This document shows positions 1-64,000 of a stretch of DNA of 64,000 nucleotides, in pieces (within the stretch, counting starts at the first letter, position 1; the number at the start of each line of letters is the position of its first letter). Source of the stretch: an uncultured Pseudomonadota bacterium (GTDB lineage Bacteria > Pseudomonadota > Alphaproteobacteria > Rs-D84); contig CASDTC010000004.1 of the NCBI GenBank assembly GCA_949283535.1, forward strand, positions 4,579 to 68,578, in the 5' to 3' direction. The translations under genes and the position numbers were made by a program. The notes under the pieces were generated by a model that worked only from the letters and a program-made list of their open reading frames with translations, did not search any database and was not told where the DNA came from.

Positions 1-1
1 G

Positions 2-139
2 GAAACCGGGCGCGATTCACATACGGGTAATTTCTATTCATGGATGCCCGGCAGTGCCAAGAAAAAGCAAGACGCTTTTGATAAAAATAAAGCAACATTA
101 TTTAACAATTATCTGAATGCTTATGCTTTGACTGCTTGA
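2..139 (+). CDS. 3' end of an upstream gene, partial (about 45 C-terminal codons, product unknown)
   Basis: Open frame from the window edge to TGA at 137-139. A rho-independent terminator follows. Confidence 0.25.
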   Translation, partial: ETGRDSHTGNFYSWMPGSAKKKQDAFDKNKATLFNNYLNAYALTA

Positions 140-177
140 TTTTTATCTGATTTTTTGGTATAATTTTGTATATAAAT

Positions 178-212
178 TCACCGCCGTTCATGGCGGTGTT
201 TTTATTTTTCCA
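178..212 (+). terminator. rho-independent terminator
   Basis: Hairpin caccgcc-gttcat-ggcggtg followed by a T-run. Confidence 0.5.
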
Positions 213-248
213 AACATATTAATTCCCAAATAACAAAGGATTTTTATA

Positions 249-830
249 ATGGCAAGAGTATTGCAAATCAGACGCGGCACAACCGCGCAAAATGACAACT
301 TTACCGGAATGACCGGTGAAATAACATTTGATACAGACGCAAAAACACTGCGTGTGCATGATGGCGAAACACTGGGCGGATTTGCGTTGGCGCGTGCAGA
401 TGCGGTCAGTGGTGGCGGCACAGGTGGTGGCGGGGATTTTGATATAACAGATGTCCCGGCAGAATTTTGGCAGCAACTGTTTGCGCAATATTGCCCGCCC
501 CCGTTTACAGTTATGGACAGTTCATTAATAACTATCCCGGTCAGTGGTGGCACCGAATACGGATTTGAAACATCAAAAAATGCAATGTTTGTGCAAACAT
601 TCTTGGTATGCCAAACGCCCCAGGCAGGATACAGCATCGGTGAATATGTATCTGCATTTGGTATCGGCGACAGCGTGGCACCCCGCCCAAATACTTTCGT
701 TGCGGACAATGTGTTACATGTGCGATTATTAACAGGCGGTAAATCTTTCTGGGTGGCGCACAAAGATACAGGCGCAAAAACACAAATTACAAATGAACGG
801 TGGCGCATTTTATTCCGAGTTTACTGTTGA
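249..830 (+). CDS. hypothetical protein with a phage tail-fibre / Mtd-HylP-type N-terminal domain
   Basis: N-terminus MARVLQIRRGTTAQNDNFTGMTGEITFDTDAKTLRVHDGETLGG matches the widespread phage fibre N-domain motif (RRGT...GE...DTD...DG.T). A glycine-rich linker GGGTGGGGD follows. RBS aaagga sits upstream of the ATG. Confidence 0.5.
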   Translation: MARVLQIRRGTTAQNDNFTGMTGEITFDTDAKTLRVHDGETLGGFALARADAVSGGGTGGGGDFDITDVPAEFWQQLFAQYCPPPFTVMDSSLITIPVSGGTEYGFETSKNAMFVQTFLVCQTPQAGYSIGEYVSAFGIGDSVAPRPNTFVADNVLHVRLLTGGKSFWVAHKDTGAKTQITNERWRILFRVYC

Positions 831-881
831 AACATATAAACTGCTGTGCTATGCTGGGCGCATAGAAAAAAAGGAAAACAA

Positions 882-2123
882 ATGTACATACTTGCTTTGA
901 ACTGTGGTTCGTCATCTTTAAAATACCAGGTTTTTGATGCTGATTCCAAAAAATATGTTGTTGGTGGAAATGTTGAAAAAATCGGATTGCCGGATTCTTT
1001 TATAACACAAAAATATCCAGACGGCACAAAAACACGCAAAGAAACAGAAATGAAGAATCACAACGAAGCATTGAATGTCGTTCTGTTCATGCTGCGCGAG
1101 GCATCAATTGACATGAATGAAATTGGTGGTGTTGGGCATCGTGTTGTTATGGGCGGTGATAAATTTGCATCTTCGGTTGAAATCACTGATGAAGTAATGC
1201 GTACAATTGATGAGTTATCACCAATTGCACCACTGCATAATCCACCGGCATTAATGGGCATTGTAACCGCCCAGCAATTATTACCAAACGCACGCCAGGT
1301 CGCAGTATTTGATACTGCATTTCACCAGACTATGCCAGATTATGCATATCGCTATGCGGTGCCGAATGCATGGTATACAGAACTGGGGGTGCGCAGATAC
1401 GGATTTCACGGGACATCGCATTTATATGTATCAAAACGCGCGGCAAAAATGTTGGGCAAACCGGCAAATGAATGCAATCTGATAACATTGCACATTGGTT
1501 CGGGCGCATCAGCCACCGCAATTAAAAATGGCGTTTCGGTTGATACATCATTGGGCATGACGCCACTGGCTGGGTTGACCATGGGTACACGCCCCGGTGA
1601 TGTTGATCCGGGTGTTATTCTGTATGTAATGGAACAATTACATTTAAGTCCGGAGCAAATGCAAAAGCATTTGAATAAAGATTCTGGGCTGATGGGATTG
1701 ACCGAATGTTTTTCTGATCGGCGCGATGTGGAATCAAACCGCGATACAAATGACAAATGTCGTCTGGCAATAGAAATGGAAACCCATAATGTAAAAAAAT
1801 ATATTGGGGCGTACATGGCGGAATTGGGGCATACAGACGCACTGGTGTTTACCGCGGGCGTGGGTGAAAATGACGATTATTTGCGTGCAAAGTTCTGTTC
1901 GGGGCTGGAAGAATTGGGTATAAAGTTAGACCCAGAAAAAAATTCCGCCGCATTGGCACGCAAGGGCGTTGATGAAGCAGAAATATCTGCCCCCGACAGT
2001 CGCGTGAAAATATTCATGATTGCAACAAATGAAGAACTGGTTATTGTCGAAGACACAATTGCAATTATAAATGGAACATATAATCCAAACCATTTAGAAA
2101 TGGATTATTCGTTTGCGAAATAA
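882..2123 (+). CDS. ackA: acetate kinase
   Basis: MYILALNCGSSSLKYQVF signature. ATG at 882 with RBS aaaggaaaa is preferred over the GTG at 846 used by the ORF track. Confidence 0.9.
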   Translation: MYILALNCGSSSLKYQVFDADSKKYVVGGNVEKIGLPDSFITQKYPDGTKTRKETEMKNHNEALNVVLFMLREASIDMNEIGGVGHRVVMGGDKFASSVEITDEVMRTIDELSPIAPLHNPPALMGIVTAQQLLPNARQVAVFDTAFHQTMPDYAYRYAVPNAWYTELGVRRYGFHGTSHLYVSKRAAKMLGKPANECNLITLHIGSGASATAIKNGVSVDTSLGMTPLAGLTMGTRPGDVDPGVILYVMEQLHLSPEQMQKHLNKDSGLMGLTECFSDRRDVESNRDTNDKCRLAIEMETHNVKKYIGAYMAELGHTDALVFTAGVGENDDYLRAKFCSGLEELGIKLDPEKNSAALARKGVDEAEISAPDSRVKIFMIATNEELVIVEDTIAIINGTYNPNHLEMDYSFAK

Positions 2124-2152
2124 AAAACGGGGCAACGCCCCGTTTTTATTAA
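2124..2152 (+). terminator. rho-independent terminator after ackA
   Basis: aaaaaacggggcaacgccccgtttttatt. Confidence 0.6.
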
Positions 2153-2250
2153 AGAACATATGCCGTGAAACATATCGTGTATCGCCAGGATATGATGTAC
2201 CCTGGGCGCGTCCTGTGTATTTGTTCAAACTGCGTGTTGCTATACTGTTT

Positions 2251-2447
2251 GTCATTGCGAGCATAGCGAAGCAATCCAGTCATTTATGCCCCACATTACT
2301 AACTTGTCATTGCGAGTGAAACGAAGCAATCCAGTAAATAATGCACGCGCGTATGCGCGACATTATTATAACTGGATCGCCGCGGTCGCGTTGCTCCCTC
2401 GCGATGACAAAGGGGTGAGTATCAGCAGAATCCGCGATGACAAAATG
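2251..2447. repeat. MITE-like composite repeat, copy A (TGTCAT[TC]GCGAG units in direct and inverted orientation)
   Basis: Four TGTCAT[TC]GCGAG-type units. The 56-nt core at 2306-2361 is 100% identical to the reverse complement of 19513-19568. Confidence 0.7.
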
Positions 2448-2466
2448 TGAATATAGTTATTGTGTT

Positions 2467-2715
2467 TTATTTTTCATACTGTGGGCGGCGGGGCAATTCA
2501 CGATATTGTGCATTTCGCACCGCCATCATTGCCCATGCGTTATAGAACAATCGTTCCAGCACAAATTCAGGTATTAATTCTTTACCGCTTTCGTATCTTA
2601 ATAATTTCTTTGGGGTTATGCGCAGCATTCTTGCCGCATCGATCCGTCTTATTTTTGCGGTTTTACGCGCACTGCTTATTCTGTGTCCAATGTATGAATT
2701 ATCGACCAGTATCAT
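2467..2715 (-). CDS. small XRE-family helix-turn-helix protein
   Basis: 82 aa with RIDAARMLRITPKKLLRYESGK HTH. A hairpin terminator lies just downstream. Confidence 0.45.
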   Translation of the reverse strand: MILVDNSYIGHRISSARKTAKIRRIDAARMLRITPKKLLRYESGKELIPEFVLERLFYNAWAMMAVRNAQYRELPRRPQYEK

Positions 2716-2933
2716 TTTATACCTCCACTGTTTTTTGTTGTTGGTTAATAAAAACACCGCCGTGATGAATGGCGGTTGGAGGTTCATAACTATTCAAACG
2801 ATAGTGTCGCTTATTCAATATATTCACGACCCTCCAACCAATGGTGGAGATTTTGTTTGAAGAGGTTATGACACCCCGCACTGGTAATCAGCCAATGCGC
2901 ATTTATTATGGCATATATATTCAGAATTTTCAA

Positions 2934-4247
2934 TTATTTTAAAATATCGCCGGATTTTATATATTCTGGGGCATCGCGTGGTAATGATTTCTGGGCGCGG
3001 CGAGCATATTTTTTTGCGTTATCTGTATCGCCAATCATTTGATAGTATTCTGCGCGCGCCCAATCCGCACGACCATCATCATATGCGCGCGCCAGTACCC
3101 AATATGTTAATGGCGCGGGCGCCGCCAATATTGCCCGTTTGCATAATTCAATTGCCCGATCTATATCGCCAGATTTGCGTCGTTCGGTTAAAACCAATGC
3201 CAATGCGGTTTCAATCTGGGGCGCAGAATCTGTTAAATCCAATGATTTTTCATATGCACGAACACTGTCATCATAATGCCCCAGTTGGTATTCGATATCA
3301 CCCAATAATTCATAATAATATGGATTATCGGGATTTCGGGATATTAATGTCATTGTGCCAACGCGCGCACCATCCAGATTACCAACCTGCATCCGGGCAA
3401 TTGCACGCGCATATAATGCCGCATCAGATGTGTCAGAATTTGGATATTTTGTTGCGACATTATCGGCACTGTCCAGATAGCCAATTAATTTTGCCCGCAC
3501 CAATTCGAACCGCGCATTTTGTTTATCCGTTGGTGCATTCGCTGCAATGTAATCAGAATCTAATTTATCAATTTTATCACGAACATTTTTTAATCGTTCC
3601 GCCGTTAATGGATGATTTATTCTGTTCGGGTTTATGCGCGATTCCAAAACGCCGGTCATATTTTCCATTTGTCGAAAGACATCAATAAATCCATTTGGAT
3701 CTAAATCTGCATCTATCATTAATTGCACACCCATGTCATCGGCAATGCGTTCTTCGTCCCGGGTAAATGCCAACATAGACTGCTGGGCAATGCCGCCAGA
3801 ACCCGCCAAGACCCCCGCCCCCAGTGATGGATCGCCACCCGCGACCATTAATCCAATTCCCAATGCCTGGATTAACATTGTACGCGTCATTTCTGCACTG
3901 ATACGCGCCGACATCTGGGTCATATGTCCGCCCAATGTATGTCCCAGTTCGTGTGCAATTACTGCCTGTAATGCCGATGGATTTTTTATCTGGGTCAGCA
4001 AGCCGGTGTAAACATAAACATCTTCGCCGCCCATAACGAATGCATTAAAATCATCACTGTTTATTATATGCACGCGCAGACGACCATCTGGGATATTCGC
4101 CGCCGATGCCAACGGTGCAACAATTTCTGTTAATAATTCTTCGGTTTCAGTATCATTAATCAATGATGCCGCATGTGCGGGCATGGCACAAAATATACAA
4201 ATTAAAAATAAAAATATTTTACGCACTGATTCCAACCCCGCGGTCAA
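2934..4247 (-). CDS. M48-family periplasmic metalloprotease with TPR domain (BepA/YfgC-like)
   Basis: Signal peptide, HELGH zinc motif (AHELGHTLGGH), C-terminal TPR-like repeats. Confidence 0.75.
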   Translation of the reverse strand: MTAGLESVRKIFLFLICIFCAMPAHAASLINDTETEELLTEIVAPLASAANIPDGRLRVHIINSDDFNAFVMGGEDVYVYTGLLTQIKNPSALQAVIAHELGHTLGGHMTQMSARISAEMTRTMLIQALGIGLMVAGGDPSLGAGVLAGSGGIAQQSMLAFTRDEERIADDMGVQLMIDADLDPNGFIDVFRQMENMTGVLESRINPNRINHPLTAERLKNVRDKIDKLDSDYIAANAPTDKQNARFELVRAKLIGYLDSADNVATKYPNSDTSDAALYARAIARMQVGNLDGARVGTMTLISRNPDNPYYYELLGDIEYQLGHYDDSVRAYEKSLDLTDSAPQIETALALVLTERRKSGDIDRAIELCKRAILAAPAPLTYWVLARAYDDGRADWARAEYYQMIGDTDNAKKYARRAQKSLPRDAPEYIKSGDILK

Positions 4248-6270
4248 ATATAAACATTAAATCACGCACAGTCTGTGAAGGTTCCACCATATCACGCGCC
4301 GCAGTGGATGCCAATTTGAATAAATCCCGATGTCGCGCATAATCAACGAAATGATAATTTATCCAACCACTTTGCCGTGTTCCCAATAATTCACCAGTGC
4401 CGCGCATAATTAAATCTTGTTCGGCAATGGCGAAACCATCGTCTGTTTCGGTTAAAACATCCAAGCGTTTTAATCCATCTTCGCTGATATTGCGACCATA
4501 TAATAATATACAATAAGATTGCAAATTGCCGCGTCCAACACGTCCGCGCAACTGGTGTAATGCCGCCAATCCAAATTGTTCTGCATTTTCAATTACAATT
4601 ATTGTTGCACGGGGGACATCAATGCCAACCTCTATGACGGTGGTGGCAACCAATATGCGCATATCTGAATTATTATCGGCAAATCCCGCCATAACCGCAT
4701 CGCGTTGCTTTTTATCCATTTGACCATGAACCAATCCCGCATGCGGGAAATATTTCTTTAATTCATCATACCGGGCATTTACCGCGGTTAAATCAGATAC
4801 ATCAGATTCAGCAACCAATGGGCATACCCAAAATACCTTTGCGCCCGCATCGATTTGTAATTTTAATCGTTCAATTAATTCGCCAATACGCGCGATTGGT
4901 AATTTTGTTGTCTTGATTGGCAGGCGACCCGCAGGCTTTTCATTTATAATCGAAACATCCATATCACCATATATCGTCATTGATAATGTGCGCGGAATTG
5001 GTGTTGCCGATAATGCCAACATGTCTGGATTTGCACCCTTGGACCGTAATGCTTCGCGTTGGGATACACCAAAACGATGCTGTTCATCAATAATAACCAA
5101 TCCCAAATCTTTGTATTCAACATCATCAGAAAACAGTGCATGTGTGCCAACAACAATTTTTGTTCGCCCAGACCGCAATGATATTAATTTCTCACGGCGC
5201 GGGGCACCCTTGTCCCGACCGGTTAAAATATCGCACACAATGCCGATGTTGTCGCACATTGGCTTTATTTTTGCATAATGCTGTTGCGCCAGTGTATCCG
5301 TGGGCGCCAGCAATGCTGTCTGGGCACCAGATTCCGCCATCTTTACCGCGGATGCCAATGCGACGATTGTTTTACCACTGCCGACATCACCCTGGACCAG
5401 GCGCATCATTGGGATATCACGCGTCATGTCTGAAAAAATATCATTTAATGCACGCGTCTGGGCGCCTGTCATTGAAAACGGCAGACATGTATAAAACTTA
5501 TCCATTAAATCATATTTTTTTGGGCGCACTGTACGCCGATTTTGCACATTGGTACGATTACGGCGACTGATAACAATTGCCGACTGGTGCGCCAATAATT
5601 CCCAATATGCCAACTTTACCATATATGGCGAATTAGGATTTAAATCATCATTTGATTCAGGAAAATGAACATGGTGCAATGCGTCAAAAAATTCGCATAT
5701 ATCGTCATTTTCGCCGTGTAATTTATCTGGCAACAATGCAAAAATCTGGTCGCGAACATTGGCAAATGTTTTCTGGGTTAATCCTTCGCCCGCGGGATAA
5801 ATTGCCTGGATCGATGGGATTTTATCGGCATTTTGCATTTCTTCGATAAAATCAGGATGGTTTATTGTTGCCCGCGCACCGCGTTCCAGTTTACCACTGA
5901 CCATGCGCCACGCGCCAATTGGCAATTTTTTCAGCCAATAATCCAGAAAATTTACATTAAAAAATTGAATTACAACACTGTTGCCCATTTTATCTGCACA
6001 TATAATTTGTGTCGGACGACGATGTCCCCGAAATACCCCGCCCGTACGATGCGATTTTACCAATAATGGTATTGTTATAACATCGCCCGGCATTGCCGTG
6101 GCAACATTTTCCGTGATACCGCGTGCGCGAATATATGCCGGTGTGTGCAACATGAAATCCAATACGCGCCGTCCGCCCAGGACATCATCAAACCGTGCCG
6201 CCAAAACCGGACCAACGCCCTTGATAAATTGTAAATCAGTGTTCAAAAATTCAAATAATTCGCGCCTCAT
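4219..6270 (-). CDS. recG: ATP-dependent DNA helicase RecG
   Basis: 683 aa. Wedge domain plus helicase motifs GDVGSGKT and DEQHRFG. Confidence 0.9.
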   Translation of the reverse strand: MRRELFEFLNTDLQFIKGVGPVLAARFDDVLGGRRVLDFMLHTPAYIRARGITENVATAMPGDVITIPLLVKSHRTGGVFRGHRRPTQIICADKMGNSVVIQFFNVNFLDYWLKKLPIGAWRMVSGKLERGARATINHPDFIEEMQNADKIPSIQAIYPAGEGLTQKTFANVRDQIFALLPDKLHGENDDICEFFDALHHVHFPESNDDLNPNSPYMVKLAYWELLAHQSAIVISRRNRTNVQNRRTVRPKKYDLMDKFYTCLPFSMTGAQTRALNDIFSDMTRDIPMMRLVQGDVGSGKTIVALASAVKMAESGAQTALLAPTDTLAQQHYAKIKPMCDNIGIVCDILTGRDKGAPRREKLISLRSGRTKIVVGTHALFSDDVEYKDLGLVIIDEQHRFGVSQREALRSKGANPDMLALSATPIPRTLSMTIYGDMDVSIINEKPAGRLPIKTTKLPIARIGELIERLKLQIDAGAKVFWVCPLVAESDVSDLTAVNARYDELKKYFPHAGLVHGQMDKKQRDAVMAGFADNNSDMRILVATTVIEVGIDVPRATIIVIENAEQFGLAALHQLRGRVGRGNLQSYCILLYGRNISEDGLKRLDVLTETDDGFAIAEQDLIMRGTGELLGTRQSGWINYHFVDYARHRDLFKLASTAARDMVEPSQTVRDLMFIFDRGVGISA

Positions 6271-6324
6271 ATACTATAAAATTAGTCAAAATATACAAAT
6301 TTATCAATCATAAAAAGTTTATAA

Positions 6325-6356
6325 AAAAAATCGCCCAAATGGGCGATTTTTTTATC
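6325..6356. terminator. bidirectional hairpin terminator between recG and rne
   Basis: aaaaaaaatcgcccaaatgggcgattttttt. Confidence 0.5.
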
Positions 6357-8148
6357 CAACCAATTTTTGCCAAATTGATTTCTTTTTTGATGCGCCCGTT
6401 TTGCGTTTACGCCGTGGGGCATTCATTGTTGTTTTGCGCGCATCCATATGTTGCGCATTTTTCTTTTTGGCATCCGTTGATGGTGCGTATGCATTCAGAA
6501 TATCATCTGTTTTATTCTGTTCGGGCGCAACACGCTGTATCGAATATTGATCAATATTCATCAAACTGTCATCACCAACGATAACAATTTCTGTATCAAA
6601 TTCAGATTCCATTGCCGCCAATTCTGCGCGTTTGTTGTTCAGCAAATAAATCGCCACATCGGTCGGAACAGTCATGATGATTTTCTGGGCGCTTTTTGCC
6701 AACAGTTTTTCTTGCAAATGGCGGAACAATATAATAGATGCCGTCTGGATTGATGGTACAACCCCCGCCCCCATACAGTGTGGACACTGGACATAGGATG
6801 ATTCCATAAAACTGCTGCGCAGGCGTTGGCGCGACAGCATCAACACACCAAAGTTGTTGATTTTTGCCACCTGGGTACGGGCGCGATCGCGTTTCATAAC
6901 TTCGCGCATTTTCATTTCCAGTTTACGATTGTTCTTTTCTTCTTCCATATCGATAAAGTCAATCGCGATAATCCCCGCCAAATCGCGCAGGCGCAATTGC
7001 AATGCGATTTCTTCGGCAGCCTCTAAATTAGTATTCAGTGCGGTTTGTTCAATGTCTTTCTCTTTAATCGCACGGGATGAATTAACATCGATTGTAACCA
7101 TTGCTTCGGTCTGATTAATAACCAATGAACCGCCCGATGGCAATTGAACATATGGTCCATGCATGCCTTCCAGTTGCTTTTCAACCCCCGCCTTGACCAT
7201 CAGTGGCACGGCAGTGTCGCGATATTGCACCAATTGTTTACGCGGGGCGCGACCGTACATTTGAACAAAATACTGTTTTGCCGCATCAAATGCTTCTTCG
7301 CCTTGGACAATTAAAACATCGTCCTTGTCCGACAAGAAATCACGCACGACACGACGCAATAATGAATCTTCGGTATGAATGGTAACCGGTGCAACTGATT
7401 CCAGTGTTGTTTTACGGATTTCGTTCCACAGGTTTACCAGGTAATCATAATCCTTGGCAATATCGACCGCATTTGCGCCAAATGCCGCCGTACGAAGAAC
7501 CACGGTCATACCCTTTGGAATCTTTAATTCATGCAATATTTCACGCAGACGCGCGCGTTCCGTTTTATCAGAAATCTTTTTAGATATTCCATAACTGTTG
7601 CGTTTGCGCGAATTCGGCATCAGCACCGCAAAACGACCCGCCAATGACAAATATGTCGTCATTGACGCACCCTTTTGTCCGCGTTCTTCTTTGACACCCT
7701 GGACCAGTAATATTTGTTTTGGTTTTATAACATCTTGTATCTTGAATTCGCGGGCGCGTTTGACAAATTCTTTATTATCTTCACCGGCGCTGTGATCATC
7801 ATATTCGGCAACTTCATCCGTTTCATCATCTGGATCGTCGTCGTCATCAATGATATTTGCATGTGCCAATTCCAGTAATTTCTTTTTCTGTTCTGGGGTC
7901 ACCTGGTAATAATCTGGATGAATTTCAGAAAATGGTAAAAATCCATTCTTGCCCGAACCGTAATCAACGAATGCCGCCTGCAAGGAAGGTTCAACGCGAA
8001 TAACCTTTGCCAGATAAATGTTCCCTTTTATCTGGGGCTTTGTGGTTGTTTCAACGTCAAAATCCGAAACGCGGTTGGTCGCGGTATCCACCACGACAAC
8101 CCGGGTTTCTTCCGGGTGGACTGCGTCCACATAAATCTTCTTTGACAT
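6352..8148 (-). CDS. rne: ribonuclease E/G family endoribonuclease (short, 598 aa)
   Basis: N-terminal S1 and catalytic domain MSKKIYVDAVHPEETRVVVVD... with an Arg/Lys-rich tail. The long scaffold region of canonical RNase E is absent. Confidence 0.85.
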   Translation of the reverse strand: MSKKIYVDAVHPEETRVVVVDTATNRVSDFDVETTTKPQIKGNIYLAKVIRVEPSLQAAFVDYGSGKNGFLPFSEIHPDYYQVTPEQKKKLLELAHANIIDDDDDPDDETDEVAEYDDHSAGEDNKEFVKRAREFKIQDVIKPKQILLVQGVKEERGQKGASMTTYLSLAGRFAVLMPNSRKRNSYGISKKISDKTERARLREILHELKIPKGMTVVLRTAAFGANAVDIAKDYDYLVNLWNEIRKTTLESVAPVTIHTEDSLLRRVVRDFLSDKDDVLIVQGEEAFDAAKQYFVQMYGRAPRKQLVQYRDTAVPLMVKAGVEKQLEGMHGPYVQLPSGGSLVINQTEAMVTIDVNSSRAIKEKDIEQTALNTNLEAAEEIALQLRLRDLAGIIAIDFIDMEEEKNNRKLEMKMREVMKRDRARTQVAKINNFGVLMLSRQRLRSSFMESSYVQCPHCMGAGVVPSIQTASIILFRHLQEKLLAKSAQKIIMTVPTDVAIYLLNNKRAELAAMESEFDTEIVIVGDDSLMNIDQYSIQRVAPEQNKTDDILNAYAPSTDAKKKNAQHMDARKTTMNAPRRKRKTGASKKKSIWQKLVG

Positions 8149-8354
8149 TTAGTAATCCTTTTGTTTTATACGCGTATGCAATGGCAATAACCCGTCCCCG
8201 TGGGGCGTCCATGCCCATGCCAAGGGAATGCGCAACGATGATAAACAGCGCAAATCGAATTATATAAACCAGTGATAACACAAACACTTATATTAACCCC
8301 ATTGTAATACGCATTTGCCAGCATAGCATGCAAATATACCATATGGCAAGGCAA

Positions 8355-9377
8355 TTATTTTTTGCGGCGTGGGATATTTTTTATCTGTTGTTGAATTTTT
8401 GGAATGCGTTCCTTGGCATCCGCCAGCCAGCGCTTCATTCGCGTCCGCAACCAATTTTCATATATGAAAAACAGTCCACCAACCCCAATTAATGGCAAAA
8501 CATAGTATATTATTCGATATGCCAATAACGCGCCAAAAATATCCGCCTTGTCCACGGTATCTGGCAATGCCAGCAAGAAGATACTTTCAAACACCCCAAT
8601 TCCACCAGGGACCTGGCTGAAAACGCCAGTTGTTTGGGCAATTACAAACAGACCAATATATGTACCAAATGGAATCTGGACAAATGGCAACAGGCAAAAA
8701 TATAAAACCAATCCCGCCAGGAAACTGTCTGCGCCCCCCAGAACCATTTGTAATAACGCTGTTTTTGTTGTTGGAATGTGAAATTTGATTTTTCCAATTT
8801 TAATGCTTTTTCGCTGGAAAAATATTGTTGCGGCAAAATATGCCAATACGGCGGCACTGCATATTATAAATAATGTATTAATCCCGACACTGGCGCCAAC
8901 AGACTGATCCAGTAATGCGGACGGCACCAAAAAGTATCCAATAATTAATATCGCAGAACATCCCAGAAAAAATGTAAAACCGGAAAATGTTATCATTTTT
9001 ACAATATCGCCGCCATTAATACGCCACCGCGTATACAGCCGATATCGTATTGCGCCACCACTGACCACCGCATGACCGGCATTATTACTGATTGCGAACC
9101 CCAGCATCCCCGCCAGCATCCATTTCCACCACGATACACGCGCCCCAATATATCGCAATGCCAGATAATCATATAATGATAATGCCAAATATCCTGCGAA
9201 ACATGCAATACATGCCGCAACCAGGTTTTCAATCGGGATTGCTGTAATGGCATGAATAATGTCAGAAAAACTGTATTCACGCAATTGCCACCATAACATC
9301 CCCGCGGCCAGTATAAAAAAGAATATACCTGAATAACTGACTAACTTTTTAAACAGGCGTTTTGCCTTGGCTGACAT
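8355..9377 (-). CDS. multi-pass membrane protein, lysylphosphatidylglycerol-synthase TM-region / UPF0104 flippase-like
   Basis: 340 aa, about 8 TM segments, no soluble catalytic domain. Confidence 0.55.
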   Translation of the reverse strand: MSAKAKRLFKKLVSYSGIFFFILAAGMLWWQLREYSFSDIIHAITAIPIENLVAACIACFAGYLALSLYDYLALRYIGARVSWWKWMLAGMLGFAISNNAGHAVVSGGAIRYRLYTRWRINGGDIVKMITFSGFTFFLGCSAILIIGYFLVPSALLDQSVGASVGINTLFIICSAAVLAYFAATIFFQRKSIKIGKIKFHIPTTKTALLQMVLGGADSFLAGLVLYFCLLPFVQIPFGTYIGLFVIAQTTGVFSQVPGGIGVFESIFLLALPDTVDKADIFGALLAYRIIYYVLPLIGVGGLFFIYENWLRTRMKRWLADAKERIPKIQQQIKNIPRRKK

Positions 9378-9501
9378 AAAAATCCTTTTTCAGGGCGCAG
9401 GATAGCAGCATATATAAAAAAAATCAAATTTAAAAAAATTGCAATCTGCCCCACCTGTTATATAGTAATGTGTACAATAATAAAAAAGAGGAACATAAAC
9501 C

Positions 9502-10218
9502 ATGATGCGACCATCAATGCGTAAATTTGATCAAATGCGCCCTGTATCAATTGAAACAGGTATTAACAAGTGGGCAGAAGGCTCTTGCCTGATTAAAATT
9601 GGCGGAACACATGTATTGTGTACAGCATCGGTTGATTTAAATCAACCATTGTGGAAACGATTACAACATAAAACTGGCGGTTGGGTCACGGCAGAATATT
9701 CAATGCTGCCGCGGGCAAACGATACACGCAAAGGTCGCGAAACATTAATGAAAGATCATCGCAATGCGGAAATATCACGACTGATTGGGCGCGCATTACG
9801 CAGCGTTGTTGATATGGAAAAACTGGGGCGGCACACGATAACAATTGACTGTGATGTAATCCAGGCAGATGGTGGAACGCGATGCGCATCAATTACAGGC
9901 GGATTTGTCGCATTGGTATTGGCTGTGCGTTGGCTGATTGAAAATGGTCGGATAAATGAAAACCCAATACAGGATTATGTTGCCGCAGTTTCAGCAGGAC
10001 TGTGGAAAAACGAATTAATACTGGATCTGGATTTTGATGAAGATTGCGTTGCAGAAACAGATGCAAATTTTGTTGTTTCTGGCGATGGTCGATTTATTGA
10101 AATCCAGGCGACTGGCGAACAACACCCATTTAATACAGAACAAATATTAAAATTAATGGAAATGGGTGCAATTGGATGTAAAAAATTGATAGATTTACAA
10201 AAACAAGTATTGGAATAA
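9502..10218 (+). CDS. rph: ribonuclease PH
   Basis: MRPSMRKFDQMRPVSIETG...HVLCTA matches the RNase PH N-terminus. Length 238 aa. Confidence 0.9.
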   Translation: MMRPSMRKFDQMRPVSIETGINKWAEGSCLIKIGGTHVLCTASVDLNQPLWKRLQHKTGGWVTAEYSMLPRANDTRKGRETLMKDHRNAEISRLIGRALRSVVDMEKLGRHTITIDCDVIQADGGTRCASITGGFVALVLAVRWLIENGRINENPIQDYVAAVSAGLWKNELILDLDFDEDCVAETDANFVVSGDGRFIEIQATGEQHPFNTEQILKLMEMGAIGCKKLIDLQKQVLE

Positions 10219-10413
10219 AAAATCGCCCGATGGGCGCTTTTTTATTTCTGGGGCGGATGACCGGATTGCTGCGCCACCTGGCAAAATTTGCTGGCGCAAA
10301 CCGGCGCACTGCCGTTCGCCTTTTTGCGGCGGTTCGAACGGCTTTTTCGCCGGTTCGAACCCGACCCGTCCAAAGTTATAAAAATACCGGCATTTCGCCG
10401 GTATTTTTATAAC

Positions 10414-10491
10414 TGGGGCGGATGACCGGATTCGAACCGGCGACATTTGGTACCACAAACCAACGCTCTAACCAGCTGAGCTACATCCGCC
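10414..10491 (-). tRNA. tRNA-His (GTG) with encoded G-1 and CCA
   Basis: Cloverleaf with anticodon loop TTGTGGT, 8-bp acceptor G-1:C73, T-loop TTCGAAT. Confidence 0.85.
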
Positions 10492-10509
10492 AAACTAAAT
10501 TTCGGCATT

Positions 10510-10585
10510 TGGTGGAGCTGATCGGACTCGAACCGACGACCCCTTGCATGCCATGCAAGTGCTCTACCAACTGAGCTACAACCCC
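10510..10585 (-). tRNA. tRNA-Ala (GGC)
   Basis: Anticodon loop ATGGCAT, G3:U70 identity pair, A73, CCA encoded. Confidence 0.85.
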
Positions 10586-10666
10586 AATTGCGAAGATTAT
10601 TTTATATTTCTTCTTGCCAAATGTCAAATCAATTTGCTAATCTTTTTACACAAGAAGGAGATTTAC

Positions 10667-11227
10667 ATGGATTATCAAGCGTTGAAAGCCGAAGTTGAAC
10701 AAAAAACAGCCCAAACACTGGATGTATTAAAGGGTGAATATGCTGGTCTGCGCACAGGGCGCGCATCTGTACATTTACTGGACGGGGTTCGTGTGCCTGT
10801 ATATGGTTCGGATATGCCAATTAACCAGGTCGCAACCGTTGCAACCCCGGATAATCAAACATTAACTGTGACCGTGTGGGATGTTAATAATGCAAGTGCT
10901 GTTGAAAAGGCAATTCGTGATTCTGGATTGGGACTGAACCCAATGACTGCGGGCGGCGTTATCAGATTAAACATGCCGCCATTGACCGAAGAACGACGCA
11001 AAGAATTAACTAAGGTTGCCGGGAAATATGCCGAAGAAGCAAAAATATCTATGCGTAATATTCGTCAAGACGCGATGGGGAAAATTAAACGCGCCGTTGC
11101 AGATAAAGAAATTTCTGAAGATGATCAGCGTAAATACGAAGATGACCTGCAAAAGGTTTTTGAACGGCGCGCGGCAGATGTTGATACACTGGCGAAACAA
11201 AAAGAAGCGGATATTATGTCTGTATAA
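10667..11227 (+). CDS. frr: ribosome recycling factor
   Basis: MDYQALKAEVEQKT... with RBS aaggag. The ORF track's upstream TTG start would overlap tRNA-Ala. Confidence 0.9.
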   Translation: MDYQALKAEVEQKTAQTLDVLKGEYAGLRTGRASVHLLDGVRVPVYGSDMPINQVATVATPDNQTLTVTVWDVNNASAVEKAIRDSGLGLNPMTAGGVIRLNMPPLTEERRKELTKVAGKYAEEAKISMRNIRQDAMGKIKRAVADKEISEDDQRKYEDDLQKVFERRAADVDTLAKQKEADIMSV

Positions 11228-11261
11228 CCCAATATTAATTTTGCAAAACATTGGATAAAAA

Positions 11262-12026
11262 ATGTTGAAATTATTCAAAAAGAAAAAAAGCACTTTGCCA
11301 GTTGATACAACAAAAAAAGTGCCGCGACATATTGCGTTTATATGTGACGGCAATCGCCGCTGGGCAGAAGCACGCGGGCTGCCCCCATTGGCGGGTCACC
11401 GGGCGGGAATTGCAAATTTTGAAAATCTGGTTGATTGGTTTATTGCACGGGGCGTGACAACGATAACTTTCTTTCTGTTTTCAACTGAAAATTGGAACAG
11501 AAGTAAAGAAGAAGTCGATTTCTTGATGAACCTGTTCTATACGGAACTGGACAAGAATATGAAGCATGCGCTGGAAAAAAATCTGCGTTATCGTGTAATT
11601 GGTTCACGCGACAGATTACCGGCGAAATTGGCAAAAAAATGTGATGAATTAGAATCTGCATCTGCCGATGGAACAGCGGGTACGGTTGTTTTTGCATTAA
11701 ATTATGGCGGGCAAGATGAAATTGTTGCCGCAGTTAATGATGCAATTGCAGCGGGGCAACCGGTTGATAAAGAAATATTTGAAACATTCTTGGATACAGG
11801 TGAATTATTGCCAATTGATTTGATGGTTCGTACCAGTAATGAATTCAGAATATCTAATTTCTTGTTGTGGAAATTGGCATATGCGGAACTGTTATTTGTG
11901 CCAGAACACTGGCCAGATTTAGTGCGCGATGAAAAAATGTGGCAATATACACTGGATGAATATGCAAAACGCAATCGTCGATTTGGTGGTGGAAAAAAGG
12001 CAAATTATTCAGGTAATGCAAAATAA
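11262..12026 (+). CDS. uppS: undecaprenyl diphosphate synthase
   Basis: HIAFICDGNRRWA and the NYGGQDEI motif. Confidence 0.9.
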   Translation: MLKLFKKKKSTLPVDTTKKVPRHIAFICDGNRRWAEARGLPPLAGHRAGIANFENLVDWFIARGVTTITFFLFSTENWNRSKEEVDFLMNLFYTELDKNMKHALEKNLRYRVIGSRDRLPAKLAKKCDELESASADGTAGTVVFALNYGGQDEIVAAVNDAIAAGQPVDKEIFETFLDTGELLPIDLMVRTSNEFRISNFLLWKLAYAELLFVPEHWPDLVRDEKMWQYTLDEYAKRNRRFGGGKKANYSGNAK

Positions 12027-12043
12027 AATATAGGGTCAAATAA

Positions 12044-12688
12044 ATGTCAAATACAGCAAAACGCGTTCTGGTTGGTGTAATTATGGGTTTGATTGTAATT
12101 GCCGCCGGAATTGGTGAATATTATGGTTTTAATGCGGTCAGATATTTGGGAATCTTTGTCGTGGCAATGATGATTGCAGAAATGATAATATGCATATCCC
12201 GCACACCACGCGATGTATTAAAGAAAAATTGGTATTCTTTTGGGGCGTTTTTAGTATTATTAATTATAATGTTGGCGGCGGTTAATCATGTTGGTGCGCG
12301 CCCGTGGATTATGTTATTACTGTTATTAACAATATGCGCCGCGGATATTGGGGCATGGTTCTTTGGGCGATTAATTGGCGGTGATAAAATGTGGGAACGA
12401 ATTTCACCATCAAAAACATGGTCGGGACAAATTGCCGGAATTTTATGCGGAACATTTGCATCAATAATGTATGGCTTGTTGGGCACTGATATGTTTATGC
12501 CGCAATTGATGTGGATTGGTATCAGTGTTTCATTATTAAGTCAATATGGCGATTTAACCGCCAGTTGGATAAAGCGCAAAATGGGTCTGAAAGATTTTGG
12601 TCGAATACTGCCCGGGCATGGTGGAATGCTGGACAGATTTGATGGATGGATTTATGTTTTGCCACTGATATGGTTAGTTATGCTGTAA
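12044..12688 (+). CDS. cdsA: phosphatidate cytidylyltransferase (short form)
   Basis: CTP_transf_1 C-terminal motif SWIKRKMGLKDFGRILPGHGGMLDRFD. Confidence 0.8.
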   Translation: MSNTAKRVLVGVIMGLIVIAAGIGEYYGFNAVRYLGIFVVAMMIAEMIICISRTPRDVLKKNWYSFGAFLVLLIIMLAAVNHVGARPWIMLLLLLTICAADIGAWFFGRLIGGDKMWERISPSKTWSGQIAGILCGTFASIMYGLLGTDMFMPQLMWIGISVSLLSQYGDLTASWIKRKMGLKDFGRILPGHGGMLDRFDGWIYVLPLIWLVML

Positions 12689-12718
12689 TATAATTATAGG
12701 GTCAAAGGATTTTTTATC

Positions 12719-13777
12719 ATGCAGATTGTTTTAGCCATTATTGCATTATTAATTGTCTTGGGCATTGTTGTTTTCGTGCATGAATTGGGGCATTTCCTGG
12801 CTGCGCGTTGGGCGGGTGTGCGTGTTAATACTTTTTCAATCGGTTTTGGTCCTGCAATCGTTAAATGGCATGATAAACATGGTACTGAATGGAAGATTGC
12901 ATGCTTGCCATTGGGTGGATATGTTTCTATATACGGACAAGAAGATATGTTCGATCGGAAAAAGTATGCTGCCCTGCCCGCGGACAAAAAGAAAGGACAT
13001 TATCTGTCTGTACCCGCGTGGAAGCAATTTATTATCATTGCCGCCGGCGTCACAATGAACTTTGTTTTGGCATGGATAATATATTCGGCGATGTTTATGG
13101 CAAAACCACGCGAAGTTCAGTTGCCTGTTGTTGGTCAGGTTATCCAGGAATCTGTTGCATTTAATGCCGGCGTTAAACCGGGCGATATCGTTATGCAAAT
13201 TGATGATGAAAAAATCACTAATTGGGGCGAACTGATAATTGCCAAAGAATTGGCATCGACACATGATGCGGATGTTTTGTTGTTGCGCGACACAGATTTA
13301 GTACGCGTACAATTATCACCTGCGGAACGGTGGGGATTAATTGCCGATGGCAGCAAAACAGAATTACGCAAAAAAGGATTTCTTGACGGATTATATGCCG
13401 GCGCGCGCGAAACATATTATCAATCAAAAACTTTATTGGTCGTTTTAAAACAAATTGTAACGGGGGAACGGTCGTCTAAACAACTGGGGTCGTTCATAAC
13501 AATTGCCGAAGTTTCAGGTCAGGCGTTGGCAATGGGTTTGTGGGCATTATTGTCGATAATTGCACTGTTATCTGTTAATCTGGCGGTGATAAATTTGTTG
13601 CCATTGCCAGTGTTGGACGGTGGGTATTTGTTGATATTGATTATAGAGGCGATTACCCGGCGCAAACTGGGGGGGCGTGGTATGGAAATCGCAATTATTG
13701 CGGGGTGGTTATTTATAATCGCATTATTTGCATTAACCATGTGGAATGATTTGGCGCGTGTATTTGGATTGAATTAA
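12719..13777 (+). CDS. rseP: RIP zinc metalloprotease RseP
   Basis: HELGHF motif, PDZ domain, C-terminal LDGG motif. Confidence 0.85.
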   Translation: MQIVLAIIALLIVLGIVVFVHELGHFLAARWAGVRVNTFSIGFGPAIVKWHDKHGTEWKIACLPLGGYVSIYGQEDMFDRKKYAALPADKKKGHYLSVPAWKQFIIIAAGVTMNFVLAWIIYSAMFMAKPREVQLPVVGQVIQESVAFNAGVKPGDIVMQIDDEKITNWGELIIAKELASTHDADVLLLRDTDLVRVQLSPAERWGLIADGSKTELRKKGFLDGLYAGARETYYQSKTLLVVLKQIVTGERSSKQLGSFITIAEVSGQALAMGLWALLSIIALLSVNLAVINLLPLPVLDGGYLLILIIEAITRRKLGGRGMEIAIIAGWLFIIALFALTMWNDLARVFGLN

Positions 13778-13778
13778 C

Positions 13779-16049
13779 ATGAATAAAAGAAAAATATTTT
13801 TTGCCACCGCTGCAATTATTGCAGCACATAGCGCAAATGCCGCGATAGTGTCGCGCATTGATGTCAGTGGGAACAAACGCATGGATGCAGAATCTGTACG
13901 CATTCTGTCGGATGTAAAGGTTGGTGATAATGTAAATGCAGAACGCGCAAATCAGATTGCAAAAAAACTGCAAGAAAGTGGATATTTTTCCAGCGTCAGT
14001 GTGCGTATGTCGGGTAATGTATTAAAAATAAATATTACAGAGGCGCCAACCGTCAATATGGTTACAATTGAAGGTAATGACGAAGTCGACACCGATGATT
14101 TAAAAAAAGAACTGCGATTAAAAGCCCGTTCATCATATGATGAATCCGTTATTGGTGCCGATGTACAACGCATGTTGACCATATACCAGCGCAATGGATT
14201 CTTTGGGACAAAGATTGAACCAAAAAAAATTGATTTGGATGATAATCGGGTAAATGTTGTATATGAAATTACCGAAGGTCATCCAACATATATTACAGAT
14301 ATTAATTTCGAAGGGAATAAAGTTTTCAGCGACCGGACATTGCGTGGCGAAATATTATCGCGCGAACACGCATGGTGGCGTTTTATGACGCAATTTGATG
14401 TCTTTGACGAAGACCGCATAATGTATGACCAGCAAATGATACGACAATTTTATATGCGCAATGGTTATGTCGATATCCAGATTACCGATGCAAATGGTGT
14501 TTTTACACCTGACCGTCAATACTATTCTGTAACATTTACTGTGGACGAAGGGGAAAAGTATGATTTTGGGAAAATCACCATTGAAAATCCATTCCCAGAT
14601 GTCCCAGATGATGAACTGTATGATGTCGTTGCATTTGATGATGGCGATGTGTATAACATTGATTTAGTTGATGAAACAATATCAAAACTGCGCGGGGCGG
14701 TCGCCGATCATGGATATGCGTTTATAAATGTTGACCCAATTCCAACAAAGAACGACGACACAAAAACCATTGATATGGTATTCAAGATTCAAAAAACAAA
14801 TCGTATATACCTGAATAACATTAATATATTGGGAAATGTCAGAACATTTGATTCCGTTATTGAACAGTTAATCCCAATGCGTTCGGGCGATCCGTTTTCG
14901 TTGCAAACAATTGAAGAAGGACGCCAAAACCTGATGCGGACGCGTTATTTCAAAGATGTTCAAATGATTCCAAATCGTATTGCGGATGCCAATATGATTA
15001 ATCTGGATATCCAGGTCGAAGAACAACCGACGGGCGAATTATCTGGTGGTTTTGGTTGGTCAAACATCAATGGTTTTATGGTTGATGCCGGAATCACAGA
15101 AAGCAACTTTATGGGGCGCGGTCAGATTGTCCAACTGCGTGGGTCAATCGCCCAATATCAAAAGCAAGCGTTATTTAGCTTTACCGAACCATATTTATTT
15201 GGGCGCCCATTATCCGCAGGATTTGATGTATCGTATACAATGTATGATTATTCGTCGCTGGGCGGTTTTGGTTATGACCGTGATTCTTTGACTGTGGCGG
15301 GGCGTATGGGTTGGAAATTAACAGATCATTGGTCCCAGACTGTGCGTCTGTCGGCATCATTTGATCAAAATTATGATATTCAATCAGAAACGGGTTGGCG
15401 TGATGCAAATCTGTATACATTGGGAACATATTTGCGATATTACAATCTGGATACGAATTTTGAACAAAATACACATACGGGTGTTGTCGGTAATATTGGC
15501 GTTGCATATACTGGATTTGGCGGGACAGAATCATATATGCGATACAGTGCCGATATTACGGGTATGATAAAGTTCTGGGACGATCGCTGGCAATTGCGTT
15601 CATCGCTGGAATTTGGCGCGTTGCAACCAATTGGTGGGGACTATATTTCCCGTGTATACCGTTATTTCTTGGGCGGTGAATCGTTGCGCGGATTTGATAT
15701 TGCGGGCATTGGTTCCCGAAACTGGGCATATACGACATATTCATTGGGTGGACTGTGGAAACTGAACGGTTCAACACAATTGAATTTCCCGATATTTATC
15801 CCGGATGAATATCAAATAAAGGGTTTTGTATTCTTTGATTATGGAATCTTGGGCAAACCACCAAAAGAAGAATACACATACTATGGTCGTGCAAACTATA
15901 TCGACAGCGATTTGCGTACATCTGTTGGTGTGGGTATTTATTGGAATACACCAATGGGACCGATGAATTTCAGTTGGGGATGGCCATTAAAAATGAACAA
16001 GTATGATCGCGAGCAGCGTTTCTTGTTATCGTTCGAAACACAATTTTAA
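13779..16049 (+). CDS. bamA: outer membrane protein assembly factor BamA
   Basis: 756 aa, signal peptide, POTRA repeats, C-terminal barrel ending ...LSFETQF. Confidence 0.9.
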   Translation: MNKRKIFFATAAIIAAHSANAAIVSRIDVSGNKRMDAESVRILSDVKVGDNVNAERANQIAKKLQESGYFSSVSVRMSGNVLKINITEAPTVNMVTIEGNDEVDTDDLKKELRLKARSSYDESVIGADVQRMLTIYQRNGFFGTKIEPKKIDLDDNRVNVVYEITEGHPTYITDINFEGNKVFSDRTLRGEILSREHAWWRFMTQFDVFDEDRIMYDQQMIRQFYMRNGYVDIQITDANGVFTPDRQYYSVTFTVDEGEKYDFGKITIENPFPDVPDDELYDVVAFDDGDVYNIDLVDETISKLRGAVADHGYAFINVDPIPTKNDDTKTIDMVFKIQKTNRIYLNNINILGNVRTFDSVIEQLIPMRSGDPFSLQTIEEGRQNLMRTRYFKDVQMIPNRIADANMINLDIQVEEQPTGELSGGFGWSNINGFMVDAGITESNFMGRGQIVQLRGSIAQYQKQALFSFTEPYLFGRPLSAGFDVSYTMYDYSSLGGFGYDRDSLTVAGRMGWKLTDHWSQTVRLSASFDQNYDIQSETGWRDANLYTLGTYLRYYNLDTNFEQNTHTGVVGNIGVAYTGFGGTESYMRYSADITGMIKFWDDRWQLRSSLEFGALQPIGGDYISRVYRYFLGGESLRGFDIAGIGSRNWAYTTYSLGGLWKLNGSTQLNFPIFIPDEYQIKGFVFFDYGILGKPPKEEYTYYGRANYIDSDLRTSVGVGIYWNTPMGPMNFSWGWPLKMNKYDREQRFLLSFETQF

Positions 16050-16054
16050 ATTGA

Positions 16055-16088
16055 AAATGTTGCGGGAATAACCCGCAACTTTTCTTTT
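16055..16088 (+). terminator. rho-independent terminator after bamA
   Basis: ttgcgggaataacccgcaacttttc. Confidence 0.5.
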
Positions 16089-16092
16089 ACGC

Positions 16093-16122
16093 TTGACGCA
16101 TTACGCGAATTTTTCTTATAAT
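16093..16122 (+). promoter_or_regulatory. sigma70-like promoter (TTGACG, 18-nt spacer, TATAAT)
   Basis: Near-consensus -35 and -10 hexamers about 25 nt upstream of the RBS of the 48-aa lipoprotein gene. Confidence 0.4.
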
Positions 16123-16144
16123 TCAACTATCAAGGGGGATAGGC

Positions 16145-16291
16145 ATGAAGAAAGTTATATTGGGACTGTTTGTTGCATTGGCATTGGCAGGTTGTGGTCA
16201 AGTTTATGACCGGGAACCGGTTGGTGTTGGATACGACAACAATGAATTAAAATTAAGTCCATGCGCATGCATCATGGTATTCCAGGCGTAA
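16145..16291 (+). CDS. 48-aa lipoprotein
   Basis: MKKVILGLFVALALAGCGQ... lipobox. RBS aagggggatagg. Not in the ORF track because it is shorter than 60 aa. Confidence 0.45.
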   Translation: MKKVILGLFVALALAGCGQVYDREPVGVGYDNNELKLSPCACIMVFQA

Positions 16292-16316
16292 TAACATCAT
16301 AAATACACGGGGGACA

Positions 16317-17024
16317 ATGTCGCGGGATTATCCGAACAATTTTGATACGCCGGCGTTCCCGGCGGGCAAGTCTGTTGCATTGGCGCGATTTATGGCAATT
16401 GCATCGTGCGTGATGTTTTTGCTGGTGATATTTATGTGCGTGTTGGTGCTGTGGGGGGCGCGTTCGCAACGCATTGATCCATTTATTGTATCGATTGATA
16501 ATCTGACAGGTCAATGGACCGTTGTTGGACATTCACACGAAAATGGTCCAATTGAATATTCGGCATTAAAATCAATCCAAGAATCTGTTATTGGAAATTT
16601 CGCCGCAGATTGGTTTGCAATATCTGGGAACGATGATGAAAATAATCGCATATGGAAAACATGCGATCGCGATGTGGACTGTGGTGAAAATAATACACGC
16701 CCATATGGGGATAAAACATGTGAATTATATTGCATCAGTGGCGAAGACTTGTTTTCTGGGTTCGTATACGATGTTATCCCAGATTATCAAATGCGTGTGG
16801 AAAATGGCGAACGGTGGATTATTGATAAATCAGAAATTCAACTGGAACCAGCGGGCGACATAACAGTAAACGGTGGAACATGGCGAATGTCGGCAACAAT
16901 TCAATCAAATATCAATGGCGATATAAATATTGTTGCATTTATAAAAGTTGCCAGAAATACAGATAAATATTCACAAACATTGGGATATTATGTTGCAGAT
17001 TTTAATGCGTACAAGATAAATTGA
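16317..17024 (+). CDS. VirB8-like type IV secretion inner-membrane protein
   Basis: Short cytoplasmic N-terminus and one TM segment. Periplasmic domain has IVSIDNLTGQWTVVG (compare VirB8 IRVDNATGIVDVV) and C-terminal LGYYVADFNAY (compare NPLGFQVTSYRAD). Confidence 0.45.
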   Translation: MSRDYPNNFDTPAFPAGKSVALARFMAIASCVMFLLVIFMCVLVLWGARSQRIDPFIVSIDNLTGQWTVVGHSHENGPIEYSALKSIQESVIGNFAADWFAISGNDDENNRIWKTCDRDVDCGENNTRPYGDKTCELYCISGEDLFSGFVYDVIPDYQMRVENGERWIIDKSEIQLEPAGDITVNGGTWRMSATIQSNINGDINIVAFIKVARNTDKYSQTLGYYVADFNAYKIN

Positions 17025-17668
17025 TGAAAAAACTGATTGTATTTTTATCGGGGTTAATAATGCTGGCACTGGCGGGGGCGGCAGTATACTTAACGGGCGC
17101 AATATTTGATGCAGGACGCGCCCAGGTTATAAAACCATATTTTTTCCAGCCGAATAATTTGTCTGAACGACGTCCGGGGGTGCCACTGACCGCCGCGGAT
17201 ATGGGGGATGCTGAATTCTTGGAATTATTGGTTCGCAAATATATAACAGAATATTTTTATGCCGCCCCAGACCCAGAAAATATCGCCCAGCGCACCAGTG
17301 GCAACAGCGTTTTAGCACGAATGTCATCAGCAGATGTTTTTAATAATTGGAACCAGACCGTGGCGCAAGACATACAAGAACTGGCAGATGATAAATCAAT
17401 GCGAACCGCACGCGTTATTGATAAAATCTTTAAACCCAGTGGCAGTGATTATTGGGTTGTGAATTATGAACTGACCACATGGACAAAACCAAATGATTTT
17501 AATGTTTTGCCCATTGTTAATCGTGGTACAATGTATATGAAAATAGTATACGAACCCAGAATGCGAACAACACCAGATATTAATGTATTGCACGACTATC
17601 TGGAAGCTGGCGGCGACCCAGCGGCAGTATTTCAATTTAATGTAATAGAGATTCAGGGAATAGAATAA
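17021..17668 (+). CDS. membrane-anchored periplasmic protein, possible second VirB8/DotI-like paralog
   Basis: N-terminal signal anchor. Weak VirB8-like LLVRKYITEYFY block. Start overlaps the upstream gene (ATGA). Confidence 0.3.
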   Translation: MMKKLIVFLSGLIMLALAGAAVYLTGAIFDAGRAQVIKPYFFQPNNLSERRPGVPLTAADMGDAEFLELLVRKYITEYFYAAPDPENIAQRTSGNSVLARMSSADVFNNWNQTVAQDIQELADDKSMRTARVIDKIFKPSGSDYWVVNYELTTWTKPNDFNVLPIVNRGTMYMKIVYEPRMRTTPDINVLHDYLEAGGDPAAVFQFNVIEIQGIE

Positions 17669-18450
17669 TGCATATCAAGGTGGGTATTTTTTCAATAATA
17701 TTTTTTATGGCGGCGGTTGTCCCAGTGTGTGCCGCAACAGATGCGTTTGAATTTGATAATTTCACCATTACAGAAAGTGGGGATGCTGACCTGAATGCCG
17801 CCGCGGTCAGTCTGAACGCTGGCGCACAACCAATTACTGTTAATAATTTTGACATTGCCGGCATAATGCTGGGGATGTCATTCGATGATGTGGAAACATT
17901 GTTTTTTAAGACCAAGGGGTTATACAGTCCGCGACGCGAAAACAGCATAATTTATTCAATTCAAAAAGATTGGAAATATAACCTGGATTATGAATGTCGG
18001 CAACAGGGAATATATGCCCCCGCCGAATTAGAACAATGCATAAATACACTGGCGCGCGACCGTGGTTTATTGTATGCCGCCGAATTACATCTGGTTCGTG
18101 AAAATACGGGTGAAACAATTGTTGTTTATTTTACCAGTAATGCCAGCGATAATGTTGTATGGCGCGTGCTGTACAATAACGATGTTAATGAAATCGAAGG
18201 CGACCATGAAAAATTTGCCGACCAGCGTGAAAAAAAGATTCTGGCATTCTGGCAGGGTGTCTTGGACAAATATGGTGCGCCGAATTCCGGAACCGATAAA
18301 TGGATTTCAACAAATAATGCATATGACCCGATGATGACGGCATATTATGGTTCACTGGATTTGGTGGATAATGGTTTGAATGCGTCAGATATGGCAAAGA
18401 ATGTCCAGCAAGCCCGCGAAAATTTCCAGGCAAAACCATATGCATTTTAA
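17668..18450 (+). CDS. secreted hypothetical protein
   Basis: Signal peptide MHIKVGIFSIIFFMAAVVPVCAA. Start is adjacent to the stop of the upstream gene. Confidence 0.5.
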   Translation: MHIKVGIFSIIFFMAAVVPVCAATDAFEFDNFTITESGDADLNAAAVSLNAGAQPITVNNFDIAGIMLGMSFDDVETLFFKTKGLYSPRRENSIIYSIQKDWKYNLDYECRQQGIYAPAELEQCINTLARDRGLLYAAELHLVRENTGETIVVYFTSNASDNVVWRVLYNNDVNEIEGDHEKFADQREKKILAFWQGVLDKYGAPNSGTDKWISTNNAYDPMMTAYYGSLDLVDNGLNASDMAKNVQQARENFQAKPYAF

Positions 18451-18826
18451 TATCAAATGTTTTTTCACTTTACATTTTAAATGCCCTGAATTAAGATAAA
18501 ACTGGATTTCAATGGGAATTGGAATTCGGGACTTAGAACATCCCTTCAAGGTCGGTGCAGCGCACCGTAAAAAAACGGTGCGATTGCACTGTTTCCCGAC
18601 ATATGTACCAGGTCGGGTTGTCATTGGTTATACAACAGGTGAAAACTAAAAGCCAATGGGGGCATTAACTTGATGATTGTTCTAACATCCCGACCGCCAA
18701 TAAATTTCAGGCGTTTTTTCTTTTTCCATATGTGTCCAAATTTATTCCCACACGGGTGGATGCGTGCGCCATACCCAAAACGCACGGAATTGGAAATCTG
18801 TTTTCTGATTGTTTGAATAATTAAAC

Positions 18827-19189
18827 TTGTTATATAATGATTCTGGAATGAATTCTTATAAAACAGGTCTGGTTTCGGAATTTATTGCGCGGATGTATTT
18901 GCGTCTGCATGGGTGTCGTATTTTAAAAAAACGGTATATCACCGGGCGAAATACTGGACGCGCCGAAATAGATATCATTGCACGCCGTGGAAATTTACTG
19001 TTGTTTGTCGAGGTTAAATATCGCCCAGATATTACCACTGGTATATGCGCAATCAGTCGTCCCCAGGCGGCGCGTCTGCGCCGCAGTGCCGAAACATATA
19101 TCGCGCGCACGCACTGGACGGGGAATGCCCGATTTGATGCAATTATTGTCATGCCGCATAAAATCCGTTGGATTCAGGGGATAATATAA
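18827..19189 (+). CDS. yraN: YraN-family (UPF0102) endonuclease
   Basis: 120 aa with EIDIIARRG...LLFVEVKYR core. Confidence 0.75.
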   Translation: MLYNDSGMNSYKTGLVSEFIARMYLRLHGCRILKKRYITGRNTGRAEIDIIARRGNLLLFVEVKYRPDITTGICAISRPQAARLRRSAETYIARTHWTGNARFDAIIVMPHKIRWIQGII

Positions 19190-19258
19190 AGCCCCTTGCA
19201 TGTGGAACATGATTCCTGTATAATCAATTTGTACTTTTTCAAGAAAAAGGAGAATCAT

Positions 19259-19405
19259 ATGAAAAAAGTTATGTTGGCATTATTTGCAGTTTTGACACTG
19301 GCGGCATGCACAGGTTCATATAAACAGGGCAACTGTGAATATGATTTCTTGTTGCACAAAGATATTTCTATTTCTAAATGGATTGGCGCCGCAACTGGTT
19401 GCTAA
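19259..19405 (+). CDS. 48-aa lipoprotein
   Basis: MKKVMLALFAVLTLAACTG lipobox. RBS aaggagaatcat. Terminator hairpin at about 19405-19440. Confidence 0.45.
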   Translation: MKKVMLALFAVLTLAACTGSYKQGNCEYDFLLHKDISISKWIGAATGC

Positions 19406-19464
19406 AAACGAAAAACGCCCCAAAATGGGGCGTTTTTTATCGCGAATACAGCAGAAGTCCCCAC

Positions 19465-19620
19465 TGTCATCGCGAGCCATCGCAGATGGCGTGGCGATCC
19501 AGTCATAATAGAGTCGCGCATACGCGCGTGCATTATTTACTGGATTGCTTCGTTTCACTCGCAATGACAAGAGAGTGTGTTTATTGGACTTGTGCGGGCG
19601 TTTGGCGAGCAATGACAATG
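19465..19620. repeat. MITE-like composite repeat, copy B (inverted relative to copy A)
   Basis: Contains the reverse complement of the 56-nt core and flanking TGTCATCGCGAG / CTCGCAATGACA units. Confidence 0.7.
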
Positions 19621-19690
19621 GGTAATTATCGTACTGACCGGCACGGATAACGAATCATTGTGATTGGAAATACTAATAATATTCTGGTTT

Positions 19691-19972
19691 TTATTGTATC
19701 ACTGCGGTTTTTATCATGGCAACATCTTCACGAATTGTATCGATTTTTATCTGTAATTGCCCGATACCGGTTTCCAGAATTGTTGTTCGGTTTTCTAGTG
19801 CGGTCAAGCGATGATCCGCACGATCCAGTTCCGCCAATGACGAATCCTGGCGTGCGACCCAATAAATCATGCCGGCAATAAATGCAATTAAAAACCAACT
19901 GTTGCGTAAAAAATCCAGTACCCCCATTGCCGTGGAACCCGTTTGTGTTGTCATCTTACTTACCCCGTTCAA
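19691..19972 (-). CDS. small membrane/coiled-coil protein (phage-associated)
   Basis: TM segment followed by a coiled coil. Lies downstream of the portal gene. Confidence 0.35.
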   Translation of the reverse strand: MNGVSKMTTQTGSTAMGVLDFLRNSWFLIAFIAGMIYWVARQDSSLAELDRADHRLTALENRTTILETGIGQLQIKIDTIREDVAMIKTAVIQ

Positions 19973-20147
19973 TCATGCTTTCAATTTGATGAACCAGGGC
20001 GCGTTGTGCTTCCAGTCCACGCAATTGCGCATCGGTGGCGTCTGGTCCCAATACGCGTTCAATTGTGATTTTACGCAAATGCCGCAATACCGCCGCCCCA
20101 GCCGATGTTGAAAATGTACGCGTATAATTTTGTTCTAAATCTTTCAT
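19956..20147 (-). CDS. small hypothetical protein (phage-associated)
   Basis: 63-aa ORF directly downstream of the portal gene, same strand. Confidence 0.25.
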   Translation of the reverse strand: MKDLEQNYTRTFSTSAGAAVLRHLRKITIERVLGPDATDAQLRGLEAQRALVHQIESMIERGK

Positions 20148-20163
20148 GAAATTTGCCCCCTGA

Positions 20164-21387
20164 TTAAATTAATGTTTCTTCGATTGCCATTTGTGCGATT
20201 GGCGCGATATATTTTAATTCTGTATCACTGTGCAGTGATATTTTATCAATCACGCCACGGCGCGATAAAATCTGCAATCCGCGTTCAACCAATGGGCGAA
20301 TAAATTCATGCAACAGTCGTCCATATGTCGCCCCCAGAATTCGCATCATATCCGCATTGCGCGCCATGATTTCAGTGGCAGTCATTTCTTTTTCACTTAA
20401 CAGCCCTAATCTGTCCGCCAGTAATGCATGACGAATCCGTTCACGCAAATCTTTTAATACAATCTGGGACACATCGAAATCTGCCCCAGATGATAATGGT
20501 GTCAGACCAGATGAACCAACCGCCTTTGGTATTATCGCCCCCGGGGTCAGATTTATATTCGACAGATTTATAACGCCGTCATCATCCGCCTGCCATATGC
20601 CAGAAACAGCAATTGTTGCGTTCTTTAAAACCAATTCAACGACTTTGTTCGCGGTTTTTATATCTGGCAATGCACGCAATACGGGACCACGCCCATATTG
20701 TTCACCACTGGCAACCGACCAACGAAATATTATGTATGGATTCGTTTCAAATTTGCCCGTTGATACAATATTGTTTTCAATATTACCGCCAACATCCAAC
20801 CATGCGGTAAAGTCTGTATCAATTAAACTTTGTACCAAACGCAATGGGGTTTCCGGATTATTCTTTATTTCATCACGCAGGTTTGCCGGCGGCGTCCATG
20901 TTGGGTATTTTTCCAGTACTTCACGTGCGGGCATCGTTGCCGTGTGAAATACAGCACCATTTAATGTTGCAATATCACGCATTGGAATCGCAGTAAATGA
21001 AAACGCAGATGCCGCACCAATCGGATTTTCCGCCATAAACAGGCATGCTGTCCCCAGTATTATTAAATCCATATAACATTGATGAATTGTTGTATAGAAA
21101 TTTGAATCATTCAGATTTGCACGCAATGCCATTGTTGCCGCGGCGGCATCTGGGGAATCAGCACTTTCTGGGACCAATGATATCCACAGTGATTCTGGTG
21201 GTGTCAGCAATGAATAAATTGATGCCGCCAGATTGTCAACCGCATCGGCGGCGGTGGCATCAAATAATGTTGCGGCATCGTCATCCGCCGTTGGCATGGT
21301 ATAGCGCAACGCACTGTCCCATCTGTTTAACCATGGCGCACGCAAATCTATCGCGCGCCGATACATTTGTTCAAGATTTTTATGCAT
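20164..21387 (-). CDS. phage portal (head-to-tail connector) protein
   Basis: About 408 aa from MHKNLEQMYRRAIDLRAPWLNRW..., podovirus connector-like. Lies 20 nt downstream of the terminase nuclease half. Confidence 0.55.
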   Translation of the reverse strand: MHKNLEQMYRRAIDLRAPWLNRWDSALRYTMPTADDDAATLFDATAADAVDNLAASIYSLLTPPESLWISLVPESADSPDAAAATMALRANLNDSNFYTTIHQCYMDLIILGTACLFMAENPIGAASAFSFTAIPMRDIATLNGAVFHTATMPAREVLEKYPTWTPPANLRDEIKNNPETPLRLVQSLIDTDFTAWLDVGGNIENNIVSTGKFETNPYIIFRWSVASGEQYGRGPVLRALPDIKTANKVVELVLKNATIAVSGIWQADDDGVINLSNINLTPGAIIPKAVGSSGLTPLSSGADFDVSQIVLKDLRERIRHALLADRLGLLSEKEMTATEIMARNADMMRILGATYGRLLHEFIRPLVERGLQILSRRGVIDKISLHSDTELKYIAPIAQMAIEETLI

Positions 21388-21406
21388 GAATTTTTCCTTT
21401 TGTCTG

Positions 21407-22255
21407 CTAAATTTTAAATTCTGTGTTTGCTGTAAATGGGCGGGTGCGTTGCCCCAATGGGCGTACAGGAATTGGTTGTGCACAAATTGCGCCGGCAACC
21501 GCGTCCAGTCCGTCATCATGCCCCAGCCCGCCCAATGGCGACCAACCTAACATTTCTGCAATCAATGGGGTCGCCTGGATACGCTGGTGTGCGTACAGCC
21601 GTCCTGTTGTTAAAACAGGTTCAATCGCATCTAAAATTCTGGATTCTTTGTTTTTATGATTGGTTATGTTAACTATATTAACCGATGTACCGCGATTACG
21701 CGCAACATCACGCATGATTTCAGGCAATGCATTTCCAATACCATTTGTTTCAATGCATATTCGATGTATACTGTGGTGTTGTAAAAAGCCCAATACCATT
21801 TCACACTGGCGTGCCAATGGATGTAATTCTGTATCTGGAACAATTAAATACAGCGCATCATGAATAAATATACATCTGTTTTTATCATCACGGTACAATA
21901 ATACACAAACACTGGCGTCTGATTTTTTACGTCCAGACGATGGATCCCAATATGCCGCCGCGCCTGTTATTAAATGTTCGCCAATGCTGGCGGTATTCAT
22001 ATTAAATTCTGCATCGTATAAATGCAATGCATCTGGGTCCAGGCGGGCGCGTTCAGGCGCAACAAATTCCAACATCATTTGCGCGGAAAAATATCGTGCG
22101 CCAACAGCATGGCGCATTTCATCAATACGCGAAATCGGAAACATTTCTGGCCATGCAGGTGTGCCGTCCCTTGAAATTACAGGTATTTTTAATTCACGAT
22201 ACCCACGCAAAAAAGGCGTTGAAAAAACAAAATTTTTAGATACCATATCTGACAT
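21407..22255 (-). CDS. phage terminase large subunit, C-terminal nuclease half (split gene)
   Basis: RNase-H-like nuclease motifs GRKKSDASVCVLLY and C-terminal GHDDGLDA. Has its own ATG. The N-terminal ATPase half lies 3.3 kb upstream on the same strand. Confidence 0.7.
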   Translation of the reverse strand: MSDMVSKNFVFSTPFLRGYRELKIPVISRDGTPAWPEMFPISRIDEMRHAVGARYFSAQMMLEFVAPERARLDPDALHLYDAEFNMNTASIGEHLITGAAAYWDPSSGRKKSDASVCVLLYRDDKNRCIFIHDALYLIVPDTELHPLARQCEMVLGFLQHHSIHRICIETNGIGNALPEIMRDVARNRGTSVNIVNITNHKNKESRILDAIEPVLTTGRLYAHQRIQATPLIAEMLGWSPLGGLGHDDGLDAVAGAICAQPIPVRPLGQRTRPFTANTEFKI

Positions 22256-23810
22256 GGATTTTACCCCAAAAACATTACCAACAAATCTGGAAGCAGAACA
22301 GGCGGTATTGGCGGCTGTTCTGATGAATAATCGCGCGTTGGAACGCGTGTCTGAATTTTTAAAACCGGAACATTTTTCACATCCGGCACACCAAGAAATT
22401 TACAAACTGGCACAACGACAATTTGCCGCCGGTATTCCGTTTGATATAATCACGGCAAAAAATTATCTGGATCAACAAGGAACCCTGGAATCTGTTGGCG
22501 GTGTTGATTATTTAACCCAATTGGCAGGTGCAGGTGCAACAGTTGTAAATGTTGAACAATACGGTCGCATCGTTTATGAAAATGCAATGCGGCGCGAATT
22601 AATTAACCTGGGGCAATCAATTACAGATGCTGCATTTGTCGAAGATTTAGACAATCCTGTATCTGCACAAATCGAAACCGCCGAACAAAAACTGTTTGAA
22701 ATGGCGTCCAGCGGTGTTTCCGAACGCGAAGTGTCATCAATCGCAACCGCATTGCAAAGCGCCCTGCAAGAAGCAGAAATTGCATACAAGGCAGATGGTA
22801 AATTATCTGGTTTGACAACTGGGTTAAATGCATTAGATAAATCAATCAGTGGGTTGCACCATTCTGATTTAATTATAATTGCGGGGCGTCCTGCAATGGG
22901 TAAAACAACACTGGCAATGAATATCGCATTTAATGCCGCAAATGCAATTCTGTATGGACGCGCAAATGAAAAGTACAAAGGCGCAGTTGCATTTTTCAGT
23001 CTGGAAATGTCGGCATCGCAACTGGCGGCGCGCGTGTTATCATCACAATCCAAAATCCCCGCATCTGCCATGCGCGAAGGTTCATTGACCGATGAAGACT
23101 TTTTAAAAATGTCCCAATATTCATCCGCAATTGGCAAGGTACCATTATATATTGATGATACCCCGGGAATGTCGGTACCAATGATACGAACACGCGCACG
23201 GCGTCTGGCGCGTAAATGCGGCGGAATTGCATTAATCGTAATTGACTATCTGCAATTAATGACATCTCCGGGTGGGCGCCGCAACGATAACCGTGTCCAA
23301 GAAATATCTGAAATCACACGTGGGCTGAAAATGTTGGCAAAAGAATTAGATGTCCCGGTTATCGCCCTGTCCCAGTTGTCGCGCAGTGTGGAATCCCGCG
23401 ATGACAAGCGCCCACAACTGGCAGACTTGCGTGAATCTGGTTCAATTGAACAAGACGCCGATATTGTTATGTTCACATATCGTGAAGAATACTATCTGGA
23501 AAATCGTGATCCATCACAACGCATTTCAGGAAACGCAAATGATAAAATTATCGAAAGTTATCAAAAGCGTTTGGAACGCGCACGCGGTAAAGCCGATGTT
23601 ATAATCGGTAAAAACCGTCATGGTCGACCAGAAACGGTGCATTTGGCGTTCTTTGGCGATTACAGTCTGTTTGATAATTTGGACGAAATTGATGCACGCG
23701 GAATGAACGAATTTTCCGCCCAGCAACAAAGCACACCACAAATTGGTGATGAAGATTTCGAACCAACACCAATTGATACAGATGCAATCCCTGATGATAT
23801 GCCGTTGTAA
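22254..23810 (+). CDS. dnaB: replicative DNA helicase DnaB with an acidic C-terminal extension
   Basis: N-terminal EAEQAVLAAVLMNN, Walker A GRPAMGKTT, KNRHGRPETVHLAF near the C-terminus, then an acidic tail of about 45 aa. ATG overlaps the divergent start of the terminase nuclease half by 2 nt. Confidence 0.85.
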   Translation: MDFTPKTLPTNLEAEQAVLAAVLMNNRALERVSEFLKPEHFSHPAHQEIYKLAQRQFAAGIPFDIITAKNYLDQQGTLESVGGVDYLTQLAGAGATVVNVEQYGRIVYENAMRRELINLGQSITDAAFVEDLDNPVSAQIETAEQKLFEMASSGVSEREVSSIATALQSALQEAEIAYKADGKLSGLTTGLNALDKSISGLHHSDLIIIAGRPAMGKTTLAMNIAFNAANAILYGRANEKYKGAVAFFSLEMSASQLAARVLSSQSKIPASAMREGSLTDEDFLKMSQYSSAIGKVPLYIDDTPGMSVPMIRTRARRLARKCGGIALIVIDYLQLMTSPGGRRNDNRVQEISEITRGLKMLAKELDVPVIALSQLSRSVESRDDKRPQLADLRESGSIEQDADIVMFTYREEYYLENRDPSQRISGNANDKIIESYQKRLERARGKADVIIGKNRHGRPETVHLAFFGDYSLFDNLDEIDARGMNEFSAQQQSTPQIGDEDFEPTPIDTDAIPDDMPL

Positions 23811-23879
23811 AATATTTTCTGCTTGCCATATTTCTGAAAATTGACTAATATTTTGTCAAGAATTGACAAGGAGTTTGCG

Positions 23880-24887
23880 ATGGCCCAAGAAGAAATAATT
23901 TTCCCAAATAATATCAGAAACATTCGATTGGCAAACGGCATGAAGATGACCGAGTTGGCACGCCAGGCAAATTTGTCTTTATCTGCAGTATCCAAGATAG
24001 AAAAAGGTGTTCGCCGTTTAAACCAAAAACAGTTATTGAATATCTGCAATATTTTAGGCTGTAAACTGTCGGATATTTTTATCAAAGAATCTGACGATGT
24101 TGCCGGACAATGGCAAAATGAAATTAAGCGCAGATTAAATGATAACGAAGACAGTGGGCTGAAAATATTTGGCAGCGGGCTGCGCAAAATCAGGCAACAA
24201 TCTGGTAAAACAATTGCCCAGGCGGCAAAAGATGCAGGTATGACATTGTCTGTATATCATAAGATAGAAGTTGGGCAACGCGAAATATATCAAAATGAAA
24301 TCGAGCCATTGGCAAAATCTTTTTCTTATACAGTTGGCGATATGTTTGATAAAATCGCTGCAATGTATAAATCGGGTGAATTAAACAAACAAATTAATAA
24401 GGTTAAGGAACGCGTTAAATCTGTTCTGATTCCGGGCAGTCCATTGTCTGGTATTGACATGCACAGCAGTCTGTATGGTGCAAAACTGTATGACAGTGCG
24501 CGTAAAAAATTGGTTCCTGTATTTGGCACGCCATCTGGCAAATCAATCACTTTTAAAAAATCAGATAAAACCATGATTGTTGCCCCAATGCCACTGGAAG
24601 GACATAAAGGAATTTACGCCGTAATCCCAAATTCAAAACGATTGGGTGGTTTTATTCCTGAAAAATCATATGTATTTGCAGATGCAGATACGCCCGCAGC
24701 GGTTGGTGATTTGGCGGTATGTATCGATACCGATTTTAATTCAATGGATTCAAATGATGTTGCAACCGCACAAATTGTCAGTGTCCGCCAGGATTCCAGG
24801 GGCAAAATATACGGGCAAATCGCATCACCCGAAGAAAAAATTATTGGCAAAAACATGCACAAGGTTGTTATGATTGTAATGGAATAA
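23880..24887 (+). CDS. CI/LexA-like repressor with tandem XRE HTH domains and a C-terminal S24-peptidase-like domain
   Basis: Two HTH_3 modules (MKMTELARQANLSLSAVSKIEKG and KTIAQAAKDAGMTLSVYHKIEVG). C-terminal beta-rich domain with an LexA-like layout. RBS aaggag. Confidence 0.55.
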   Translation: MAQEEIIFPNNIRNIRLANGMKMTELARQANLSLSAVSKIEKGVRRLNQKQLLNICNILGCKLSDIFIKESDDVAGQWQNEIKRRLNDNEDSGLKIFGSGLRKIRQQSGKTIAQAAKDAGMTLSVYHKIEVGQREIYQNEIEPLAKSFSYTVGDMFDKIAAMYKSGELNKQINKVKERVKSVLIPGSPLSGIDMHSSLYGAKLYDSARKKLVPVFGTPSGKSITFKKSDKTMIVAPMPLEGHKGIYAVIPNSKRLGGFIPEKSYVFADADTPAAVGDLAVCIDTDFNSMDSNDVATAQIVSVRQDSRGKIYGQIASPEEKIIGKNMHKVVMIVME

Positions 24888-24911
24888 CATTTCTGTACAG
24901 GGGGGACAAAA

Positions 24912-25592
24912 ATGAACGCAAAAGCCAGCACAACCGCACAAAAATTATTAAACCTGTATCGCCAAGAACATGTTATTTTCGGCGGATGGGCAGCCGTTAA
25001 TCAGGTCTTTGTCAATGAAGCCACCCCAGAAATCTTGCGCGAATTACGCGAATTGCCAACCGGAAAAAATCTGATAAAACATATTGAAAACCTGCGCAGT
25101 GGTAAAACAAAAATGGATTCCATTGAACGCGAACTGTTGCCGTATGGTGGATTAATGGCGGAAACCATTGCAACCGTACCGTTGACATCGAATGAATGGA
25201 ATGAATTAGAATCTGGGATAAATTCATTTACCACCGACCAAGAAGGATTAGACCGAATACAACAATTAAATGTTATAAAAAAATTTGGCGACCAATGGAT
25301 TGTTGCAATACGTGCGGCATTATCAGAACGACCAGATTTATTAGAAAAATGGTCAATCGTTACAAAAACATATCGTGCATATTATTTATGGAAGGTTGCC
25401 AGCGATATGCTGAACCAACCATTATCTGAACGCGCACGCGCACAATTACAGGCCGACATGCCAGAATATGAAACATATCTGCCAATGTTTGGCGATAAGG
25501 GTACAGAACTGTTAGAAAAACTGCGTTCATTTATTACAACGATGAAACCGATTGAAACAGATAACGCCCCAGATGCCCCAACATCTATCTAG
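24912..25592 (+). CDS. hypothetical protein
   Basis: 226 aa with no recognisable motifs. Stops converge on the terminase ATPase half with a 4-nt overlap. Confidence 0.45.
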   Translation: MNAKASTTAQKLLNLYRQEHVIFGGWAAVNQVFVNEATPEILRELRELPTGKNLIKHIENLRSGKTKMDSIERELLPYGGLMAETIATVPLTSNEWNELESGINSFTTDQEGLDRIQQLNVIKKFGDQWIVAIRAALSERPDLLEKWSIVTKTYRAYYLWKVASDMLNQPLSERARAQLQADMPEYETYLPMFGDKGTELLEKLRSFITTMKPIETDNAPDAPTSI

Positions 25593-26245
25593 CCCCCATC
25601 GTTATCATGTGTTCTGTAAATCGTATCCATTGTATGTGGTGTGCCAATATATAACATTGTCCCAGTGGGGGATAAAATAAAATCCAATTCACGCAATCGT
25701 TCCCGCAATGCCGTGCGTTTTTGTGTGGTGTTTGATGTGTTTGGGACCTCTATATCATCACAAATAATTAAATCTGCACGCATTCCTGTAATATTGCCAT
25801 GAATGCCTTGGCACATAACGGATGGTTCGCGTATTCCAATCGCACGATTTATGGTTATTCGACCATTTGCCCATTCTTTTTTATTTTTAGGAATCAGATT
25901 TGCACATCGTGGATGATTTTCCAATATATGACGAATATGCGATACCATACGCGTTGCCAAACTGTTTTCAGCAGACAATATCAGGATTCTGGTTTCTGGG
26001 TACAGGTATAAAATACATGCTGCAAATATACCAACAACTGTTGATTTACCAGAATGCCGAAATGCCATCAACAACCCACGATGCGGTGGCGTTTCCCATA
26101 TTGATACTAAAAATTCCATGATTCGCCGGTGATGTGCCGGCGTGGTCAGTCCCAATATATCGTTCCATTCATCCAGAAATTCATAAAACGCCGTAATCAT
26201 CGCGATTTTCATTTGGTGCAGGTTCTGTAATACTGCCATAATCAT
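25589..26245 (-). CDS. phage terminase large subunit, N-terminal ATPase half (split gene)
   Basis: Walker A AFRHSGKST, Walker B ADLIICDD, coupling motif YIGTPHT. Ends shortly after the ATPase domain. Confidence 0.7.
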   Translation of the reverse strand: MIMAVLQNLHQMKIAMITAFYEFLDEWNDILGLTTPAHHRRIMEFLVSIWETPPHRGLLMAFRHSGKSTVVGIFAACILYLYPETRILILSAENSLATRMVSHIRHILENHPRCANLIPKNKKEWANGRITINRAIGIREPSVMCQGIHGNITGMRADLIICDDIEVPNTSNTTQKRTALRERLRELDFILSPTGTMLYIGTPHTMDTIYRTHDNDGG

Positions 26246-26729
26246 TTATTAATTTTGGCAATGCATTTTCCAGAACAGATACCAAATTCCCATACAATCC
26301 CATTACCGCCCCACCGGTTAGTTTATCTTGGATAACACTTAAATTATATTCCAAAAATGCCATCACATTATTGTGGGTGTTTTTCCATTCGGTTAAATCA
26401 ATATCTATTTCATGTAAATCACGAAAGGCTTCGACCAAAAAATTAAAATCAGAATTTAAATTTTCTGGGTCTATTTTTGCAGTAGGCTGGTAATCAATAA
26501 CACGCGTTAATGCAATTTGGCGAAAAATATCAATTTGTGCGCCTGATTCTGGGGCAATGGGGAAGACAACCGTGCCACCATCAAAATCGTCATTTGCAAC
26601 AACCGCATAATTTGCAGAATCCATAACAGATTCATTAATCGCAACCCGAACATCTGCATCCTGGAAAAAAGGGAATGCAAAAATATACTGCGTTGTTTCG
26701 CCATCGCCGGTATATGATACTTTATACAT
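26181..26729 (-). CDS. T7 gp17-like tail fibre, N-terminal tail-attachment domain only
   Basis: MYKVSYTGDGETTQYIFAFPFFQDADVRVAIN resembles T7 gp17 VLTYQLDGSNRDFNIPFEYLARKFVVVTLIG. Only 182 aa. 3' end overlaps the terminase ATPase half out of frame. Confidence 0.45.
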   Translation of the reverse strand: MYKVSYTGDGETTQYIFAFPFFQDADVRVAINESVMDSANYAVVANDDFDGGTVVFPIAPESGAQIDIFRQIALTRVIDYQPTAKIDPENLNSDFNFLVEAFRDLHEIDIDLTEWKNTHNNVMAFLEYNLSVIQDKLTGGAVMGLYGNLVSVLENALPKLINDYGSITEPAPNENRDDYGVL

Positions 26730-26743
26730 TTTATTCCCCGTTT

Positions 26744-27091
26744 TTATCCGACCAAATCATCAAATTTATCCAATAATGTTTGCAACAGGTTTGGACGCTG
26801 TGCTTTAGTTTGTTTTAATTTTTCCATATTTGCACGGCGGCGTTCATTATATGGTTGCGCTGTTTCAGATTGCAATCTTTTCAACACCGCGCCAGTTGAC
26901 ATACTGCGTCCAGATACACCAGACGCGCCATATTTTGCACGTTGGGTTGCCAATGCTTTTTTTACCAGGTTTGTTTTTTCACGCTCGTCCGCCGCCATAT
27001 CAGATAAAATTTGTTGGCGGGTGTTTTCAGCCTGTTGTTTTGAATCCTTGTAATCTAAAATACTTTTTACATCTGATACCAATTGTCCCAT
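26744..27091 (-). CDS. coiled-coil virion-associated hypothetical protein
   Basis: 115 aa, predicted helical, sits between tail tubular B and the fibre stub. Confidence 0.35.
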   Translation of the reverse strand: MGQLVSDVKSILDYKDSKQQAENTRQQILSDMAADEREKTNLVKKALATQRAKYGASGVSGRSMSTGAVLKRLQSETAQPYNERRRANMEKLKQTKAQRPNLLQTLLDKFDDLVG

Positions 27092-27114
27092 TGTATTTAC
27101 CCCTTGGATTAAAT

Positions 27115-28830
27115 TTATACTATGTAATATCCGTACATCGATACAGACAAAATTGTTGATGGTAATTGTTCACTGCTGGAAATTTTCCATGGCGCATTTA
27201 TACAATTACGTTGAACCCCCAGTAAATTTACAGATACATCACCACTGTATCCAGATGACGCGTCATCGTATATATCGTTCGGCAATGATGCGCGCGCGTC
27301 ATTTATAAATAATGTTTTTGTATTTAAAACCCGCGCAGATATTTTACGAATTTTCAATTTGTTCGCATTATGACCAGACGCACGCAGCGGCATTGCCGCC
27401 GCAGCAAACGAAAAACCATATTGACCCGCATCGTTTAATGCAGTATCTGAAAATTTTTCCAGAAAATAATTCGCACCCCGGGCAACAACCGTATATGTTT
27501 GACCATCCAGTGTCGCAACAGATTTAAATTGACCCTGGGTTTTATATTGCGCCCATGCAGAAATCCCCAATGCAGAATTCTGATTTAAAACCGCCATATC
27601 GCCATCTGACATTACAACAAATAATTGCCGGGTATTATCATTATATGATAAATCAACCGGATCACGCATTAAATGCTTTGCCGCGGCACATAAATCATTT
27701 GCATTATAATATTCGCCCAATTGATCCAAGCTTAATTCACGAATGTCTTTTTTACCCGCAGATATGAATACGGTTGCCCCCTCTATCTTTTGTGGCGGCA
27801 GATATCTGGACGCAACGCTGCCAACAGATGTGTGTTGTTTTATATCAACCGCCGATGGTGTTAATGGCTTGCTGGAAATCGCCCATTCACCAGCATTTGT
27901 TAAAATTTGTAAATTATCGCTGCTGACAACTGTGCATATCTGTTGACGCTGTTGCGACAGTAATGTTAAAAAGATGGCTTCATCATCCAGACCAGTTCCA
28001 ACATTAAAATTATTATGCCGTCCAACACGCGACATCCATACGCCACTGGGCCATGCACGCGAACCACCAAACACCAATCTGTCTTGATGAAATGTAATAC
28101 TGCACGGCCAGCCACGGCGCGTGCTGAATGCCGCTTCGTACCAATCGGATACCGGGTCTGATGGTATTGAATATGTGCCGTTTGTATATGCATACACAAC
28201 CGTTGGACTGACATATTCTGTGATTATCCATTGTTTATCCAGTAATAAAAAGCGCCCGTCTTCATTTTCAGATGTCCAAAAATTTTTATTTGTTGTAAAT
28301 GTTGCATAGTTATTACCACTGGCATTTGATGATACTGTTATCTTTATGCCATCTGCATCATCAAATTTCATAAACGGTATATTTACAGTCATATCAGAAT
28401 CATTGCGTTCAAAGTCAAATGCAATGATATCAAATGTGCTGTCTGTTTTCTGTAATACATATGGTTGATAATCTGGATGAACAAATATCATTGTGCCAAA
28501 TCGCTGGGCATATTGCAATTTATCCAATTCATCAAAATCCCATGGTGCAAATAAATCTGCAATACGAACATCATCGCTGTACACTAAAATATGTCCATCT
28601 GTTAAAACCAGCAAGTAATTTTCTGATTCGCCAACAGAAAACGGTATCAGACGCGCCGATGACGATAAATTTGCAACAGACGCCAATCCACGGCGCCGTT
28701 GTAACCCACCCCCCGCCAGCACATCCATATTTTCCAATCGCGACAAACCATTTAAATTATCGCGGGCAAAAAATTCTGGCGCGACTTCACCGTCTGCAAA
28801 TGAATTCTGTGTTTTTATAAAATCGCCCAT
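27115..28830 (-). CDS. T7 gp12-like tail tubular protein B
   Basis: N-terminus GDFIKTQNSFADGEVAPEFFARDNL...GLQRRRGL matches T7 gp12 ISQSIKNLKGGISQQPDILRYPDQ...GLQKRPPL. 571 aa. Confidence 0.6.
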   Translation of the reverse strand: MGDFIKTQNSFADGEVAPEFFARDNLNGLSRLENMDVLAGGGLQRRRGLASVANLSSSARLIPFSVGESENYLLVLTDGHILVYSDDVRIADLFAPWDFDELDKLQYAQRFGTMIFVHPDYQPYVLQKTDSTFDIIAFDFERNDSDMTVNIPFMKFDDADGIKITVSSNASGNNYATFTTNKNFWTSENEDGRFLLLDKQWIITEYVSPTVVYAYTNGTYSIPSDPVSDWYEAAFSTRRGWPCSITFHQDRLVFGGSRAWPSGVWMSRVGRHNNFNVGTGLDDEAIFLTLLSQQRQQICTVVSSDNLQILTNAGEWAISSKPLTPSAVDIKQHTSVGSVASRYLPPQKIEGATVFISAGKKDIRELSLDQLGEYYNANDLCAAAKHLMRDPVDLSYNDNTRQLFVVMSDGDMAVLNQNSALGISAWAQYKTQGQFKSVATLDGQTYTVVARGANYFLEKFSDTALNDAGQYGFSFAAAAMPLRASGHNANKLKIRKISARVLNTKTLFINDARASLPNDIYDDASSGYSGDVSVNLLGVQRNCINAPWKISSSEQLPSTILSVSMYGYYIV

Positions 28831-28846
28831 TTATCCCCCCCTGTAA

Positions 28847-29365
28847 TTAAAATCGCGTATTTATCAAAGAAAAATTTTTTATCCCTGCTGTCGGTGCAGA
28901 CGCACTGTCAATATATTTTGCAGATTGTAATTCTGTTTCATATAACGCCGCCAACATTCTGAATACCGTTTGTTCACCAATTAGCGGAATGCAAAATTCC
29001 ATTGCCAATTTCGTTGCCACCAATGATACAAAATAACTGGGGAATAATTCAGGCGCGACACGAATAATTGCGGTTATATTTATTGTATCTGTCGGTGCAA
29101 TAACCGTATTTCCGATTATTTCACCATTGCACTTTAAAACGCGCAAAATATCCGCAGGCAATAAAAATTCGCCATCATTATTTTTGGTCAATTCAAAACA
29201 TTTACATGCAAATCGCCATGGATGCATTGCCAGTAATGCATCAACCACTGGGTCAAATAAAGTTCGCCCCAATTGCGCCGCGGGCGTGTCATCCAGTAAT
29301 GATTGTATCGGTTTTTCACCCAATTTTAACAGCGCCATTGAACATAAATCTATTTTTGTATGCAT
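28847..29365 (-). CDS. T7 gp11-like tail tubular protein A
   Basis: MALLKLGEKPIQSLLDD matches gp11 ILASIGEPPVSTLEGD. 172 aa. Confidence 0.55.
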   Translation of the reverse strand: MHTKIDLCSMALLKLGEKPIQSLLDDTPAAQLGRTLFDPVVDALLAMHPWRFACKCFELTKNNDGEFLLPADILRVLKCNGEIIGNTVIAPTDTINITAIIRVAPELFPSYFVSLVATKLAMEFCIPLIGEQTVFRMLAALYETELQSAKYIDSASAPTAGIKNFSLINTRF

Positions 29366-29420
29366 TTGTGTTATCCAATTTTATATTAAAAAAACGGGGT
29401 GCCGTGGCACCCCAATTAAA

Positions 29421-29648
29421 TTATGCCAATGCAGCAACCGCCACATTCGTACTGACCGTTATTTTCTTTATCGATGTATTATCAGATGCATTAATAATAA
29501 CGATATCACCAGTGTTCATTAATGTTTTGACGCTGTCAAAATATCCAGATGCGGAAATTGTCGCCATTGTTTCTGTTGATGCATAATGCCACAATGTAAA
29601 TCCGTTTGCATATGCGATTACAGATAAATTTTTATTTTGAAAAGCCAT
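29421..29648 (-). CDS. small hypothetical protein between capsid and tail tubular A
   Basis: 75-aa ORF with a consistent operon position. Confidence 0.3.
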   Translation of the reverse strand: MAFQNKNLSVIAYANGFTLWHYASTETMATISASGYFDSVKTLMNTGDIVIINASDNTSIKKITVSTNVAVAALA

Positions 29649-29675
29649 TTATAATTTCCTTTGTTTGCATTTAAA

Positions 29676-30512
29676 TTAATCACCAGTTTCATCAGTATCT
29701 TTGCATTTCAAACGAACAATGCCGGCATTATCAATCAATACAGCGCCCTGGGACATACTGTTGCTGATAAAGTGCGCAGCGCGTTCACCATGCCATGATA
29801 TATCCGTTTTTACTTCTTGACCGCATGCATGACCAATGCTGGTTGCATGATAAATAAAGCAATCACGATTATCTGTGCTGGTTAATGGCAAACTGTTATA
29901 CATTACCCATGTTATCCCCAGCCATTTCTTGGATGCACCCCCAGACACCAATGGCAAATCGTTACCAACATAATCCGCAGATACAAATTCGTCCATGGAC
30001 AGTAATTCATTCCATTGGTGTACGCCAACAACAGCAAAACGACGACCATCATCAGGAACATCGTTCTGATTTAAAACTTCGACCGCTGATAAAATTAAAT
30101 CCTTGGTCAGCCCTGTTGAATAATCACCTGTTGCATTTGTTGCGCTATTCATTGCATTCACAATCAATTCATCTGTCTTGCGCCCCAATGCATATGCACC
30201 TGCAGATGCAACAACACGGCGTTCATCAACATTCGTTTTCAATTCATCCAATGCATCAACCCAATCACCGGCATAGTAATCTTGCAATATACATTCAACA
30301 GGTTCATGATTTAAATTCATAACCGGTACAATACCATGACGCGACTTTGTGGCGGCGGTACCGCGTCCAACCTTTTGAAAAGTTGTCGATGCCCCAACAA
30401 CACCGGATTTGCTGCGTACTGTTGCGCGCAATTTTGTACCCATTTGCTGATACGCCAAATGTACATCCGCTTCGAATTGTTTGATAAAAACCTGATCTAC
30501 TGAAACAGACAT
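29676..30512 (-). CDS. major capsid protein (T7 gp10-like)
   Basis: DQVFIKQFEADVHLAYQQ...TVRSKSGVVGASTTFQKVGRGTAAT resembles gp10 ALFLKVFGGEVLTAFAR...MVRSISSGKSAQFPVLGRTQAAY. Lies directly downstream of the scaffold gene. Confidence 0.55.
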   Translation of the reverse strand: MSVSVDQVFIKQFEADVHLAYQQMGTKLRATVRSKSGVVGASTTFQKVGRGTAATKSRHGIVPVMNLNHEPVECILQDYYAGDWVDALDELKTNVDERRVVASAGAYALGRKTDELIVNAMNSATNATGDYSTGLTKDLILSAVEVLNQNDVPDDGRRFAVVGVHQWNELLSMDEFVSADYVGNDLPLVSGGASKKWLGITWVMYNSLPLTSTDNRDCFIYHATSIGHACGQEVKTDISWHGERAAHFISNSMSQGAVLIDNAGIVRLKCKDTDETGD

Positions 30513-30718
30513 TATTTATTTCCCTTGGTTAAAAAAATTAAAACAAGCGCCAATATGCGCCGATAAAATTTTGTATTATGGTTATGCAATTTAATTGCGC
30601 CATTTAACAAAACATGCGGGTCCACACGGGATTGTCCAAATAAAAAATATTCAGTCAGACTGATATAATCCGACTGAATATTTCAAAATAAAAATCCCCG
30701 CAATTGCGGGGAATTATA

Positions 30719-31090
30719 TTATTTTCTTTTTGCACATGTTTTTTTTGCCGCTGGCTTTTTCGCCGCAACTTTTTTAACAGGTGCCTTTTTTACTGCTGCC
30801 TTTGCGACTGGTTTTTTCGCCGCAACTTTTTTTGCAACCGTTTTTTTTGCAACCGTTTTTTTTGCAACTGGCTTTTTCACTGCAACTTTCTTTGCCGCTG
30901 GTTTCTTGGCAACCGCAACTTTTTTAACAGCCGGTTTTTTCGCTGCAACTTTTTTTACAGCAGGCTTTTTTGCAACTGGTTTCTTTGCCACGGCAACTTT
31001 CTTTGCCGCAGGTTTCTTTGCAGCCGGTTTTGCCGCTGGCTTTTTCGCAGCAGGTTTTTTGGCGGCTGGCTTTAAGAATGTGAATGCCAT
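30719..31090 (-). CDS. lysine/alanine-rich histone H1-like DNA-binding protein
   Basis: MAFTFLKP followed by about 20 KPAAKK/KKVAVAKKP repeats. Good RBS ggagagaag. Not a CRISPR array despite the nucleotide periodicity. Confidence 0.7.
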   Translation of the reverse strand: MAFTFLKPAAKKPAAKKPAAKPAAKKPAAKKVAVAKKPVAKKPAVKKVAAKKPAVKKVAVAKKPAAKKVAVKKPVAKKTVAKKTVAKKVAAKKPVAKAAVKKAPVKKVAAKKPAAKKTCAKRK

Positions 31091-31196
31091 TCTTCTCTCC
31101 TTCTTCATTTTTTGGATAGAACAAATTTGTTTTGTTCTTACTTTATATTTTATATGAAACAAAAATATTAGTAAAGAAGAAAGTGCATTTTTTTCA

Positions 31197-31853
31197 TTAC
31201 GAATATAATTTTTTAAATCCATTTTCTATTTTGCGAACATATTCTGGATCATAATCACGCCAATATTTTGGATCACGCATCATGCGACGCAATTCAGAAT
31301 CAGATAAATTTTTTATATCTTCATCATCGGTACGAACACTGGGTTCCATCGATTGCATCATTCGGTATACGCCTTGGATTCCCTGGGGTGTGGCACATAA
31401 TGCATCAAATGCATCACGCGGTAAATATTTTTGTCCGAATGAATTTATTGCGCGTAATGCATCATTCATTTTTTCTGTTGTGCCAAAAAAATTTTTTAAT
31501 TCTGCAATTGCATTTGATTCATTTTGCATATCAAATAATTCTGTTAATACGGGTGATAAAAATTCTTCGGCAATTTGATAAATTTTTTCAACCTGGGTTG
31601 ATGTTAATCCAATTTCAAAAAATTTTTCACGCACTGCGTCATCATCAAATAACTGATTCGTTGGATATTCTGATGCAGATTCTGGAACACCAATTGCACG
31701 ATTAAATTTTGCACGCGATGCACCATCAGCATCATTGCCAGGCACAGATATCATCGTTCCAATTTTCTTTTCTAATTCAATATATGATTTTAACAACGCA
31801 TCTGTGTTTAATGTTCCGTCTTTATTCAGAAATTTTTCTGGAATGTTTTCCAT
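31197..31853 (-). CDS. capsid assembly scaffolding-like protein
   Basis: 219 aa, helical and acidic, positioned like T7 gp9 immediately upstream of the capsid gene. Confidence 0.45.
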   Translation of the reverse strand: MENIPEKFLNKDGTLNTDALLKSYIELEKKIGTMISVPGNDADGASRAKFNRAIGVPESASEYPTNQLFDDDAVREKFFEIGLTSTQVEKIYQIAEEFLSPVLTELFDMQNESNAIAELKNFFGTTEKMNDALRAINSFGQKYLPRDAFDALCATPQGIQGVYRMMQSMEPSVRTDDEDIKNLSDSELRRMMRDPKYWRDYDPEYVRKIENGFKKLYS

Positions 31854-32043
31854 GTTTTTTTCCTTTGGTTTCACTGGATTTGCGCAAGAAATAAATTCCG
31901 CCCAATGTAAATACAGATTGCAACATAGTAAATATATCGGTATCGCCAACCATATATGCACCAATTGCAGACAATATACCAATTCCTGAAATGATATATG
32001 TTCGATGTCCGGATAAAAATCCGCCACTGATAATTTTTCGCAT
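31822..32043 (-). CDS. small membrane protein, possible holin
   Basis: 73 aa with TM segments (IISGIGILSAIGAYMV) and a charged C-terminus. Lies between the hydrolase and scaffold genes. Confidence 0.3.
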   Translation of the reverse strand: MRKIISGGFLSGHRTYIISGIGILSAIGAYMVGDTDIFTMLQSVFTLGGIYFLRKSSETKGKKHGKHSRKISE

Positions 32044-32056
32044 GATTGTTTTCCGA

Positions 32057-32467
32057 TTATAAATAAAACAACAGTCCATCTATATCTGCGATATATCCGC
32101 GCGATGTTGACCATGCCGGCATTTTATCTGCATGATGAAAACGCGTTGCGCCATTGCATGAATCTGGTAACGCGCCATGCAACATTCGTGATACCACACG
32201 CAGACACATCTGAAATTTATTGTCAGATGCATTAACAAACAATAATTTATTGTTTTCAGATTTTGAATCCAGTGAATTAAATAATTCTGAATCCGATATT
32301 ATATCTGAATAATCACGACCAGTGACATGGGCAATATTTGCAATCATTGATGCCATTGCTTCGACCAATCGTAATGTTGATGCATGTGTTTCAGCATATA
32401 CCACCCGTGCAATTTGATATAATATGGCGCGCGATTTATCTGGATTGTTTATCAGTGTTAATTGCAT
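32057..32467 (-). CDS. SleB-like cell wall hydrolase (Hydrolase_2 family)
   Basis: ARVVYAETHASTLRLVEAMASMIANIAH matches the A..VY.EA...E...G..AVA.VI.NR motif. Likely the endolysin of the phage cluster. Confidence 0.6.
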   Translation of the reverse strand: MQLTLINNPDKSRAILYQIARVVYAETHASTLRLVEAMASMIANIAHVTGRDYSDIISDSELFNSLDSKSENNKLLFVNASDNKFQMCLRVVSRMLHGALPDSCNGATRFHHADKMPAWSTSRGYIADIDGLLFYL

Positions 32468-32612
32468 TTGACAATCCCCCCGTTGTTGCAAATAAAAACG
32501 GCACGCAATAAATGCGTGCCATAAAATAAAAAATCCGCCATACGCGGACATAATCTTTCTGATTATGTGTTATATATTATCATAAATTGGATATAAAGTC
32601 AAGATAATATTT

Positions 32613-33293
32613 TCACATACTGATTTCGTCACCATATGCCAATAAATAACGCGTATCATTGCGCAGCACCAGCGCACCATTTTCATTAATTCCGATTAAT
32701 TCCATTTCTTCGCCACGATATTTCACTGTGCGATTTAATCCCGCCGCTAAATCCATCCAACGCGCGCGAACATCGACAAATGGTATGCGGCGCCACCGAT
32801 CCAGATTCTTCATCAAACGGTTTAATAATTCTGATTTTTCAACCGTGGCATAATTATCCAGTTTCGTTGTTTGATATGCGGCAACCGTTGGATTTGATTT
32901 TATATTTATTCCAATTCCGACAATAACAAATTGCCCCGCATATTCAATTAATATGCCACATACTTTTTTACCATCAATTAAAATATCATTTGGCCATTTT
33001 ATTTTTGGATGAATTCCAAACGAAATCAGTGTTTCTGCAACTGCGACCGCAACAACATATGACAATCGTGGGTCGCGTTCATCGGCATTATAAATAAAAC
33101 TGGCATACAAATTACCATGGTGCGACACCCATGTGCGCCGATATCGACCGCGTCCAGCGGATTGCGCCATTGCCATAATAACAGTATGATCACGCGCCGC
33201 GCCAGATGCAACCATTTCCAACGCATATGTCTGGGTACTGGGGATTTTATCAAAAGAAATCAATTTATAATTTGCCAATTGAATATACACCAT
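32613..33293 (-). CDS. birA: biotin--[acetyl-CoA-carboxylase] ligase
   Basis: QSAGRGRYRRTWVSHHGNLYAS signature and KIKWPNDI. No N-terminal HTH domain. Confidence 0.85.
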   Translation of the reverse strand: MVYIQLANYKLISFDKIPSTQTYALEMVASGAARDHTVIMAMAQSAGRGRYRRTWVSHHGNLYASFIYNADERDPRLSYVVAVAVAETLISFGIHPKIKWPNDILIDGKKVCGILIEYAGQFVIVGIGINIKSNPTVAAYQTTKLDNYATVEKSELLNRLMKNLDRWRRIPFVDVRARWMDLAAGLNRTVKYRGEEMELIGINENGALVLRNDTRYLLAYGDEISM

Positions 33294-33741
33294 TTACATT
33301 TTTTATAAAATCATGTCCAAAGGCACGGCGTAATTGATAAATTGCCGTATCAACCGTATGCGTTGTTGCATCTGGTGAATACCCCAATGCCGTGCGCAAT
33401 TGTACTGCCGACATGCCCCCAGATTTGTATAACAATATTATAATTTTTGCCTGAATTGCGGGCATTTGTACATTACGACCAAAAATTTCACGAATTATTC
33501 GTATATCATCATCCAATGCATGCTGAATTACACTGCGCAAATTCATGATTGATATTGGCGTTGTGATATTCAATGCATCGAAATCCAGCCCGGTTGCAAT
33601 TGGTGCATCGGATACATTCGCCCCCAGGTCGGACAATATATGCCGCCATATTGAATCTGATGAAAAAATATTTATACCGTCCAGCATAGTCCCAGAATAA
33701 TAAAAGAACCCGCAATTGTCCAACAAAAAAGACCGCGACAT
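33265..33741 (-). CDS. winged-helix (OmpR/PhoB C-terminal-like) DNA-binding protein without a receiver domain
   Basis: C-terminus MSAVQLRTALGYSPDATTHTVDTAIYQLRRAFG...GVYSIGKL fits the trans_reg_C pattern. Confidence 0.45.
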   Translation of the reverse strand: MSRSFLLDNCGFFYYSGTMLDGINIFSSDSIWRHILSDLGANVSDAPIATGLDFDALNITTPISIMNLRSVIQHALDDDIRIIREIFGRNVQMPAIQAKIIILLYKSGGMSAVQLRTALGYSPDATTHTVDTAIYQLRRAFGHDFIKNVNGVYSIGKL

Positions 33742-33771
33742 ATGTCACGGTCAAAATCGGCAAAAACGCAA

Positions 33772-34017
33772 TTATTCGCGATCTTTGCCACGCGGTTCAA
33801 TGAATTTTGTAAAATCTTGGATACTGGCGCCAGTTGACGACAATATCTTGGAAATACTGTTTGTTGATGGCCAACGCGGTTGCCCTTCCTTGGACCAGCG
33901 CTTGCTTTTATTAAAAGTTGTCGGATCCAAACCGCTGCATTTTGCCAATCCAGAACAGGACATGCCATGTTCCGTGGCAAAGCGTTCAATCGCCCGCCAA
34001 ACATCTTCGTGTGTCAT
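33772..34017 (-). CDS. 81-aa HTH protein, paralog of the gene at 39530-39760
   Basis: MTHEDVWRAIERFATEHGMSCSGLAKCSGLDPTTFNKSKRWSKEGQPRWPSTNSISKIL. RBS aagggagagag. Confidence 0.55.
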   Translation of the reverse strand: MTHEDVWRAIERFATEHGMSCSGLAKCSGLDPTTFNKSKRWSKEGQPRWPSTNSISKILSSTGASIQDFTKFIEPRGKDRE

Positions 34018-34219
34018 ATTTCTCTCTCCCTTGGTTTTAATGCGACAAACCATATACGGTTGGGCATTAATGTCTGATATTGATTTTATTCCAACCCAGC
34101 ACAATGGGCAACAAGGACGATTTCCTAAATTTGGCGTTTTTTGGGGAATAAATATAATACAAAAAATTATTTTGACAAAAATACTTGACAAATTAAATAA
34201 AATGTATTACATTTCGATT

Positions 34220-34417
34220 CGTCAAAGGGGGAAACCCCGGCGACGGGGTGAAAGCCCCATGGGGTTCAGGGATTCAGACTCCCTCCTACATTCTCTCTCC
34301 TCTGGACTCTGGACCCCGACATTTTGGTTTAGAATGCCCAATTTCTTTTTCTCCTTTCCTTCCTTTCGGGGCATTCGGAAACACCGCCGGGAAACCGGCG
34401 GCGTTTTTTTATTTTTT
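34220..34417 (+). ncRNA. candidate small RNA with a CU-rich hairpin loop (promoter-to-terminator unit)
   Basis: TTGACA at about 34185 with TACATT 17 nt downstream. Hairpins GGGGAAACCCC and GGGGUGAAAGCCCC. Long stem GAAUGCCC/GGGCAUUC encloses a 27-nt CU-rich loop. Intrinsic terminator caccgccgggaaaccggcggcg followed by a T-run. Confidence 0.3.
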
Positions 34418-34447
34418 ACTGTTTTCATCAATTATAAAAACGGCGCA

Positions 34448-34482
34448 AAAAAAACCGGTCTGACCCCAGACCGGTTTATGAA
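34448..34482 (-). terminator. rho-independent terminator for the PPIase gene
   Basis: aaaccggtctggggtcagaccggttttttttg on the minus strand. Confidence 0.5.
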
Positions 34483-34498
34483 TAATATTCCGCATAAA

Positions 34499-34831
34499 TT
34501 ATTTTGCTGGAACAATTTCGTTTACAGTAACAGTAAATACGACATCCTGACCCGCCAATTCAGGCACATAGTTTTCAGGGAATGTAATATTAATATCACG
34601 GGTTTCGCCCTGTTCCATGCCAATCAATTGTTCTTCAAACCCGGGGACGAATTGACCACTGCCCAAAACCAATGGGAAATTTGTTGCGGTGCCACCTTCG
34701 AATTGAACGCCATCTTTATATCCAGCAAAGTCAATCACAACTGTATCGCCATTTTGTGCCCCAGCATTACTATCGCACGCTGTTAAAAACATTGCACCAC
34801 AAATCGCAACCGCGGACATGATTTTTTTCAT
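34499..34831 (-). CDS. FKBP-type peptidyl-prolyl cis-trans isomerase lipoprotein
   Basis: Lipobox LTAC. GDTVVIDFAGYKDGVQFEGG...LGSGQFVPGFEEQLIGMEQGE matches the FKBP/trigger-factor PPIase fold. Confidence 0.75.
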   Translation of the reverse strand: MKKIMSAVAICGAMFLTACDSNAGAQNGDTVVIDFAGYKDGVQFEGGTATNFPLVLGSGQFVPGFEEQLIGMEQGETRDINITFPENYVPELAGQDVVFTVTVNEIVPAK

Positions 34832-34864
34832 TTTTACCCCTTTTTGTTTTTCTGTTTATTAATT

Positions 34865-35428
34865 TTAATTGTTATACACGCATCTGAAACCGTATTCACG
34901 CATGGTGGATCCTTCGGCTTCAACCCGATAGTCAAAATATGGCGTTGGTCGCATAACATCAAATGACGGGCGGTCATATACCATTACAATACTGTCGGCA
35001 TTACGACCACATACACGCTTCATTTCATAGTCGGCAACCTTTGCCAAAATTGTGCGCGCATCGCCATCGATATCCATGCCATCTGCATTTTGAATCAGGC
35101 GCAGGCGCATTTCACGCAAATCTGTATTCCCCAGTAATATTTGCACCCGAACCATTGTGCCACGATATTCTTGCCACCGCGTTTCCATACGCGCCGTATT
35201 CCAACGGTTATCGTTTTGTTCTTTTTCTGCCTCTGTCTTTGGCTTGTACGAATCAATGTTTGAATATTGGTTGTCCGCCTGCATAAAATCACTGGTGCGT
35301 TCATTGTACAATGGCGCATCTGCCCCACCCTGGGCAAAATCAGTTGTATTATATGGTGTATCAGAATCTGTTGCACATGCACCCAATGCCAATACAGAAC
35401 AAATTGCAATTAACAATGATTTTTTCAT
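34865..35428 (-). CDS. hypothetical lipoprotein
   Basis: MKKSLLIAICSVLALGACATD lipobox. 187 aa. Confidence 0.5.
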   Translation of the reverse strand: MKKSLLIAICSVLALGACATDSDTPYNTTDFAQGGADAPLYNERTSDFMQADNQYSNIDSYKPKTEAEKEQNDNRWNTARMETRWQEYRGTMVRVQILLGNTDLREMRLRLIQNADGMDIDGDARTILAKVADYEMKRVCGRNADSIVMVYDRPSFDVMRPTPYFDYRVEAEGSTMREYGFRCVYNN

Positions 35429-35469
35429 GTTGAATCTCTCTTTTTTATAATTTTATCAAATAAAGCGTT

Positions 35470-36465
35470 TTGATTCAAGTCGCGATTTGTGATAAAATTA
35501 TTATGATGTCAAATATTGTTCTGGAATCTTTGTTAAAGCCCCTGGAAGAATTCTATAAACCATCGTTTGTAGAAGAAATTGCCATAAATCACGCTGGGGA
35601 AGTATGGATGCGCCTGCATGGCGCACGCGTGCCGTGGGTTGCATATAATGCCGAAGTTTTAACAAAACAATACTTAATCGATTTAATTCATACGGTCGCA
35701 AATATATATGAACGTCCATTTGACCCAATTCACGGCATGCCGGTTGTATACGCAACACTGCCTGGCAATCACAGATTTACAGCAATCGCGGGTCCAAATG
35801 TACAGTATGATGACCGCGATGTCACAGGTGGTGTTGCACTGAATATACGCGGAACATCGGCACCAGACACATCGTTTGAAAACTATCATTTAAAACGCGG
35901 TGCAAAATTGTTAAAGGTCAAACCGCGTGAATCTGTACGACCAGACGACCCATATGACAGATTAATGACCGCAATTAATGATGGCAGCCCAATTTTAATC
36001 AGTGGCGCAACTGCAACAGGAAAAACAACATTTTTAAATCATATGTTGAAATTAATCGATAAAAACAGTCGTGTTATTACTGTCGAAGACGCCCGCGAAA
36101 TCCAGGTCCCCCAACCAAACCATGTTCACTTTATTTTATCACGAACCGAACAAACAAACGATTTTAATTATGCGCGATTATTGGATTTGGTTGTTCGTAT
36201 GACACCTGATGTAATTATCGGCGGCGAAATATCAACGGATAACGCCGCCGTTTTGTGGGAAATGCTGGGGACAGGACATGACCATTTCTATACAACAATT
36301 CATGCCGAAAGCGCAGATGCCGCGTATGCTGCATTCGCAGACAGAATACTGCATACCCAGCCAGCATATGACCGAACAGACCTGATTGAAGAAATGAAAA
36401 AGAAAATACGCGTTGTACAATTATCACGCGATGGCGCCTTGCGCGCGGTAACAGAAGTGGTATAG
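35470..36465 (+). CDS. virB11: VirB11/TrbB-family type IV secretion traffic ATPase
   Basis: Walker A LISGATATGKTT, RVITVEDAREIQ, IIGGEI, His-box GTGHDHFYTTIHAES. 331 aa. The start may be the internal ATG at 35506. Confidence 0.7.
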   Translation: MIQVAICDKIIMMSNIVLESLLKPLEEFYKPSFVEEIAINHAGEVWMRLHGARVPWVAYNAEVLTKQYLIDLIHTVANIYERPFDPIHGMPVVYATLPGNHRFTAIAGPNVQYDDRDVTGGVALNIRGTSAPDTSFENYHLKRGAKLLKVKPRESVRPDDPYDRLMTAINDGSPILISGATATGKTTFLNHMLKLIDKNSRVITVEDAREIQVPQPNHVHFILSRTEQTNDFNYARLLDLVVRMTPDVIIGGEISTDNAAVLWEMLGTGHDHFYTTIHAESADAAYAAFADRILHTQPAYDRTDLIEEMKKKIRVVQLSRDGALRAVTEVV

Positions 36466-36499
36466 TAAATTTATACAAAACAATAAAAAAGGAAACAAC

Positions 36500-36739
36500 A
36501 TGACAAAAAATAAATCGAACAGCCCATGGCTGGAAGACCAACTGGCAGCGGCAAAAACACCCGCGGAACGCGAAGAAATTTTGCGCCAATGGGGCGAAGA
36601 AAAATTAAACCGTGCGGCGGCAAAAGAAGAAGCGCGATTAAACGCGCCATCAATGATAGATAAACTGCGTGCCGGTGTTGCAAAAATAAAAAAGAAAGCC
36701 GTAACAAAAAAAATTCCATCAAAAGGAAAAACCAGGTAA
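36500..36739 (+). CDS. small basic hypothetical protein
   Basis: 79 aa, Lys/Ala-rich, RBS aaaaaggaaaca. Followed directly by a terminator. Confidence 0.4.
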   Translation: MTKNKSNSPWLEDQLAAAKTPAEREEILRQWGEEKLNRAAAKEEARLNAPSMIDKLRAGVAKIKKKAVTKKIPSKGKTR

Positions 36740-36775
36740 AAAAACGGACCCAAATTTGGGTCTGTTTTTTATTCG
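36740..36775 (+). terminator. rho-independent terminator
   Basis: aaaaaaacggacccaaatttgggtctgttttttatt. Confidence 0.6.
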
Positions 36776-37089
36776 CGCATTAATTTTGATTTCATGCGTT
36801 CATATTCTGTTTTCGTGATAACCTTGTCTTTATACAATTTGGATAATTTTTCTAATTTATCCAAATTATCGCCCGCCAAACAATCACCGTGCCACACCAA
36901 CGACAAGATTAATGCGACAAACCATGTTATTCCAAAGAAAATCCCCAAAATCGACAGAACAACAATCGCAACCTTTTCCCCGCCAGTAATGCCGCGTGAA
37001 TTCGCAATCATAATTGGTATTGATATAATTGCCACCCCCAATACGACAACCGCAAACATTATTAAAAATGCCACAATTACTTCCCCCAT
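36769..37089 (-). CDS. membrane protein with C-terminal SHOCT domain
   Basis: Two TM helices followed by LEKLSKLYKDKVITKTEYERMKSKLM. Confidence 0.45.
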   Translation of the reverse strand: MGEVIVAFLIMFAVVVLGVAIISIPIMIANSRGITGGEKVAIVVLSILGIFFGITWFVALILSLVWHGDCLAGDNLDKLEKLSKLYKDKVITKTEYERMKSKLMRE

Positions 37090-37158
37090 ATTTCACCCCA
37101 TTGTTTGATATAAATGTGTATGTATTATAATACATTTTGGGCGATTTTGCAATATAAC

Positions 37159-37845
37159 TTAATTGGTGTAATAACATGGTTGTGTAAATTGAAATATACC
37201 CGTATTATCGCGCAATCTAACATTGGCACGCATGTAACATTGTGTGATGCTGGTTGATCCAGCTGATGATAATCCAGGTATATCTGCTGTATCAGAATGA
37301 TTTCGCATTGATAAACATTTTGTACACCCACTGGTTGTGTTTGTTGGCCGTCCCCAATATCCAGATGCACATCGATATTCTGTAAGCACACCACAATCAC
37401 AATGCGCGGTCATTGGATCTGTTATATATGGCGTTGCACGTCCTTCTATTACATATAAATTATCACCCTGACCTGCTGGTTGCCAATCATAATACATATC
37501 AGGATAATATTGACGACAATCATCAACCGTTATATCACATGGGTTATCAAGGACGCAAATTTTATACTCTAATTCACATCCATCTTCAGGATGTAAAAAG
37601 GCATTTTCTAATACATATCCAGGCGGACAACTTCTGCAAGTATATGTAAACAACCATTCTGTATTTAATGATCCATCATAATGCCATGCTTCCCAATCGT
37701 GCATACCAACACCATCACAATTCAAGTCTTCTAGTTGGTTCATCATCCATTCATCATGTGGATTAAGTTCTGAATAGTCCGTGCCAGCAAACGAACATGT
37801 CGCGGCATACGCATCTGTAACATTTACTGCAACAATTGTTGCCAT
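37159..37845 (-). CDS. cysteine-rich hypothetical protein
   Basis: About 228 aa with roughly 20 Cys (CRSCPPGY, CDCG, GCTKC) and many Tyr/Trp/Asp. Start is uncertain and there is no clear RBS. Confidence 0.4.
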   Translation of the reverse strand: MATIVAVNVTDAYAATCSFAGTDYSELNPHDEWMMNQLEDLNCDGVGMHDWEAWHYDGSLNTEWLFTYTCRSCPPGYVLENAFLHPEDGCELEYKICVLDNPCDITVDDCRQYYPDMYYDWQPAGQGDNLYVIEGRATPYITDPMTAHCDCGVLTEYRCASGYWGRPTNTTSGCTKCLSMRNHSDTADIPGLSSAGSTSITQCYMRANVRLRDNTGIFQFTQPCYYTN

Positions 37846-38414
37846 AATAAATTGACCGTTTGGATTCGGCAAAAATGGAGGTATAAAAATATGCAGATTT
37901 CCGGAATTTTTTCTAAAATAAAAATGCCGAAAATAATCGGTGGTTTATTTTCGGCATATGTTTTTTAATTCTATGCATTAATTTTTGCATATTTTCCGGG
38001 CAATTGTCAATTATCTTTTTTGTTGTTTTCACCACCGTTTAAAATCAATGTCAATAAACAAAAAATGTATTATTTCTGTAATATTTTTGCTTATTTTGCC
38101 GCTTTTTTGATATCATGATTCTGCATATGCACAATGTTGCAGAATTGTTGACTGCAATTCAACGGGGTGGGACAGATATTACAACGGGGTACCAACAAAA
38201 AATAAATAATTATTGCGAATGTTCCAGTGGCGTCGCCCAATGCAATCCGACAACATCGTATCCAAGACAATGTCGGAATATATACATTTGACGGCTCGTG
38301 TTTTAATACGGGCGAATAAATCGTATAGCCGGGTTGTTTTATATATTTTTTTATTTTTATAAAAAAACTGCTTGCATTTATTCCAATAACAGTATAACAT
38401 AAGTTTCGCGCTTA

Positions 38415-38492
38415 GGGGTTGTAGCTCAGCTGGTTTAGAGCGTCTGCCTGTCACGCAGAAGGTCGCGGGTTCGAGCCCCGTCAATCCCGCCA
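38415..38492 (+). tRNA. tRNA-Asp (GTC)
   Basis: Anticodon loop CTGTCAC, CCA encoded. Hairpin terminator immediately downstream. Confidence 0.85.
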
Positions 38493-38609
38493 GAAATTAG
38501 CCACCAATATGGTGGCTGTTTTTATTTATTATATCGGAATAATATTCTGTTGATATACATGTGTATGTTGATATAATTGTACGGGTAAAAAATAAAAAAA
38601 GGGGAAAAT

Positions 38610-39089
38610 ATGAACATTAAATCTTTTGCAATCTTGGCGGGCGTTTTAGCATTGGCGGCATGCGGCGACAACACACCAAATCCGGAATTGTTAAAGGGTG
38701 CTAACTTTGTCGCGTCTGGTAATGGCACAGATATCACACTGGTGTTTGATGCAAACGAAATGCGTGTAAATGGTCAGGTTGTAAATCTGTACAACGGAAC
38801 GTATGAGGTTAACGGTGATCAAATCAAATTCAGCCCATTTGCATCAACAATGATGATGGGACCGATGGATGCAATGCAGACCGAACAAGACTATTTCCAA
38901 TTCATGACAACCGTTGAAACATATGATTTAAAAGATGGTCGTTTGACGCTGAAAAATGCCGATGGCAAAGAAATTGTATTTCAACAGGTTGAACCAACCG
39001 CCGAAGTAGTCGAAGCCGAAGTTGTTGAATCAGTCCCAGCAGATGCAGTTGCAGAACCTGTTGCCGCAGAACCAGCCCAGGCAGAATAA
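38610..39089 (+). CDS. META-domain (HslJ-like) lipoprotein
   Basis: Lipobox LAACG. META/DUF306-like LTLKNADGKEIVFQQV. Acidic Ala/Glu/Pro-rich tail. Confidence 0.55.
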   Translation: MNIKSFAILAGVLALAACGDNTPNPELLKGANFVASGNGTDITLVFDANEMRVNGQVVNLYNGTYEVNGDQIKFSPFASTMMMGPMDAMQTEQDYFQFMTTVETYDLKDGRLTLKNADGKEIVFQQVEPTAEVVEAEVVESVPADAVAEPVAAEPAQAE

Positions 39090-39191
39090 TAAAAATATGG
39101 CACGGTGGTATTTTGTCTTGACAAACGCCACCATGCCAGTTATAATTTGGCGGCATTTTGGATTGAATAAGTTCAAAACAATGGCAGTTTT

Positions 39192-39267
39192 GGCCCCATC
39201 GTCTAGAGGCCCAGGACACCGCCCTTTCAAGGCGAGAACACCAGTTCGAATCTGGTTGGGGCTGCCA
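39192..39267 (+). tRNA. tRNA-Glu (TTC)
   Basis: GGCCCCATCGTCTAGAGG..., anticodon loop CTTTCAA, CCA encoded. Hairpin terminator at about 39272-39302. Confidence 0.85.
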
Positions 39268-39529
39268 AAATAAATACCGCAGATTTCTGCGGTTTTTTTG
39301 TTGTTTTATATCGGCGTCGTTTTTTTGCACATTTTTGCACAAAATAAATATAATGATATAAATTTAGTAAAATTTTATATTTGGCAAAATACTTTCTGAT
39401 ATATAACCCATTGTTTTTTGTTTATTATAAGAATAGGAATATTTTCCACTGTACAAAAACGAGAATTTAGGATAAAATTCAACCATATTTAGAATATAGT
39501 CTAAATAAATCAAACAGAGGAGAGATTTT

Positions 39530-39760
39530 ATGACACACAGCAACATATGGGCGGCGATTGATACAGTGGCTGCAAAAATGGGTATTACCTGTTCTTGTTT
39601 AGCAAAACTTTGCGGTATGAACCCGACTGCGTTTAACAAAAGCAAACGCGTATCTAAATATGGCAAACCGCATTGGCCATCGGTCAGCACAATTTCTAAA
39701 ATCACATCTGTCGCGCATATTACACCCGAAGAATTCGGTCGTATTGTGCGTCAAAAATAA
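39530..39760 (+). CDS. 76-aa HTH protein, paralog of the gene at 33772-34017
   Basis: MTHSNIWAAIDTVAAKMGITCSCLAKLCGMNPTAFNKSKRVSKYGKPHWPSVSTISKIT. RBS gaggagaga. Terminator downstream. Confidence 0.55.
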   Translation: MTHSNIWAAIDTVAAKMGITCSCLAKLCGMNPTAFNKSKRVSKYGKPHWPSVSTISKITSVAHITPEEFGRIVRQK

Positions 39761-39785
39761 ACCGCCGCCCAAATGGGCGGCATTT

Positions 39786-41558
39786 TTATATTAATTTTGC
39801 ATCGCGCAACAATTGTTCCAAATATGTACCGTGGATTTTATTCATTCCATGTCTTTCCAAAATTTTTAAAACCCATGGAATATCGATATCGCGCAATTTT
39901 TTCTTGTCATTTAAATAATAAATACTGGACAATAATACACGAATATCAAAACATGAATCAAATACCTCTGGGATACCGCGATCAATATTTAATAGTGTGT
40001 ATACCGCCTGCATCGCGGTACGGACAGAATATTCAGTTGTAAAAACTGTATCACGTTCCGTTTCTGCATAATTACCAATAAATGCCAGATTTACTGAACC
40101 ACGCGGTACAACCAGTGGTCTGTCCCCCAATGCACGCGGCATAAAATATGTCGTTATATATGGCATATGACTGGGGACAGTGTTTGAACGATTTTGTGCA
40201 ATATCCATTATTTGTGATTCTGGTACACCGATATGATATAACCATTCTGCACACAATTCTGAACCGGTACAATCTGCAATTTTCTTTTTTATATAATTAC
40301 CATTTGTATCAGACAGTAACCCATATGTCCAAACGATTATTTCATTTGGCTTTTGACTGCGAAAGTGTGGCTGGCGTGAAATACTGAACCCGTACAGCCA
40401 ATTTGAATCTTTGATAGTGACGGGGCCGCTGCTGACGATTGAGCCGCTGTGCGGGTCTTTTTTACAGATTTTTTCAATATACGGCACAACCGTATCATCG
40501 GTCAGCGTAATTGTTGCCGATATAACCCAATTGGCATCCGGGATGTTTTCACAGAATTTTTCTGGGCGACCGAATTCATCGCACTGTGTCGCCAGATTTT
40601 TCCACAACTGCCACGATGCGCCCAGTTCATGCCGCGGGTCGGCCGGCGTATCGTTGTCGCCGTATGTGGTACTTTCTGTGATTGAACCGTTGGTCACGAA
40701 CACCAAATCATCAGGTGTCAGTTTGATTTCTTTTCTGCGACCTGATTTAACCATTTCTATTTTCTGGGCGACTTTTTTATTTGCGCCGCATTTAACAATA
40801 ATGTTCGTTATCGTTGTGTCAAAATGGAACTTTACCCCGTTATTTTCCAACCATCGTACCAATGGCGTTATCAGTGATTCATACTGGTTATATTTTGTGA
40901 ACTTTAACGCCGACATATCCGCCAGACGCCCAACATGATGGATAAATCGCAACAAATACCGGCGCATTTCCATCGCGCTGGACCAGCGTTCAAACGCGAA
41001 CATCGTTGCCCAATACAGCCAGAAATTAGATGCAAAAAATTCTTCGCCAAACACTTGGTCGATTTGAACATCTTGTAATTTTTCTTCGGGCGTCAAGACC
41101 AGGTCTATCATTTCGCGGATGGCATTCGGGGTCAATGTTAATTTGCCGTCATCTTTCATGCGGCGACCGCGATGTTCAATCGCGCGACAGTGCGAAAAAC
41201 TGGGGTCCGATTTGTTCAGCCAATAAAATTCATCCAGAACAGATACATCCGGATTTTCCAATGACGGAATTGACCGAAATAAATCCCACAGGGTTTCAAA
41301 GTGCGCCTCCATCTCGCGGCCACCACGAATAATGTACCCGCGTGACGGATTTAATATGCCGTCCATACTGCCCCCGGCGATGGGCAATTCTTCGAATATA
41401 TGAATTTTATTGCCGCGCATTTTGCCGTCACGAATCATAAACACCGCCGCCGCCAGTCCGGCAAGCCCGCCACCAACAATATATGCCGACTTTTTTGCCG
41501 CATCTGCCGGTGGTAATGGATTGGCAAACGCTTCGTAATTACCGTTGCTGTAATACAT
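39786..41558 (-). CDS. ohyA: oleate hydratase (FAD-dependent, MCRA family)
   Basis: [15 protein letters not shown]-terminus, Rossmann [13 protein letters not shown], about 590 aa. Confidence 0.85.
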
Positions 41559-41797
41559 GATATCTCTCTCCCTTGGTTTTTTGATACACATGTAATGTTA
41601 ATACAGCACGCCCACATAAATAAACAGGACAGGTTTCCGATTTGACAATTCGTAAATGTTATGAATATAATACAGACATGAAAAAAATATTATTTGGATT
41701 TTTATTGGTCGCGACGATGGCAATTGCCGCATGCGGCGTTAAATCAGAACTGGATAACCCCGACCCATCATATCCCCGCAATTATCCAGTGTATTGA

Positions 41798-42721
41798 TTA
41801 TAATAAATAATCCGCATCCTTGGCAGCAATGGATGCATACAACCGGTCATAGCCCCGAATATATGATAATTCAAACATATGTTCTGTATCAAATTTCATC
41901 ATCGCTTGGAATACCGCCTGTTCGGTTGAAACCAGTCCATGACGCAGCATGATTTTCCGAACCCGTTCGAATTCTAGATAGAAATCATGTACCAATTTCT
42001 TGGGCATCATGAACGACCCCGCCGGGACATCATAATCTGCGTTTATCATCGCAATATCGACCAGGCTTTGCCGCGCCAATGATTCAGATGTCGCATCCAT
42101 TATCGGGGCGCGGGTTTTACGATACAAATTATAAATAAATTTTGGCACAAATTTCGGGCGCGTTTTACCCAATGTTGGCGCAATTGTCATGCGAACGCGC
42201 GTGGGCTGTGCATCAATATGCCCTGTCCAACCATTCCAGAACGGCGCGTACATCGGATGCAATGACCCCGCATCAATCCACATAAAATATTTCGAATTAA
42301 ATTTATCATTCTTTGCCGCCCAATCCATAACCGACGGCTTTGCCGCAATCAGCGTTAAATAGTCTATCCATTGTTCTGGGGTTTTATGATGCAATAAATA
42401 TCCTGTCTTGCCGCGCATGTTATTTAACAGTTTTAGCCAATTATCGCGTTCGCTGTAATGTGGCAAATCTGAGAAATCCATAACACGCATAATTATATTT
42501 TTGTCCAGGCCACGCGATTTTATGAATTCTGCGGTTTGCACATCACACCACAGTGCAACACGGCGAAATGTGCGAATGAAATTTTCTAATGACGGCAAGT
42601 AAAAATCTTCGAATTTGCGCGTCATATGCTTTAAAGAATCCAAATCGCGTTGCGCCGGCATTTTGAACAGCATTGTACAAAATGTTATGTCGTCACGCGC
42701 ACCATCATATGTTATTGCCAT
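41798..42721 (-). CDS. hypothetical protein
   Basis: 307 aa from MAITYDGARDD. RBS ggggg. No recognisable motifs. Confidence 0.45.
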   Translation of the reverse strand: MAITYDGARDDITFCTMLFKMPAQRDLDSLKHMTRKFEDFYLPSLENFIRTFRRVALWCDVQTAEFIKSRGLDKNIIMRVMDFSDLPHYSERDNWLKLLNNMRGKTGYLLHHKTPEQWIDYLTLIAAKPSVMDWAAKNDKFNSKYFMWIDAGSLHPMYAPFWNGWTGHIDAQPTRVRMTIAPTLGKTRPKFVPKFIYNLYRKTRAPIMDATSESLARQSLVDIAMINADYDVPAGSFMMPKKLVHDFYLEFERVRKIMLRHGLVSTEQAVFQAMMKFDTEHMFELSYIRGYDRLYASIAAKDADYLL

Positions 42722-42901
42722 AAATGCCCCCAATAAAAATAACCGCCCCACAAGAATGACAGTCGGGGATTTCAAAAAATCAATCATCAGATAGATTCCG
42801 CCTGTTTTCGGGGAAACCTGTGATATAACTGACGCCCCGACCCCATTCCCAGTGGATTCAATCAGAATTTTAAAAGATATGGTGAAAAAATTCAAGGAAT
42901 T

Positions 42902-42974
42902 TGGTGGGCGTACAGAGATTTGAACTCTGATGGGTTTCCCCACTGGAACCTAAATCCAGCGCGTCTGCCAGTTT
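42902..42974 (-). pseudogene. partial duplicate of tRNA-Leu (3' 73 nt from D-loop to CCA), non-functional
   Basis: 3 mismatches to the intact gene over 73 nt. The 5' side is unrelated sequence, so the acceptor stem cannot form. Confidence 0.7.
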
Positions 42975-43026
42975 GACTACTGCGCCTGCGTTCCACTGCG
43001 TGTCGCCAGTTTTTTATCAATGAATT

Positions 43027-43111
43027 TGGTGCGGGTACAGAGATTTGAACTCTGATGGGTTGCCCCACTGGAACCTAAATCCAGCGCGTCTGCCAGTTTC
43101 GCCATACCCGC
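43027..43111 (-). tRNA. tRNA-Leu (TAG)
   Basis: Anticodon loop TTTAGGT, long variable arm GGGGCAACCC, A73, CCA encoded. 85 nt. Confidence 0.85.
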
Positions 43112-43267
43112 AATATGTACAACTTTTTGCTCTGCGTCCCGGCGGCACTTCGCTGTCGTCCGTCGCCGCCATACCCGCAAGTAGGATATTATATTATGAT
43201 AAAAAAGACTTGATTTCCAGTTATTTTTACAATAAAATCCAACGCAGAATAAATAAAAGGTTTAAAA

Positions 43268-43447
43268 ATGGCGTCTAAGAAAGGCAATAAAGAAGTCGTA
43301 AAGCTGGAAAATAAAGAAACTGGCTATTTTTATACGACAACAAAAAATACAAAGTCTGAAAATACCGCAGGCAAAATGAAGTTTCGCAAATATGATCCGA
43401 AACTGCGCAAGCATGTCGTTATGACCGAAGGTAAAATGCCTCACTAA
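43268..43447 (+). CDS. rpmG: 50S ribosomal protein L33
   Basis: 59 aa MASKKGNKEVVKLENKETGYFYTTTKNTKSENTAGKMKFRKYDPKLRKHVVMTEGKMPH. Missed by the ORF track because it is shorter than 60 aa. Terminator downstream. Confidence 0.8.
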   Translation: MASKKGNKEVVKLENKETGYFYTTTKNTKSENTAGKMKFRKYDPKLRKHVVMTEGKMPH

Positions 43448-43520
43448 TTTCGGATTATTTTATATATTTTAACGGGCGTTAATACGCCCGTTATTTTTAT
43501 ATTTATTATAATCGCCTTTT

Positions 43521-44819
43521 TTACTTTTTATCCGCAATTGCGCCGAATGCCATATCCATTTGTACGCCATTGTCGACACCGGTTTCTGTAAATTGAACGG
43601 TACCTGTTGCCTCGGTCGGGGTGGTGGATGGTCCATAATACCCAACATTCATATTTGCACCATTCGCAGTAATAACGCCGTCATCATTTGCTGTGGTCGC
43701 CAATTGCATATCAATATATGTGCCACCATCGTTATTATTTTTGTAATCTGTAAATGATATTGCACCAGTACTGTCCACAACCACATCATACCAATTATTG
43801 AAATTTGCATTCAGTGTTGATGTTTGCGATTGCGTATCAAATGTCAATTTTGTTGGGCGGGCTGTATCTTGTTGCAATTGAACTATATGGGCGCCTTTTG
43901 CCACGCGACCCGTGGCACGACCAGTAAATGTCATGTCAGAATCAATATCAGCAACGGCAATTTTCTTGTCATCATATCCGCCGGCAAATGGCATCAAGAA
44001 TTCATCCACCCGTTGATCGCCATCCATTGATGATATTATATTAATCAAACCAAAATCAGAATATGACAATCCCATTTGTTTGGCATCTGAAACATAATCC
44101 AATTCTAAAACCCGTCCGTTTTCAATATCAGAACCATAAAATGTACGGCTGTCCCCCAGTTTTGCCAAATCCACATCGCCAGAATCGCGGGTTAATGTCA
44201 TTCCAATGATTTCACCAGTATCATCAATTTTAAATTTCATTTTATAACCGTTCGTGGCGGTCAATGTGGCATTATCCACCGTTAATACGGTTGTGTTTTC
44301 AATCAATTCTGTGCGTGATGTATCAAATATTGCGGCATTATCATTGCGCCAATTTACAATGCATTCGGCGGTTGCCGCCCCATCAGATGCATTATAACAC
44401 TTTGCCGCCAATGATCGATTCAGTACCGCCATCGCCGCCCATAACATGTTTTTATCACTGTTATATGCAGACTGAATTTGCGCGGCATCTGCCGTGGTGA
44501 TTTCATTTGATAAACTGGCAACATCCATATAAGACGCAAACGGAATTTGTTCAAAACCAGATGGGTTGAATCCCTTTAATTTAAAGCCAATCCAATCTGT
44601 AACCTGGGCTTCATTTCTGGAATACATCCCTGTGATAATTGCATTATTATCCGTGGCATCATTTGAATATTCCGGGGTTTGAATTGGCGGTTGGTATGTT
44701 GGACGATCCTTGTACGGATTATATTGTACAGACCCACTGCCCGATTCCAGGCATCCGGTTAACATACCTGATACTACAATCAATGATGTGATAAATGATA
44801 TTCGTGCCATGGATTTCAC
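43521..44819 (-). CDS. surface lipoprotein with TbpB/fHbp-like C-terminal beta-barrel (putative Slam substrate)
   Basis: Lipobox LTGC. C-terminus NMNVGYYGPSTTPTEATGTVQFTETGVDNGVQMDMAFGA has the lipoprotein_5-type ending. Confidence 0.55.
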   Translation of the reverse strand: MKSMARISFITSLIVVSGMLTGCLESGSGSVQYNPYKDRPTYQPPIQTPEYSNDATDNNAIITGMYSRNEAQVTDWIGFKLKGFNPSGFEQIPFASYMDVASLSNEITTADAAQIQSAYNSDKNMLWAAMAVLNRSLAAKCYNASDGAATAECIVNWRNDNAAIFDTSRTELIENTTVLTVDNATLTATNGYKMKFKIDDTGEIIGMTLTRDSGDVDLAKLGDSRTFYGSDIENGRVLELDYVSDAKQMGLSYSDFGLINIISSMDGDQRVDEFLMPFAGGYDDKKIAVADIDSDMTFTGRATGRVAKGAHIVQLQQDTARPTKLTFDTQSQTSTLNANFNNWYDVVVDSTGAISFTDYKNNNDGGTYIDMQLATTANDDGVITANGANMNVGYYGPSTTPTEATGTVQFTETGVDNGVQMDMAFGAIADKK

Positions 44820-44939
44820 CTTTCCGTTATTTTTATATTACAAAGGTCATGATTTTTATTCAAGGTGTTTTTGCACTTGAATGATTTTTCTAATCCCAAT
44901 ATAATAATGTTAAGTATTCTGGGGCAAAAGGAGAAACAC

Positions 44940-46112
44940 ATGAAAAAAATGTCGTTATTGGTTTTGCTGGGGCTGTTGACCGCGTGCAATGATGGGGGTA
45001 CGCCATCGGGGGCATATGGTCGCCCAACAGATATGCGCCCCGGACGCAATCCATTTGTTAATACAGCCAAAGAATCAAATGCACAGATTACTGGGATGAT
45101 TTCTTCGAATGCCACCCAGGTTGCCAGTTATATGGATTACAGGCTGAACGGTTATACCGGCACAAAAACACCGGAACATTATGCTGATGTTGCAGAATTG
45201 GCAATAAACCTGGCAACGATGAATACTGATGAAATTGAAAATCAATTTACAGAAAATAAGGATATATTGTTCCAGGCAATGTATGTATTAAATCATAACC
45301 TGGGGACATGTGCGGGGGACACGGGGGCGATTGTTGCCGAATGCATAAACACATGGCGAAACGCAAACCAGGGCGCAATAAACGCGTCAATAAACAGTTT
45401 GCGTGCAAATGGTGAATTGTTAAGTATTAATGATGCAGAATTCATTTCCCCAGATGCCAGTTTAACATTTTCAATAAATGAATCTGGGGAAATAATGGGA
45501 ATAACCATTGATAATGGTGAAACGCAAAATGTATTTAATCGAAATGGTGATATATTTGTAAATAATACAGAAACACTGTCATACAATTCTGGGGCGGGCA
45601 GTAATCTGGTCTTGTCGTATTCTGATTTTGGAATATACACAATTACAAATAATGCCGACACATCTAAAATCACATACGCACCATTTGCCGGTGGGTATGC
45701 ATCAAAGCAAATCGCCGTTGCAAATATTGAAAAAGATATGACATTTTCTGGGCGCGCGGTCGGCACAGCGTCCAAGGGTGATGACAGCATAAATCTGGAT
45801 GGGACGGCAACATTAAACTTTAAAACAGGCGACAATCCAACATCTGAATTAATGGCGAATTTTGATAATTGGTACACTGTAAATATAACGCAGGCTGGTG
45901 ATGCACCAAATGCAAATTTTGTATTTTCTGGTAATCCAACAGAAACAGATGTTATATTAACAAATACAACCGGTACAGGGACAATGAATGTCGGATATTA
46001 TGGTCCAGACGGTACCCCGACCGAGGCAACAGGGCTGGCACAATTTACTGAATCAGGTGTCGAAAATGGTGTTAAATTTGATATGGCGTTTGGCGTCAAT
46101 AACAAGCAATAA
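44940..46112 (+). CDS. surface lipoprotein paralog (TbpB-like C-terminal barrel)
   Basis: Lipobox LTAC. Same C-terminal block MNVGYYGPDGTPTEATGLAQFTESGVENGVKFDMAFGV. Divergent from its paralog. Confidence 0.55.
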   Translation: MKKMSLLVLLGLLTACNDGGTPSGAYGRPTDMRPGRNPFVNTAKESNAQITGMISSNATQVASYMDYRLNGYTGTKTPEHYADVAELAINLATMNTDEIENQFTENKDILFQAMYVLNHNLGTCAGDTGAIVAECINTWRNANQGAINASINSLRANGELLSINDAEFISPDASLTFSINESGEIMGITIDNGETQNVFNRNGDIFVNNTETLSYNSGAGSNLVLSYSDFGIYTITNNADTSKITYAPFAGGYASKQIAVANIEKDMTFSGRAVGTASKGDDSINLDGTATLNFKTGDNPTSELMANFDNWYTVNITQAGDAPNANFVFSGNPTETDVILTNTTGTGTMNVGYYGPDGTPTEATGLAQFTESGVENGVKFDMAFGVNNKQ

Positions 46113-47483
46113 TTGAAAAAATTCAGCATAATATTTTTAATGTTTTGCATTCTGCCCGGGGGAACTTGGGCAGAATCTGCATCTGGGGTAAAAACGGTCA
46201 AAAATTCAGACGGTTCAACAGAAATTACGATGTCTGTACTGGATGCCATAAAAATGGCGGGCGCAATGGTTGATAATGGCGAATTGGATACCGCACAGCA
46301 AATTTTAAAAAATATGCCACATTTAAGTGGTGCAATGGGTATTGAACAACAATTTTTGCTGGGGCGCATTGCCGGATACCGTGGGGAATTTGATACCGCA
46401 ATAAAAATATATCGTAATATTTTAGATGCATACCCTGATTTAGCGCGCGTGCGTTTTGAATTGGCAATTTGTTATATGCACGCCAAACAATGGTATCGCG
46501 CAGATTATCAATTACGATTAGCAATGGCGGGACGTGATTTGCCAGAAAATGTTCGTCAAATGATGAACTATTACCGATATGTAATTCGACAAAATAAAAA
46601 CTGGAATGTATTTTTTAATTTTGGTGCCGCACCAGATAATAACATCAATAATGCAACTGGTGGCACAGAATGCGTTATGACGATTTTTGGTCCAATGTGT
46701 CGGAATCTGATTGAACCAGAATCTGCGGTCGGATACAACCTGACACTGGGTGGGGATTATGAATTCAGGTTATCTGACCAATGGCGATGGAAATCTGATG
46801 CGGGACTGTATTCAAACTTTTATGATTTACACGAATACGATGATATATATCTGTATGCCAGCACTGGTCCACGATATATCTGGTCGCGCGGGGATGTTTG
46901 GTTGGCGGCAACTGCGGCACGACGCTGGTATGGCTGGGATGGATACAATTGGACCGCAGGCGCGCGGTTAAATGCAAATTACGATTTTACACGAAAATTA
47001 TCAGGTGGGGTATCTTTGCAATATGGTCGAAATATTTATGATAATTTCGGTGAATATTTAAATGGCGACACATATTCCACCAGCGCACAAGTTTTTTATT
47101 CAATAACCCCAAATATTTATACCATATTGCGTGGTGGTATTTTACGCGAAAACGCGGCATCAGATACATATTCATATTGGCAACCCAGTATCAGCATTGG
47201 TGTTGGCGCCGAATTACCATACGGATTTGGTGTTTATTTGCAACCGGCGTTTTATTGGCAAAATTATGATGCCCCGCAATGGTCGGTGCAAGATGGAAAA
47301 TTTTCGCAAATTGTCGAACGCGATTTTTCCCAGCGTTATTCAGTGTCTGTATCAAATAATAAATTCAGTATAATGGGATTTGTTCCAACATTAATATTCA
47401 GTTATACCCGCCGTGATTCAAATATGTGGCAACGCGAATATGATAAATGGTCTGTGGAAATTACATTACAACAGCGGTTTTAA
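46113..47483 (+). CDS. Slam-like outer membrane protein (periplasmic TPR domain + DUF560 barrel)
   Basis: Signal peptide, TPR region, about 280-aa beta-rich C-terminus ending ...ITLQQRF. Directly abuts the SLP gene. Start is TTG as in the ORF track. Confidence 0.6.
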   Translation: MKKFSIIFLMFCILPGGTWAESASGVKTVKNSDGSTEITMSVLDAIKMAGAMVDNGELDTAQQILKNMPHLSGAMGIEQQFLLGRIAGYRGEFDTAIKIYRNILDAYPDLARVRFELAICYMHAKQWYRADYQLRLAMAGRDLPENVRQMMNYYRYVIRQNKNWNVFFNFGAAPDNNINNATGGTECVMTIFGPMCRNLIEPESAVGYNLTLGGDYEFRLSDQWRWKSDAGLYSNFYDLHEYDDIYLYASTGPRYIWSRGDVWLAATAARRWYGWDGYNWTAGARLNANYDFTRKLSGGVSLQYGRNIYDNFGEYLNGDTYSTSAQVFYSITPNIYTILRGGILRENAASDTYSYWQPSISIGVGAELPYGFGVYLQPAFYWQNYDAPQWSVQDGKFSQIVERDFSQRYSVSVSNNKFSIMGFVPTLIFSYTRRDSNMWQREYDKWSVEITLQQRF

Positions 47484-47486
47484 TAA

Positions 47487-47515
47487 AAAATTCCCGAATT
47501 GGGAATTTTTTATTT
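47487..47515. terminator. bidirectional hairpin terminator
   Basis: aaaaaattcccgaattgggaattttttattt serves both the Slam gene and the convergent parC. Confidence 0.5.
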
Positions 47516-49741
47516 ACCAAACTTTCCACTGCGTGGGAATCCAACCGGTACAGTTCGACCCTGGGACGCACGATGCCCCGTCCATGGCGCCCAATCATCC
47601 AATTTTGTTGTTCCGCGTCCAGTTGTCCACCCAAAACCGTCAGACGCGTTAAAGAACATTACATCCAAAACATATGTGCGTTCCGCATTATATTTTTGCA
47701 GGATAACACCCTTGCCCCGGGTCATTTCGGGTATTTCAGATGTTGGGAATATTAATAATTTATCGTTTGAACCAGACATGGCAACCGTATCACCCGTAAC
47801 AGGCACACACATTATTGCTGGATTACGCGCATCGGTATTCATAACCTGTTTACCAGAACGCGTTTGCGCCAAACAGTTTTCACCCGATACAATAAAACCA
47901 GTTCCATGCCGCCCAACCAGTAAATATTTTACCGATGTATCCAGTACGAATGCCGATATAATATTTTCATCTGCGCCAATGTCAACCATCATTCGCACCG
48001 ATTCCCCAAATCCACGCGCAGATGGCAAATCGTTTGCCGCAATTGTGAACATTTTACCACCACTGGCAAATAAATTAATTTTATCGGTCGACATCGCATG
48101 AAATGCAAATTGCAGCGCATCGCCTTCTTTGAATTTCAAATCCAGCGATGATAAATCCAGATGACCCTTGGCTGCACGAATCCAACCCATTGCAGACAGA
48201 ATTATTGTCATGGGTTCTTTTTCAATAAATTCATCTGTATTAACAACAATTTCCGCGGTCTGCGGTATCCATTGGGTGCGGCGACGTCCCAATGTTGTCT
48301 TTTTATCATAACGCTTTTTAATATCAGCAAACCATGCCTTTAATTGTTCATTTTGACGTTCGGGGCTGGTCAATAATTCATTTAATTCTTTCTGTTCCGC
48401 CAGTAATGCAGCATCTTCGCGACGAATTTCCATTTCTTCCAGTTTGCGCAACGAACGCAGGCGGGTGTTTAAAATCGCCTCTACCTGAATATCTGTTAAA
48501 TTAAATTCTGCAATCAAAACGGACTTTGGATCGTCTTCATTACGGATAATTTCAATTACACGATCCAGATTCAGATAAACAATTAACAATCCGCCCAAAA
48601 TTTCCAGACGGCGTGCGATATTTCCCAATCGCCAATTTGTGCGGCGCACCAATACATTTTTCTGGTGTGCAATAAATTCACGCAAAACATCACCAATGCC
48701 CATGACCCGCGGAACACCACGCGAATCAATCACATTGAAATTCATATTGAATTTATATTCTAAATCCGTCATCGCAAACAAATGCGCCATCATTTTGTCT
48801 GCGGGGACATTACGGCTTTTTGGGGTGATAACAATGCGAACATCTGTGGTTGATTCATCAGATATATCATCAACCAATGGCAATTTTTTTGTGTCAATCA
48901 TACTGGCAATTTGTTCCACCAGCTTTGATTTTATCAAACCATATGGAATTTCGGTTATAACAACCTGCTCTGCCCCACGGTCCAGCTTTTCTATTTCCCA
49001 TTTTGCACGAATTCTGAATGCGCCGCGCCCCGTATCATAATTCTTTACAATTGTATCAAAAGAATCAATTAAAACCCCACCAGTTGGGAAATCAGGTCCA
49101 ACCAACTTTTTCATAATCTGGGCAGTTGTTGCGTTTGGATTATCCACAACCAGGGTCAATGCATCACAAACCTCTGCCACATTATGGGTTGGAATATTCG
49201 TTGCCATACCAACCGCGATTCCCATGCCGCCATTTGCCAATAAATTTGGGAATGCCCCCGGCATAACAACCGGTTCAACGGTTGTGCCATCAAAATTTGG
49301 CATCATGTCAACACTGTCTTCGTCAATACCATCCATAATTAACATGGCGGCATCGGTCATCTTGGATTCTGTATAACGATACGCCGCCTGGGGGTCGCCA
49401 TCGATATTACCAAAATTACCCTGGCCATCAATTAAAGGATAACGAACAGAAAAATCCTGGGCCAGACGAACCATGGCATCATATACAGAAGAATCCCCGT
49501 GCGGGTGATAATGCCCCAACACATCGCCAACAACCGTTGCACATTTGCGAAATGCGGCATTTGGTGATAATTTTTGGCGCAACATGGAATACAAAATACG
49601 GCGATGCACCGGTTTCAGTCCATCGCGAACATCTGGCAATGCACGGGATACAATTGTGCTGACCGCATATGACAGGTATCGTTCAGACAATGCGTCTGAT
49701 AACTGTTGTGAATCAATTCTTTCGATAATTTCTTTACTCAT
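47510..49741 (-). CDS. parC: DNA topoisomerase IV subunit A
   Basis: [10 protein letters not shown]..., active-site region [19 protein letters not shown]. 743 aa, short and without a GyrA-box, so ParC is preferred over GyrA. Confidence 0.75.
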
Positions 49742-50079
49742 GATACCAAAAAATTTAGAACATTTGATGAAAAATAACAACCGAAAAAATCTGTTAAATA
49801 TGCATATTTTAAAATTTCATTAAAAAATTTAATGTTTTTTGAATTTTTTACTTGAAATTTTAAAAATTCGTCCTATATGTATATACAAACTTTGGTTCCC
49901 TGGTAACGGGGCGGGCTGCCGAAAGAATGGCAAGTCGGGGCATAATGGGTCACCAATATGTCTGAATGTACGCCGCAAATTGCTCTATTGCGACGAACCA
50001 ATCAAAAAAGAACATCGAAAACAATTGACTGTCCGACATATGTCGGTCGGGTCTGTTTGATTGCAAAGGAGGTATAAAA

Positions 50080-50829
50080 ATGAGTTTTAAATACACAATT
50101 CCGTACTTTTTAACCAGTGCGGCACTGTTATTTGGCACAGGTCATTCAATGGGTTCAAATGAAAAAACGGCGTCTGATTCTGCAAATACAGATACCGCAA
50201 AAGTCGTATTGAATACTAAACCAAAAACGATAAATTCAGTCGATACCACAGATGCAGATTTCTCGTTTGCAACAAATGATATTTTGGCACAATTGCCAAT
50301 TAATGCAGTTGCCCAAAAATATGATGTTGTATATACGCGCGCAAATGGGAACAAATTTAAACGCAGTGGTGGTACACGCGCATGGCGCAATAATAACCCA
50401 GGTTGCATACGATATTCGGATTTTGCCGCTGAACAGGGTGCAATTGGCAAGGCTGGTGGATTTGCCGTATTCCCAGACGAAGAAACAGGTCGGCGTGCAA
50501 TTGCAGAATTGTTAAAGTCTGATAAATATTGCAATTTATCAATTGGTCAGGCAATAACTAAATATGCACCACCACATGAAAATGACACACAAAGTTATAA
50601 AAATCGTCTGCGCAGAATGACGGGGCTGGATATAAATAAAAAAATTCGTGATTTGACCGCAGAACAAATCGACAAGGTTGTCAACGCAATTTGTATTGTC
50701 GAAGGCTGGCGTGAAGGATATGAAATCGCAATCACACCAACGAAAAGCTCTTTACATGATGACACAATGCAAAATTATGCCATGGCGCAAAATATAAAAA
50801 TAAACCAAATGCGTCAACGCAGTCGATAA
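50080..50829 (+). CDS. secreted protein with a conserved C-terminal domain of unknown function (GGTRAWRNNNPGCIRY)
   Basis: Signal peptide. Residues about 100-210 are paralogous to the C-terminus of the gene at 52532-53590. RBS aaggagg. Confidence 0.5.
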   Translation: MSFKYTIPYFLTSAALLFGTGHSMGSNEKTASDSANTDTAKVVLNTKPKTINSVDTTDADFSFATNDILAQLPINAVAQKYDVVYTRANGNKFKRSGGTRAWRNNNPGCIRYSDFAAEQGAIGKAGGFAVFPDEETGRRAIAELLKSDKYCNLSIGQAITKYAPPHENDTQSYKNRLRRMTGLDINKKIRDLTAEQIDKVVNAICIVEGWREGYEIAITPTKSSLHDDTMQNYAMAQNIKINQMRQRSR

Positions 50830-50854
50830 AAAACGCGCATAATGCGCGTTTTTT

Positions 50855-51130
50855 TTAACTAATTTTGTTTTTAATTTCACGAATTCGTGCCAATATTTCA
50901 CGCAACTGTTCGTCCGTGATTGATGGGACGGGTCGATTGCGAACCTCGTCCGCAAGAACAATGCACAATGTTGCCAACAATGCATTTTCAGGCAATGGTC
51001 CAATTTTGTCCAATATTTCACGCGCGCGCGCATCAACCATTTTCCCCAATTCAATCAAACGCGATTCTTGACCATCTTCACAGCCCATCGGGTAATTTTT
51101 ATTAACAATTGGTATTGATACGACACTCAT
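50855..51130 (-). CDS. zapA: cell division protein ZapA
   Basis: VSIPIVNKNYPMGCEDGQESRLIELGKMVDARAREILDKI fits the ZapA family. Start overlaps the upstream ZauP-like gene. Confidence 0.55.
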   Translation of the reverse strand: MSVVSIPIVNKNYPMGCEDGQESRLIELGKMVDARAREILDKIGPLPENALLATLCIVLADEVRNRPVPSITDEQLREILARIREIKNKIS

Positions 51131-51336
51131 TTCAATTTCTTTAATATTGATATAGATTTATTTATCATTTCTGCGGCGCGATTATTCCGTTCACGCAGAT
51201 TTTTTACCTGTTCGGTTAAAATCGCCACCTCTAAATCCGTTTGACGACCCGCATTTACCGCCGTCGAACGCAAACGCGTGGCGGCATCTTCCAATGCGGT
51301 TAGCTCTTGAAATATTTGCTGTTTTATATCAGACAT
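51127..51336 (-). CDS. small coiled-coil ZapA-associated protein (ZauP/ZapB-like)
   Basis: 69-aa coiled coil directly upstream of zapA, an arrangement typical of alphaproteobacteria. Confidence 0.4.
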   Translation of the reverse strand: MSDIKQQIFQELTALEDAATRLRSTAVNAGRQTDLEVAILTEQVKNLRERNNRAAEMINKSISILKKLK

Positions 51337-51417
51337 ATTTACAGTTTAAGATATTTTTTGCATGCGTTCAACAGCAAAATGTGATATAATGACGGCATCA
51401 GTGGGGGATTTTATTCG

Positions 51418-52512
51418 ATGAAAACAAAAATCATTTATATTTCTGGCAATGAATTATTTAAAATGTCTGATATTCGCGCCGCTTTTGAAGAGGTTCGAAA
51501 CACATTAAACCTGGGGCGGGACACCGTATTGTTTGGCGTGCCAATTGATAACGATGATGCGATGTTAAGTTCTGATGACAATACAATAAATGCAAATAAT
51601 CCAGATAATGCAGAAGTGCCGGAAATTATCCAAACCGAAAAAATCCCAACAAATGAATTTATTTCTGATACAGAAGAAATTGTATCCACAACGCCAGATG
51701 AAACATCCGATATTATTGATACGGTCGCAACCGAAGAAATTATAACAGCTGATGTCGTGGAACCCGCACCTAAAAAAACGCGCGGTCGGCGCAAGGCGGT
51801 TAATTCGGCAAAAATTAATACGAATGCAACATCTGGTATATATGAACAAGAACAATCTGTATCAAATACAAATGATGTGGCACAGGAACCTGGGACAGAA
51901 AAAATAATTCCGATATTATCGGTGCTGGCTGTAAATAAAGAAGCAGATATTGCGGCGGATGATTCTGGTAATAATAAACAAGAACAAATCATTAACCAGG
52001 ATATTGCAGATGATGATACACCAATAATTGATGATATTGATGTTAGTACAGAACTGGCAACGCCATCTGATGATACAAATTCTGATGCGCAAATGGCAAC
52101 AACAACCATTGCCGATATGATAAATGATGACGCACCCAGTGCACCAGTAGAAAAAACACTGGAACAATTGCTAGAAAGCATGGCGCCACTGCGCGAAGAT
52201 GCAATTGACGATACCACAATTACAGAAATGGACACTGAACAAATTGACATTGTTGAAACATCTGATGAAACGGATGCAACATTGGAACAACTGGCGGCAG
52301 AATTTGCAGAAAATCAAGACAAAATCCCAACAGAATCAAAACCAGAATCACACAGCAAAATTGGTAAATTAAAAAATATTTTACCATTTAAAAAGGTTAA
52401 ACGCGAAGAAAACGGGATAATGGGTGATTTGTTCGGATGGGCGGGGATTGCCGCAAATGATGATGATTTTTCCATTCCTGGATTCTTTACAAACGCCGCA
52501 TCTAAAAAATAG
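51418..52512 (+). CDS. acidic low-complexity hypothetical protein
   Basis: 364 aa, Asp/Glu/Thr/Ile-rich. RBS ggggatttt. Confidence 0.45.
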   Translation: MKTKIIYISGNELFKMSDIRAAFEEVRNTLNLGRDTVLFGVPIDNDDAMLSSDDNTINANNPDNAEVPEIIQTEKIPTNEFISDTEEIVSTTPDETSDIIDTVATEEIITADVVEPAPKKTRGRRKAVNSAKINTNATSGIYEQEQSVSNTNDVAQEPGTEKIIPILSVLAVNKEADIAADDSGNNKQEQIINQDIADDDTPIIDDIDVSTELATPSDDTNSDAQMATTTIADMINDDAPSAPVEKTLEQLLESMAPLREDAIDDTTITEMDTEQIDIVETSDETDATLEQLAAEFAENQDKIPTESKPESHSKIGKLKNILPFKKVKREENGIMGDLFGWAGIAANDDDFSIPGFFTNAASKK

Positions 52513-52531
52513 GCGTTAAAAATGATGCGCA

Positions 52532-53590
52532 ATGAATACAGATACAATTCTTAGATTGTTGCAAAATTCCGGTTTCCATGTATTGGGAATGGATGATGCA
52601 TATTTGTATCTGGAAGATCCGTCATGTATTTTACGCAGTTTTGAAACTTTTATTGAATATGCATGGATTGCAATTGTATGCATAACAGGATTATTTTTAT
52701 TCGGGTGGGCAATATCGTTAATACGCGGCGCAAAAGCTGACTATTTTACAAATCTTCGTAATTTAATAATTATGTTGGGGACCGTGTCTGCGGTTGTGCC
52801 GATTGTTAATACGATCTGGGGTGATGATTTGTTTGCGCGCGGTTGTCGCACAATCCAGGTTTCGTTTGATGAATTAAATAAATTACTGGATGCGCGCAAA
52901 CAGGAATTGGGTGATGGGGACGAATATAACCTGTATGAAGAATATGATATATATGATTCTGGGGTGTCATATTCTGATGCCCCGCTGGCTGGGGCTGGTG
53001 AACCAGCAGATGTTGATATAATTGTCAGTCCAGACGATAATACAATCCGTCAACCGAAAAATACAGATTCACCCAACCGCCCCACCCCAATTTCCCATGA
53101 ACTGGAAAGACCACAACAATCTGGACGGGCATCAACATCATCACGCCGTCCGGCACGCGCACGCGCCGCATCAAATGATGTTATATATACAAATGCAGAC
53201 GGCACAACATACCGGCATACGGGTGGCACACGCGCATGGCGTAATAATAACCCTGGCAATATCAGATATTCTGAATTTTCACGCAGAATGGGCGCGATTG
53301 GTGAAGCAGGCGGTTTCGCGGTATTTCCAGACGAAGAAACAGGCATGCGCGCAATCAGCACATTATTACGCAGCGACAGTTATAACAAATTGACCGTGGC
53401 GGGTGCAATCAGTCGCTATGCCCCGCCAACCGAAAATAATACAGCCGCGTACCACAGACAGATAGAAAAACTGACGGGGCTATCTATTAACCGCAGAATG
53501 AATGATTTAACTGATGCGGAACTGGCACGCGTGGCGGGCGCAATTCGACAAATCGAAGGATGGAAAGTCGGTCGTGTTATCAGTGGATAA
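52532..53590 (+). CDS. membrane protein with a C-terminal GGTRAWRNNNPGNIRY domain (paralog of the gene at 50080-50829)
   Basis: Two TM helices near the N-terminus. The last about 130 aa are roughly 60% identical to the other copy. Confidence 0.5.
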   Translation: MNTDTILRLLQNSGFHVLGMDDAYLYLEDPSCILRSFETFIEYAWIAIVCITGLFLFGWAISLIRGAKADYFTNLRNLIIMLGTVSAVVPIVNTIWGDDLFARGCRTIQVSFDELNKLLDARKQELGDGDEYNLYEEYDIYDSGVSYSDAPLAGAGEPADVDIIVSPDDNTIRQPKNTDSPNRPTPISHELERPQQSGRASTSSRRPARARAASNDVIYTNADGTTYRHTGGTRAWRNNNPGNIRYSEFSRRMGAIGEAGGFAVFPDEETGMRAISTLLRSDSYNKLTVAGAISRYAPPTENNTAAYHRQIEKLTGLSINRRMNDLTDAELARVAGAIRQIEGWKVGRVISG

Positions 53591-53606
53591 ATCAAGGGGA
53601 ATAATT

Positions 53607-54239
53607 ATGAAAATTACAAATGAACGCGGCAATATCGCACTAAATATTTTACTGATTATTATGTTGGTTATCATTGCTGTGTTAATATATATTCTGGCGG
53701 GCGGTCAATTACCAAAATTTACAAAAACAGGCGGTGTTAATTCACCTGTTGCGCCAACACCAGACACCACACAAATGTTTTCACAATCTGGGGGAAGTTT
53801 TTCAGACGGGTTGGTTAATCCGGATTTTTCAGAACAGTATCAATTGGATGAATTCGGCGCCGGGATTTCAGAACGCGATATTTTCGACCGCGATATTGAT
53901 GGCGATGGATATCGTGATCGTATAACGCGTACACGCAATGAAAACGGTACGGCGCACTTTTATTATGAATATAAAATTGAATTAAATAAAAACGGCGATT
54001 TTATAGACATAACACCAGACGGATTCAGAACAACCGAAGGCGCAGAATGTGCATTAACAAAATTACAATTTGGATTTCAACCAGAATTTCGTGTTATAAA
54101 AATATCACGCGATTGGCAAGATTCATGGGATACCCCAACAATGGCAACGCGCACAATATATACATTTGAAAATCATAAAATTATACCAATTGAATCAAAA
54201 CCATTAAAATCAGTTTGCAATGTTGTGGATCTGTTTTAA
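53607..54239 (+). CDS. membrane-anchored hypothetical protein with a DxDxDG calcium-binding-like motif
   Basis: N-terminal TM segment. DRDIDGDGYRD motif. RBS aaggggaat. Confidence 0.45.
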   Translation: MKITNERGNIALNILLIIMLVIIAVLIYILAGGQLPKFTKTGGVNSPVAPTPDTTQMFSQSGGSFSDGLVNPDFSEQYQLDEFGAGISERDIFDRDIDGDGYRDRITRTRNENGTAHFYYEYKIELNKNGDFIDITPDGFRTTEGAECALTKLQFGFQPEFRVIKISRDWQDSWDTPTMATRTIYTFENHKIIPIESKPLKSVCNVVDLF

Positions 54240-54920
54240 TAAAAACATATTACGCGCCGAATAAACAATTCCACCAGATACAACATAATGATCATATAAT
54301 TCAATATCGAATTGCGCCAAAGCCTTTTCCACAGATTCTGTCATTTCAATGTCTGTGGTTGAAAAACTGGTATTTGGGGTCGGATGATTATGCATTAATA
54401 CAACCGAACGCGCACTTAAATCCAATGCCCGTTTTACAATATCACGCGTAAATACAGGTGTCCAATCAATCGTTCCAATTGAATGTAAATCATCGGCAAT
54501 CAAACGCATATTCATATCCAGGTACAGAACATGAAATTCTTCGACCGTTTTGCCAGACAATTTCAATATGCAATAATTTGTTAAAATTTGTTCATTATGA
54601 AATATTGGTTGTTCTGCTAATTTAAATTTACATCCCGTAATCATTAAATGACAAATGGCTTTTAAAAATATGGCGGTATTATATCCAATTCCCTTGAAAT
54701 TCTGTAAATCATCAATTGGCGCTGTTAAGATTTGATATATACTGCCAAAATGTGCAATTAAACCACGCGCCAATGGTCGAACATCACGCCGCGGAATTAC
54801 AAAACTAAGAATTAATTCCAGTAATTCATATTCCGCCAAATGACCGTCCAGAAATTTCTGGCGCAATCGCTGGCGATGACCCGCATGAAAATTTAAATCT
54901 GTTTTATCTGATTTCACCAC
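54210..54920 (-). CDS. radC: RadC-family JAB/MPN domain protein
   Basis: HhH N-terminal region. MPN-like motif VVLMHNHPTPNTSFSTTD. Confidence 0.7.
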   Translation of the reverse strand: MVKSDKTDLNFHAGHRQRLRQKFLDGHLAEYELLELILSFVIPRRDVRPLARGLIAHFGSIYQILTAPIDDLQNFKGIGYNTAIFLKAICHLMITGCKFKLAEQPIFHNEQILTNYCILKLSGKTVEEFHVLYLDMNMRLIADDLHSIGTIDWTPVFTRDIVKRALDLSARSVVLMHNHPTPNTSFSTTDIEMTESVEKALAQFDIELYDHYVVSGGIVYSARNMFLLKQIHNIAN

Positions 54921-54938
54921 GGCGCCCCGATAATTTAC

Positions 54939-55700
54939 CTATACCATCTTTTCTGTAAATATTATAACACCATCTTCGGTTATACCCAATGTATGTTCCC
55001 ATTGCGCCGACCAACCGCCATCAACCGTACGGGCGGTCCAACCATCTGGATCAATTTTGCATTCAGGTCGTCCCATGTTTATCATCGGTTCAATTGTGAA
55101 TACCAACCCGGGGACCATTTTTACATTATCCCAATGACGATCATAAAAATGATATATTTGTGGGTCATCATGCATGACAGTACCAATTCCATGTCCAACA
55201 AAATCACGCGATATTGAAAATCCATGTGGCAATACAACAGATTCAATTGTTTTTCCAATTTCTGACAATGGAACACCCGGCGCACAAATAGATATTGCCG
55301 CATTCAACGCATCTTGACATGTTTGAACCAATTCACGCGCACGCGGTGCAACATTGCCAATCATAAACATACGCGATGCATCGCCATGAAACCCTTTATA
55401 CTCTGCAGTTAAATCAACATTTACAATATCGCCATCTTTTAATATAACATCATCACTGGGGATACCATGAACAATAACATCATTTACGGATGTGCAAATA
55501 CTTTTTGGATAACCCTGGTATCCCAGATCTGATGAACGCGCGCCATTTGCATGTAAAAATTCTGCAACCATACGATCGATTTCACCGGTTGATATTCCTG
55601 CATGAATATGTGGCGTAATATAATCAAAACACCGGGCGACCAAGTCCCCAACAACACGCAATCTTTTAAAGTCTTTTGGTGCATAAACCGATGATAACAT
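54939..55700 (-). CDS. map: methionine aminopeptidase type I
   Basis: Metal ligands in VNVDLTAEYKGFHGD and HGIGTVMHD. 253 aa. Confidence 0.9.
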   Translation of the reverse strand: MLSSVYAPKDFKRLRVVGDLVARCFDYITPHIHAGISTGEIDRMVAEFLHANGARSSDLGYQGYPKSICTSVNDVIVHGIPSDDVILKDGDIVNVDLTAEYKGFHGDASRMFMIGNVAPRARELVQTCQDALNAAISICAPGVPLSEIGKTIESVVLPHGFSISRDFVGHGIGTVMHDDPQIYHFYDRHWDNVKMVPGLVFTIEPMINMGRPECKIDPDGWTARTVDGGWSAQWEHTLGITEDGVIIFTEKMV

Positions 55701-55703
55701 TTT

Positions 55704-56693
55704 TTAATTCCTTCTTTTAACAGCCATTTTTGCTGCACGCACTGCCAGCTTTAATGAAAAATCACGCAACAATATTTCCCCTGGCATGCCAGTGGTTCGC
55801 AATTGCCGTTCCAATTCGTTCAAGCGACGCAATACTGCAACGATTTCTGATTCAGACCATATTTTAATGGCTTGATTAAATTTTTCAGCGACTTTCCAAA
55901 ACAGCCGTGGCAATTGTCCATCGACAACTGCGGTTAACAATTTCTTGAAATGCATATCCAACATACGGACCAACATATTCGGATCGGTATTATCATATAA
56001 CAACCTGTCCAGTGCGGTCATTGTTTGCTGAATATGTCCCGCGGTTAAAGAATACAAATAATCATCAGTATTCGCCGCACCCGTATCTGGCAAGCATTTT
56101 TCAACATCATCCAATTCAACAATTTTTTTATCGTCAACATATAATGCAATTTTCGCCAAAAATCCACGCGTTATACCACGATCCCCACCCAGATGTGATG
56201 TCATATACGCCATTGCATCTGGGGTTATTTGCTGAATCCCCGCCGATGCAGACAATTCTTTGCGTATTAATGTGGCCAGCGATCGCGCATCATCGGTATA
56301 GCACGCCAATGCCGCCAGGTTATCCGAACCTTCGAATAATGAACGCAAACCGCCACCTGCACGCAAATCCCCCGCCGCAACGATTACCGTTGCACACAGT
56401 CCCGAATGATTTACCAAATCAGAAATATATTTTGCATCACCGTCTGTGGCGTTTGATATCATTACCATTTTACGTCCGCCAAACATTGATGGACTGCAAC
56501 TTTCGGCGAATAACGCATCTTGCTTTTCGCGCAATTCATCGGAATCCAACGCAAACAAATTATCTTTCTCTATTTCCAATTTTTCAACTGCACGATCACA
56601 ATATTCATCAACCTGACCCGCATCGGGACCATATATCAAGACCGCACGAATATTATTTATTCCGCTGTTAAAATCAGATTCTTTCCATTTCAT
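55704..56693 (-). CDS. holA: DNA polymerase III subunit delta
   Basis: 329 aa. N-terminus AVLIYGPDAGQV. Conserved position downstream of lptE. Confidence 0.8.
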   Translation of the reverse strand: MKWKESDFNSGINNIRAVLIYGPDAGQVDEYCDRAVEKLEIEKDNLFALDSDELREKQDALFAESCSPSMFGGRKMVMISNATDGDAKYISDLVNHSGLCATVIVAAGDLRAGGGLRSLFEGSDNLAALACYTDDARSLATLIRKELSASAGIQQITPDAMAYMTSHLGGDRGITRGFLAKIALYVDDKKIVELDDVEKCLPDTGAANTDDYLYSLTAGHIQQTMTALDRLLYDNTDPNMLVRMLDMHFKKLLTAVVDGQLPRLFWKVAEKFNQAIKIWSESEIVAVLRRLNELERQLRTTGMPGEILLRDFSLKLAVRAAKMAVKRRN

Positions 56694-57169
56694 TATTCTG
56701 TCGTATCGCCACTGTTTTCATAACGATATGTTTCCGCGATAACACGCGTGCCAATTTTATCCGCCAAAACACCAATTGTATTTGCAACCGCATTATTATA
56801 TGACGCATTTGCCGCAACCAAGTATCGCACAAATGTGTATGATTCTGATGCACTTTCCGAACCATGGGCGATTTCTGTATCACCCGCCCGTAATACATAA
56901 TGTGCGGTTAAAACAATTTCTTGCCATGTGGCATCGCCGGTGGATTCCAGTGCCTTGTATCGTGTTATTGGTGTTTGCAAATCCACTGTTAGTGTATATG
57001 TTGCGTCTGCATCACGCATACCGCCAAATTTAGCATTTAAACTGTTGCGTAAATCAATTCCATTTATACCGCTGATTGGCGCAACATATATGTCTGTATC
57101 GCGTTCTGTATACATCGGTTGAAAACCGCACGATGTCAAAAGAATTAAAGCAATCAAGTATTTTTTCAT
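56693..57169 (-). CDS. lptE: LPS-assembly lipoprotein LptE
   Basis: Lipobox LLTSCGFQP (compare E. coli CGWHLRG). 158 aa. Classic lptE-holA adjacency. Confidence 0.55.
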   Translation of the reverse strand: MKKYLIALILLTSCGFQPMYTERDTDIYVAPISGINGIDLRNSLNAKFGGMRDADATYTLTVDLQTPITRYKALESTGDATWQEIVLTAHYVLRAGDTEIAHGSESASESYTFVRYLVAANASYNNAVANTIGVLADKIGTRVIAETYRYENSGDTTE

Positions 57170-57263
57170 GTCTTATTCTGTTGTTTTTTATTGCGCAATC
57201 TGTTTTCCTATTGCATTTTATCCTTATATTACCTAGACTTTTAATAAATCGCAAGGGGGAATA

Positions 57264-58505
57264 ATGAATATTTTTATGATGATTTTAGTCGCGATATTTA
57301 TGGTCGGTTTTTATATGATCAGCAGCCCCAGTCAACGCGTGCAAGAACAAGAAACAGAATATGCAATAAATCGGTCTGATTTACGCGCAATTGCGCAATG
57401 TGCATCGGCGGCACATAATGCACAAATCAAGGGAACAACATTCCAGGATATTTGTATCGAACAAAATTCTGTGGTCAGTCAATATGTTTGTCTGAACAGC
57501 AGCAAGCGTATAACTGATTGCGAAATAACCCGCAATAAAAAGCCCACATACAGTTATATAATCACAACATCGGCACCATTGGATGCAAATAATTATAATA
57601 ATATGCTGGAAGTGCTGGAAGAAGACTTTCCAGACGCGGGTTCTTTTGGAATTTTTCTGGATGGGAAAATTATGGCGGGCGGTATGGCAAATGCGCGTTC
57701 TGTGCCAGATGCAATAATTGATGAACTGGGATTAACAAATGGCCAATTAATATATTTTACCCAATATGAAATACCAGATGAAGAAACCGTGTTTACCGCA
57801 GCTGTTCAGACAGATGTTATTTGCCCGGTTGGCACGGTTAAAACATATCGATTTGGACGCTGGCAATGTATTGGAATTAACACAAAAATGGATTGCGGTG
57901 GCGATATGATATGGGATTCAGAATTATTGCAATGCGTGGCAGACGAATCCAAAAAACCATTATGTGCAGAACAGCAAACCGCCGTACTGGTTGACAGCGT
58001 ATGGGAATGCGTAAATCCATTCCCTGAAAAAGCATGCCCAGATAATATGATTGCACGATTGAATTATACAACATTGGAATGGGAATGCGTTGCCGACCCC
58101 AATTTAACCCAAGATGTAAAGAAGTGTCAAACCGCATCATCTGGTGCGATATTTGGCGCAATTGGATCAACATTACGTGTGCCAACTGCATCGTCATGCA
58201 CTGATTGCGAATTAATGATTACAGATCCGGAAACATGTGCAACCGCATGCGTTCCCGATCCAACAAAAATAAATTCCCCAGAATGTTATCCAGGAAATCC
58301 GCGTGAATGCAATGATTCATCACATGCATTTTATTTTGGTTTTCCATCCGCGTCATATGCAGCAAATGTTTCTGAGATCCAGGGGCATACCGTACCATTC
58401 GATACAATGCATTCGCAAAATAGAAAGTTTAACTGTCTGGATTGTGGCGACGGTGAAATTGATTCCGAACGTTCAATTCCACCATACATTGCGATATGTA
58501 AATAA
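57264..58505 (+). CDS. membrane-anchored cysteine-rich hypothetical protein
   Basis: N-terminal signal anchor. About 30 Cys in the C-terminal half (CPVGT, CGGD, CTDC, CLDCGDG). RBS aagggggaata. Confidence 0.5.
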   Translation: MNIFMMILVAIFMVGFYMISSPSQRVQEQETEYAINRSDLRAIAQCASAAHNAQIKGTTFQDICIEQNSVVSQYVCLNSSKRITDCEITRNKKPTYSYIITTSAPLDANNYNNMLEVLEEDFPDAGSFGIFLDGKIMAGGMANARSVPDAIIDELGLTNGQLIYFTQYEIPDEETVFTAAVQTDVICPVGTVKTYRFGRWQCIGINTKMDCGGDMIWDSELLQCVADESKKPLCAEQQTAVLVDSVWECVNPFPEKACPDNMIARLNYTTLEWECVADPNLTQDVKKCQTASSGAIFGAIGSTLRVPTASSCTDCELMITDPETCATACVPDPTKINSPECYPGNPRECNDSSHAFYFGFPSASYAANVSEIQGHTVPFDTMHSQNRKFNCLDCGDGEIDSERSIPPYIAICK

Positions 58506-58530
58506 AAATGCGCCAATGGCGCATTTTTTA

Positions 58531-59412
58531 TTAACGGCTATGATCTTCGCATTGTTTTGCAATCAAATATTCATAATCCTTTAATGCCTGTTCATATGTG
58601 CTGGAATCATAATATGTTTTATTTTCAAGTATTATTTTTAAACTTTCAATCTGATTATCTATATGCGCATCATAATCATATTCTAATGATACAGATTGTG
58701 ATGTTTCGTTATTTTTATTTATCATAGAAGCAGATGTCGCAGAATTGTCAATATGCATTATTGTCGGTTGAAACAATACTGGATTGTTTTTTTCTGTATT
58801 CGTTTTAACTGGCGACTGTGTATCCATATAATAAAGATTATTAATTCTGGAAATAATACCCGCACGATATTGCTTTGTTTTATCTTTAAAATCATTTATA
58901 TTTTGTGTTGTAATAATTTTTATACAATCCCGCAAATGTGCCAACATCTTGTATTCACAATTAGAATGCCCATTTTCTAGTCTGATTGTTAAAATTTGAC
59001 CAATTATAGTATCATTCCATGCACCATTTGGATGCGCATTCAGGGTCATAAAACATGTTAAGTGATATCGGATTTTGGAAAATATTTCCATATTTTCTGG
59101 CGTTAATGCATGATTATTTGATGAATTACAAAAATGATACAGGCTGTTTTTACCCTTGAATCTAAATGGTGATACAGTACCAAATCGTACCGGATTATAT
59201 GACATTTCACGCCATAATGCATTACAAATTACATCGCCATCAATATGCCCAATATTAATATTAATAAACTCTATTGGCTTATCCCATTGCCATGATGTTT
59301 TGATTTGTCCAACAGAATTACTTAAACTGCGGGCTGTAAAATCGCCAAAATACGCCTTGCCAGTATTATATTTTAATATATTTTCAATTTGTTTATCGGT
59401 AAGTTTCGACAT
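58531..59412 (-). CDS. hypothetical protein encoded in an AT-rich region
   Basis: 293 aa from MSKLTDKQIEN. RBS agagg. Asn/Lys/Ile-rich. No homologs recognised. Confidence 0.4.
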   Translation of the reverse strand: MSKLTDKQIENILKYNTGKAYFGDFTARSLSNSVGQIKTSWQWDKPIEFININIGHIDGDVICNALWREMSYNPVRFGTVSPFRFKGKNSLYHFCNSSNNHALTPENMEIFSKIRYHLTCFMTLNAHPNGAWNDTIIGQILTIRLENGHSNCEYKMLAHLRDCIKIITTQNINDFKDKTKQYRAGIISRINNLYYMDTQSPVKTNTEKNNPVLFQPTIMHIDNSATSASMINKNNETSQSVSLEYDYDAHIDNQIESLKIILENKTYYDSSTYEQALKDYEYLIAKQCEDHSR

Positions 59413-59780
59413 GGACGCCTCTTTTTTAAAAAGATAACACAAAAAATTATTTTTGTCAATGTATTTTTGCAAATGCAACGGAATCGCCTTTCAATATATA
59501 GTTATCAACACACAATTTTATGTCCATATTTTGTATTTTTTGCATAAAAACGAATCATTTCATATGTAAAAAAATATTATTTTTTTACACAAAATGGTGT
59601 TTTGTATGTAATTTAATATGAATCGCATATTATCAGAGGCGCAGAAAATCCCACTTTTTAAAAGTAAAGGAAAAAATAAAAAAAATTTTTATTTTTATAT
59701 GTTGCCGAACACATATATATACTATATATTGTTATCAAATTTAGAAATTAACCACTATATATTGATATTGAGGTATAAAA

Positions 59781-61838
59781 ATGTCAGTACCAGAAAGTGA
59801 TAATAAAATACAGATTATTCCGACACTTAATACGCGTTTAAAAGTTGTTCAAAAGCGTTCGGGGGAATCGGTTCCATTTGATTCGAAAAAAATATTCGAT
59901 GCAATTAAAAAGGCAGTTGCTGTCACTCATGAAATATCAGATGAGCAAATTGCCAATATAACACAAAATGCATTAACAAAACTGGAATTACAATTTATTG
60001 ATAAAAATCCGACTGTCGAAGATGTCCAAGAAGCAGTTATCGAATCACTGATGGACGCACATGCGTATAAGACAGCACAATCTTATATTATTTATCGTCA
60101 AAAACGGACGGAAATTCGTGATTCGTATGTTGATGCAATCGAAGTTATCGAAGGCTATGTTGGTGGTTCAAACTGGCGCATAAAAGAAAATGCAAATGTT
60201 GGATATTCCATTGGTGGGCTGATTTTGCGCACATCTGAACGGGTGACGGCGGAATACTGGCTGAATCTGTACCCACGCGAAGTCGCCGAAGCACACAAGA
60301 ATGCATCGGTTCATATTCATGACCTGGGGTGGTTAACCGGGTATTGCGCCGGTTGGTCATTGCGCGAGTTATTGTACGAAGGGTTCAATGGCGTCCCTGG
60401 ATACTTGCAATGCGAGCCAGCACGGCATATGGCAACGGCGATTTCGCATATGGTGAACTTCTTGGGTACATTACAGAATGAATTTGCCGGCGCCCAGGCG
60501 TTTTCTTCGGTGGATACATATCTGGCACCATATGTTCGCGTGGATAATCTGTCGTATGCCGATGTTAAAAATGCCATGCAAACATTAATCTTTAACTGTG
60601 CGGTGCCATGTCGTTGGGGAACCCAGACACCATTTATTAACTTTACATTTGATTGGACATGTCCAGAAGACTTAAAAAACCAGCATCCGTTCGTTGGCAA
60701 AAAGCAAATGGATTTCACATATGGCGATTTACAACATGAAATGGACATTATTAATAAAGCATTTTTAGATGTTATGACCGAAGGCGATGCAATGGGACGT
60801 CCATTTACATTCCCAATTCCAACATATAATATAACCAAAGATTTCCCATGGGATCATCCAAATGTAAAACCGTTATTTGACCTGGCGGCAAAATATGGAA
60901 TTCCGAATTTCCAGAATTTCTTGAATTCCGATTTAAATCCAACAGATGTGCGTTCAATGTGTTGTCGGTTGCGTTTGGATGTGCGTGAATTATTAAAGCG
61001 CGGGGGCGGTCTGTTTGGGTCTGCGGAAAAAACGGGTTCAATTGGTGTTGTTACAATTAACCTGGCGCGATTGGGATATACACACAAAGGTGATCGGGAT
61101 GGGCTGTTCCGCGAATTAAAGCGTTTGTTGGATTTAGCCCGTGATTCGTTGGAAATCAAACGGCGCATAATTACAAAAAATATGGAACGCGGGCTGTATC
61201 CATTTACACGCCGTTATCTGGGCAATTGGAATCACCATTTTTCAACAATTGGGGTAAATGGCGCAAACGAAATGGTTCGCAATTTTACAAATGATAAAGA
61301 AAATATTGCGACACCAATGGGTAAAAAATTGGTATTGGATTTAATGGATTTTATTCGTGAAAACCTGGTTCAATTCCAAGAGCAAACAGGCAATCTGTAT
61401 AATTTAGAAGCCACCCCAGCCGAGGGATGTTCATACCGATTTGCAAAAACAGATGTCAAAAATTTCCCAGACATCATAACGGCGGGAACCAAAGATGCAC
61501 CATATTATACAAATTCAACACAATTGCCAGTGAATTATACAGATGACCCATTCGTTGCACTGGAACACCAAGAAGATTTACAGCGCAAATATACGGGCGG
61601 GACAATGTTGCACCTGTATATGGGCGAACCGGTATCCAGTGGGGCGGCGGCGGAAAAAATTGTGCGTACGATTTTTGAAAACTACAAGATTCCGTATATG
61701 ACATTAACACCGACATTTTCAATCTGTCCAAAGCATGGATATTTACCAGGTCGGCATGAATTCTGTCCAAAGTGTGATGCGGAAATTGCCGCGAATCAGA
61801 ATGCAGTGGAATCAGCGGCAGAAACAGTTTTGAAATAA
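59781..61838 (+). CDS. nrdD: anaerobic ribonucleoside-triphosphate reductase, catalytic body (no glycyl-radical motif in this ORF)
   Basis: ATP-cone N-terminus and class III RNR core. C-terminal zinc-ribbon ICPKHGY...FCPKCD. Ends 30 nt before the ORF that carries the Gly-radical motif. Confidence 0.85.
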   Translation: MSVPESDNKIQIIPTLNTRLKVVQKRSGESVPFDSKKIFDAIKKAVAVTHEISDEQIANITQNALTKLELQFIDKNPTVEDVQEAVIESLMDAHAYKTAQSYIIYRQKRTEIRDSYVDAIEVIEGYVGGSNWRIKENANVGYSIGGLILRTSERVTAEYWLNLYPREVAEAHKNASVHIHDLGWLTGYCAGWSLRELLYEGFNGVPGYLQCEPARHMATAISHMVNFLGTLQNEFAGAQAFSSVDTYLAPYVRVDNLSYADVKNAMQTLIFNCAVPCRWGTQTPFINFTFDWTCPEDLKNQHPFVGKKQMDFTYGDLQHEMDIINKAFLDVMTEGDAMGRPFTFPIPTYNITKDFPWDHPNVKPLFDLAAKYGIPNFQNFLNSDLNPTDVRSMCCRLRLDVRELLKRGGGLFGSAEKTGSIGVVTINLARLGYTHKGDRDGLFRELKRLLDLARDSLEIKRRIITKNMERGLYPFTRRYLGNWNHHFSTIGVNGANEMVRNFTNDKENIATPMGKKLVLDLMDFIRENLVQFQEQTGNLYNLEATPAEGCSYRFAKTDVKNFPDIITAGTKDAPYYTNSTQLPVNYTDDPFVALEHQEDLQRKYTGGTMLHLYMGEPVSSGAAAEKIVRTIFENYKIPYMTLTPTFSICPKHGYLPGRHEFCPKCDAEIAANQNAVESAAETVLK

Positions 61839-61869
61839 ACAACAAAACAAAGAAAGGGAGGAAAACATT

Positions 61870-62058
61870 ATGTCAGCAACAGAAAACGCGCAAAGAACAC
61901 CATGTGAAGTATTCTCACGTTCAATGGGTTTTATCAGACCTGTTTCCAACTTTAATATCGGAAAATATTCTGAATTTTGCGAAAGAAAAACATTTACAGA
62001 GGCAAACAGCCTGACCACAGGGCAACGCCACAGTGAATTAATGAAAAAAGCGGCATAA
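61870..62058 (+). CDS. separate 62-aa ORF carrying the NrdD-type glycyl-radical motif
   Basis: EVFSRSMGFIRPVSNFNIGKYSEFCERK matches the NrdD C-terminal RVxGY....WN.GK..E..DR pattern. Strong RBS aaagggagg. Either a genuinely split NrdD or a frameshift. Confidence 0.5.
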   Translation: MSATENAQRTPCEVFSRSMGFIRPVSNFNIGKYSEFCERKTFTEANSLTTGQRHSELMKKAA

Positions 62059-62062
62059 GGTT

Positions 62063-62764
62063 ATGAGAGAGATTCAGATTGGTGGATTGGTGTCGTTCAC
62101 GACAATTGATTATCCCGGGAAATTGGCAGCGGTGCTGTTTCTGGTGGGATGTCCATTGCGATGTGCGTATTGTTCCAATCCACATCTGATGTCTGTACAT
62201 GATGGCGAATACGACCCAAACAAAGTTTTCGATTGGCTGAAAAGTCGTGTTGGAAAATTAGAGGCAGTTGTATTTTCTGGCGGTGAAGCATTAATGCACG
62301 GCGATGCATTAATTGATTATATGCGCCGTGTTCGCGATTTGGGATTCGCAATTGGGCTGCATACAAATGGTTTTTATCCAGAAACGCTGGCACGTGCCGC
62401 CGATGTTGTTGACTGGATTGGTTTGGATTACAAGGCACGGCGTGAAAAATACGGCGAACTGGTTGGGCAAAATATCGCGCATGACCATATGATTCGCAGC
62501 CTGGATATATGGCAATCCACCGGCAAGGATTTTGAGGTTCGCATTACATGCGATCCGCGATTTGTATCAAAAATGGATTTGATGGAAATTGCAAATGATT
62601 TGCATATGCGTGGGGTAAAAAATTTTGCGGTTCAAAAATATATTCCGCACTATGAAGATTCAACACATAACACAACACCAGAACAGCGGAATCAATTCTT
62701 TAATGATGACAATTTGCGTAATACAATAAATGCACTGTTTGATTCTGTTATTTGGCGTGAATAG
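62063..62764 (+). CDS. nrdG: anaerobic ribonucleotide reductase activating protein (radical SAM)
   Basis: CPLRCAYCSNP CxxxCxxC motif. 233 aa. Confidence 0.85.
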   Translation: MREIQIGGLVSFTTIDYPGKLAAVLFLVGCPLRCAYCSNPHLMSVHDGEYDPNKVFDWLKSRVGKLEAVVFSGGEALMHGDALIDYMRRVRDLGFAIGLHTNGFYPETLARAADVVDWIGLDYKARREKYGELVGQNIAHDHMIRSLDIWQSTGKDFEVRITCDPRFVSKMDLMEIANDLHMRGVKNFAVQKYIPHYEDSTHNTTPEQRNQFFNDDNLRNTINALFDSVIWRE

Positions 62765-62800
62765 GTTGATTTCTGGATATTTATCGAATATCATCCGTTT

Positions 62801-63295
62801 ATGGAAATAAATCAATTTTTTATTGATGAATACGATTCACCAGTTGGGAAAATAACACTGGCGGCGGTGAACGATGCGCTGTGCGGGCTGTGGTTTGTGG
62901 GGCAAAAATATTATTGTGCCGGCATGCCGGAAAAATTCACAACATGCGTAGATACACCGATACTGCAACATGCAAAACAATGGCTGGATAAATATTTCGC
63001 CGGAATGCAACCATGCGCCACAGAATTAAAAATATCACCACATGGCACAGAATTCCAACAACAGGTATGGCACGCATTGATTGATATTCCATATGGGCAT
63101 GTTGCGACATATGGCGACATTGCGCGGCGCGTTGGCGCAAAATCCCCGCGCGCTGTTGGTGGTGCAATTGGGCATAATCCGATATCAATAATTATACCAT
63201 GCCATCGCGTGGTGGGCGCAAACGGAAATATGACCGGATATGCCGGTGGCATTCAAATAAAACAAAAATTATTATTACACGAAGGCACAATATGA
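62801..63295 (+). CDS. ogt: methylated-DNA--protein-cysteine methyltransferase
   Basis: IPCHRVV active-site motif and HTH GHVATYGDIARRVG. Confidence 0.85.
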   Translation: MEINQFFIDEYDSPVGKITLAAVNDALCGLWFVGQKYYCAGMPEKFTTCVDTPILQHAKQWLDKYFAGMQPCATELKISPHGTEFQQQVWHALIDIPYGHVATYGDIARRVGAKSPRAVGGAIGHNPISIIIPCHRVVGANGNMTGYAGGIQIKQKLLLHEGTI

Positions 63296-63864
63296 CACAT
63301 TCAAACACATGGTCTGATGGCAAATGTCGCTGTCATTGGGCAAATCCAAAAAATGAACGATATGTAAAATATCATGATACTGTGTGGGGTGCGGGCGTGC
63401 ATGATGATGCACAATTGTTTGAAATGTTAATACTGGAAACATTCCAGGCGGGATTATCGTGGGAATGCATATTAAATAAAACCGATGAATTTCGTCATGC
63501 ATTTGATAATTTTGATGCGGACAAAATCTGTAATTATGATGAAATGAAAATAAATGAACTGACCAATAATGCCGGCATTATTCGAAACCGGCGCAAGATT
63601 TGCGCCGCCATAAATAACGCCCGCGTATTTTTGAAAATACAGCATGAATATGGCACATTTGATAAATACCTGTGGCAATGGACGCATGGGCATACGATAT
63701 ATGAATATGGCATTACCCAATCAGAATTATCAGATAAAATATCCGATGATTTGCGGCGGCGCGGGATGCAATTTGTTGGAACAACAACCATTTATGCATA
63801 TTTACAGGCGATTGGCATAATAAATGCGCATGAACCGGGATGCTGGTTATATAAAAAATCATAA
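63292..63864 (+). CDS. tag: DNA-3-methyladenine glycosylase I
   Basis: ETFQAGLSWECILNKTDEFRHAFDNFD matches Tag. ATGA overlap with the ogt stop. Terminator at about 63890-63920. Confidence 0.85.
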   Translation: MTHSNTWSDGKCRCHWANPKNERYVKYHDTVWGAGVHDDAQLFEMLILETFQAGLSWECILNKTDEFRHAFDNFDADKICNYDEMKINELTNNAGIIRNRRKICAAINNARVFLKIQHEYGTFDKYLWQWTHGHTIYEYGITQSELSDKISDDLRRRGMQFVGTTTIYAYLQAIGIINAHEPGCWLYKKS

Positions 63865-64000
63865 TGTTTATATCGTATCATGCATTATAAAAACACGGGG
63901 CAAATGCCCCGTGTTTTTATTTCCAATTATCTGGTATTTGATCATAATCCGACAGACCGGTTGCGCTACGATATGTCATCATAGAATCAACATCGGGCCA

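Follow-up and report, generated by a model that had tools for sequence, protein, structure and literature searches.

The minus strand of the window (the whole 64-kb stretch of DNA that was analysed) carries, between 19.7 and 32.5 kb, a series of intact structural, packaging and lysis ORFs with matches to profile families. Judging from its sequence, this block is probably a vertically inherited, domesticated particle system of podovirus origin, a candidate GTA-like viriform that has become fixed in the chromosome of Enterousia. The block belongs to Candidatus Enterousia, an alphaproteobacterium of the gut (order Rs-D84) whose genome is smaller than 1 Mb (PMC12306168), and the genes flanking the block in the window are ordinary host genes. 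A preliminary description of the same DNA had weighed a decaying prophage against a domesticated GTA-like system. As far as sequence reaches, the second proposal is supported by vertical inheritance, purifying selection and fixation beside host genes, and further by the absence of an integrase and replication module and by conserved regulation of apparent late-operon type.

Structural, packaging and lysis genes

The T7-like head, tail, packaging and lysis genes of the preliminary description were recovered in profile HMM searches, with the corresponding families matched by the lysin, scaffold, capsid, tail tubular proteins A and B (tubA and tubB), fibre stub, terminase and portal. All genes in this section lie on the minus strand. 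The SleB/Hydrolase_2-like endolysin (32057..32467; 136 aa from a conserved ATG) matches phrog_938 (2e-8), and its Pfam match, PF07486, scores 21 bits, under the cut-off of 27; a 136-aa gene is also called at this position in relatives. The adjacent 73-aa ORF (31822..32043), previously described as holin-like, has two hydrophobic segments, ends in a basic C-terminal tail and was recovered from 63 of 64 loci with an identity of 75%. Because profile searches gave no family match for it, the label 'holin-like' reflects composition only. The T7 gp9-like scaffolding protein (31197..31853; 218 aa) matches PF05396 (Phage_T7_Capsid, 2.3e-9) over the cut-off, and relatives likewise have a 218-aa gene called at this position.

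Between scaffold and capsid sits a Lys/Ala/Pro/Val-rich repeat protein (30719..31090) that begins MAFTFLKPAAKK... and resembles histone H1 and HC2 in composition (PF07382 HC2, 1.6e-15, a compositional match). It occurs in 65 of 65 loci with lengths of 72-204 aa, of which most do not exceed about 160 aa and the longest include an extension upstream to the first ATG, and it is missing from more distant relatives with an unsplit terminase. The major capsid protein (29676..30512) has the HK97 fold and matches PF19821 (3.7e-72) and phrog_3437 (2e-72). Its nearest solved structure, 9eg4, has 7 chains per asymmetric unit, which is consistent with T=7. A head of this type could take far more than 13 kb, so the block might be able to package its own genes, contrary to a criterion for GTAs.

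The capsid gene is followed by a 75-aa virion-module ORF, p75 (29421..29648; phrog_18004, 5e-14), which is 39% identical to gp30 of phage MEP301, the occupant of the same capsid-tubA position in that phage. Then come tubA, a gp11-like adaptor (28847..29365; phrog_394, 6.5e-32), and tubB, a gp12-like nozzle (27115..28830; 571 aa; phrog_376, 2.8e-82) that matches the 'Tail Nozzle' structure PDB 8ck1 (2e-32) and measures 569-575 aa among the 120 homologues listed. A 115-aa helical ORF after tubB (26744..27091), in the position of T7 gp13/gp14, is intact in 85 of 86 loci and has a sub-threshold match only (PF24072 T7_gp14, E=0.076). The fibre protein (26181..26729) consists of a fibre/tailspike N-terminal anchor domain (phrog_1640, 8e-16, residues 4-95; PDB tailspike Dpo31 N-terminus, 7e-5) with a short helical extension, and may represent either a stub or an adaptor. 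One subclade lacks it cleanly, although the other genes there show no decay.

At the distal end, the T7 gp8-like portal (20164..21387; 407 aa; PF12236, 8.1e-81), which also matches the T7 portal structures 6r21 and 3j4a, precedes a Bbp19-like phage protein (19956..20147; 63 aa; PF25181, 2.7e-10). The last gene of the block encodes p93 (19691..19954; 87 aa; phrog_736), in which an N-terminal TM helix is combined with a coiled coil in a spanin-like architecture; it was detected in 73 loci, and its length is 87-93 aa. The preliminary gene list had the main genes and omitted the Lys/Ala/Pro-rich, 75-aa, 115-aa, Bbp19-like and TM/coiled-coil ORFs. It also took the gene order for a circular permutation of the T7 map, which is instead rearranged.

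More distant relatives have the order portal-scaffold-capsid-tubA-tubB-TerL-lysin, and clusters that are related but have TerL in one piece are spread over hosts of 34-72% GC. The closest isolated phages are only 25-43% identical (best values: tubB, 32%; capsid, 43%; TerL-C, 31-36%), and identity to the capsid rises to 64% in a 5-kb faecal scaffold, itself unverified. The region is labelled viral by IMG/VR pipelines. In agreement with the preliminary description, the 64-kb window holds no integrase, RNA polymerase, DNA polymerase, gp15/gp16-size core proteins, small terminase or receptor-binding fibre domain; no excisionase, att-like repeats or replication initiator were found either.

A two-part terminase and an embedded dnaB cassette

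The most unusual feature of the block is a split large terminase with an embedded dnaB operon. The terminase, previously taken for a single gene, consists of two minus-strand ORFs that are cut exactly at the ATPase/nuclease domain boundary in the phrog_38 alignment. TerL-N (25589..26245) is the ATPase domain (phrog_38 positions 267-459, 5.8e-41), and TerL-C (21407..22255) is the RNaseH-type nuclease domain (positions 466-700, 6.8e-38; PF22530, 9e-9). The Walker A (RHSGKST), Walker B (LIICDDIE) and GTPH motifs of TerL-N are invariant in 78 loci, as are the catalytic D (YWDPS), E (IETNG) and DD..D (HDDGLDA) of TerL-C in 72 loci. TerL-C is equipped with a separate RBS and ATG, and no conserved promoter was found for it. 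Since nuclease activity of the P74-26 TerL requires the ATPase domain (PMC5389665), a two-piece terminase would have to associate, a requirement that counts against the GTA-like reading.

The two halves are separated by a 3.3-kb plus-strand cassette. Its first gene, dnaB (22254..23810), encodes a replicative helicase of cellular alphaproteobacterial type (NF006606, 619 bits, cut-off 540) that passes TIGR00665 (513 versus a cut-off of 385), fails the phage_DnaB model TIGR03600 (415 versus 499) and has a dN/dS of 0.02-0.04. The preliminary description had seen no replication module; this holds for phage-type replication genes, of which there are none, but not for the cellular-type dnaB inside the block. 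The second gene (23841..24887) encodes an XRE/Cro-CI-type double-HTH regulator (PF01381 twice, 6.9e-20) with a C-terminal beta-rich domain, which matches phage repressor PHROGs and is well conserved (mean identity 82%, dN/dS 0.07). The last, p226 (24912..25592; 226 aa), is a lineage-specific protein with no informative match in a fold search. Both junctions are tight, with the TerL-N stop overlapping the p226 stop and the TerL-C and dnaB ATGs overlapping within CATG. The dnaB promoter (TTGAAA, 16 nt, TACCAT; 22210..22253, plus strand) lies inside the first ~15 TerL-C codons on the opposite strand. It is at least 90% conserved across loci, and third-position entropy over TerL-C codons 1-20 is 0.6-0.8, versus a gene mean of 1.43.

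Conservation, selection and transcription signals

Matches were obtained in 149 species genomes, from which about 80 species-level loci were taken for comparison over about 20 kb per genome. These carry the titles Ca. Enterousia or uncultured Alphaproteobacteria and lie on contigs as long as 958 kb, among them a circular MAG. The whole block, with its split terminase and dnaB cassette, is intact in all of the approximately 80 loci, and gene order, including these two features, is identical in every locus of sufficient length. The host gene birA (32613..33293, minus strand; biotin-protein ligase, TIGR00121, 161 bits, cut-off 83) lies directly upstream and adjoins the cluster in 68 of the 68 loci that reach that far. 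Together, HTH81, p158 and birA form a constant part of the block, which stays together through many rearrangements of the host chromosome. Flanking host genes differ among lineages, which is explained by these rearrangements, and the block edges are the same in all of them.

Single-HSP coverage is at least 85% for nearly all gene copies, and genuine internal stops number only 2 in roughly 1400 copies (the capsid in locus L068 and the HTH gene in locus L043). Against the two nearest relatives, dN/dS is 0.03-0.23 for all phage-derived genes, with host-gene values of 0.05-0.12 for birA and 0.02-0.03 for dnaB. Over many pairs, median values across cluster genes span 0.04-0.34 (portal, 0.06; capsid, 0.07; tubB, 0.08; both TerL halves, 0.11; lysin, 0.34), every gene being far under 1, with synonymous sites near saturation across the compared lineages. 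The comparison of synteny and dN/dS that the preliminary description proposed thus finds a cluster conserved in relatives, with purifying selection in every gene. Mean identity of the capsid (86.8%, 78 loci) is on a par with that of DnaB (83.6%), beside 82.5% for the portal and 68% for BirA. Structural-gene distances correlate with those of DnaB (r=0.82), BirA (r=0.70) and the flanking FKBP and p187 genes (r=0.78). A decaying or dead prophage, as considered in the preliminary description, is rejected, since it does not agree with about 80 intact loci, rare internal stops, dN/dS far below 1 and divergence that follows host genes.

Between birA and the lysin gene lies a near-consensus sigma-70-type promoter (32574..32602, minus strand; TTGACT, a 17-nt spacer with an extended-10 TG, TAATAT), the sole zero-mismatch match to TTGAC-N15-TGnTAnnnT in the region of the cluster. 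Its -35 and extended -10 elements show little or no variation among 49 species. The leader (32498..32549, minus strand), overlooked like the promoter in the preliminary description, contains a tandem pair of intrinsic terminators (32533-32549 and 32498-32522) ahead of the lysin RBS and ATG, a layout kept in the 49 aligned species. The leader stems carry compensatory changes at 12 of 12 predicted pairs, the T-tracts are invariant, and no Rfam family matches. In an unsplit relative (L178), the same promoter-terminator leader stands ahead of the first gene, which is the portal.

Further minus-strand signals punctuate the block. In the conserved non-coding stretch ahead of the capsid gene (30513..30718), a terminator (30695-30712) is accompanied by a hairpin that is long and conserved (30644-30684) and by several motifs that do not vary; a hairpin plus T-run is present here in 77 of 77 loci, versus 0/78 and 0/81 at control junctions. 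An intrinsic terminator after the capsid and p75 (29395..29414; 56 of 79 loci, median dG -16.6 kcal/mol) is analogous in position to T7 T-phi after gene 10. A strong bidirectional terminator (19411..19437) ends the block, with a hairpin and T-run after p93 in 34 of 68 loci.

Two candidate regulators are encoded beyond birA on the minus strand. HTH81 (33772..34017; 81 aa), a Cro/CI-type HTH-like protein, forms the constant left edge and is more strongly conserved than any other protein of the block (mean identity 92%, 62 loci); its matches are all sub-threshold (HTH_26, E=0.0013; PDB 3b7h, prophage Lp1 protein 11, E=0.038). The p158 ORF (33265..33687; 140 aa) overlaps the birA start, and Foldseek searches with its AF2 model (pLDDT 86.5) returned only MarR/OmpR-type winged-helix regulators (E>=5e-3). 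One homologue is named 'winged helix-turn-helix domain-containing protein' by NCBI, and the Pfam Trans_reg_C match is weak. No antiterminator was identified among these proteins, p158 resembling only a generic winged helix. Late-operon control of the block is probably exerted by antitermination, which has precedent within a GTA cluster (Tran & Le), and the promoter-terminator leader could instead specify a small RNA.

Possible functions and a proposed mechanism

The same conservation evidence would fit a domesticated and expressed block that serves some end other than gene transfer, such as killing competitors in the manner of PBSX-type particles, programmed lysis releasing DNA or nutrients, or decoy or exclusion of related phages. 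The lack of ejection proteins, a receptor-binding domain and a small terminase agrees with such a role, as does the subclade that lost the fibre anchor while its remaining genes stayed undecayed, and the FpGTA authors voice the same caveat on their element (PMC12946183). However, the portal and both terminase halves retain catalytic residues under strong purifying selection, which is sensible only with DNA packaging, and no killing by a short podovirus tail comparable to that of a contractile tailocin is known. We regard such a role as rather unlikely.

It is still less likely that the block is a defective but mobile satellite or capsid-forming island, dependent on a co-resident phage for ejection proteins, fibres, small terminase and replication. 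Such an element might have its own capsid, portal and terminase and lack several virion functions and all replication and integration functions; lineage-specific flanks, the viral calls by IMG/VR and the wide GC range of hosts with unsplit-TerL clusters also point this way. Yet integrase, excisionase, att-like repeats and replication initiator are all absent, the block carries cellular-type birA and a dnaB that fails the phage model, its divergence follows host genes, and the flank variation is explained by host rearrangements with constant edges. The physical interleaving of dnaB and birA with the cluster genes, and the internal stops in two loci, might suggest an inactive remnant retained only because essential host genes, dnaB inside it and birA beside it, would make its deletion lethal. 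Hitch-hiking of this kind guards against large deletions, but not against point mutations or frameshifts, whereas about 14 phage-derived ORFs are intact at dN/dS 0.04-0.34 with synonymous sites near saturation, the capsid is conserved like DnaB, and regulatory hairpins show compensatory substitutions. Moreover, the reduced Enterousia genomes have 90% coding density without pseudogene accumulation (PMC12306168). We consider this explanation very improbable.

Under the favoured GTA-like reading, the ancestor would have been a temperate T7-like podovirus without an RNA polymerase gene, and we propose that selection has kept the block because a phage-like particle is still built. The absence of a small terminase, gp15/gp16-type core proteins and a receptor-binding domain, normally needed by a T7-like virion, counts against this reading. 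Procapsids would form from scaffold, capsid and portal, as homology suggests, and TerL-N and TerL-C, with intact catalytic motifs, would act as a two-polypeptide terminase whose packaging initiation, for want of a small terminase, would be non-specific. A short tail may be assembled from tubA and tubB, with or without the fibre anchor, and the producing cell would be lysed by the holin-like ORF, lysin and TM/coiled-coil protein.

Transcription from the strong, constitutive-type promoter downstream of birA would normally end at the two leader terminators, a role that we infer from their observed sequence and covariation. On some signal, RNA polymerase may turn termination-resistant and pass the leader, pre-capsid and post-capsid/p75 terminators, with HTH81, p158 and the double-HTH protein as candidate factors. 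To reach terL-C, portal, the Bbp19-like gene and p93, polymerase would have to cross the p226-HTH-dnaB operon antisense, so that particle production and expression of the helicase and repressor-like HTH protein would be mutually antagonistic. Proposed models for the switch to termination resistance are lambda PR'-tR' with Q and CcGTA with GafZ. The particles would lack gp15/gp16-type ejection proteins, and any delivery might, speculatively, rely on uptake functions of the recipient, a dependence like that of RcGTA.

Gene content and conservation of the particle cluster

The particle genes form a single series on the minus strand, as mapped from ORFs and profile searches (Pfam, PHROGs). In order of transcription, this series begins with a lysin (32057-32467; phrog_938, weak match to Hydrolase_2), a holin-like 73-aa ORF with two hydrophobic segments (31822-32043), a scaffold (31197-31853; PF05396), a Lys/Ala/Pro-rich protein (30719-31090) and the major capsid protein (29676-30512; PF19821, 3.7e-72). 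It continues with a 75-aa ORF (p75; phrog_18004) between the capsid and tail tubular A genes, tail tubular A (tubA, 28847-29365; phrog_394), tail tubular B or nozzle (tubB, 27115-28830; phrog_376, 2.8e-82; PDB 8ck1), a 115-aa ORF (p115) and the N-terminal anchor of a fibre or tailspike (26181-26729; phrog_1640, weak match to PF03906). The terminase ATPase (TerL-N, 25589-26245) and nuclease (TerL-C, 21407-22255; PF22530) follow, then the portal (20164-21387; PF12236, 8e-81), a Bbp19-like ORF and, last of the series, an 87-aa TM/coiled-coil ORF in the position termed p93.

The preliminary description assigned genes of this series to the lysis, head, tail and packaging functions of a T7-like podovirus. 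This observation is confirmed with important corrections: its gene identifications hold, and the profile-HMM searches it proposed (Pfam, PHROGs) matched podovirus structural families. Of a T7-type virion module, the portal, scaffold, HK97-fold capsid, tubA, tubB, a gp17-type anchor and a TerL nuclease domain are represented. No tape-measure or tail-tube family was matched in Pfam or PHROG, and the tail genes are all of the podovirus tubular A/B type.

The reported absence of RNA polymerase, DNA polymerase and integrase was also upheld. The 64-kb window holds no single-subunit phage RNA polymerase and no phage DNA replication genes, and neither the window nor the flanks of related loci carry an integrase, excisionase, phage polymerase or initiator. 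Within the window there is likewise no small terminase, no receptor-binding domain and no core protein of gp15 or gp16 size, only p115 (sub-threshold match to PF24072 T7_gp14, E=0.076) lying between tubB and the fibre anchor. These missing virion parts would fit a non-infectious particle, and non-specific packaging would be in keeping with the lack of a small terminase. Consisting of the anchor domain and a short helix, the fibre protein could act as adaptor to a tailspike whose gene lies elsewhere. The anchor gene is cleanly absent in one subclade (loci L002-L007, L013, L015, L017, L018, L021, L022, L025, L026, L029, L059 and L109-L113), in which TerL-N starts within a few bases of the p115 stop and the remaining genes are intact. 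Among solved capsids the closest is 9eg4, whose asymmetric unit contains seven chains, in keeping with T=7. The head may on this basis be big for the 13-kb cluster and able to hold more than its full length.

With a tubB alignment as query, a breadth scan in which each GTDB species was represented by one genome matched 149 genomes. The best 80 of these 149 loci are titled Candidatus Enterousia or uncultured Alphaproteobacteria and derive from the gut of chickens, ruminants, horses, mice and humans; among them is a circular 958,618-bp MAG. Enterousia (order Rs-D84) have densely coding genomes of less than 1 Mb that lack most biosynthetic pathways (PMC12306168). The element is mentioned neither in that paper nor in papers that combine Rs-D84 with prophage. 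In every locus long enough, gene set and order are identical, including the split terminase and the plus-strand cassette embedded in it, and the block lies directly downstream of the genes for HTH81 (an 81-aa HTH protein), p158 (a winged-helix ORF overlapping the birA start) and BirA. The conserved order extends to IMG/VR fragments with a tubB only 50-56% identical. Host genes beyond the block differ between lineages and the block edges are constant; the genomes are rearranged around an intact unit.

Coverage by a single HSP is at least 85% in nearly all gene copies, and only two internal stops proved real once the copies were trimmed to their true starts, one in the capsid gene of L068 and one in the HTH gene of L043. 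The tblastn alignments trimmed in this way give median dN/dS values of 0.04-0.34 for species pairs with unsaturated dS. Comparison of the window copy with its two nearest relatives, in untrimmed alignments whose range agrees with the trimmed medians, yields 0.03-0.23 for the phage-derived genes, 0.05-0.12 for birA and 0.02-0.03 for dnaB. Mean amino acid identity across 60-80 species is 86.8% for the capsid, 83.6% for DnaB, 82.5% for the portal, 82.4% for the HTH protein of the cassette, 78% for TerL-N, 68% for BirA, 65% for tubB, 63% for TerL-C and 55.5% for the lysin; HTH81, at the block edge, averages 92%. Between species, the structural genes diverge in step with DnaB (r=0.82 for pairwise distances), BirA (r=0.70) and the flanking FKBP and p187 proteins (r=0.78).

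The capsid (29676-30512) and scaffold (31197-31853) genes yield 656 and 1370 species pairs with dS<1.2, versus 12 for tubB. This excess of unsaturated pairs indicates that synonymous sites in both genes are constrained, as expected for very highly expressed genes.

The remainder of the window is ordinary chromosome with no further virion genes. Flanking host genes include ackA, recG, RNase E/G, RNase PH, uppS, rseP, bamA, birA and FKBP, as well as genes for a VirB11-like ATPase, oleate hydratase, parC/gyrA-like proteins, nrdD and tRNAs; an exact-protein look-up left two window proteins without a record. A VirB8-like protein and two unknown ORFs lie at 16317-18450, and the VirB11-type ATPase (35470-36465) lies on the other side of the block. 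It is conceivable that these scattered type IV secretion-like genes are linked to DNA uptake or export. Two lytic-transglycosylase-like proteins (50080-50829 and 52532-53590) match phrog_873 and phrog_7182, PHROGs of the phage endolysin/tail-injection transglycosylase kind, and no Pfam family; both are probably host or T4SS VirB1-like enzymes outside the cluster. Also present are a cysteine-rich 237-aa ORF (37159-37872, minus strand) with no Pfam or PHROGs family, two tandem tRNA-Leu(TAG) genes (42902-43111), and a drop in GC to 0.32 near 58-60 kb, where the ORFs have no family matches.

A terminase divided around a dnaB operon

The large terminase had been described as a single gene. A terminase is indeed present, but as two ORFs 3.3 kb apart that match consecutive stretches of one TerL profile (phrog_38 positions 267-459, then 466-700). 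The 3.3 kb between them hold plus-strand genes for DnaB (22254-23810), a protein with two XRE-type HTH domains (23841-24887) and p226, a 226-aa protein without a family (24912-25592). The DnaB is of cellular type: it passes the alphaproteobacterial equivalog models NF006606 (619 bits, cut-off 540) and TIGR00665 (513, cut-off 385) and fails the phage_DnaB model. This arrangement of a two-gene terminase around a host dnaB operon appears to be undescribed in the searchable literature.

The TerL-N stop overlaps the p226 stop, and the ATG codons of TerL-C and dnaB overlap in CATG. A dnaB promoter (TTGAAA, 16 nt, TAC[C/T]AT; at least 90% conserved) lies inside TerL-C codons 1-15 on the opposite strand, and this embedded promoter accounts for the low third-position entropy at the TerL-C start (0.6-0.8, where the gene as a whole averages 1.43). 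Codons 4-5 of dnaB also encode a GGGG RBS that belongs to TerL-C. On the strand of terL-C and portal, the cassette showed no conserved promoter; a single sigma-70-like candidate, some 270 nt upstream, is confined to 11 of 72 loci, and a dedicated promoter was accordingly rejected. There is also no strong terminator between TerL-N and the cassette.

Because the Walker A, Walker B and coupling motifs of TerL-N and the RNaseH D, E and D residues of TerL-C are invariant in 72-78 species, both terminase halves are almost certainly active. In the TerL of P74-26, the nuclease needs the ATPase domain (PMC5389665). The cut precisely between these domains, with both halves conserved, raises the question of whether they need to be tethered. 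When TerL-C was searched against the full database, it matched numerous proteins of about 275 aa that consist of the nuclease domain by itself (36-45% identity), all starting at the linker motif FL.G...LKIP and intermixed in rank with full-length TerLs of 480-515 aa.

Two mechanisms that might restore an intact terminase were considered and rejected. Excision or inversion of the cassette, in the style of the skin or nifD elements, is opposed by the lack of flanking direct or inverted repeats and of a recombinase, and by the split being present in every locus. A split intein or intron is rejected since TerL-N extends only about 7 residues past the ATPase profile and TerL-C begins about 17 before the nuclease profile, which is too short for intein halves, and since the insert is on the opposite strand.

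Promoter, leader and terminators

A near-consensus promoter (TTGACT, 17 nt with TG, TAATAT) is located between birA and the lysin gene (32602-32574, minus strand) and is the sole one of such quality in the cluster. It is followed on its 3' side by the conserved start region CATAAACAG and by two intrinsic terminators (32549-32533 and 32522-32498, minus strand), after which come a G-rich RBS and the ATG of the lysin gene. Alignment shows this arrangement in 49 species, among which the promoter hexamers and T-tracts are invariant and compensatory substitutions occur in all 12 predicted stem pairs of the leader. Such a covarying leader with a promoter and double terminator appears to be undescribed in the searchable literature. 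Further intrinsic terminators precede the capsid gene (77/77 loci) and follow p75 (56/79), as compared with 0/81 and 0/78 at control junctions. A relative with an unsplit terminase (L178) carries a matching promoter-leader-terminator unit ahead of its first gene, the portal.

The stretch of about 200 nt upstream of the capsid ATG (30513-30718, minus strand) contains a number of elements that are conserved in 78 species. Two are hairpins, one long (AAATATTCAGTCnGAT...ATCnGACTGAATATTT, 30644-30684) and one with a T-run; the others are the motifs GGAnAATCC, GGACCC, TTTATGGCGCA and TGCATAACCA, all invariant. The region might serve for processing or as a second, regulated start. A sigma-54 promoter at this position (TGGCGC...TGCAT) was rejected on the ground that its spacing differs between species. 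Rfam returned no family, and only insignificant matches, for the leader and capsid-upstream hairpins.

Lambdoid late operons have the order PR'-tR'-lysis-structural genes and are read through by Q. The cluster resembles them in its strong promoter, intrinsic terminators, leading lysis genes and further terminators to override; it differs in having two leader terminators, no Q-family protein, and an operon that would have to run antisense through a host operon. No block ORF matched a Q-family or GafZ-like antiterminator in Pfam, PHROG or NCBIfam, so that the promoter and terminators of a Q-type late operon are present and a nearby antiterminator of known type is not. The model of p158 is confident but has a generic small winged-helix fold only, which led us to reject it as a Q/GafZ-like candidate; p226 gave no informative fold match, and HTH81 and the double-HTH protein are Cro/CI-like at the domain level only. 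The internal terminators of the Caulobacter-type CcGTA cluster, to which the promoter, double terminator and internal terminators of the block are comparable, are bypassed by GafZ antitermination (Tran & Le). From these two likenesses, we infer processive antitermination of the late operon.

Transcription that overrides the terminators would reach terL-C, portal, Bbp19 and p93 by read-through antisense to p226, the HTH gene and dnaB. Read-through is the simplest reading given that terL-C has its own RBS but no conserved promoter, and that no strong terminator follows TerL-N. Through it, particle production would interfere with the helicase/regulator operon, and the placement of dnaB between the terminase halves on the other strand would suggest a built-in antagonism of chromosome replication versus particle production.

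Origin, interpretation and comparison with known systems

Among isolated phages the closest, at identities of only 25-43%, are temperate T7-like podophages that lack an RNAP: Pelagibacter EXVC031P and HTVC019P-type phages, Methylophilales MEP301 and Yersinia YeP4-6. They are the best isolated matches for tubB, capsid, portal, p75 and TerL and share the local order portal, two small ORFs, scaffold, capsid, small ORF, tubA, tubB. Unlike the block, they are 34-35 kb in length and have an integrase, DNA polymerase, primase/helicase, internal virion proteins, full fibres, TerS and a one-piece TerL. The closest capsid in the phage collection (64% identical) is encoded by an unverified 'Bacteriophage sp.' scaffold from human faeces in Mexico (MT838907.1, 5,084 bp), which carries portal-scaffold-capsid-p75-tubA-tubB in T7 order.

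IMG/VR loci supply three further sets of relatives. One group, with capsids 82-85% identical, has the split and cassette as in the window. A single locus with GC 51% and a capsid 75% identical (IMGVR_UViG_2820136564_000001, 4731-13855) also has TerL split around dnaB, but in a different order, with dnaB adjoining TerL-N, an 834-aa protein of no known family as its partner, and a ParA-like ATPase and a 155-aa ORF between TerL-C and portal. A third group (L160-L179; host GC 34-72%, capsids 53-62% identical) has clusters of about 9-11 kb without the cassette, ordered portal-Bbp19-scaffold-capsid-tubA-tubB-(small ORFs/fibre)-TerL-lysin. Its TerL-N and TerL-C matches are adjacent, and in L178 (413-9327), which adjoins a host trmA-like gene, they form a single 485-aa ORF. 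From comparison with these loci, the Enterousia arrangement is derived: the lysis genes have come to lie first and the portal module behind TerL, and TerL has been split. The terL-dnaB association is older than the genus. Some IMG/VR 'viral' contigs of 10-12 kb start just upstream of the capsid ATG; these limits are read as boundaries drawn by the provirus caller rather than as ends of packaged fragments.

The preliminary description left a choice between a decaying prophage and a gene-transfer-agent (GTA)-like system. A decaying or recently dead prophage is excluded by the intact ORFs, by dN/dS of 0.04-0.34 and by divergence that tracks host genes; the comparison of synteny and dN/dS across relatives found the order kept and all phage-derived genes under purifying selection. 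Hitch-hiking with dnaB or birA would offer a reason for retention, but it cannot explain purifying selection at the level of individual ORFs. The best-supported reading, which we consider probable, is a domesticated GTA-like element. The cluster is chromosomal, is inherited vertically beside birA at about 80 species loci (with distances that follow DnaB, BirA and FKBP with p187), is under purifying selection, and evolves slowly, its capsid being better conserved than BirA and the nearest phages far more distant. Within the window and the flanks of related loci, it has no means of autonomous replication, integration or excision. In the traits that sequence can test, the element thus behaves evolutionarily like a GTA or viriform. 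Domestication for another particle function is an unlikely alternative explanation of the same cluster.

A more extended form of the GTA-like reading would make this cluster of Enterousia and its Rs-D84 relatives the third GTA family in Alphaproteobacteria, domesticated independently and with a T7-like podovirus as its source. Its late operon would run antisense through the dnaB operon and encode a two-polypeptide terminase, commitment would shut off the helicase and the CI-like regulator by transcriptional interference, and gene exchange, by which these gut bacteria with sub-1-Mb genomes and a dependence on partners escape mutational decay, would run mainly through the particles. Taken as a whole, this proposal is tentative and rather unlikely.

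If the GTA-like reading is right, genomes of less than 1 Mb that have shed most biosynthesis still devote about 1.5% of their DNA to a particle machine, under selection as strong as that on core replication genes. In a widespread lineage of the animal and human gut, the cluster would then have an important function that has gone unrecognised. Should the particles move DNA, they would add an independent GTA origin, from a T7-like podovirus, to the few known families, and would provide a mechanism for recombination in reduced-genome symbionts. The reading can be checked without cultivation in existing gut virome, long-read VLP and metatranscriptome data. No paper on a T7-type GTA or on this Enterousia element was found in the literature outside subscription-only sources.

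RcGTA and CcGTA are siphovirus-like, with an HK97-type head-tail cluster, a long tail and release by lysis. Like the block, each is a phage-derived head, tail and packaging cluster fixed in an alphaproteobacterial chromosome that co-diverges with its host, evolves slowly and lacks replication and integration genes, and lysis would be the means of release for the block too. In contrast, the block has T7-type tubA/B, portal, scaffold and terminase nuclease, no tail-tube or tape-measure genes, a split terminase, no small terminase and no recognised GafY/GafZ-like protein. With podovirus tail genes and no tape measure, the element is not RcGTA-like (Rhodogtaviriformidae).

BaGTA (Bartogtaviriformidae) particles are reported to have long tails. 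Their domesticated cluster of about 14 kb resembles the block in belonging to a host-associated alphaproteobacterium and in being linked to a replication function. BaGTA lies beside a phage-derived run-off replication origin (PMC9662315), for which there is no evidence at the block, where a replicative helicase gene lies inside the cluster. For TerL, BaGTA falls in a clade with Sulfitobacter phages pCB2047-C and NYA-2014a (PMC9662315), neither of which is among the 9 matches of TerL-C by tblastn against 50,697 phage records. Kinship with BaGTA is not supported by this indirect test, which uses phages of the TerL clade rather than BaGTA sequences themselves.

The FpGTA of Faecalibacterium is a proposed podovirus-like system with an operon of about 10 kb encoding TerL, portal, scaffold, capsid and short-tail proteins; almost the whole genus carries it, a putative TerS is present, RBP and lysis genes lie in a second operon, and experimental support comes from particles, 8-9 kb of packaged DNA and proteomics (PMC12946183). 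Compared by description rather than by sequence, it shares with the block a gut bacterial host and short-tail particle genes. It differs in belonging to Firmicutes, in gene order and in this experimental support, whereas the block is distinguished by a TerL split around dnaB. By this analogy, FpGTA would be a functional analogue of the Enterousia element in another phylum.

Follow-up and report, generated by a model that had tools for sequence, protein, structure and literature searches.

In a 64-kb stretch of DNA from an uncultured bacterium of the order Rs-D84 (hereafter the window), a T7-type phage large terminase (TerL) is encoded not as the single ATPase-nuclease polypeptide of about 480-590 aa but as two open reading frames (ORFs) that lie 3.3 kb apart on the minus strand, each with its own start and stop codons. 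Between them stand three opposite-strand genes, encoding the replicative helicase DnaB, a regulator with two HTH domains and a 226-aa protein (hyp226), and all five frames were found where the initial annotation had placed them. The surroundings form a compact podovirus (T7-type) head, tail and packaging module of about 13 kb, some 10 kb of which are phage-type genes:

19691-20147, minus strand: two small operon-end genes, with products of 63 aa (Bbp19-like) and 93 aa
20164-21519, minus strand: portal, the T7-type head-to-tail connector (Pfam Head-tail_con PF12236, 8e-81; dN/dS 0.058)
21407-22255, minus strand: terL-C, encoding the final beta-strand of the ATPase domain with its lid (about aa 15-75) ahead of an RNase H-like nuclease (about aa 75-260)
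22185-22253, plus strand: conserved nucleotide block inside terL-C codons 1 to about 20
22254-23810, plus strand: dnaB, cellular-type replicative helicase, 518 aa
23841-24887, plus strand: regulator with two Cro/CI-type HTH_3 domains and a 165-aa C-terminal domain (conserved start 23880)
24912-25592, plus strand: hyp226, conserved
25589-26245, minus strand: terL-N, the RecA-like ATPase core of TerL, with Walker A, Walker B and motif III
26181-29365, minus strand: tail genes (dN/dS 0.09-0.18)
29676-32551, minus strand: head and lysis genes (capsid, HC2-like protein, T7-type scaffold, hydrolase)
32613-33293: lipB, a host gene, following the hydrolase gene

As the initial annotation had proposed, the two TerL frames complement each other: joined, they give one T7-type large terminase of about 485 aa. 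The motifs it had named are all in place: Walker A (FRHSGKST), Walker B (DLIICDDIE) and the coupling motif (IGTPH) in TerL-N, and GHDDGLDA in TerL-C, whose nuclease residues are D104, E169 and D247/D248/D251. The fragments do not come from different terminase families. Both match the NCBIfam model termin_lrg_T7 (NF033889) and the PHROG family phrog_38, and within the window no second TerL, DnaB, portal or capsid was found. TerL-N covers positions 2-195 of the 500 in NF033889 with 229 bits (cutoff 150) and TerL-C positions 231-500 with 105 bits, which is under a cutoff set for the whole protein; in phrog_38 the halves occupy positions 267-459 and 466-700, respectively. The Pfam matches are Terminase_6N for TerL-N (3e-7) and Terminase-T7_RNaseH-like for TerL-C (PF22530, 9e-9). 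Residues 54-217 of TerL-N align to the TerL structures of T7 and the T7-like PhiV-1, and the best Foldseek match of TerL-C is 8dgc_E (1e-11), followed by TerL nuclease domains. The T7-type TerL (gp19 or DNA maturase B; PDB 8DGC chain E, 4BIJ) shares its motifs, its colinear order and a complete fold with the two ORFs taken together; identity to TerLs of cultured phages is 26-29%. The junctions are as tight as had been reported: the minus-strand ATG of terL-C (22253-22255) overlaps that of dnaB (22254-22256) by 2 nt, and the palindrome CTAG at 25589-25592 is common to the stop codons of TerL-N and hyp226. Comparison across loci places the conserved start of TerL-N at M16 (26200; probable, giving 203 aa), that of the portal at M45 (21387) and that of the HTH protein at M14 (23880), and the conserved start of terL-C may be M4.

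The break was expected in the interdomain linker but falls within the ATPase domain, in a loop some 70 residues short of its end, past the motif III helix and ahead of the last strand and the lid. TerL-N ends 8 residues past the GTPHxxDTIY helix, and TerL-C begins about 14 aa ahead of the conserved strand. The halves had been described as a clean pair of ATPase and nuclease, which holds for the nuclease, located in the C half, and not for the ATPase, since the C half also carries the last 70 or so residues of that domain. A structure model of the concatenated halves forms a complete TerL fold (pLDDT 92, pTM 0.82), the stretch of lowest confidence being residues 201-210, at the junction. Onto this 485-aa model ATPase-only PDB chains align over about 283 columns and nuclease-only chains over about 200-227. 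The concatenation also matches T7-like phage TerLs in one aligned piece that spans the junction, and intact relatives of 485-514 aa are colinear with the split form, whose halves measure 203 and 282 aa. In the C half modelled alone, aa 1-23 and 63-69 are disordered. We infer that the halves reassemble non-covalently and that TerL-C supplies, with its N-terminal strand, what the ATPase fold lacks.

No gene of the locus is better conserved than dnaB (78-98% aa identity, dN/dS 0.051), and no second copy of it occurs in the window or in any 20-kb locus. Its product matches Pfam DnaB (2e-31) and DnaB_C (1e-100), passes the equivalog model NF006606 (619 bits, cutoff 540) and TIGR00665 (513, cutoff 385) and stays under the cutoff of phage_DnaB TIGR03600 (415 against 499). 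By these profiles the helicase is of the cellular type. The earlier view of the insert as a phage-type replication/immunity cassette is not supported. The acidic tail ascribed to DnaB is present, with a length of 40 aa instead of about 45 (10 D/E, 1 K/R), and ends in the conserved motif IPDDMPL. The regulator (dN/dS 0.066) does carry the tandem HTH domains, whereas its supposedly S24-like C-terminal domain (residues 171-335) gave no Pfam match to Peptidase_S24, the Ser-Lys-dyad domain expected of a LexA/CI-type repressor, even at E<=10; the label CI-like or S24-like is thereby unsupported. Hyp226, present in 78 loci with a dN/dS of 0.18, had no family match in Pfam, PHROG and NCBIfam profile searches.

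A strong terminator (19437-19411) lies behind the two small genes that close the particle operon. The tail genes, upstream of terL-N, encode a protein of 182 aa whose N-terminal domain is that of a T7 tail fibre, one of 115 aa that matches T7 gp14 faintly, a nozzle or tubular-B-like protein of 571 aa and a tubular-A-like one of 172 aa. The head and lysis set comprises the major capsid protein (Phage_capsid_2 PF19821, dN/dS 0.062), a Lys/Ala/Pro-rich HC2-like protein, the T7-type scaffold and a SleB-like cell-wall hydrolase. At the locus we found no integrase, DNA polymerase, primase or phage replication genes, no adjacent tRNA and no att-like repeats, and identified no small terminase.

The relatives that carry this locus are gut alphaproteobacteria, Candidatus Enterousia and its kin in the order Rs-D84, with genomes below 1 Mb (0.75-1.0 Mb; PMC12306168). 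The split layout is present in 122 of the 123 related loci with enough DNA and in each of the 69 species representatives, and in loci with the same architecture the distance between the TerL ORFs varies from 3276 to 3462 nt. Both halves are under purifying selection: dN/dS is 0.076 for TerL-N, free of stops in 81 loci, and 0.137 for TerL-C, free of stops in 69. These values are equal to or below that of the host gene lipB (0.139); portal, capsid and DnaB, whose values are given above, serve as further points of comparison. Split and intact relatives alike have K52, D148, D149, E151 and G186-H189 of TerL-N unchanged, and in TerL-C the residues W103-D104-P105, E169 and D247/D248/D251 are invariant. 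Two metagenome-assembled genomes hold two diverged copies each (L016/L022 and L010/L029), and these may be mixed bins. In one species (L057) most of the cluster is gone, with the cassette, an intact TerL-N and the initial 89 codons of a truncated terL-C remaining; the cluster is therefore dispensable.

It had been implied that the insert split the gene, a reading that relatives with the same break point do not support. At the same residue the gap measures 4 nt in L082, 268 nt in L171 and 490 nt in L081; in L085 it holds a different, same-strand gene of 311 aa, and in L166 it holds dnaB with a different partner gene. The two TerL ORFs of L082 are in different frames, beside a UGA and an A-run. 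Since the same break occurs in other lineages with almost nothing or with other content in the gap, the split most likely predates the dnaB cassette. A single origin of the split is likely and not proven, because resolution is poor in the neighbour-joining tree that combines split and intact forms. Some of the 'split' representatives of about 275 aa are known from short contigs only.

As no intergenic space is left, the dnaB promoter would have to lie within the start region of terL-C. This region is occupied by the conserved nucleotide block, AAAAAAGGCGTTGAAAAA-N5-AAATTTTTAgATACCAT, which is kept across species in an alignment of 72 loci. Synonymous-codon entropy averages 0.72 over terL-C and falls to 0.06 in its codons 1-15, and synonymous constraint is limited to the first 20 or so codons. 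A promoter scan matched a candidate sigma-70-like dnaB promoter with a -35 element TTGAAA (22219-22224), a 16-nt spacer and a -10 element TACCAT (22241-22246). The block is thus predicted to have promoter activity, the putative dnaB promoter likely sitting in the first 12-16 codons of terL-C. In this genome the dnaB ATG lies 7 nt past the -10 element, so that the dnaB mRNA is predicted to be leaderless. No conserved promoter element for terL-C and portal was seen in the 5' end of dnaB, and the simplest guess is that transcription of the structural operon upstream would continue through the cassette in antisense direction and so reach both. It is conceivable, if unlikely, that this head-on nesting is a switch, in which particle transcription would shut off dnaB and dnaB transcription would block leaky expression of the packaging enzyme. 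Transcripts of the second terminase half, the portal and the operon end could then arise only by crossing the dnaB operon in antisense direction. If this were true, the choice between replicating and packaging-and-lysing would be hard-wired in one 5-kb stretch, a switch made possible by a terminase that tolerates life as two proteins.

Gene transfer agents (GTAs) pack and transfer random fragments of the host's DNA, each smaller than the element's own gene set, and are produced under the control of host regulators. The cluster, within which the conserved two-HTH regulator is located, is most likely a domesticated GTA-like element, predicted to produce particles. Like the alphaproteobacterial GTAs (RcGTA-like, CcGTA, BaGTA), it is a compact structural and packaging set without replication or integration genes of its own, with a fixed place in the chromosome, apparent vertical inheritance and purifying selection (dN/dS 0.06-0.18); relatives have host genes scattered among the cluster genes (L085, L168, L171) or a neighbouring GTA_holin_3TM gene (L170). 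Unlike these GTAs it descends from a podovirus of T7 type (portal PF12236, capsid PF19821, T7 scaffold, nozzle-type tail) and not from an HK97-type siphovirus, has a split TerL and is not homologous to the RcGTA genes. FpGTA of Faecalibacterium prausnitzii, which belongs to a different phylum, is a gut GTA-like element of proposed podovirus-like morphology; its packaging is backed by experimental evidence, whereas that of the present cluster is a prediction, and the passages of its description that were consulted mention no split terminase (PMC12946183).

The explanation that we consider probable is that of a domesticated, GTA-like podovirus-type cluster whose TerL works as two polypeptides with a host dnaB operon between them. 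A phage-derived cluster would have been fixed in the chromosome of Candidatus Enterousia and its relatives and kept by selection. TerL-N carries the ATPase core, and TerL-C the last beta-strand, the lid and the nuclease. In the Enterousia lineage, the gap between the two ORFs would have been taken, on the opposite strand, by the cell's own replicative helicase operon. The two-polypeptide enzyme, offered earlier as one of two possibilities, fits the intact halves, their low dN/dS and the invariant catalytic residues. The other possibility, that a cassette inactivated the packaging enzyme, runs against the same observations in 69-81 species-level loci. According to that scenario the cluster is a decaying prophage remnant whose TerL fragments survive solely through their overlap with dnaB signals, as the promoter block that constrains terL-C codons 1-16 and the decayed L057 cluster, with its retained cassette and terL-C start, might indicate. 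However, purifying selection acts on all structural genes and on each TerL half from end to end, synonymous constraint does not go beyond the first 20 or so codons, and other lineages share the break but lack the cassette; the dN/dS values strongly disfavour inactivation, which we regard as highly improbable. An active mobile element, that is a functional temperate podophage or a satellite with its own DnaB and repressor, is suggested by 383 relatives listed as viral contigs in IMG/VR, mostly as 10-12-kb provirus calls, and by a regulator and a helicase within the cluster that resemble a phage early region. We judge it distinctly unlikely: the locus has no integrase, polymerase or primase, att-like repeats or adjacent tRNA and only about 10 kb of phage-type genes, its DnaB scores as cellular and not as phage DnaB, and identity to cultured phage TerLs is at most 29%. 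Moreover, 57 loci gave a lipB match with >=85% query coverage, the gene standing immediately upstream of the hydrolase gene in the three whose coordinates were read (L010, L016, L057), and distances co-vary with host genes (Spearman 0.33-0.80).

Two further readings concern the halves themselves. Both could be functional without forming a joint terminase any longer, TerL-C for example as a nuclease and TerL-N as an ATPase in a host process; the genes are neither adjacent nor translationally coupled, TerL-N evolves more slowly than TerL-C, and L057 keeps only the former intact. Such separate jobs are very unlikely, as L057 is a single case, 122 of the 123 loci keep both halves along with the genes for portal, capsid, scaffold and tail, and the first 70 or so residues of TerL-C are ATPase-domain elements that fold confidently only with the N half. 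Alternatively, the halves might be rejoined into one TerL by a 3.3-kb excision (skin- or nifD-like), by RNA splicing of a group I or II intron or by a split intein. The closely spaced ORFs of L082 in their different frames invite this idea, as does herpesvirus UL15, a spliced terminase gene of two exons flanking the opposite-strand genes UL16 and UL17 in its intron. The likeness to UL15, a terminase gene broken by a conserved opposite-strand block across a whole lineage, is architectural only, as there mRNA splicing joins the halves into one protein and the break point differs. Rejoining is extremely improbable here: the junctions have no direct repeats, the cassette has no recombinase, and excision would remove dnaB; Rfam searches of the window and of the L081, L082 and L085 gaps gave no intron match at gathering thresholds or E<=1; and the insert is coding, on the opposite strand, between halves with start and stop codons of their own. 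A split intein is expected to show an N-intein of about 100 aa and a C-intein of about 35 aa ending in HN before C, S or T, whereas the lengths of the halves, compared with intact relatives, and their ends close to the conserved helix and strand leave no room for intein halves.

The two-polypeptide TerL favoured here also has partial parallels among phages. In the Parabacteroides phage phiPDS1 the large terminase is annotated as two CDS that correspond to two domains; these are adjacent, the authors left a codon-table or assembly problem possible, and the report is without conservation or selection analysis (PMC10773633). The terL genes of Jug and crAss-like phages are interrupted by group I introns or inteins, and their fragments, likewise, concatenate to a full TerL; there the inserts are on the same strand and carry homing endonucleases, and the co-transcribed fragments are restored by RNA or protein splicing (PMC12880540). 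Here, in contrast, intron and intein signals are absent and an opposite-strand cellular operon separates two halves with their own starts and stops.

The large terminase (TerL) gene of the window is present as two minus-strand ORFs encoding opposite ends of one T7-type protein, separated by a plus-strand cassette of three genes:

21407-22255, minus strand: terL-C, 282 aa, Pfam Terminase-T7_RNaseH-like; the next ORF after it is a T7-type portal gene (Pfam Head-tail_con, 8e-81)
22254-23810, plus strand: dnaB, Pfam DnaB and DnaB_C (1e-100)
23841-24887, plus strand: HTH regulator, 348-aa ORF, two Pfam HTH_3 domains
24912-25592, plus strand: hyp226, 226-aa ORF without a family
25589-26245, minus strand: TerL-N, 218 aa, Pfam Terminase_6N

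The ORF list and Pfam assignments bear out the initial annotation, which had placed these five ORFs here with the opposite-strand dnaB, HTH and hyp226 genes between the terminase halves, and the junction sequence contains both overlaps it described: CATG at 22253-22256 is a 2-nt overlap of the terL-C and dnaB start codons, and CTAG at 25589-25592 is a convergent 4-nt overlap common to the TerL-N and hyp226 stop codons. The arrangement is confirmed and far from chance. Domesticated phage clusters and split terminase genes are both known kinds of arrangement, and the locus varies on both. As a whole it is probably best explained by a two-piece TerL that was split before the cassette arrived and belongs to a domesticated cluster resembling a gene transfer agent (GTA), a reading in which all function is deduced from sequence evolution.

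Independent profiles agree that both ORFs are neighbouring parts of one terminase family. On NCBIfam termin_lrg_T7 (500 positions) TerL-N covers 2-195 (229 bits) and TerL-C 231-500, while on PHROG phrog_38 the two occupy profile positions 267-459 and 466-700. The halves had been proposed to form one TerL; their adjacent positions on the same profiles place them in a single terminase family and not in two, and a search of the 64-kb window for a second complete TerL returned none. When concatenated, the two give a single alignment spanning the junction with TerLs of T7-like phages (26-29% identity). Residues 54-217 of TerL-N align with the structures of the T7-like PhiV-1 terminase (8DGC) and T7 gp19 (4BIJ); TerL-C alone had no match among PDB sequences, and structure prediction was needed instead.

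The break had been expected in the interdomain linker, and alignment to intact homologues together with modelling moves it into the ATPase domain. An exhaustive search with TerL-C as query recovered intact TerLs of 485-514 aa, in which position ~199 corresponds to TerL-N residue 195 and position ~203-212 to TerL-C residue ~14, so that the split protein lacks no more than a short variable loop. In an AlphaFold model of the concatenation (pLDDT 92, pTM 0.82) confidence is lowest at residues 201-210, at the junction (203/204), followed by a beta-strand (223-227), helices (244-263) and the nuclease from near 280. Foldseek aligns ATPase-domain-only structures (P74-26) with the model over ~283 columns and nuclease-only structures over ~200-227, which together with the model extends the ATPase domain to about residue 275. 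The cut therefore lies inside this domain, behind the motif III helix, with the final strand and the lid subdomain still to follow. When TerL-C is modelled by itself, residues 1-23 and 63-69 are disordered, which fits a stretch requiring TerL-N for folding.

The interruption could have inactivated the packaging enzyme, as the initial annotation suggested alongside its other option of a two-polypeptide terminase. Pairwise dN/dS (Nei-Gojobori, pairs with dS < 1.2) is 0.076 for TerL-N and 0.137 for TerL-C, in the company of 0.058 for the portal, 0.062 for the capsid, 0.051 for DnaB, 0.066 for the HTH protein, 0.18 for hyp226 and 0.139 for the adjoining host gene lipB. No in-frame stops occur in 81 TerL-N or 69 TerL-C loci, and the Walker A lysine, the Walker B Asp-Asp and Glu, the GTPH motif and the acidic nuclease residues are invariant even against relatives of 35-45% identity. 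Had an insertion disabled the gene in an ancestor shared by such divergent species, a different picture would be expected, and inactivation by the cassette is rejected; the two-polypeptide enzyme holds on this evidence, its activity being a prediction.

Halves of one protein might also be rejoined by DNA excision, RNA splicing or split inteins, and all three routes were considered. Opposite-strand genes likewise interrupt the herpesvirus gene UL15, whose parts are joined through splicing of the mRNA, a parallel with the present locus in architecture only. Known split terL genes are restored through group I intron splicing (PMC12880540), but neither the window nor the gaps of its relatives contain an Rfam intron match, and the insert is antisense. 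Excision at the DNA level is opposed by the lack of junction repeats and of a recombinase, and dnaB would be lost with the excised segment, while split inteins have no room because the half lengths add up to an intact TerL.

To our knowledge, the large terminase is regarded as an obligate single-chain motor. At this locus more than 100 species retain, under selection, a TerL that is cut within the ATPase domain. If the two-piece TerL is active, an ATPase core and a lid-plus-nuclease polypeptide are able to assemble in trans, and the locus would be a natural fragment-complementation experiment on motor mechanics. The large terminase also serves as a universal phylogenetic marker of tailed phages, and terminase-based searches will meet two half-length 'fragments' at this locus.

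A scan with TerL-N, one genome per species, found 135 relatives, of which the best 80 are metagenome-assembled genomes (MAGs) from human and animal guts, labelled either Candidatus Enterousia or unclassified Alphaproteobacteria. With relatives of this kind (Candidatus Enterousia and Rs-D84 MAGs), an identification of the locus as the Bartonella run-off-replication/BaGTA region is ruled out. The uncultured order Rs-D84 includes Enterousia, whose genomes measure 0.75-1.0 Mb (PMC12306168). By tblastn with all window proteins, these loci have one gene order: p172, p571, p115 (proteins named by length), tail fibre, TerL-N, the opposite-strand hyp226, HTH and DnaB genes, TerL-C, portal, p63 and p93. 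Among loci with sufficient downstream DNA, the architecture is the same in 69/69 species representatives and 53/54 IMG/VR contigs, with 3276-3462 nt between the terminase halves. IMG/VR stores 383 relatives of the locus as 'viral' contigs, mostly provirus calls of 10-12 kb that include the cellular dnaB; virus-calling pipelines thus already tag a host locus as viral, which calls for caution among users of virome databases. When IMG/VR was scanned for genuine phages whose TerL is split, all that came back were close relatives of the same locus. In each of two MAGs, JAZTWT01 (L016/L022) and JAFTTY01 (L010/L029, 14% aa distance), the whole locus, dnaB included, occurs twice in diverged form, which may be mixed-species bins or a true duplication.

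The causal order assumed at the outset, in which the insert split the gene, is reversed by more distant relatives. The exhaustive TerL-C search also yielded at least 15 cluster representatives (~272-300 aa) that start at the same point as TerL-C, and in the split relatives compared every TerL-N ends 3-9 residues past GTPHxxxTIY. The gap between the halves differs among related loci:

L082: 4 nt, from the TerL-N stop to the TerL-C ATG in a different frame
L171: 268 nt (9733-10000), with a near-consensus promoter (TTGACA-16-TATAAT), ~110 nt, then a terminator-like hairpin and a T-run
L081: ~490 nt without a long ORF
L085: a 311-aa gene on the same strand
L166: dnaB and an 834-aa gene in place of HTH and hyp226

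The same break with differing gap contents argues that the split came first and the cassette second, and the cassette is probably not the cause of the split. TerL would have become two adjacent ORFs, probably translationally coupled; the gap between them would then have taken up different inserts in different lineages, that of the Enterousia lineage being the dnaB operon. In a neighbour-joining tree two adjoining clades hold most split forms, at a resolution too weak to prove a single origin. At L082:520-545 the sequence AAAAAUG comes straight after the UGA that ends TerL-N, and TerL-C lies in the +1 frame, which is open further upstream; a +1 frameshift at this stop would join the two ORFs, which may be coincidence. 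The L171 gap may contain a small RNA gene. In the AT-rich relative L085, ~10 kb of host genes (10886-20876; murJ, CDP-alcohol phosphatidyltransferase, ftsZ and others) separate terL-C from the portal, and phage-derived genes are scattered among essential host genes.

DnaB is better conserved than any other protein of the locus. It scores above the cutoff of the curated alphaproteobacterial equivalog NF006606 (619 vs 540) and above that of TIGR00665, and falls below the phage_DnaB cutoff. A second replicative helicase is unlikely in genomes of < 1 Mb, and dnaB is presumably single-copy. The tandem HTH of the regulator stands as first described, while the S24-like domain attributed to it is undetectable by profile search. 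The synonymous-codon entropy of terL-C drops to 0.06 over codons 1-15 and 0.18 over codons 6-20 (gene mean 0.72), with no comparable trough in dnaB, HTH, hyp226, TerL-N or portal. A nucleotide alignment of 72 loci resolves a block, at least 95% conserved at most positions, of AAAAAAGGCGTTGAAAAA-N5-AAATTTTTATATACyAT, which is a selected nucleotide element overlapping terL-C. From consensus and conservation we infer that it is the dnaB promoter: the window's copy can be read as a sigma-70-type element with -35 TTGAAA (22219-22224), a 16-nt spacer and -10 TACCAT (22241-22246). In the window's group the dnaB ATG lies 7 nt past the -10, predicting a leaderless mRNA; 35 of the 72 loci have a 15-18-nt leader with an AAGGA Shine-Dalgarno. 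The locus thus offers a concrete case of an essential gene's likely promoter within a phage-derived gene. The same entropy measure found no conserved embedded element in the dnaB 5' end able to drive terL-C. The cassette has no strong minus-strand terminator, so read-through into terL-C, portal and the small genes, antisense to dnaB, is possible; a replication-versus-packaging switch built on it is speculative. The acidic DnaB tail (residues 479-518; 23691-23810), also present in L001-L018, has a variable middle and an (A/D)IPDDMPL end that is conserved across species. This end is reminiscent of SSB, whose acidic-hydrophobic C-terminal tip (DDDIPF) recruits partner proteins.

The surrounding particle genes occupy 32.5-19.7 kb of the minus strand in the following order:

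SleB-like hydrolase
T7-type scaffold
30719-31222, minus strand: HC2-like protein, 167 aa, Lys/Ala/Pro-rich repeats (Pfam HC2, histone H1-like, 1.6e-15)
major capsid (Phage_capsid_2)
p172, tubular-A-like (phrog_394)
p571, nozzle or tubular-B-like (phrog_376)
p115, faint T7 gp14 match
182-aa protein with a T7 tail-fibre N-terminal domain, ahead of TerL-N
past the portal: Bbp19-like protein, then the 93-aa protein
19437-19411: strong terminator

Searches of the cluster turned up no integrase, polymerase or primase and no tRNA beside it, and direct or inverted (att-like) repeats at both junctions are chance-level matches only. Host genes flank it, with lipB and an FKBP-type isomerase on one side and a YraN-family gene, then bamA, rseP, cdsA and uppS on the other; at a coverage of at least 85%, lipB was recovered from 57 loci, and in the three whose coordinates were read (L010, L016, L057) it is the immediate upstream neighbour of the hydrolase gene. 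For pairs of loci, distances in cluster genes rise with those in lipB and DnaB (Spearman 0.33-0.80). Together these features argue against a mobile phage, and the cluster is most likely a domesticated, GTA-like element of podovirus ancestry. In L057 (9683-14622) it has decayed through two deletions, one fusing capsid aa 1-69 to fibre aa 112-182 and the other deleting terL-C aa 90-282 together with the portal gene and the beginning of p63, losses that mark the element as dispensable; what survives undamaged is TerL-N, the dnaB cassette and codons 1-89 of terL-C, with the promoter block inside those codons. Chromosomal locations are also seen for related clusters whose TerL is in one piece. L170 (3368-12806) has a 485-aa TerL, capsid, tail genes, a hydrolase and an adjoining GTA_holin_3TM (PF11351) in a 1.3-Mb contig, with portal and scaffold genes not called within a 21-kb stretch, and points to a broader family of podovirus-type domesticated clusters. 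The L087 cluster adjoins dnaX and recR, and in L168 the scaffold and capsid genes are separated by one of host type. Searches of the literature on T7-like GTAs, split terminases and Enterousia phage elements indicate that the locus is undescribed there; the sole podovirus-like GTA reported in the searchable literature is FpGTA of Faecalibacterium (PMC12946183). The locus points to an undescribed podovirus-type GTA-like family in uncultured gut alphaproteobacteria, in whose genomes of < 1 Mb each kept kilobase is informative.

No small terminase was identified in the cluster. The HC2-like protein evolves fast, differs in length among loci and might be DNA-condensing or scaffold-associated. Near the capsid gene lie strong hairpins, one with an 18-bp stem (30684-30644) and one bidirectional GC hairpin (30695-30712), and a terminator (29414-29395) follows immediately 3' of the gene, which together suggest attenuation in favour of capsid transcripts. 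Some way out on either flank, the plus strand encodes a VirB8-like protein (16317-17024) and a T2SSE/VirB11-type secretion ATPase (35470-36465).

Follow-up and report, generated by a model that had tools for sequence, protein, structure and literature searches.

In the gut alphaproteobacterium Candidatus Enterousia, whose genome is about 0.9 Mb, a lysine- and alanine-rich repeat protein (the K/A protein) is encoded between the scaffold and major capsid genes of a phage-derived structural cluster. The gene is real, appears to be fixed in the Enterousia clade sampled, and looks like a self-contained, moron-like transcription unit with a predicted promoter, a palindrome, a ribosome-binding site (RBS), a single open reading frame (ORF) and a terminator. 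We see roughly an even chance that its product is a histone-H1/Hc2-like polycation that serves as a nucleoid-associated or compaction protein of the host and is expressed independently of the head genes. The parts of the unit are listed below, with positions counted in the window, the whole stretch of 64,000 nucleotides that was analysed.

31147 to 31175, minus strand: sigma-70-like promoter, TTTACT-17-TAAAAT, in the 106-nt gap past the scaffold stop codon
31118 to 31138, minus strand: perfect palindrome AGAACAAA-N5-TTTGTTCT, between the -10 element and the RBS, at the predicted 5' end of the transcript
31097 to 31102, minus strand: strong RBS, AAGGAG, 6 nt before the ATG
30719 to 31090, minus strand: coding sequence of the K/A protein, 123 aa plus stop, 59.2 bits to Pfam HC2, with orthologues in 107 loci
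30685 to 30712, minus strand: intrinsic terminator, GC-rich hairpin CCCCGCAATTGCGGGG plus T-run, beginning 6 nt past the K/A stop
30644 to 30684, minus strand: second hairpin, 18 bp, then T's, between the K/A terminator and the region upstream of the capsid gene

Read from the window, the ORF runs from an ATG at 31090-31088 to a TAA at 30721-30719. The earlier note had given these bounds exactly, on what proves to be the minus strand, but its count of 124 residues includes the stop. The product begins MAFTFLKPAAKKPAAKK, ends KKTCAKRK and reads MAFTFLKPAAKKPAAKKPAAKPAAKK...KKPAAKKTCAKRK. It is 36.6% lysine, 30.1% alanine, 14.6% valine and 10.6% proline (92% for the four together), has no acidic residues, and carries a net charge of about +45 at a pI of 11.5. 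With an N-terminal motif MAFTFLKP and a C-terminus TCAKRK, the protein is made up of about 22 pentapeptides of the form x-A/V/P-x-K-K (xAxKK), among them PAAKK six times, VAAKK three times, PVAKK, PAVKK, TVAKK and others, and the KK pairs are spaced five residues apart in 15 of 19 intervals. AlphaFold2 returns a mean pLDDT of 58.7, a pTM of 0.11 and no secondary structure, and the protein is predicted to be intrinsically disordered. By composition, charge and pentapeptide units, it is the lysine/alanine-repeat, histone-H1-tail-like polycation that had first been proposed.

The true start is the ATG at 31090, with AAGGAG 6 nt upstream. An upstream ATG at 31222, from which public gene calls derive a 167-aa product, was rejected; in other species a stop codon directly precedes the ...KERRM stretch. 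An exact-sequence look-up of the 123-aa product found nothing, since the public calls begin at the upstream ATG, and the gene was reached through the capsid gene instead. In a set of such calls (L151-L166), the over-extended product has 162 or 167 residues and overlaps the scaffold gene. Several assembly contigs stop inside the K/A repeat (L013, L018, L042, L049, L052, L075, L079 and others). Between contigs that end in the repeat and calls that are over-extended, the gene is systematically truncated or mis-annotated in databases.

One copy of the K/A ORF is found, at the same place and in the same orientation, in each of 107 related loci (2.1 Mb of fetched DNA), which is far beyond chance. 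It is carried by every locus whose capsid is at least 80% identical and whose sequence reaches at least about 350 nt upstream of the capsid gene, and across loci it ends 200-270 nt ahead of the capsid start. A second K/A-type gene was found neither in the 64-kb window nor in the 2.1 Mb of fetched loci. The earlier note had proposed looking for the same insertion in the clusters of relatives, and had held that absence or frameshift in close relatives would tell against the gene. The ORF is intact in all relatives with at least 80% capsid identity and enough upstream sequence, but relatives at 75-78% capsid identity are without the gene. The 86 complete orthologues span 72-159 aa (median 116.5) and average 37% lysine, 31% alanine, 14% valine, 11% proline and 0.28 acidic residues per protein. 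Common to them are a short, hydrophobic N-terminal stretch, which in most reads MAFxFLKP, and a basic C-terminus; 70 of 95 orthologues have a cysteine among their last 12 residues.

The genes around the K/A gene are those of a T7-like structural cluster, of which the main members are as follows.

32057 to 32551, minus strand: SleB-type cell-wall hydrolase
31822 to 32043, minus strand: conserved 73-aa ORF, between the SleB-like hydrolase and the scaffold gene
31197 to 31853, minus strand: T7-type scaffold (capsid assembly) protein, 218 aa from MENIPEKF, PF05396 38.3 bits
29676 to 30512, minus strand: major capsid protein, 278 aa, PF19821 243.5 bits, phrog_3437
26181 to 26729, minus strand: T7 tail-fibre N-terminal domain protein, 182 aa
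25589 to 26245, minus strand: N-terminal half of the large terminase, 218 aa, phrog_38 positions 267-459
21407 to 22255, minus strand: C-terminal half of the large terminase, phrog_38 positions 466-700
20164 to 21519, minus strand: portal, PF12236

Past the capsid gene, the minus strand continues with a 75-aa ORF, tail-tube A-like and tail-tube B-like genes, a 115-aa ORF, the fibre N-domain gene and the N-terminal half of the terminase. A 3.3-kb block on the opposite strand (22260-25592, plus), with orf226, a gene for an XRE-family regulator and the replicative helicase gene dnaB, splits the terminase, and birA flanks the other side of the cluster. The order (birA, hydrolase, scaffold, K/A, capsid, tail genes, terminase N-half, then orf226, xre and dnaB, then terminase C-half and portal) is syntenic in about 75 species, measured from a lexA-like gene and birA as far as dnaB. 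Likewise in about 75 species, the terminase N-half is found beside orf226, xre and dnaB. Relative to the window, the capsid protein has a median identity of 88%, a figure slightly favoured because loci were picked by capsid similarity; the medians of DnaB, the terminase N-half and BirA are 83%, 78% and 74%, and the scaffold protein has a median of 74% across species. In a phage-like contig (L135), the terminase appears uninterrupted across the split point.

Several smaller features accompany these genes. The 73-aa ORF is concealed within an over-extended call of 305 aa for the scaffold ORF; judged only by eye from its sequence, it would have two hydrophobic helices along with a basic C-terminus, as a holin might, and it could make up a lysis cassette together with the hydrolase. 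Of the tail-fibre gene, only the N-terminal (tail-attachment) domain of 182 aa is left, and receptor-binding parts of the fibre have evidently been lost or are encoded elsewhere. A match to the fibre N-domain is absent in 27 of the 81 loci L001-L081, some of which lie on contigs that stop short of it.

At E <= 1e-10, 3596 relatives of the capsid protein are present in the database. When one genome per GTDB species was scanned, capsid relatives turned up in 292 stretches, the best 80 of which are 84-96% identical, and many of these best 80 are labelled Candidatus Enterousia or uncultured gut Alphaproteobacteria/Rickettsiales. Enterousia (order Rs-D84) is described as a gut lineage that is uncultured and whose genomes measure about 0.75-1.0 Mb (PMC12306168). 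The structural genes appear to have passed vertically, at one fixed site in the chromosome and under purifying selection, and the flanking ORFs scanned gave no integrase or replication-module match. Because it is syntenic in about 75 species and without such matches, the cluster is best read as a vertically inherited, domesticated podovirus-like module and not as an active prophage. It may be a podovirus-type element, undescribed so far, that resembles a gene transfer agent (GTA); a literature search for an Enterousia/Rs-D84 phage-like cluster or a T7-like GTA found none.

A cluster of this kind raises the prospect that the K/A protein is a particle component, namely a protamine-like internal protein of the podovirus-like particle that is packaged with the DNA or condenses it beforehand. 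The cluster looks functional, as its capsid is better conserved across species (median 88%) than DnaB (83%). Matches to the T7 internal core proteins (gp14-16) or to a small terminase were not seen in the cluster, the large terminase is in two halves, and the K/A protein would on this account stand in for what is missing or split. The conserved hydrophobic N-terminus and the cysteine near the C-terminus could mediate docking or cross-linking. The K/A gene also lies between the scaffold and capsid genes in 107 of 107 loci; a fixed position would indeed be expected of a particle-linked role, but the whole neighbourhood is syntenic, so that position argues little either way. We nonetheless rate a role in the particle as rather unlikely, on account of what occupies the same slot in relatives and of how the gene appears to be expressed.

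The lineages that have the same cluster at 75-78% capsid identity carry no K/A protein and instead have a membrane protein in the slot. In L134 (capsid 78% identical), which has the same order from birA, hydrolase and scaffold to terminase, a 188-aa polytopic membrane protein fills the slot (2121-2687, plus). Its homologue (BLASTP E = 1e-8) in L133 (capsid 75% identical) lies beside the capsid gene in the opposite orientation (1-870, minus), and this membrane protein is absent from every K/A-bearing locus. The slot of L137 holds a different membrane protein, with arginine-rich tails (2089-2697, plus), and that of the Pelagibacter phage Hodr holds a gp13-like gene (L167, 3386-3961, plus). In most of the phage-like contigs with capsids 30-68% identical (L135-L150) and in L168 (64%), the scaffold-capsid gap is about 30-200 nt, and the K/A gene is absent in the phage-like relatives L135-L150. 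The claim that T7-like phages place nothing here consequently holds for most phage-like relatives, in which scaffold and capsid genes are adjacent, but not for those that carry unrelated genes. The scaffold-capsid junction appears to be a variable accessory slot in this phage lineage, and since the slot holds unrelated genes or none in relatives, the K/A gene would be a lineage-specific occupant and not an ancestral head gene. No PHROG phage family matches the K/A protein, and the gene seems to be without a recognisable phage origin.

T7 makes its minor capsid product, gp10B, through a frameshift at the 3' end of the gene for the capsid protein, with which it has the N-terminus in common. The earlier note had mentioned the minor capsid product for this position, and a product of the gp10B type was rejected: the K/A gene precedes the capsid gene, starts at an ATG of its own, and is set apart from it by 206 nt and two hairpin terminators.

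The signals around the gene are conserved along with it. Promoter hexamers occur in 83 of 83 species, with a 17-nt spacer in 81 and an 18-nt spacer in two, and AAGGAGAG at the RBS is kept across species. The palindrome is unique in the 64-kb window, and its arms are invariant in 81 of 83 species around a spacer of 3-7 nt. It may be a stem-loop in the 5' untranslated region or an operator; the stem-loop fits better than an operator of fixed spacing, because the arms are fixed and the spacer is variable, although the arms show no covariation that would decide between the two. A stable hairpin follows within 60 nt past the K/A stop in 86 of 86 species, with stem and loop sequences that differ between species, and the arms of the second hairpin (CAGTC...GACTGAA) are partly conserved. 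An Rfam search around the K/A gene gave sub-threshold chance matches only. A predicted promoter and a terminator hairpin thus flank a single gene that is inserted between genes adjacent in most phage-like relatives, as in a moron.

These signals also bear on the neighbouring genes. The terminators insulate the capsid gene from the K/A gene, so the capsid gene must rely on the region that precedes it. Past the capsid gene, the 75-aa ORF is followed by a strong hairpin of terminator type, GGGGTGCCACGGCACCCC plus T-run (29366-29420). With hairpins on both sides, the capsid gene and the 75-aa ORF are bracketed by terminators, and the hairpin past them recalls the T-phi terminator after gene 10 in T7. 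Comparison of the region upstream of the K/A gene with those upstream of other cluster genes gave no meaningful shared 8-10-mers, another point against a particle component. No terminator was found between the scaffold and K/A genes, so that read-through could co-transcribe the two, as a particle component would have it. The gene had been described as part of a head-assembly operon, which is borne out by its location between the scaffold and capsid genes but not by its predicted, conserved promoter and its own terminator; the step from position to a packaged protein is weakened by both.

Since the unit is self-contained, we favour expression of the K/A protein on its own, as a nucleoid protein of the host. 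The gene would be expressed and regulated from its sigma-70-type promoter and would not be an obligatory co-transcribed component of head assembly, its location in the capsid cluster reflecting insertion into a permissive accessory slot. About 45 lysines would bind nucleic-acid phosphates without sequence specificity, and the protein would neutralise charge and bridge and compact DNA, like the linker histone H1 tail, Hc2 and BpH1. We infer nucleic-acid binding from composition, and likewise compaction and a cellular rather than a particle target. A more specific proposal, that the K/A protein is the dedicated protamine-like DNA condenser of an undescribed T7-like, GTA-like particle fixed in the Enterousia genomes of about 0.9 Mb, strikes us as doubtful.

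A polycation of this type might also act on something other than DNA, either as an RNA- or ribosome-binding factor (a chaperone, or a factor of the translation-silencing or hibernation type) or through an acidic protein partner. Hc1 offers a precedent, in that the title of Pedersen et al. 1994 (cited in PMC12619734) has it binding both DNA and RNA and repressing transcription and translation in vitro. When 5.8 billion proteins were searched with the K/A protein, only 21 weak compositional matches came back, K/A-rich tails fused to unrelated domains such as SWIB, ribosomal L30 and RHH, and its PDB matches are confined to the K/A-rich N-terminal tails of actinobacterial SigA/HrdB (E ~1e-3); tails of this kind lend the proposal some further support. 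Nothing in the K/A sequence is RNA-specific, however: it has no RNA-binding domain and no linkage to ribosomal genes. We regard a non-DNA target as improbable, with the reservation that sequence by itself does not separate DNA from RNA or ribosomes as the target.

The repeat had further been described as perfectly periodic in the DNA, and from this the gene had been suggested to be a contingency or length-variable locus. Tandem Repeats Finder shows a degenerate repeat instead, with a period of 30 in 5.6 copies at 70% matches and a period of 15 at 69%. One perfect repeat is reported by the program within the gene.

30827 to 30868: sole perfect DNA repeat in the K/A gene, 15 nt x 2.8 copies, encoding KKTVA KKTVA

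The codons for lysine (AAA 33, AAG 12) and alanine (GCA 18, GCG 11, GCC 4, GCT 4) are mixed. The locus does vary in length, as had been suggested, from 72 to 159 aa between species and between 118 and 123 aa among near-identical relatives. Seventeen complete alleles from relatives with capsid proteins 96-100% identical are all intact and are 118 or 123 aa only, the two classes being one 15-nt unit apart (alignment columns 229-243). Converted from alignment columns, this indel lies at about 30848-30862, within the sole perfect repeat. In five comparisons of the window allele with same-length alleles of close relatives, 24-27 codon differences are synonymous and 10-11 non-synonymous, and the listed alleles show replacements of A, V, P and T by one another.

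A phase-variable contingency locus, in which the repeat tract toggles expression or quickly changes the product, might be read from the differences in length between species, from the one-unit difference among close relatives, and from the several assemblies whose contigs terminate within the gene. Such a locus is very unlikely here, as the unit of 15 or 30 nt is a multiple of three and only about 70% identical, all K/A alleles are in frame, the 17 close-relative alleles fall into two length classes only, and the gene contains no homopolymer or short-unit tract of the phase-variation type. Since the repeat is degenerate and varies only in frame, we do not retain the contingency part of the suggestion. 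Least probable of all, to the point of being negligible, is that low-complexity DNA holds a spurious ORF or that the opposite strand (likewise open, 30704-31075, 123 aa, F/C/R-rich) is the coding one, a reading which is ruled out by retention of the ORF in 107 loci and by the mostly synonymous substitutions in the K/A frame, and to which the orientation of RBS, ATG, promoter and terminator, all suited to the minus strand, is also opposed.

The K/A gene is the sole H1-like repeat gene type in the 2.1 Mb of related loci, and the gut lineage in which it appears fixed is uncultured, with a tiny genome. If its product is simply a nucleoid protein, the gene would be useful as a marker of a symbiont of the human and animal gut that is still unstudied, and it would be a candidate for a global regulator there. 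Were it instead linked to the particle, we would know of no earlier lysine/alanine component of protamine type in a tailed-phage-type capsid, and the protein would give a handle on a new kind of domesticated podovirus. Its repeats break metagenome assemblies and are mis-annotated in public calls. The surrounding domesticated T7-like cluster, with a capsid more conserved than DnaB in the species sampled, is more unusual than the K/A gene itself.

Morons are independent transcription units inserted between phage genes (PMC3594210). Like the morons of HK97- and lambda-like prophages, the K/A unit places one gene, with its promoter and terminator, between two structural genes. Unlike them, it is not cargo that varies from strain to strain: it is fixed throughout a bacterial genus, and its cluster is domesticated and non-mobile.

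Protamines and the adenovirus core proteins VII and mu are short polycations that condense DNA for packaging, and mammalian protamines use cysteine cross-links. The cysteine in the C-terminal region of 70 of 95 K/A orthologues is a point of likeness to the mammalian protamines. Protamines, VII and mu are arginine-rich, whereas the K/A protein is lysine/alanine-rich and is known here from its gene alone.

Among bacterial histone-like families, the K/A protein had been said to resemble Hc1, AlgP and BpH1. It scores 59.2 bits against Pfam HC2 (PF07382; gathering cutoff 40), a match that falls on the low-complexity repeats and so shows shared composition rather than ancestry. It scores below the cutoffs of NCBIfam histone_lik_HC2 (NF038052; 42.3 against 135) and of the Burkholderiales H1-like family of the BpH1 type (NF038053; 53.5 against 80). 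The Pfam scan gave no Hc1 match (PF07432) at E <= 0.01, and the Pfam and NCBIfam scans reported no AlgP-type family. Of the resemblances first named, that to BpH1 holds by composition, below threshold, and those to Hc1 and AlgP drop out; Hc2 is matched instead. As the database matches are compositional only, they do not establish common ancestry with Hc2 or BpH1. No PADLOC match was found for the K/A protein.

Hc2 (HctB) of Chlamydia trachomatis is an H1-like protein that binds DNA, condenses the nucleoid and is made late in a developmental cycle. Like Hc2, the K/A protein consists almost entirely of lysine/alanine-rich pentapeptides without a globular domain. Hc2 varies in size through the number of its lysine-rich pentamers (PMC2848022), and in the K/A protein the number of lysine-rich pentapeptide repeats is likewise variable, both between species and between close relatives. 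In contrast to Hc2, the K/A protein is about half as long and belongs to an unrelated lineage, and its gene lies inside a phage-derived structural cluster; a developmental cycle is not known for its host.

Small size and K/A/P-rich repeats are shared with BpH1 of Bordetella and the Burkholderiales H1-like proteins, and NF038053 is the best NCBIfam match (residues 1-122). BpH1 shows repeat-number polymorphism, and it differs from the K/A protein in its N- and C-termini and genomic context. AlgP (AlgR3) of Pseudomonas has a lysine/alanine/proline repeat tail of KPAA units that resembles the H1 tail; unlike the K/A protein, it has tetrapeptide units and a sizeable non-repetitive N-terminal part. 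The C-terminal domain of eukaryotic linker histone H1 is disordered, AKKPAAKK-like, and condenses DNA by charge neutralisation. The K/A protein is like this tail in composition and proposed mode of action, not by homology: Pfam gives no match to the winged-helix Linker_histone domain, and AlphaFold2 finds no folded domain. Histone-H1-like repeat proteins act in nucleoid compaction or gene silencing in a few bacteria (Chlamydia, Bordetella, Pseudomonas and Coxiella); the K/A protein adds to these, and its genomic place is unusual.
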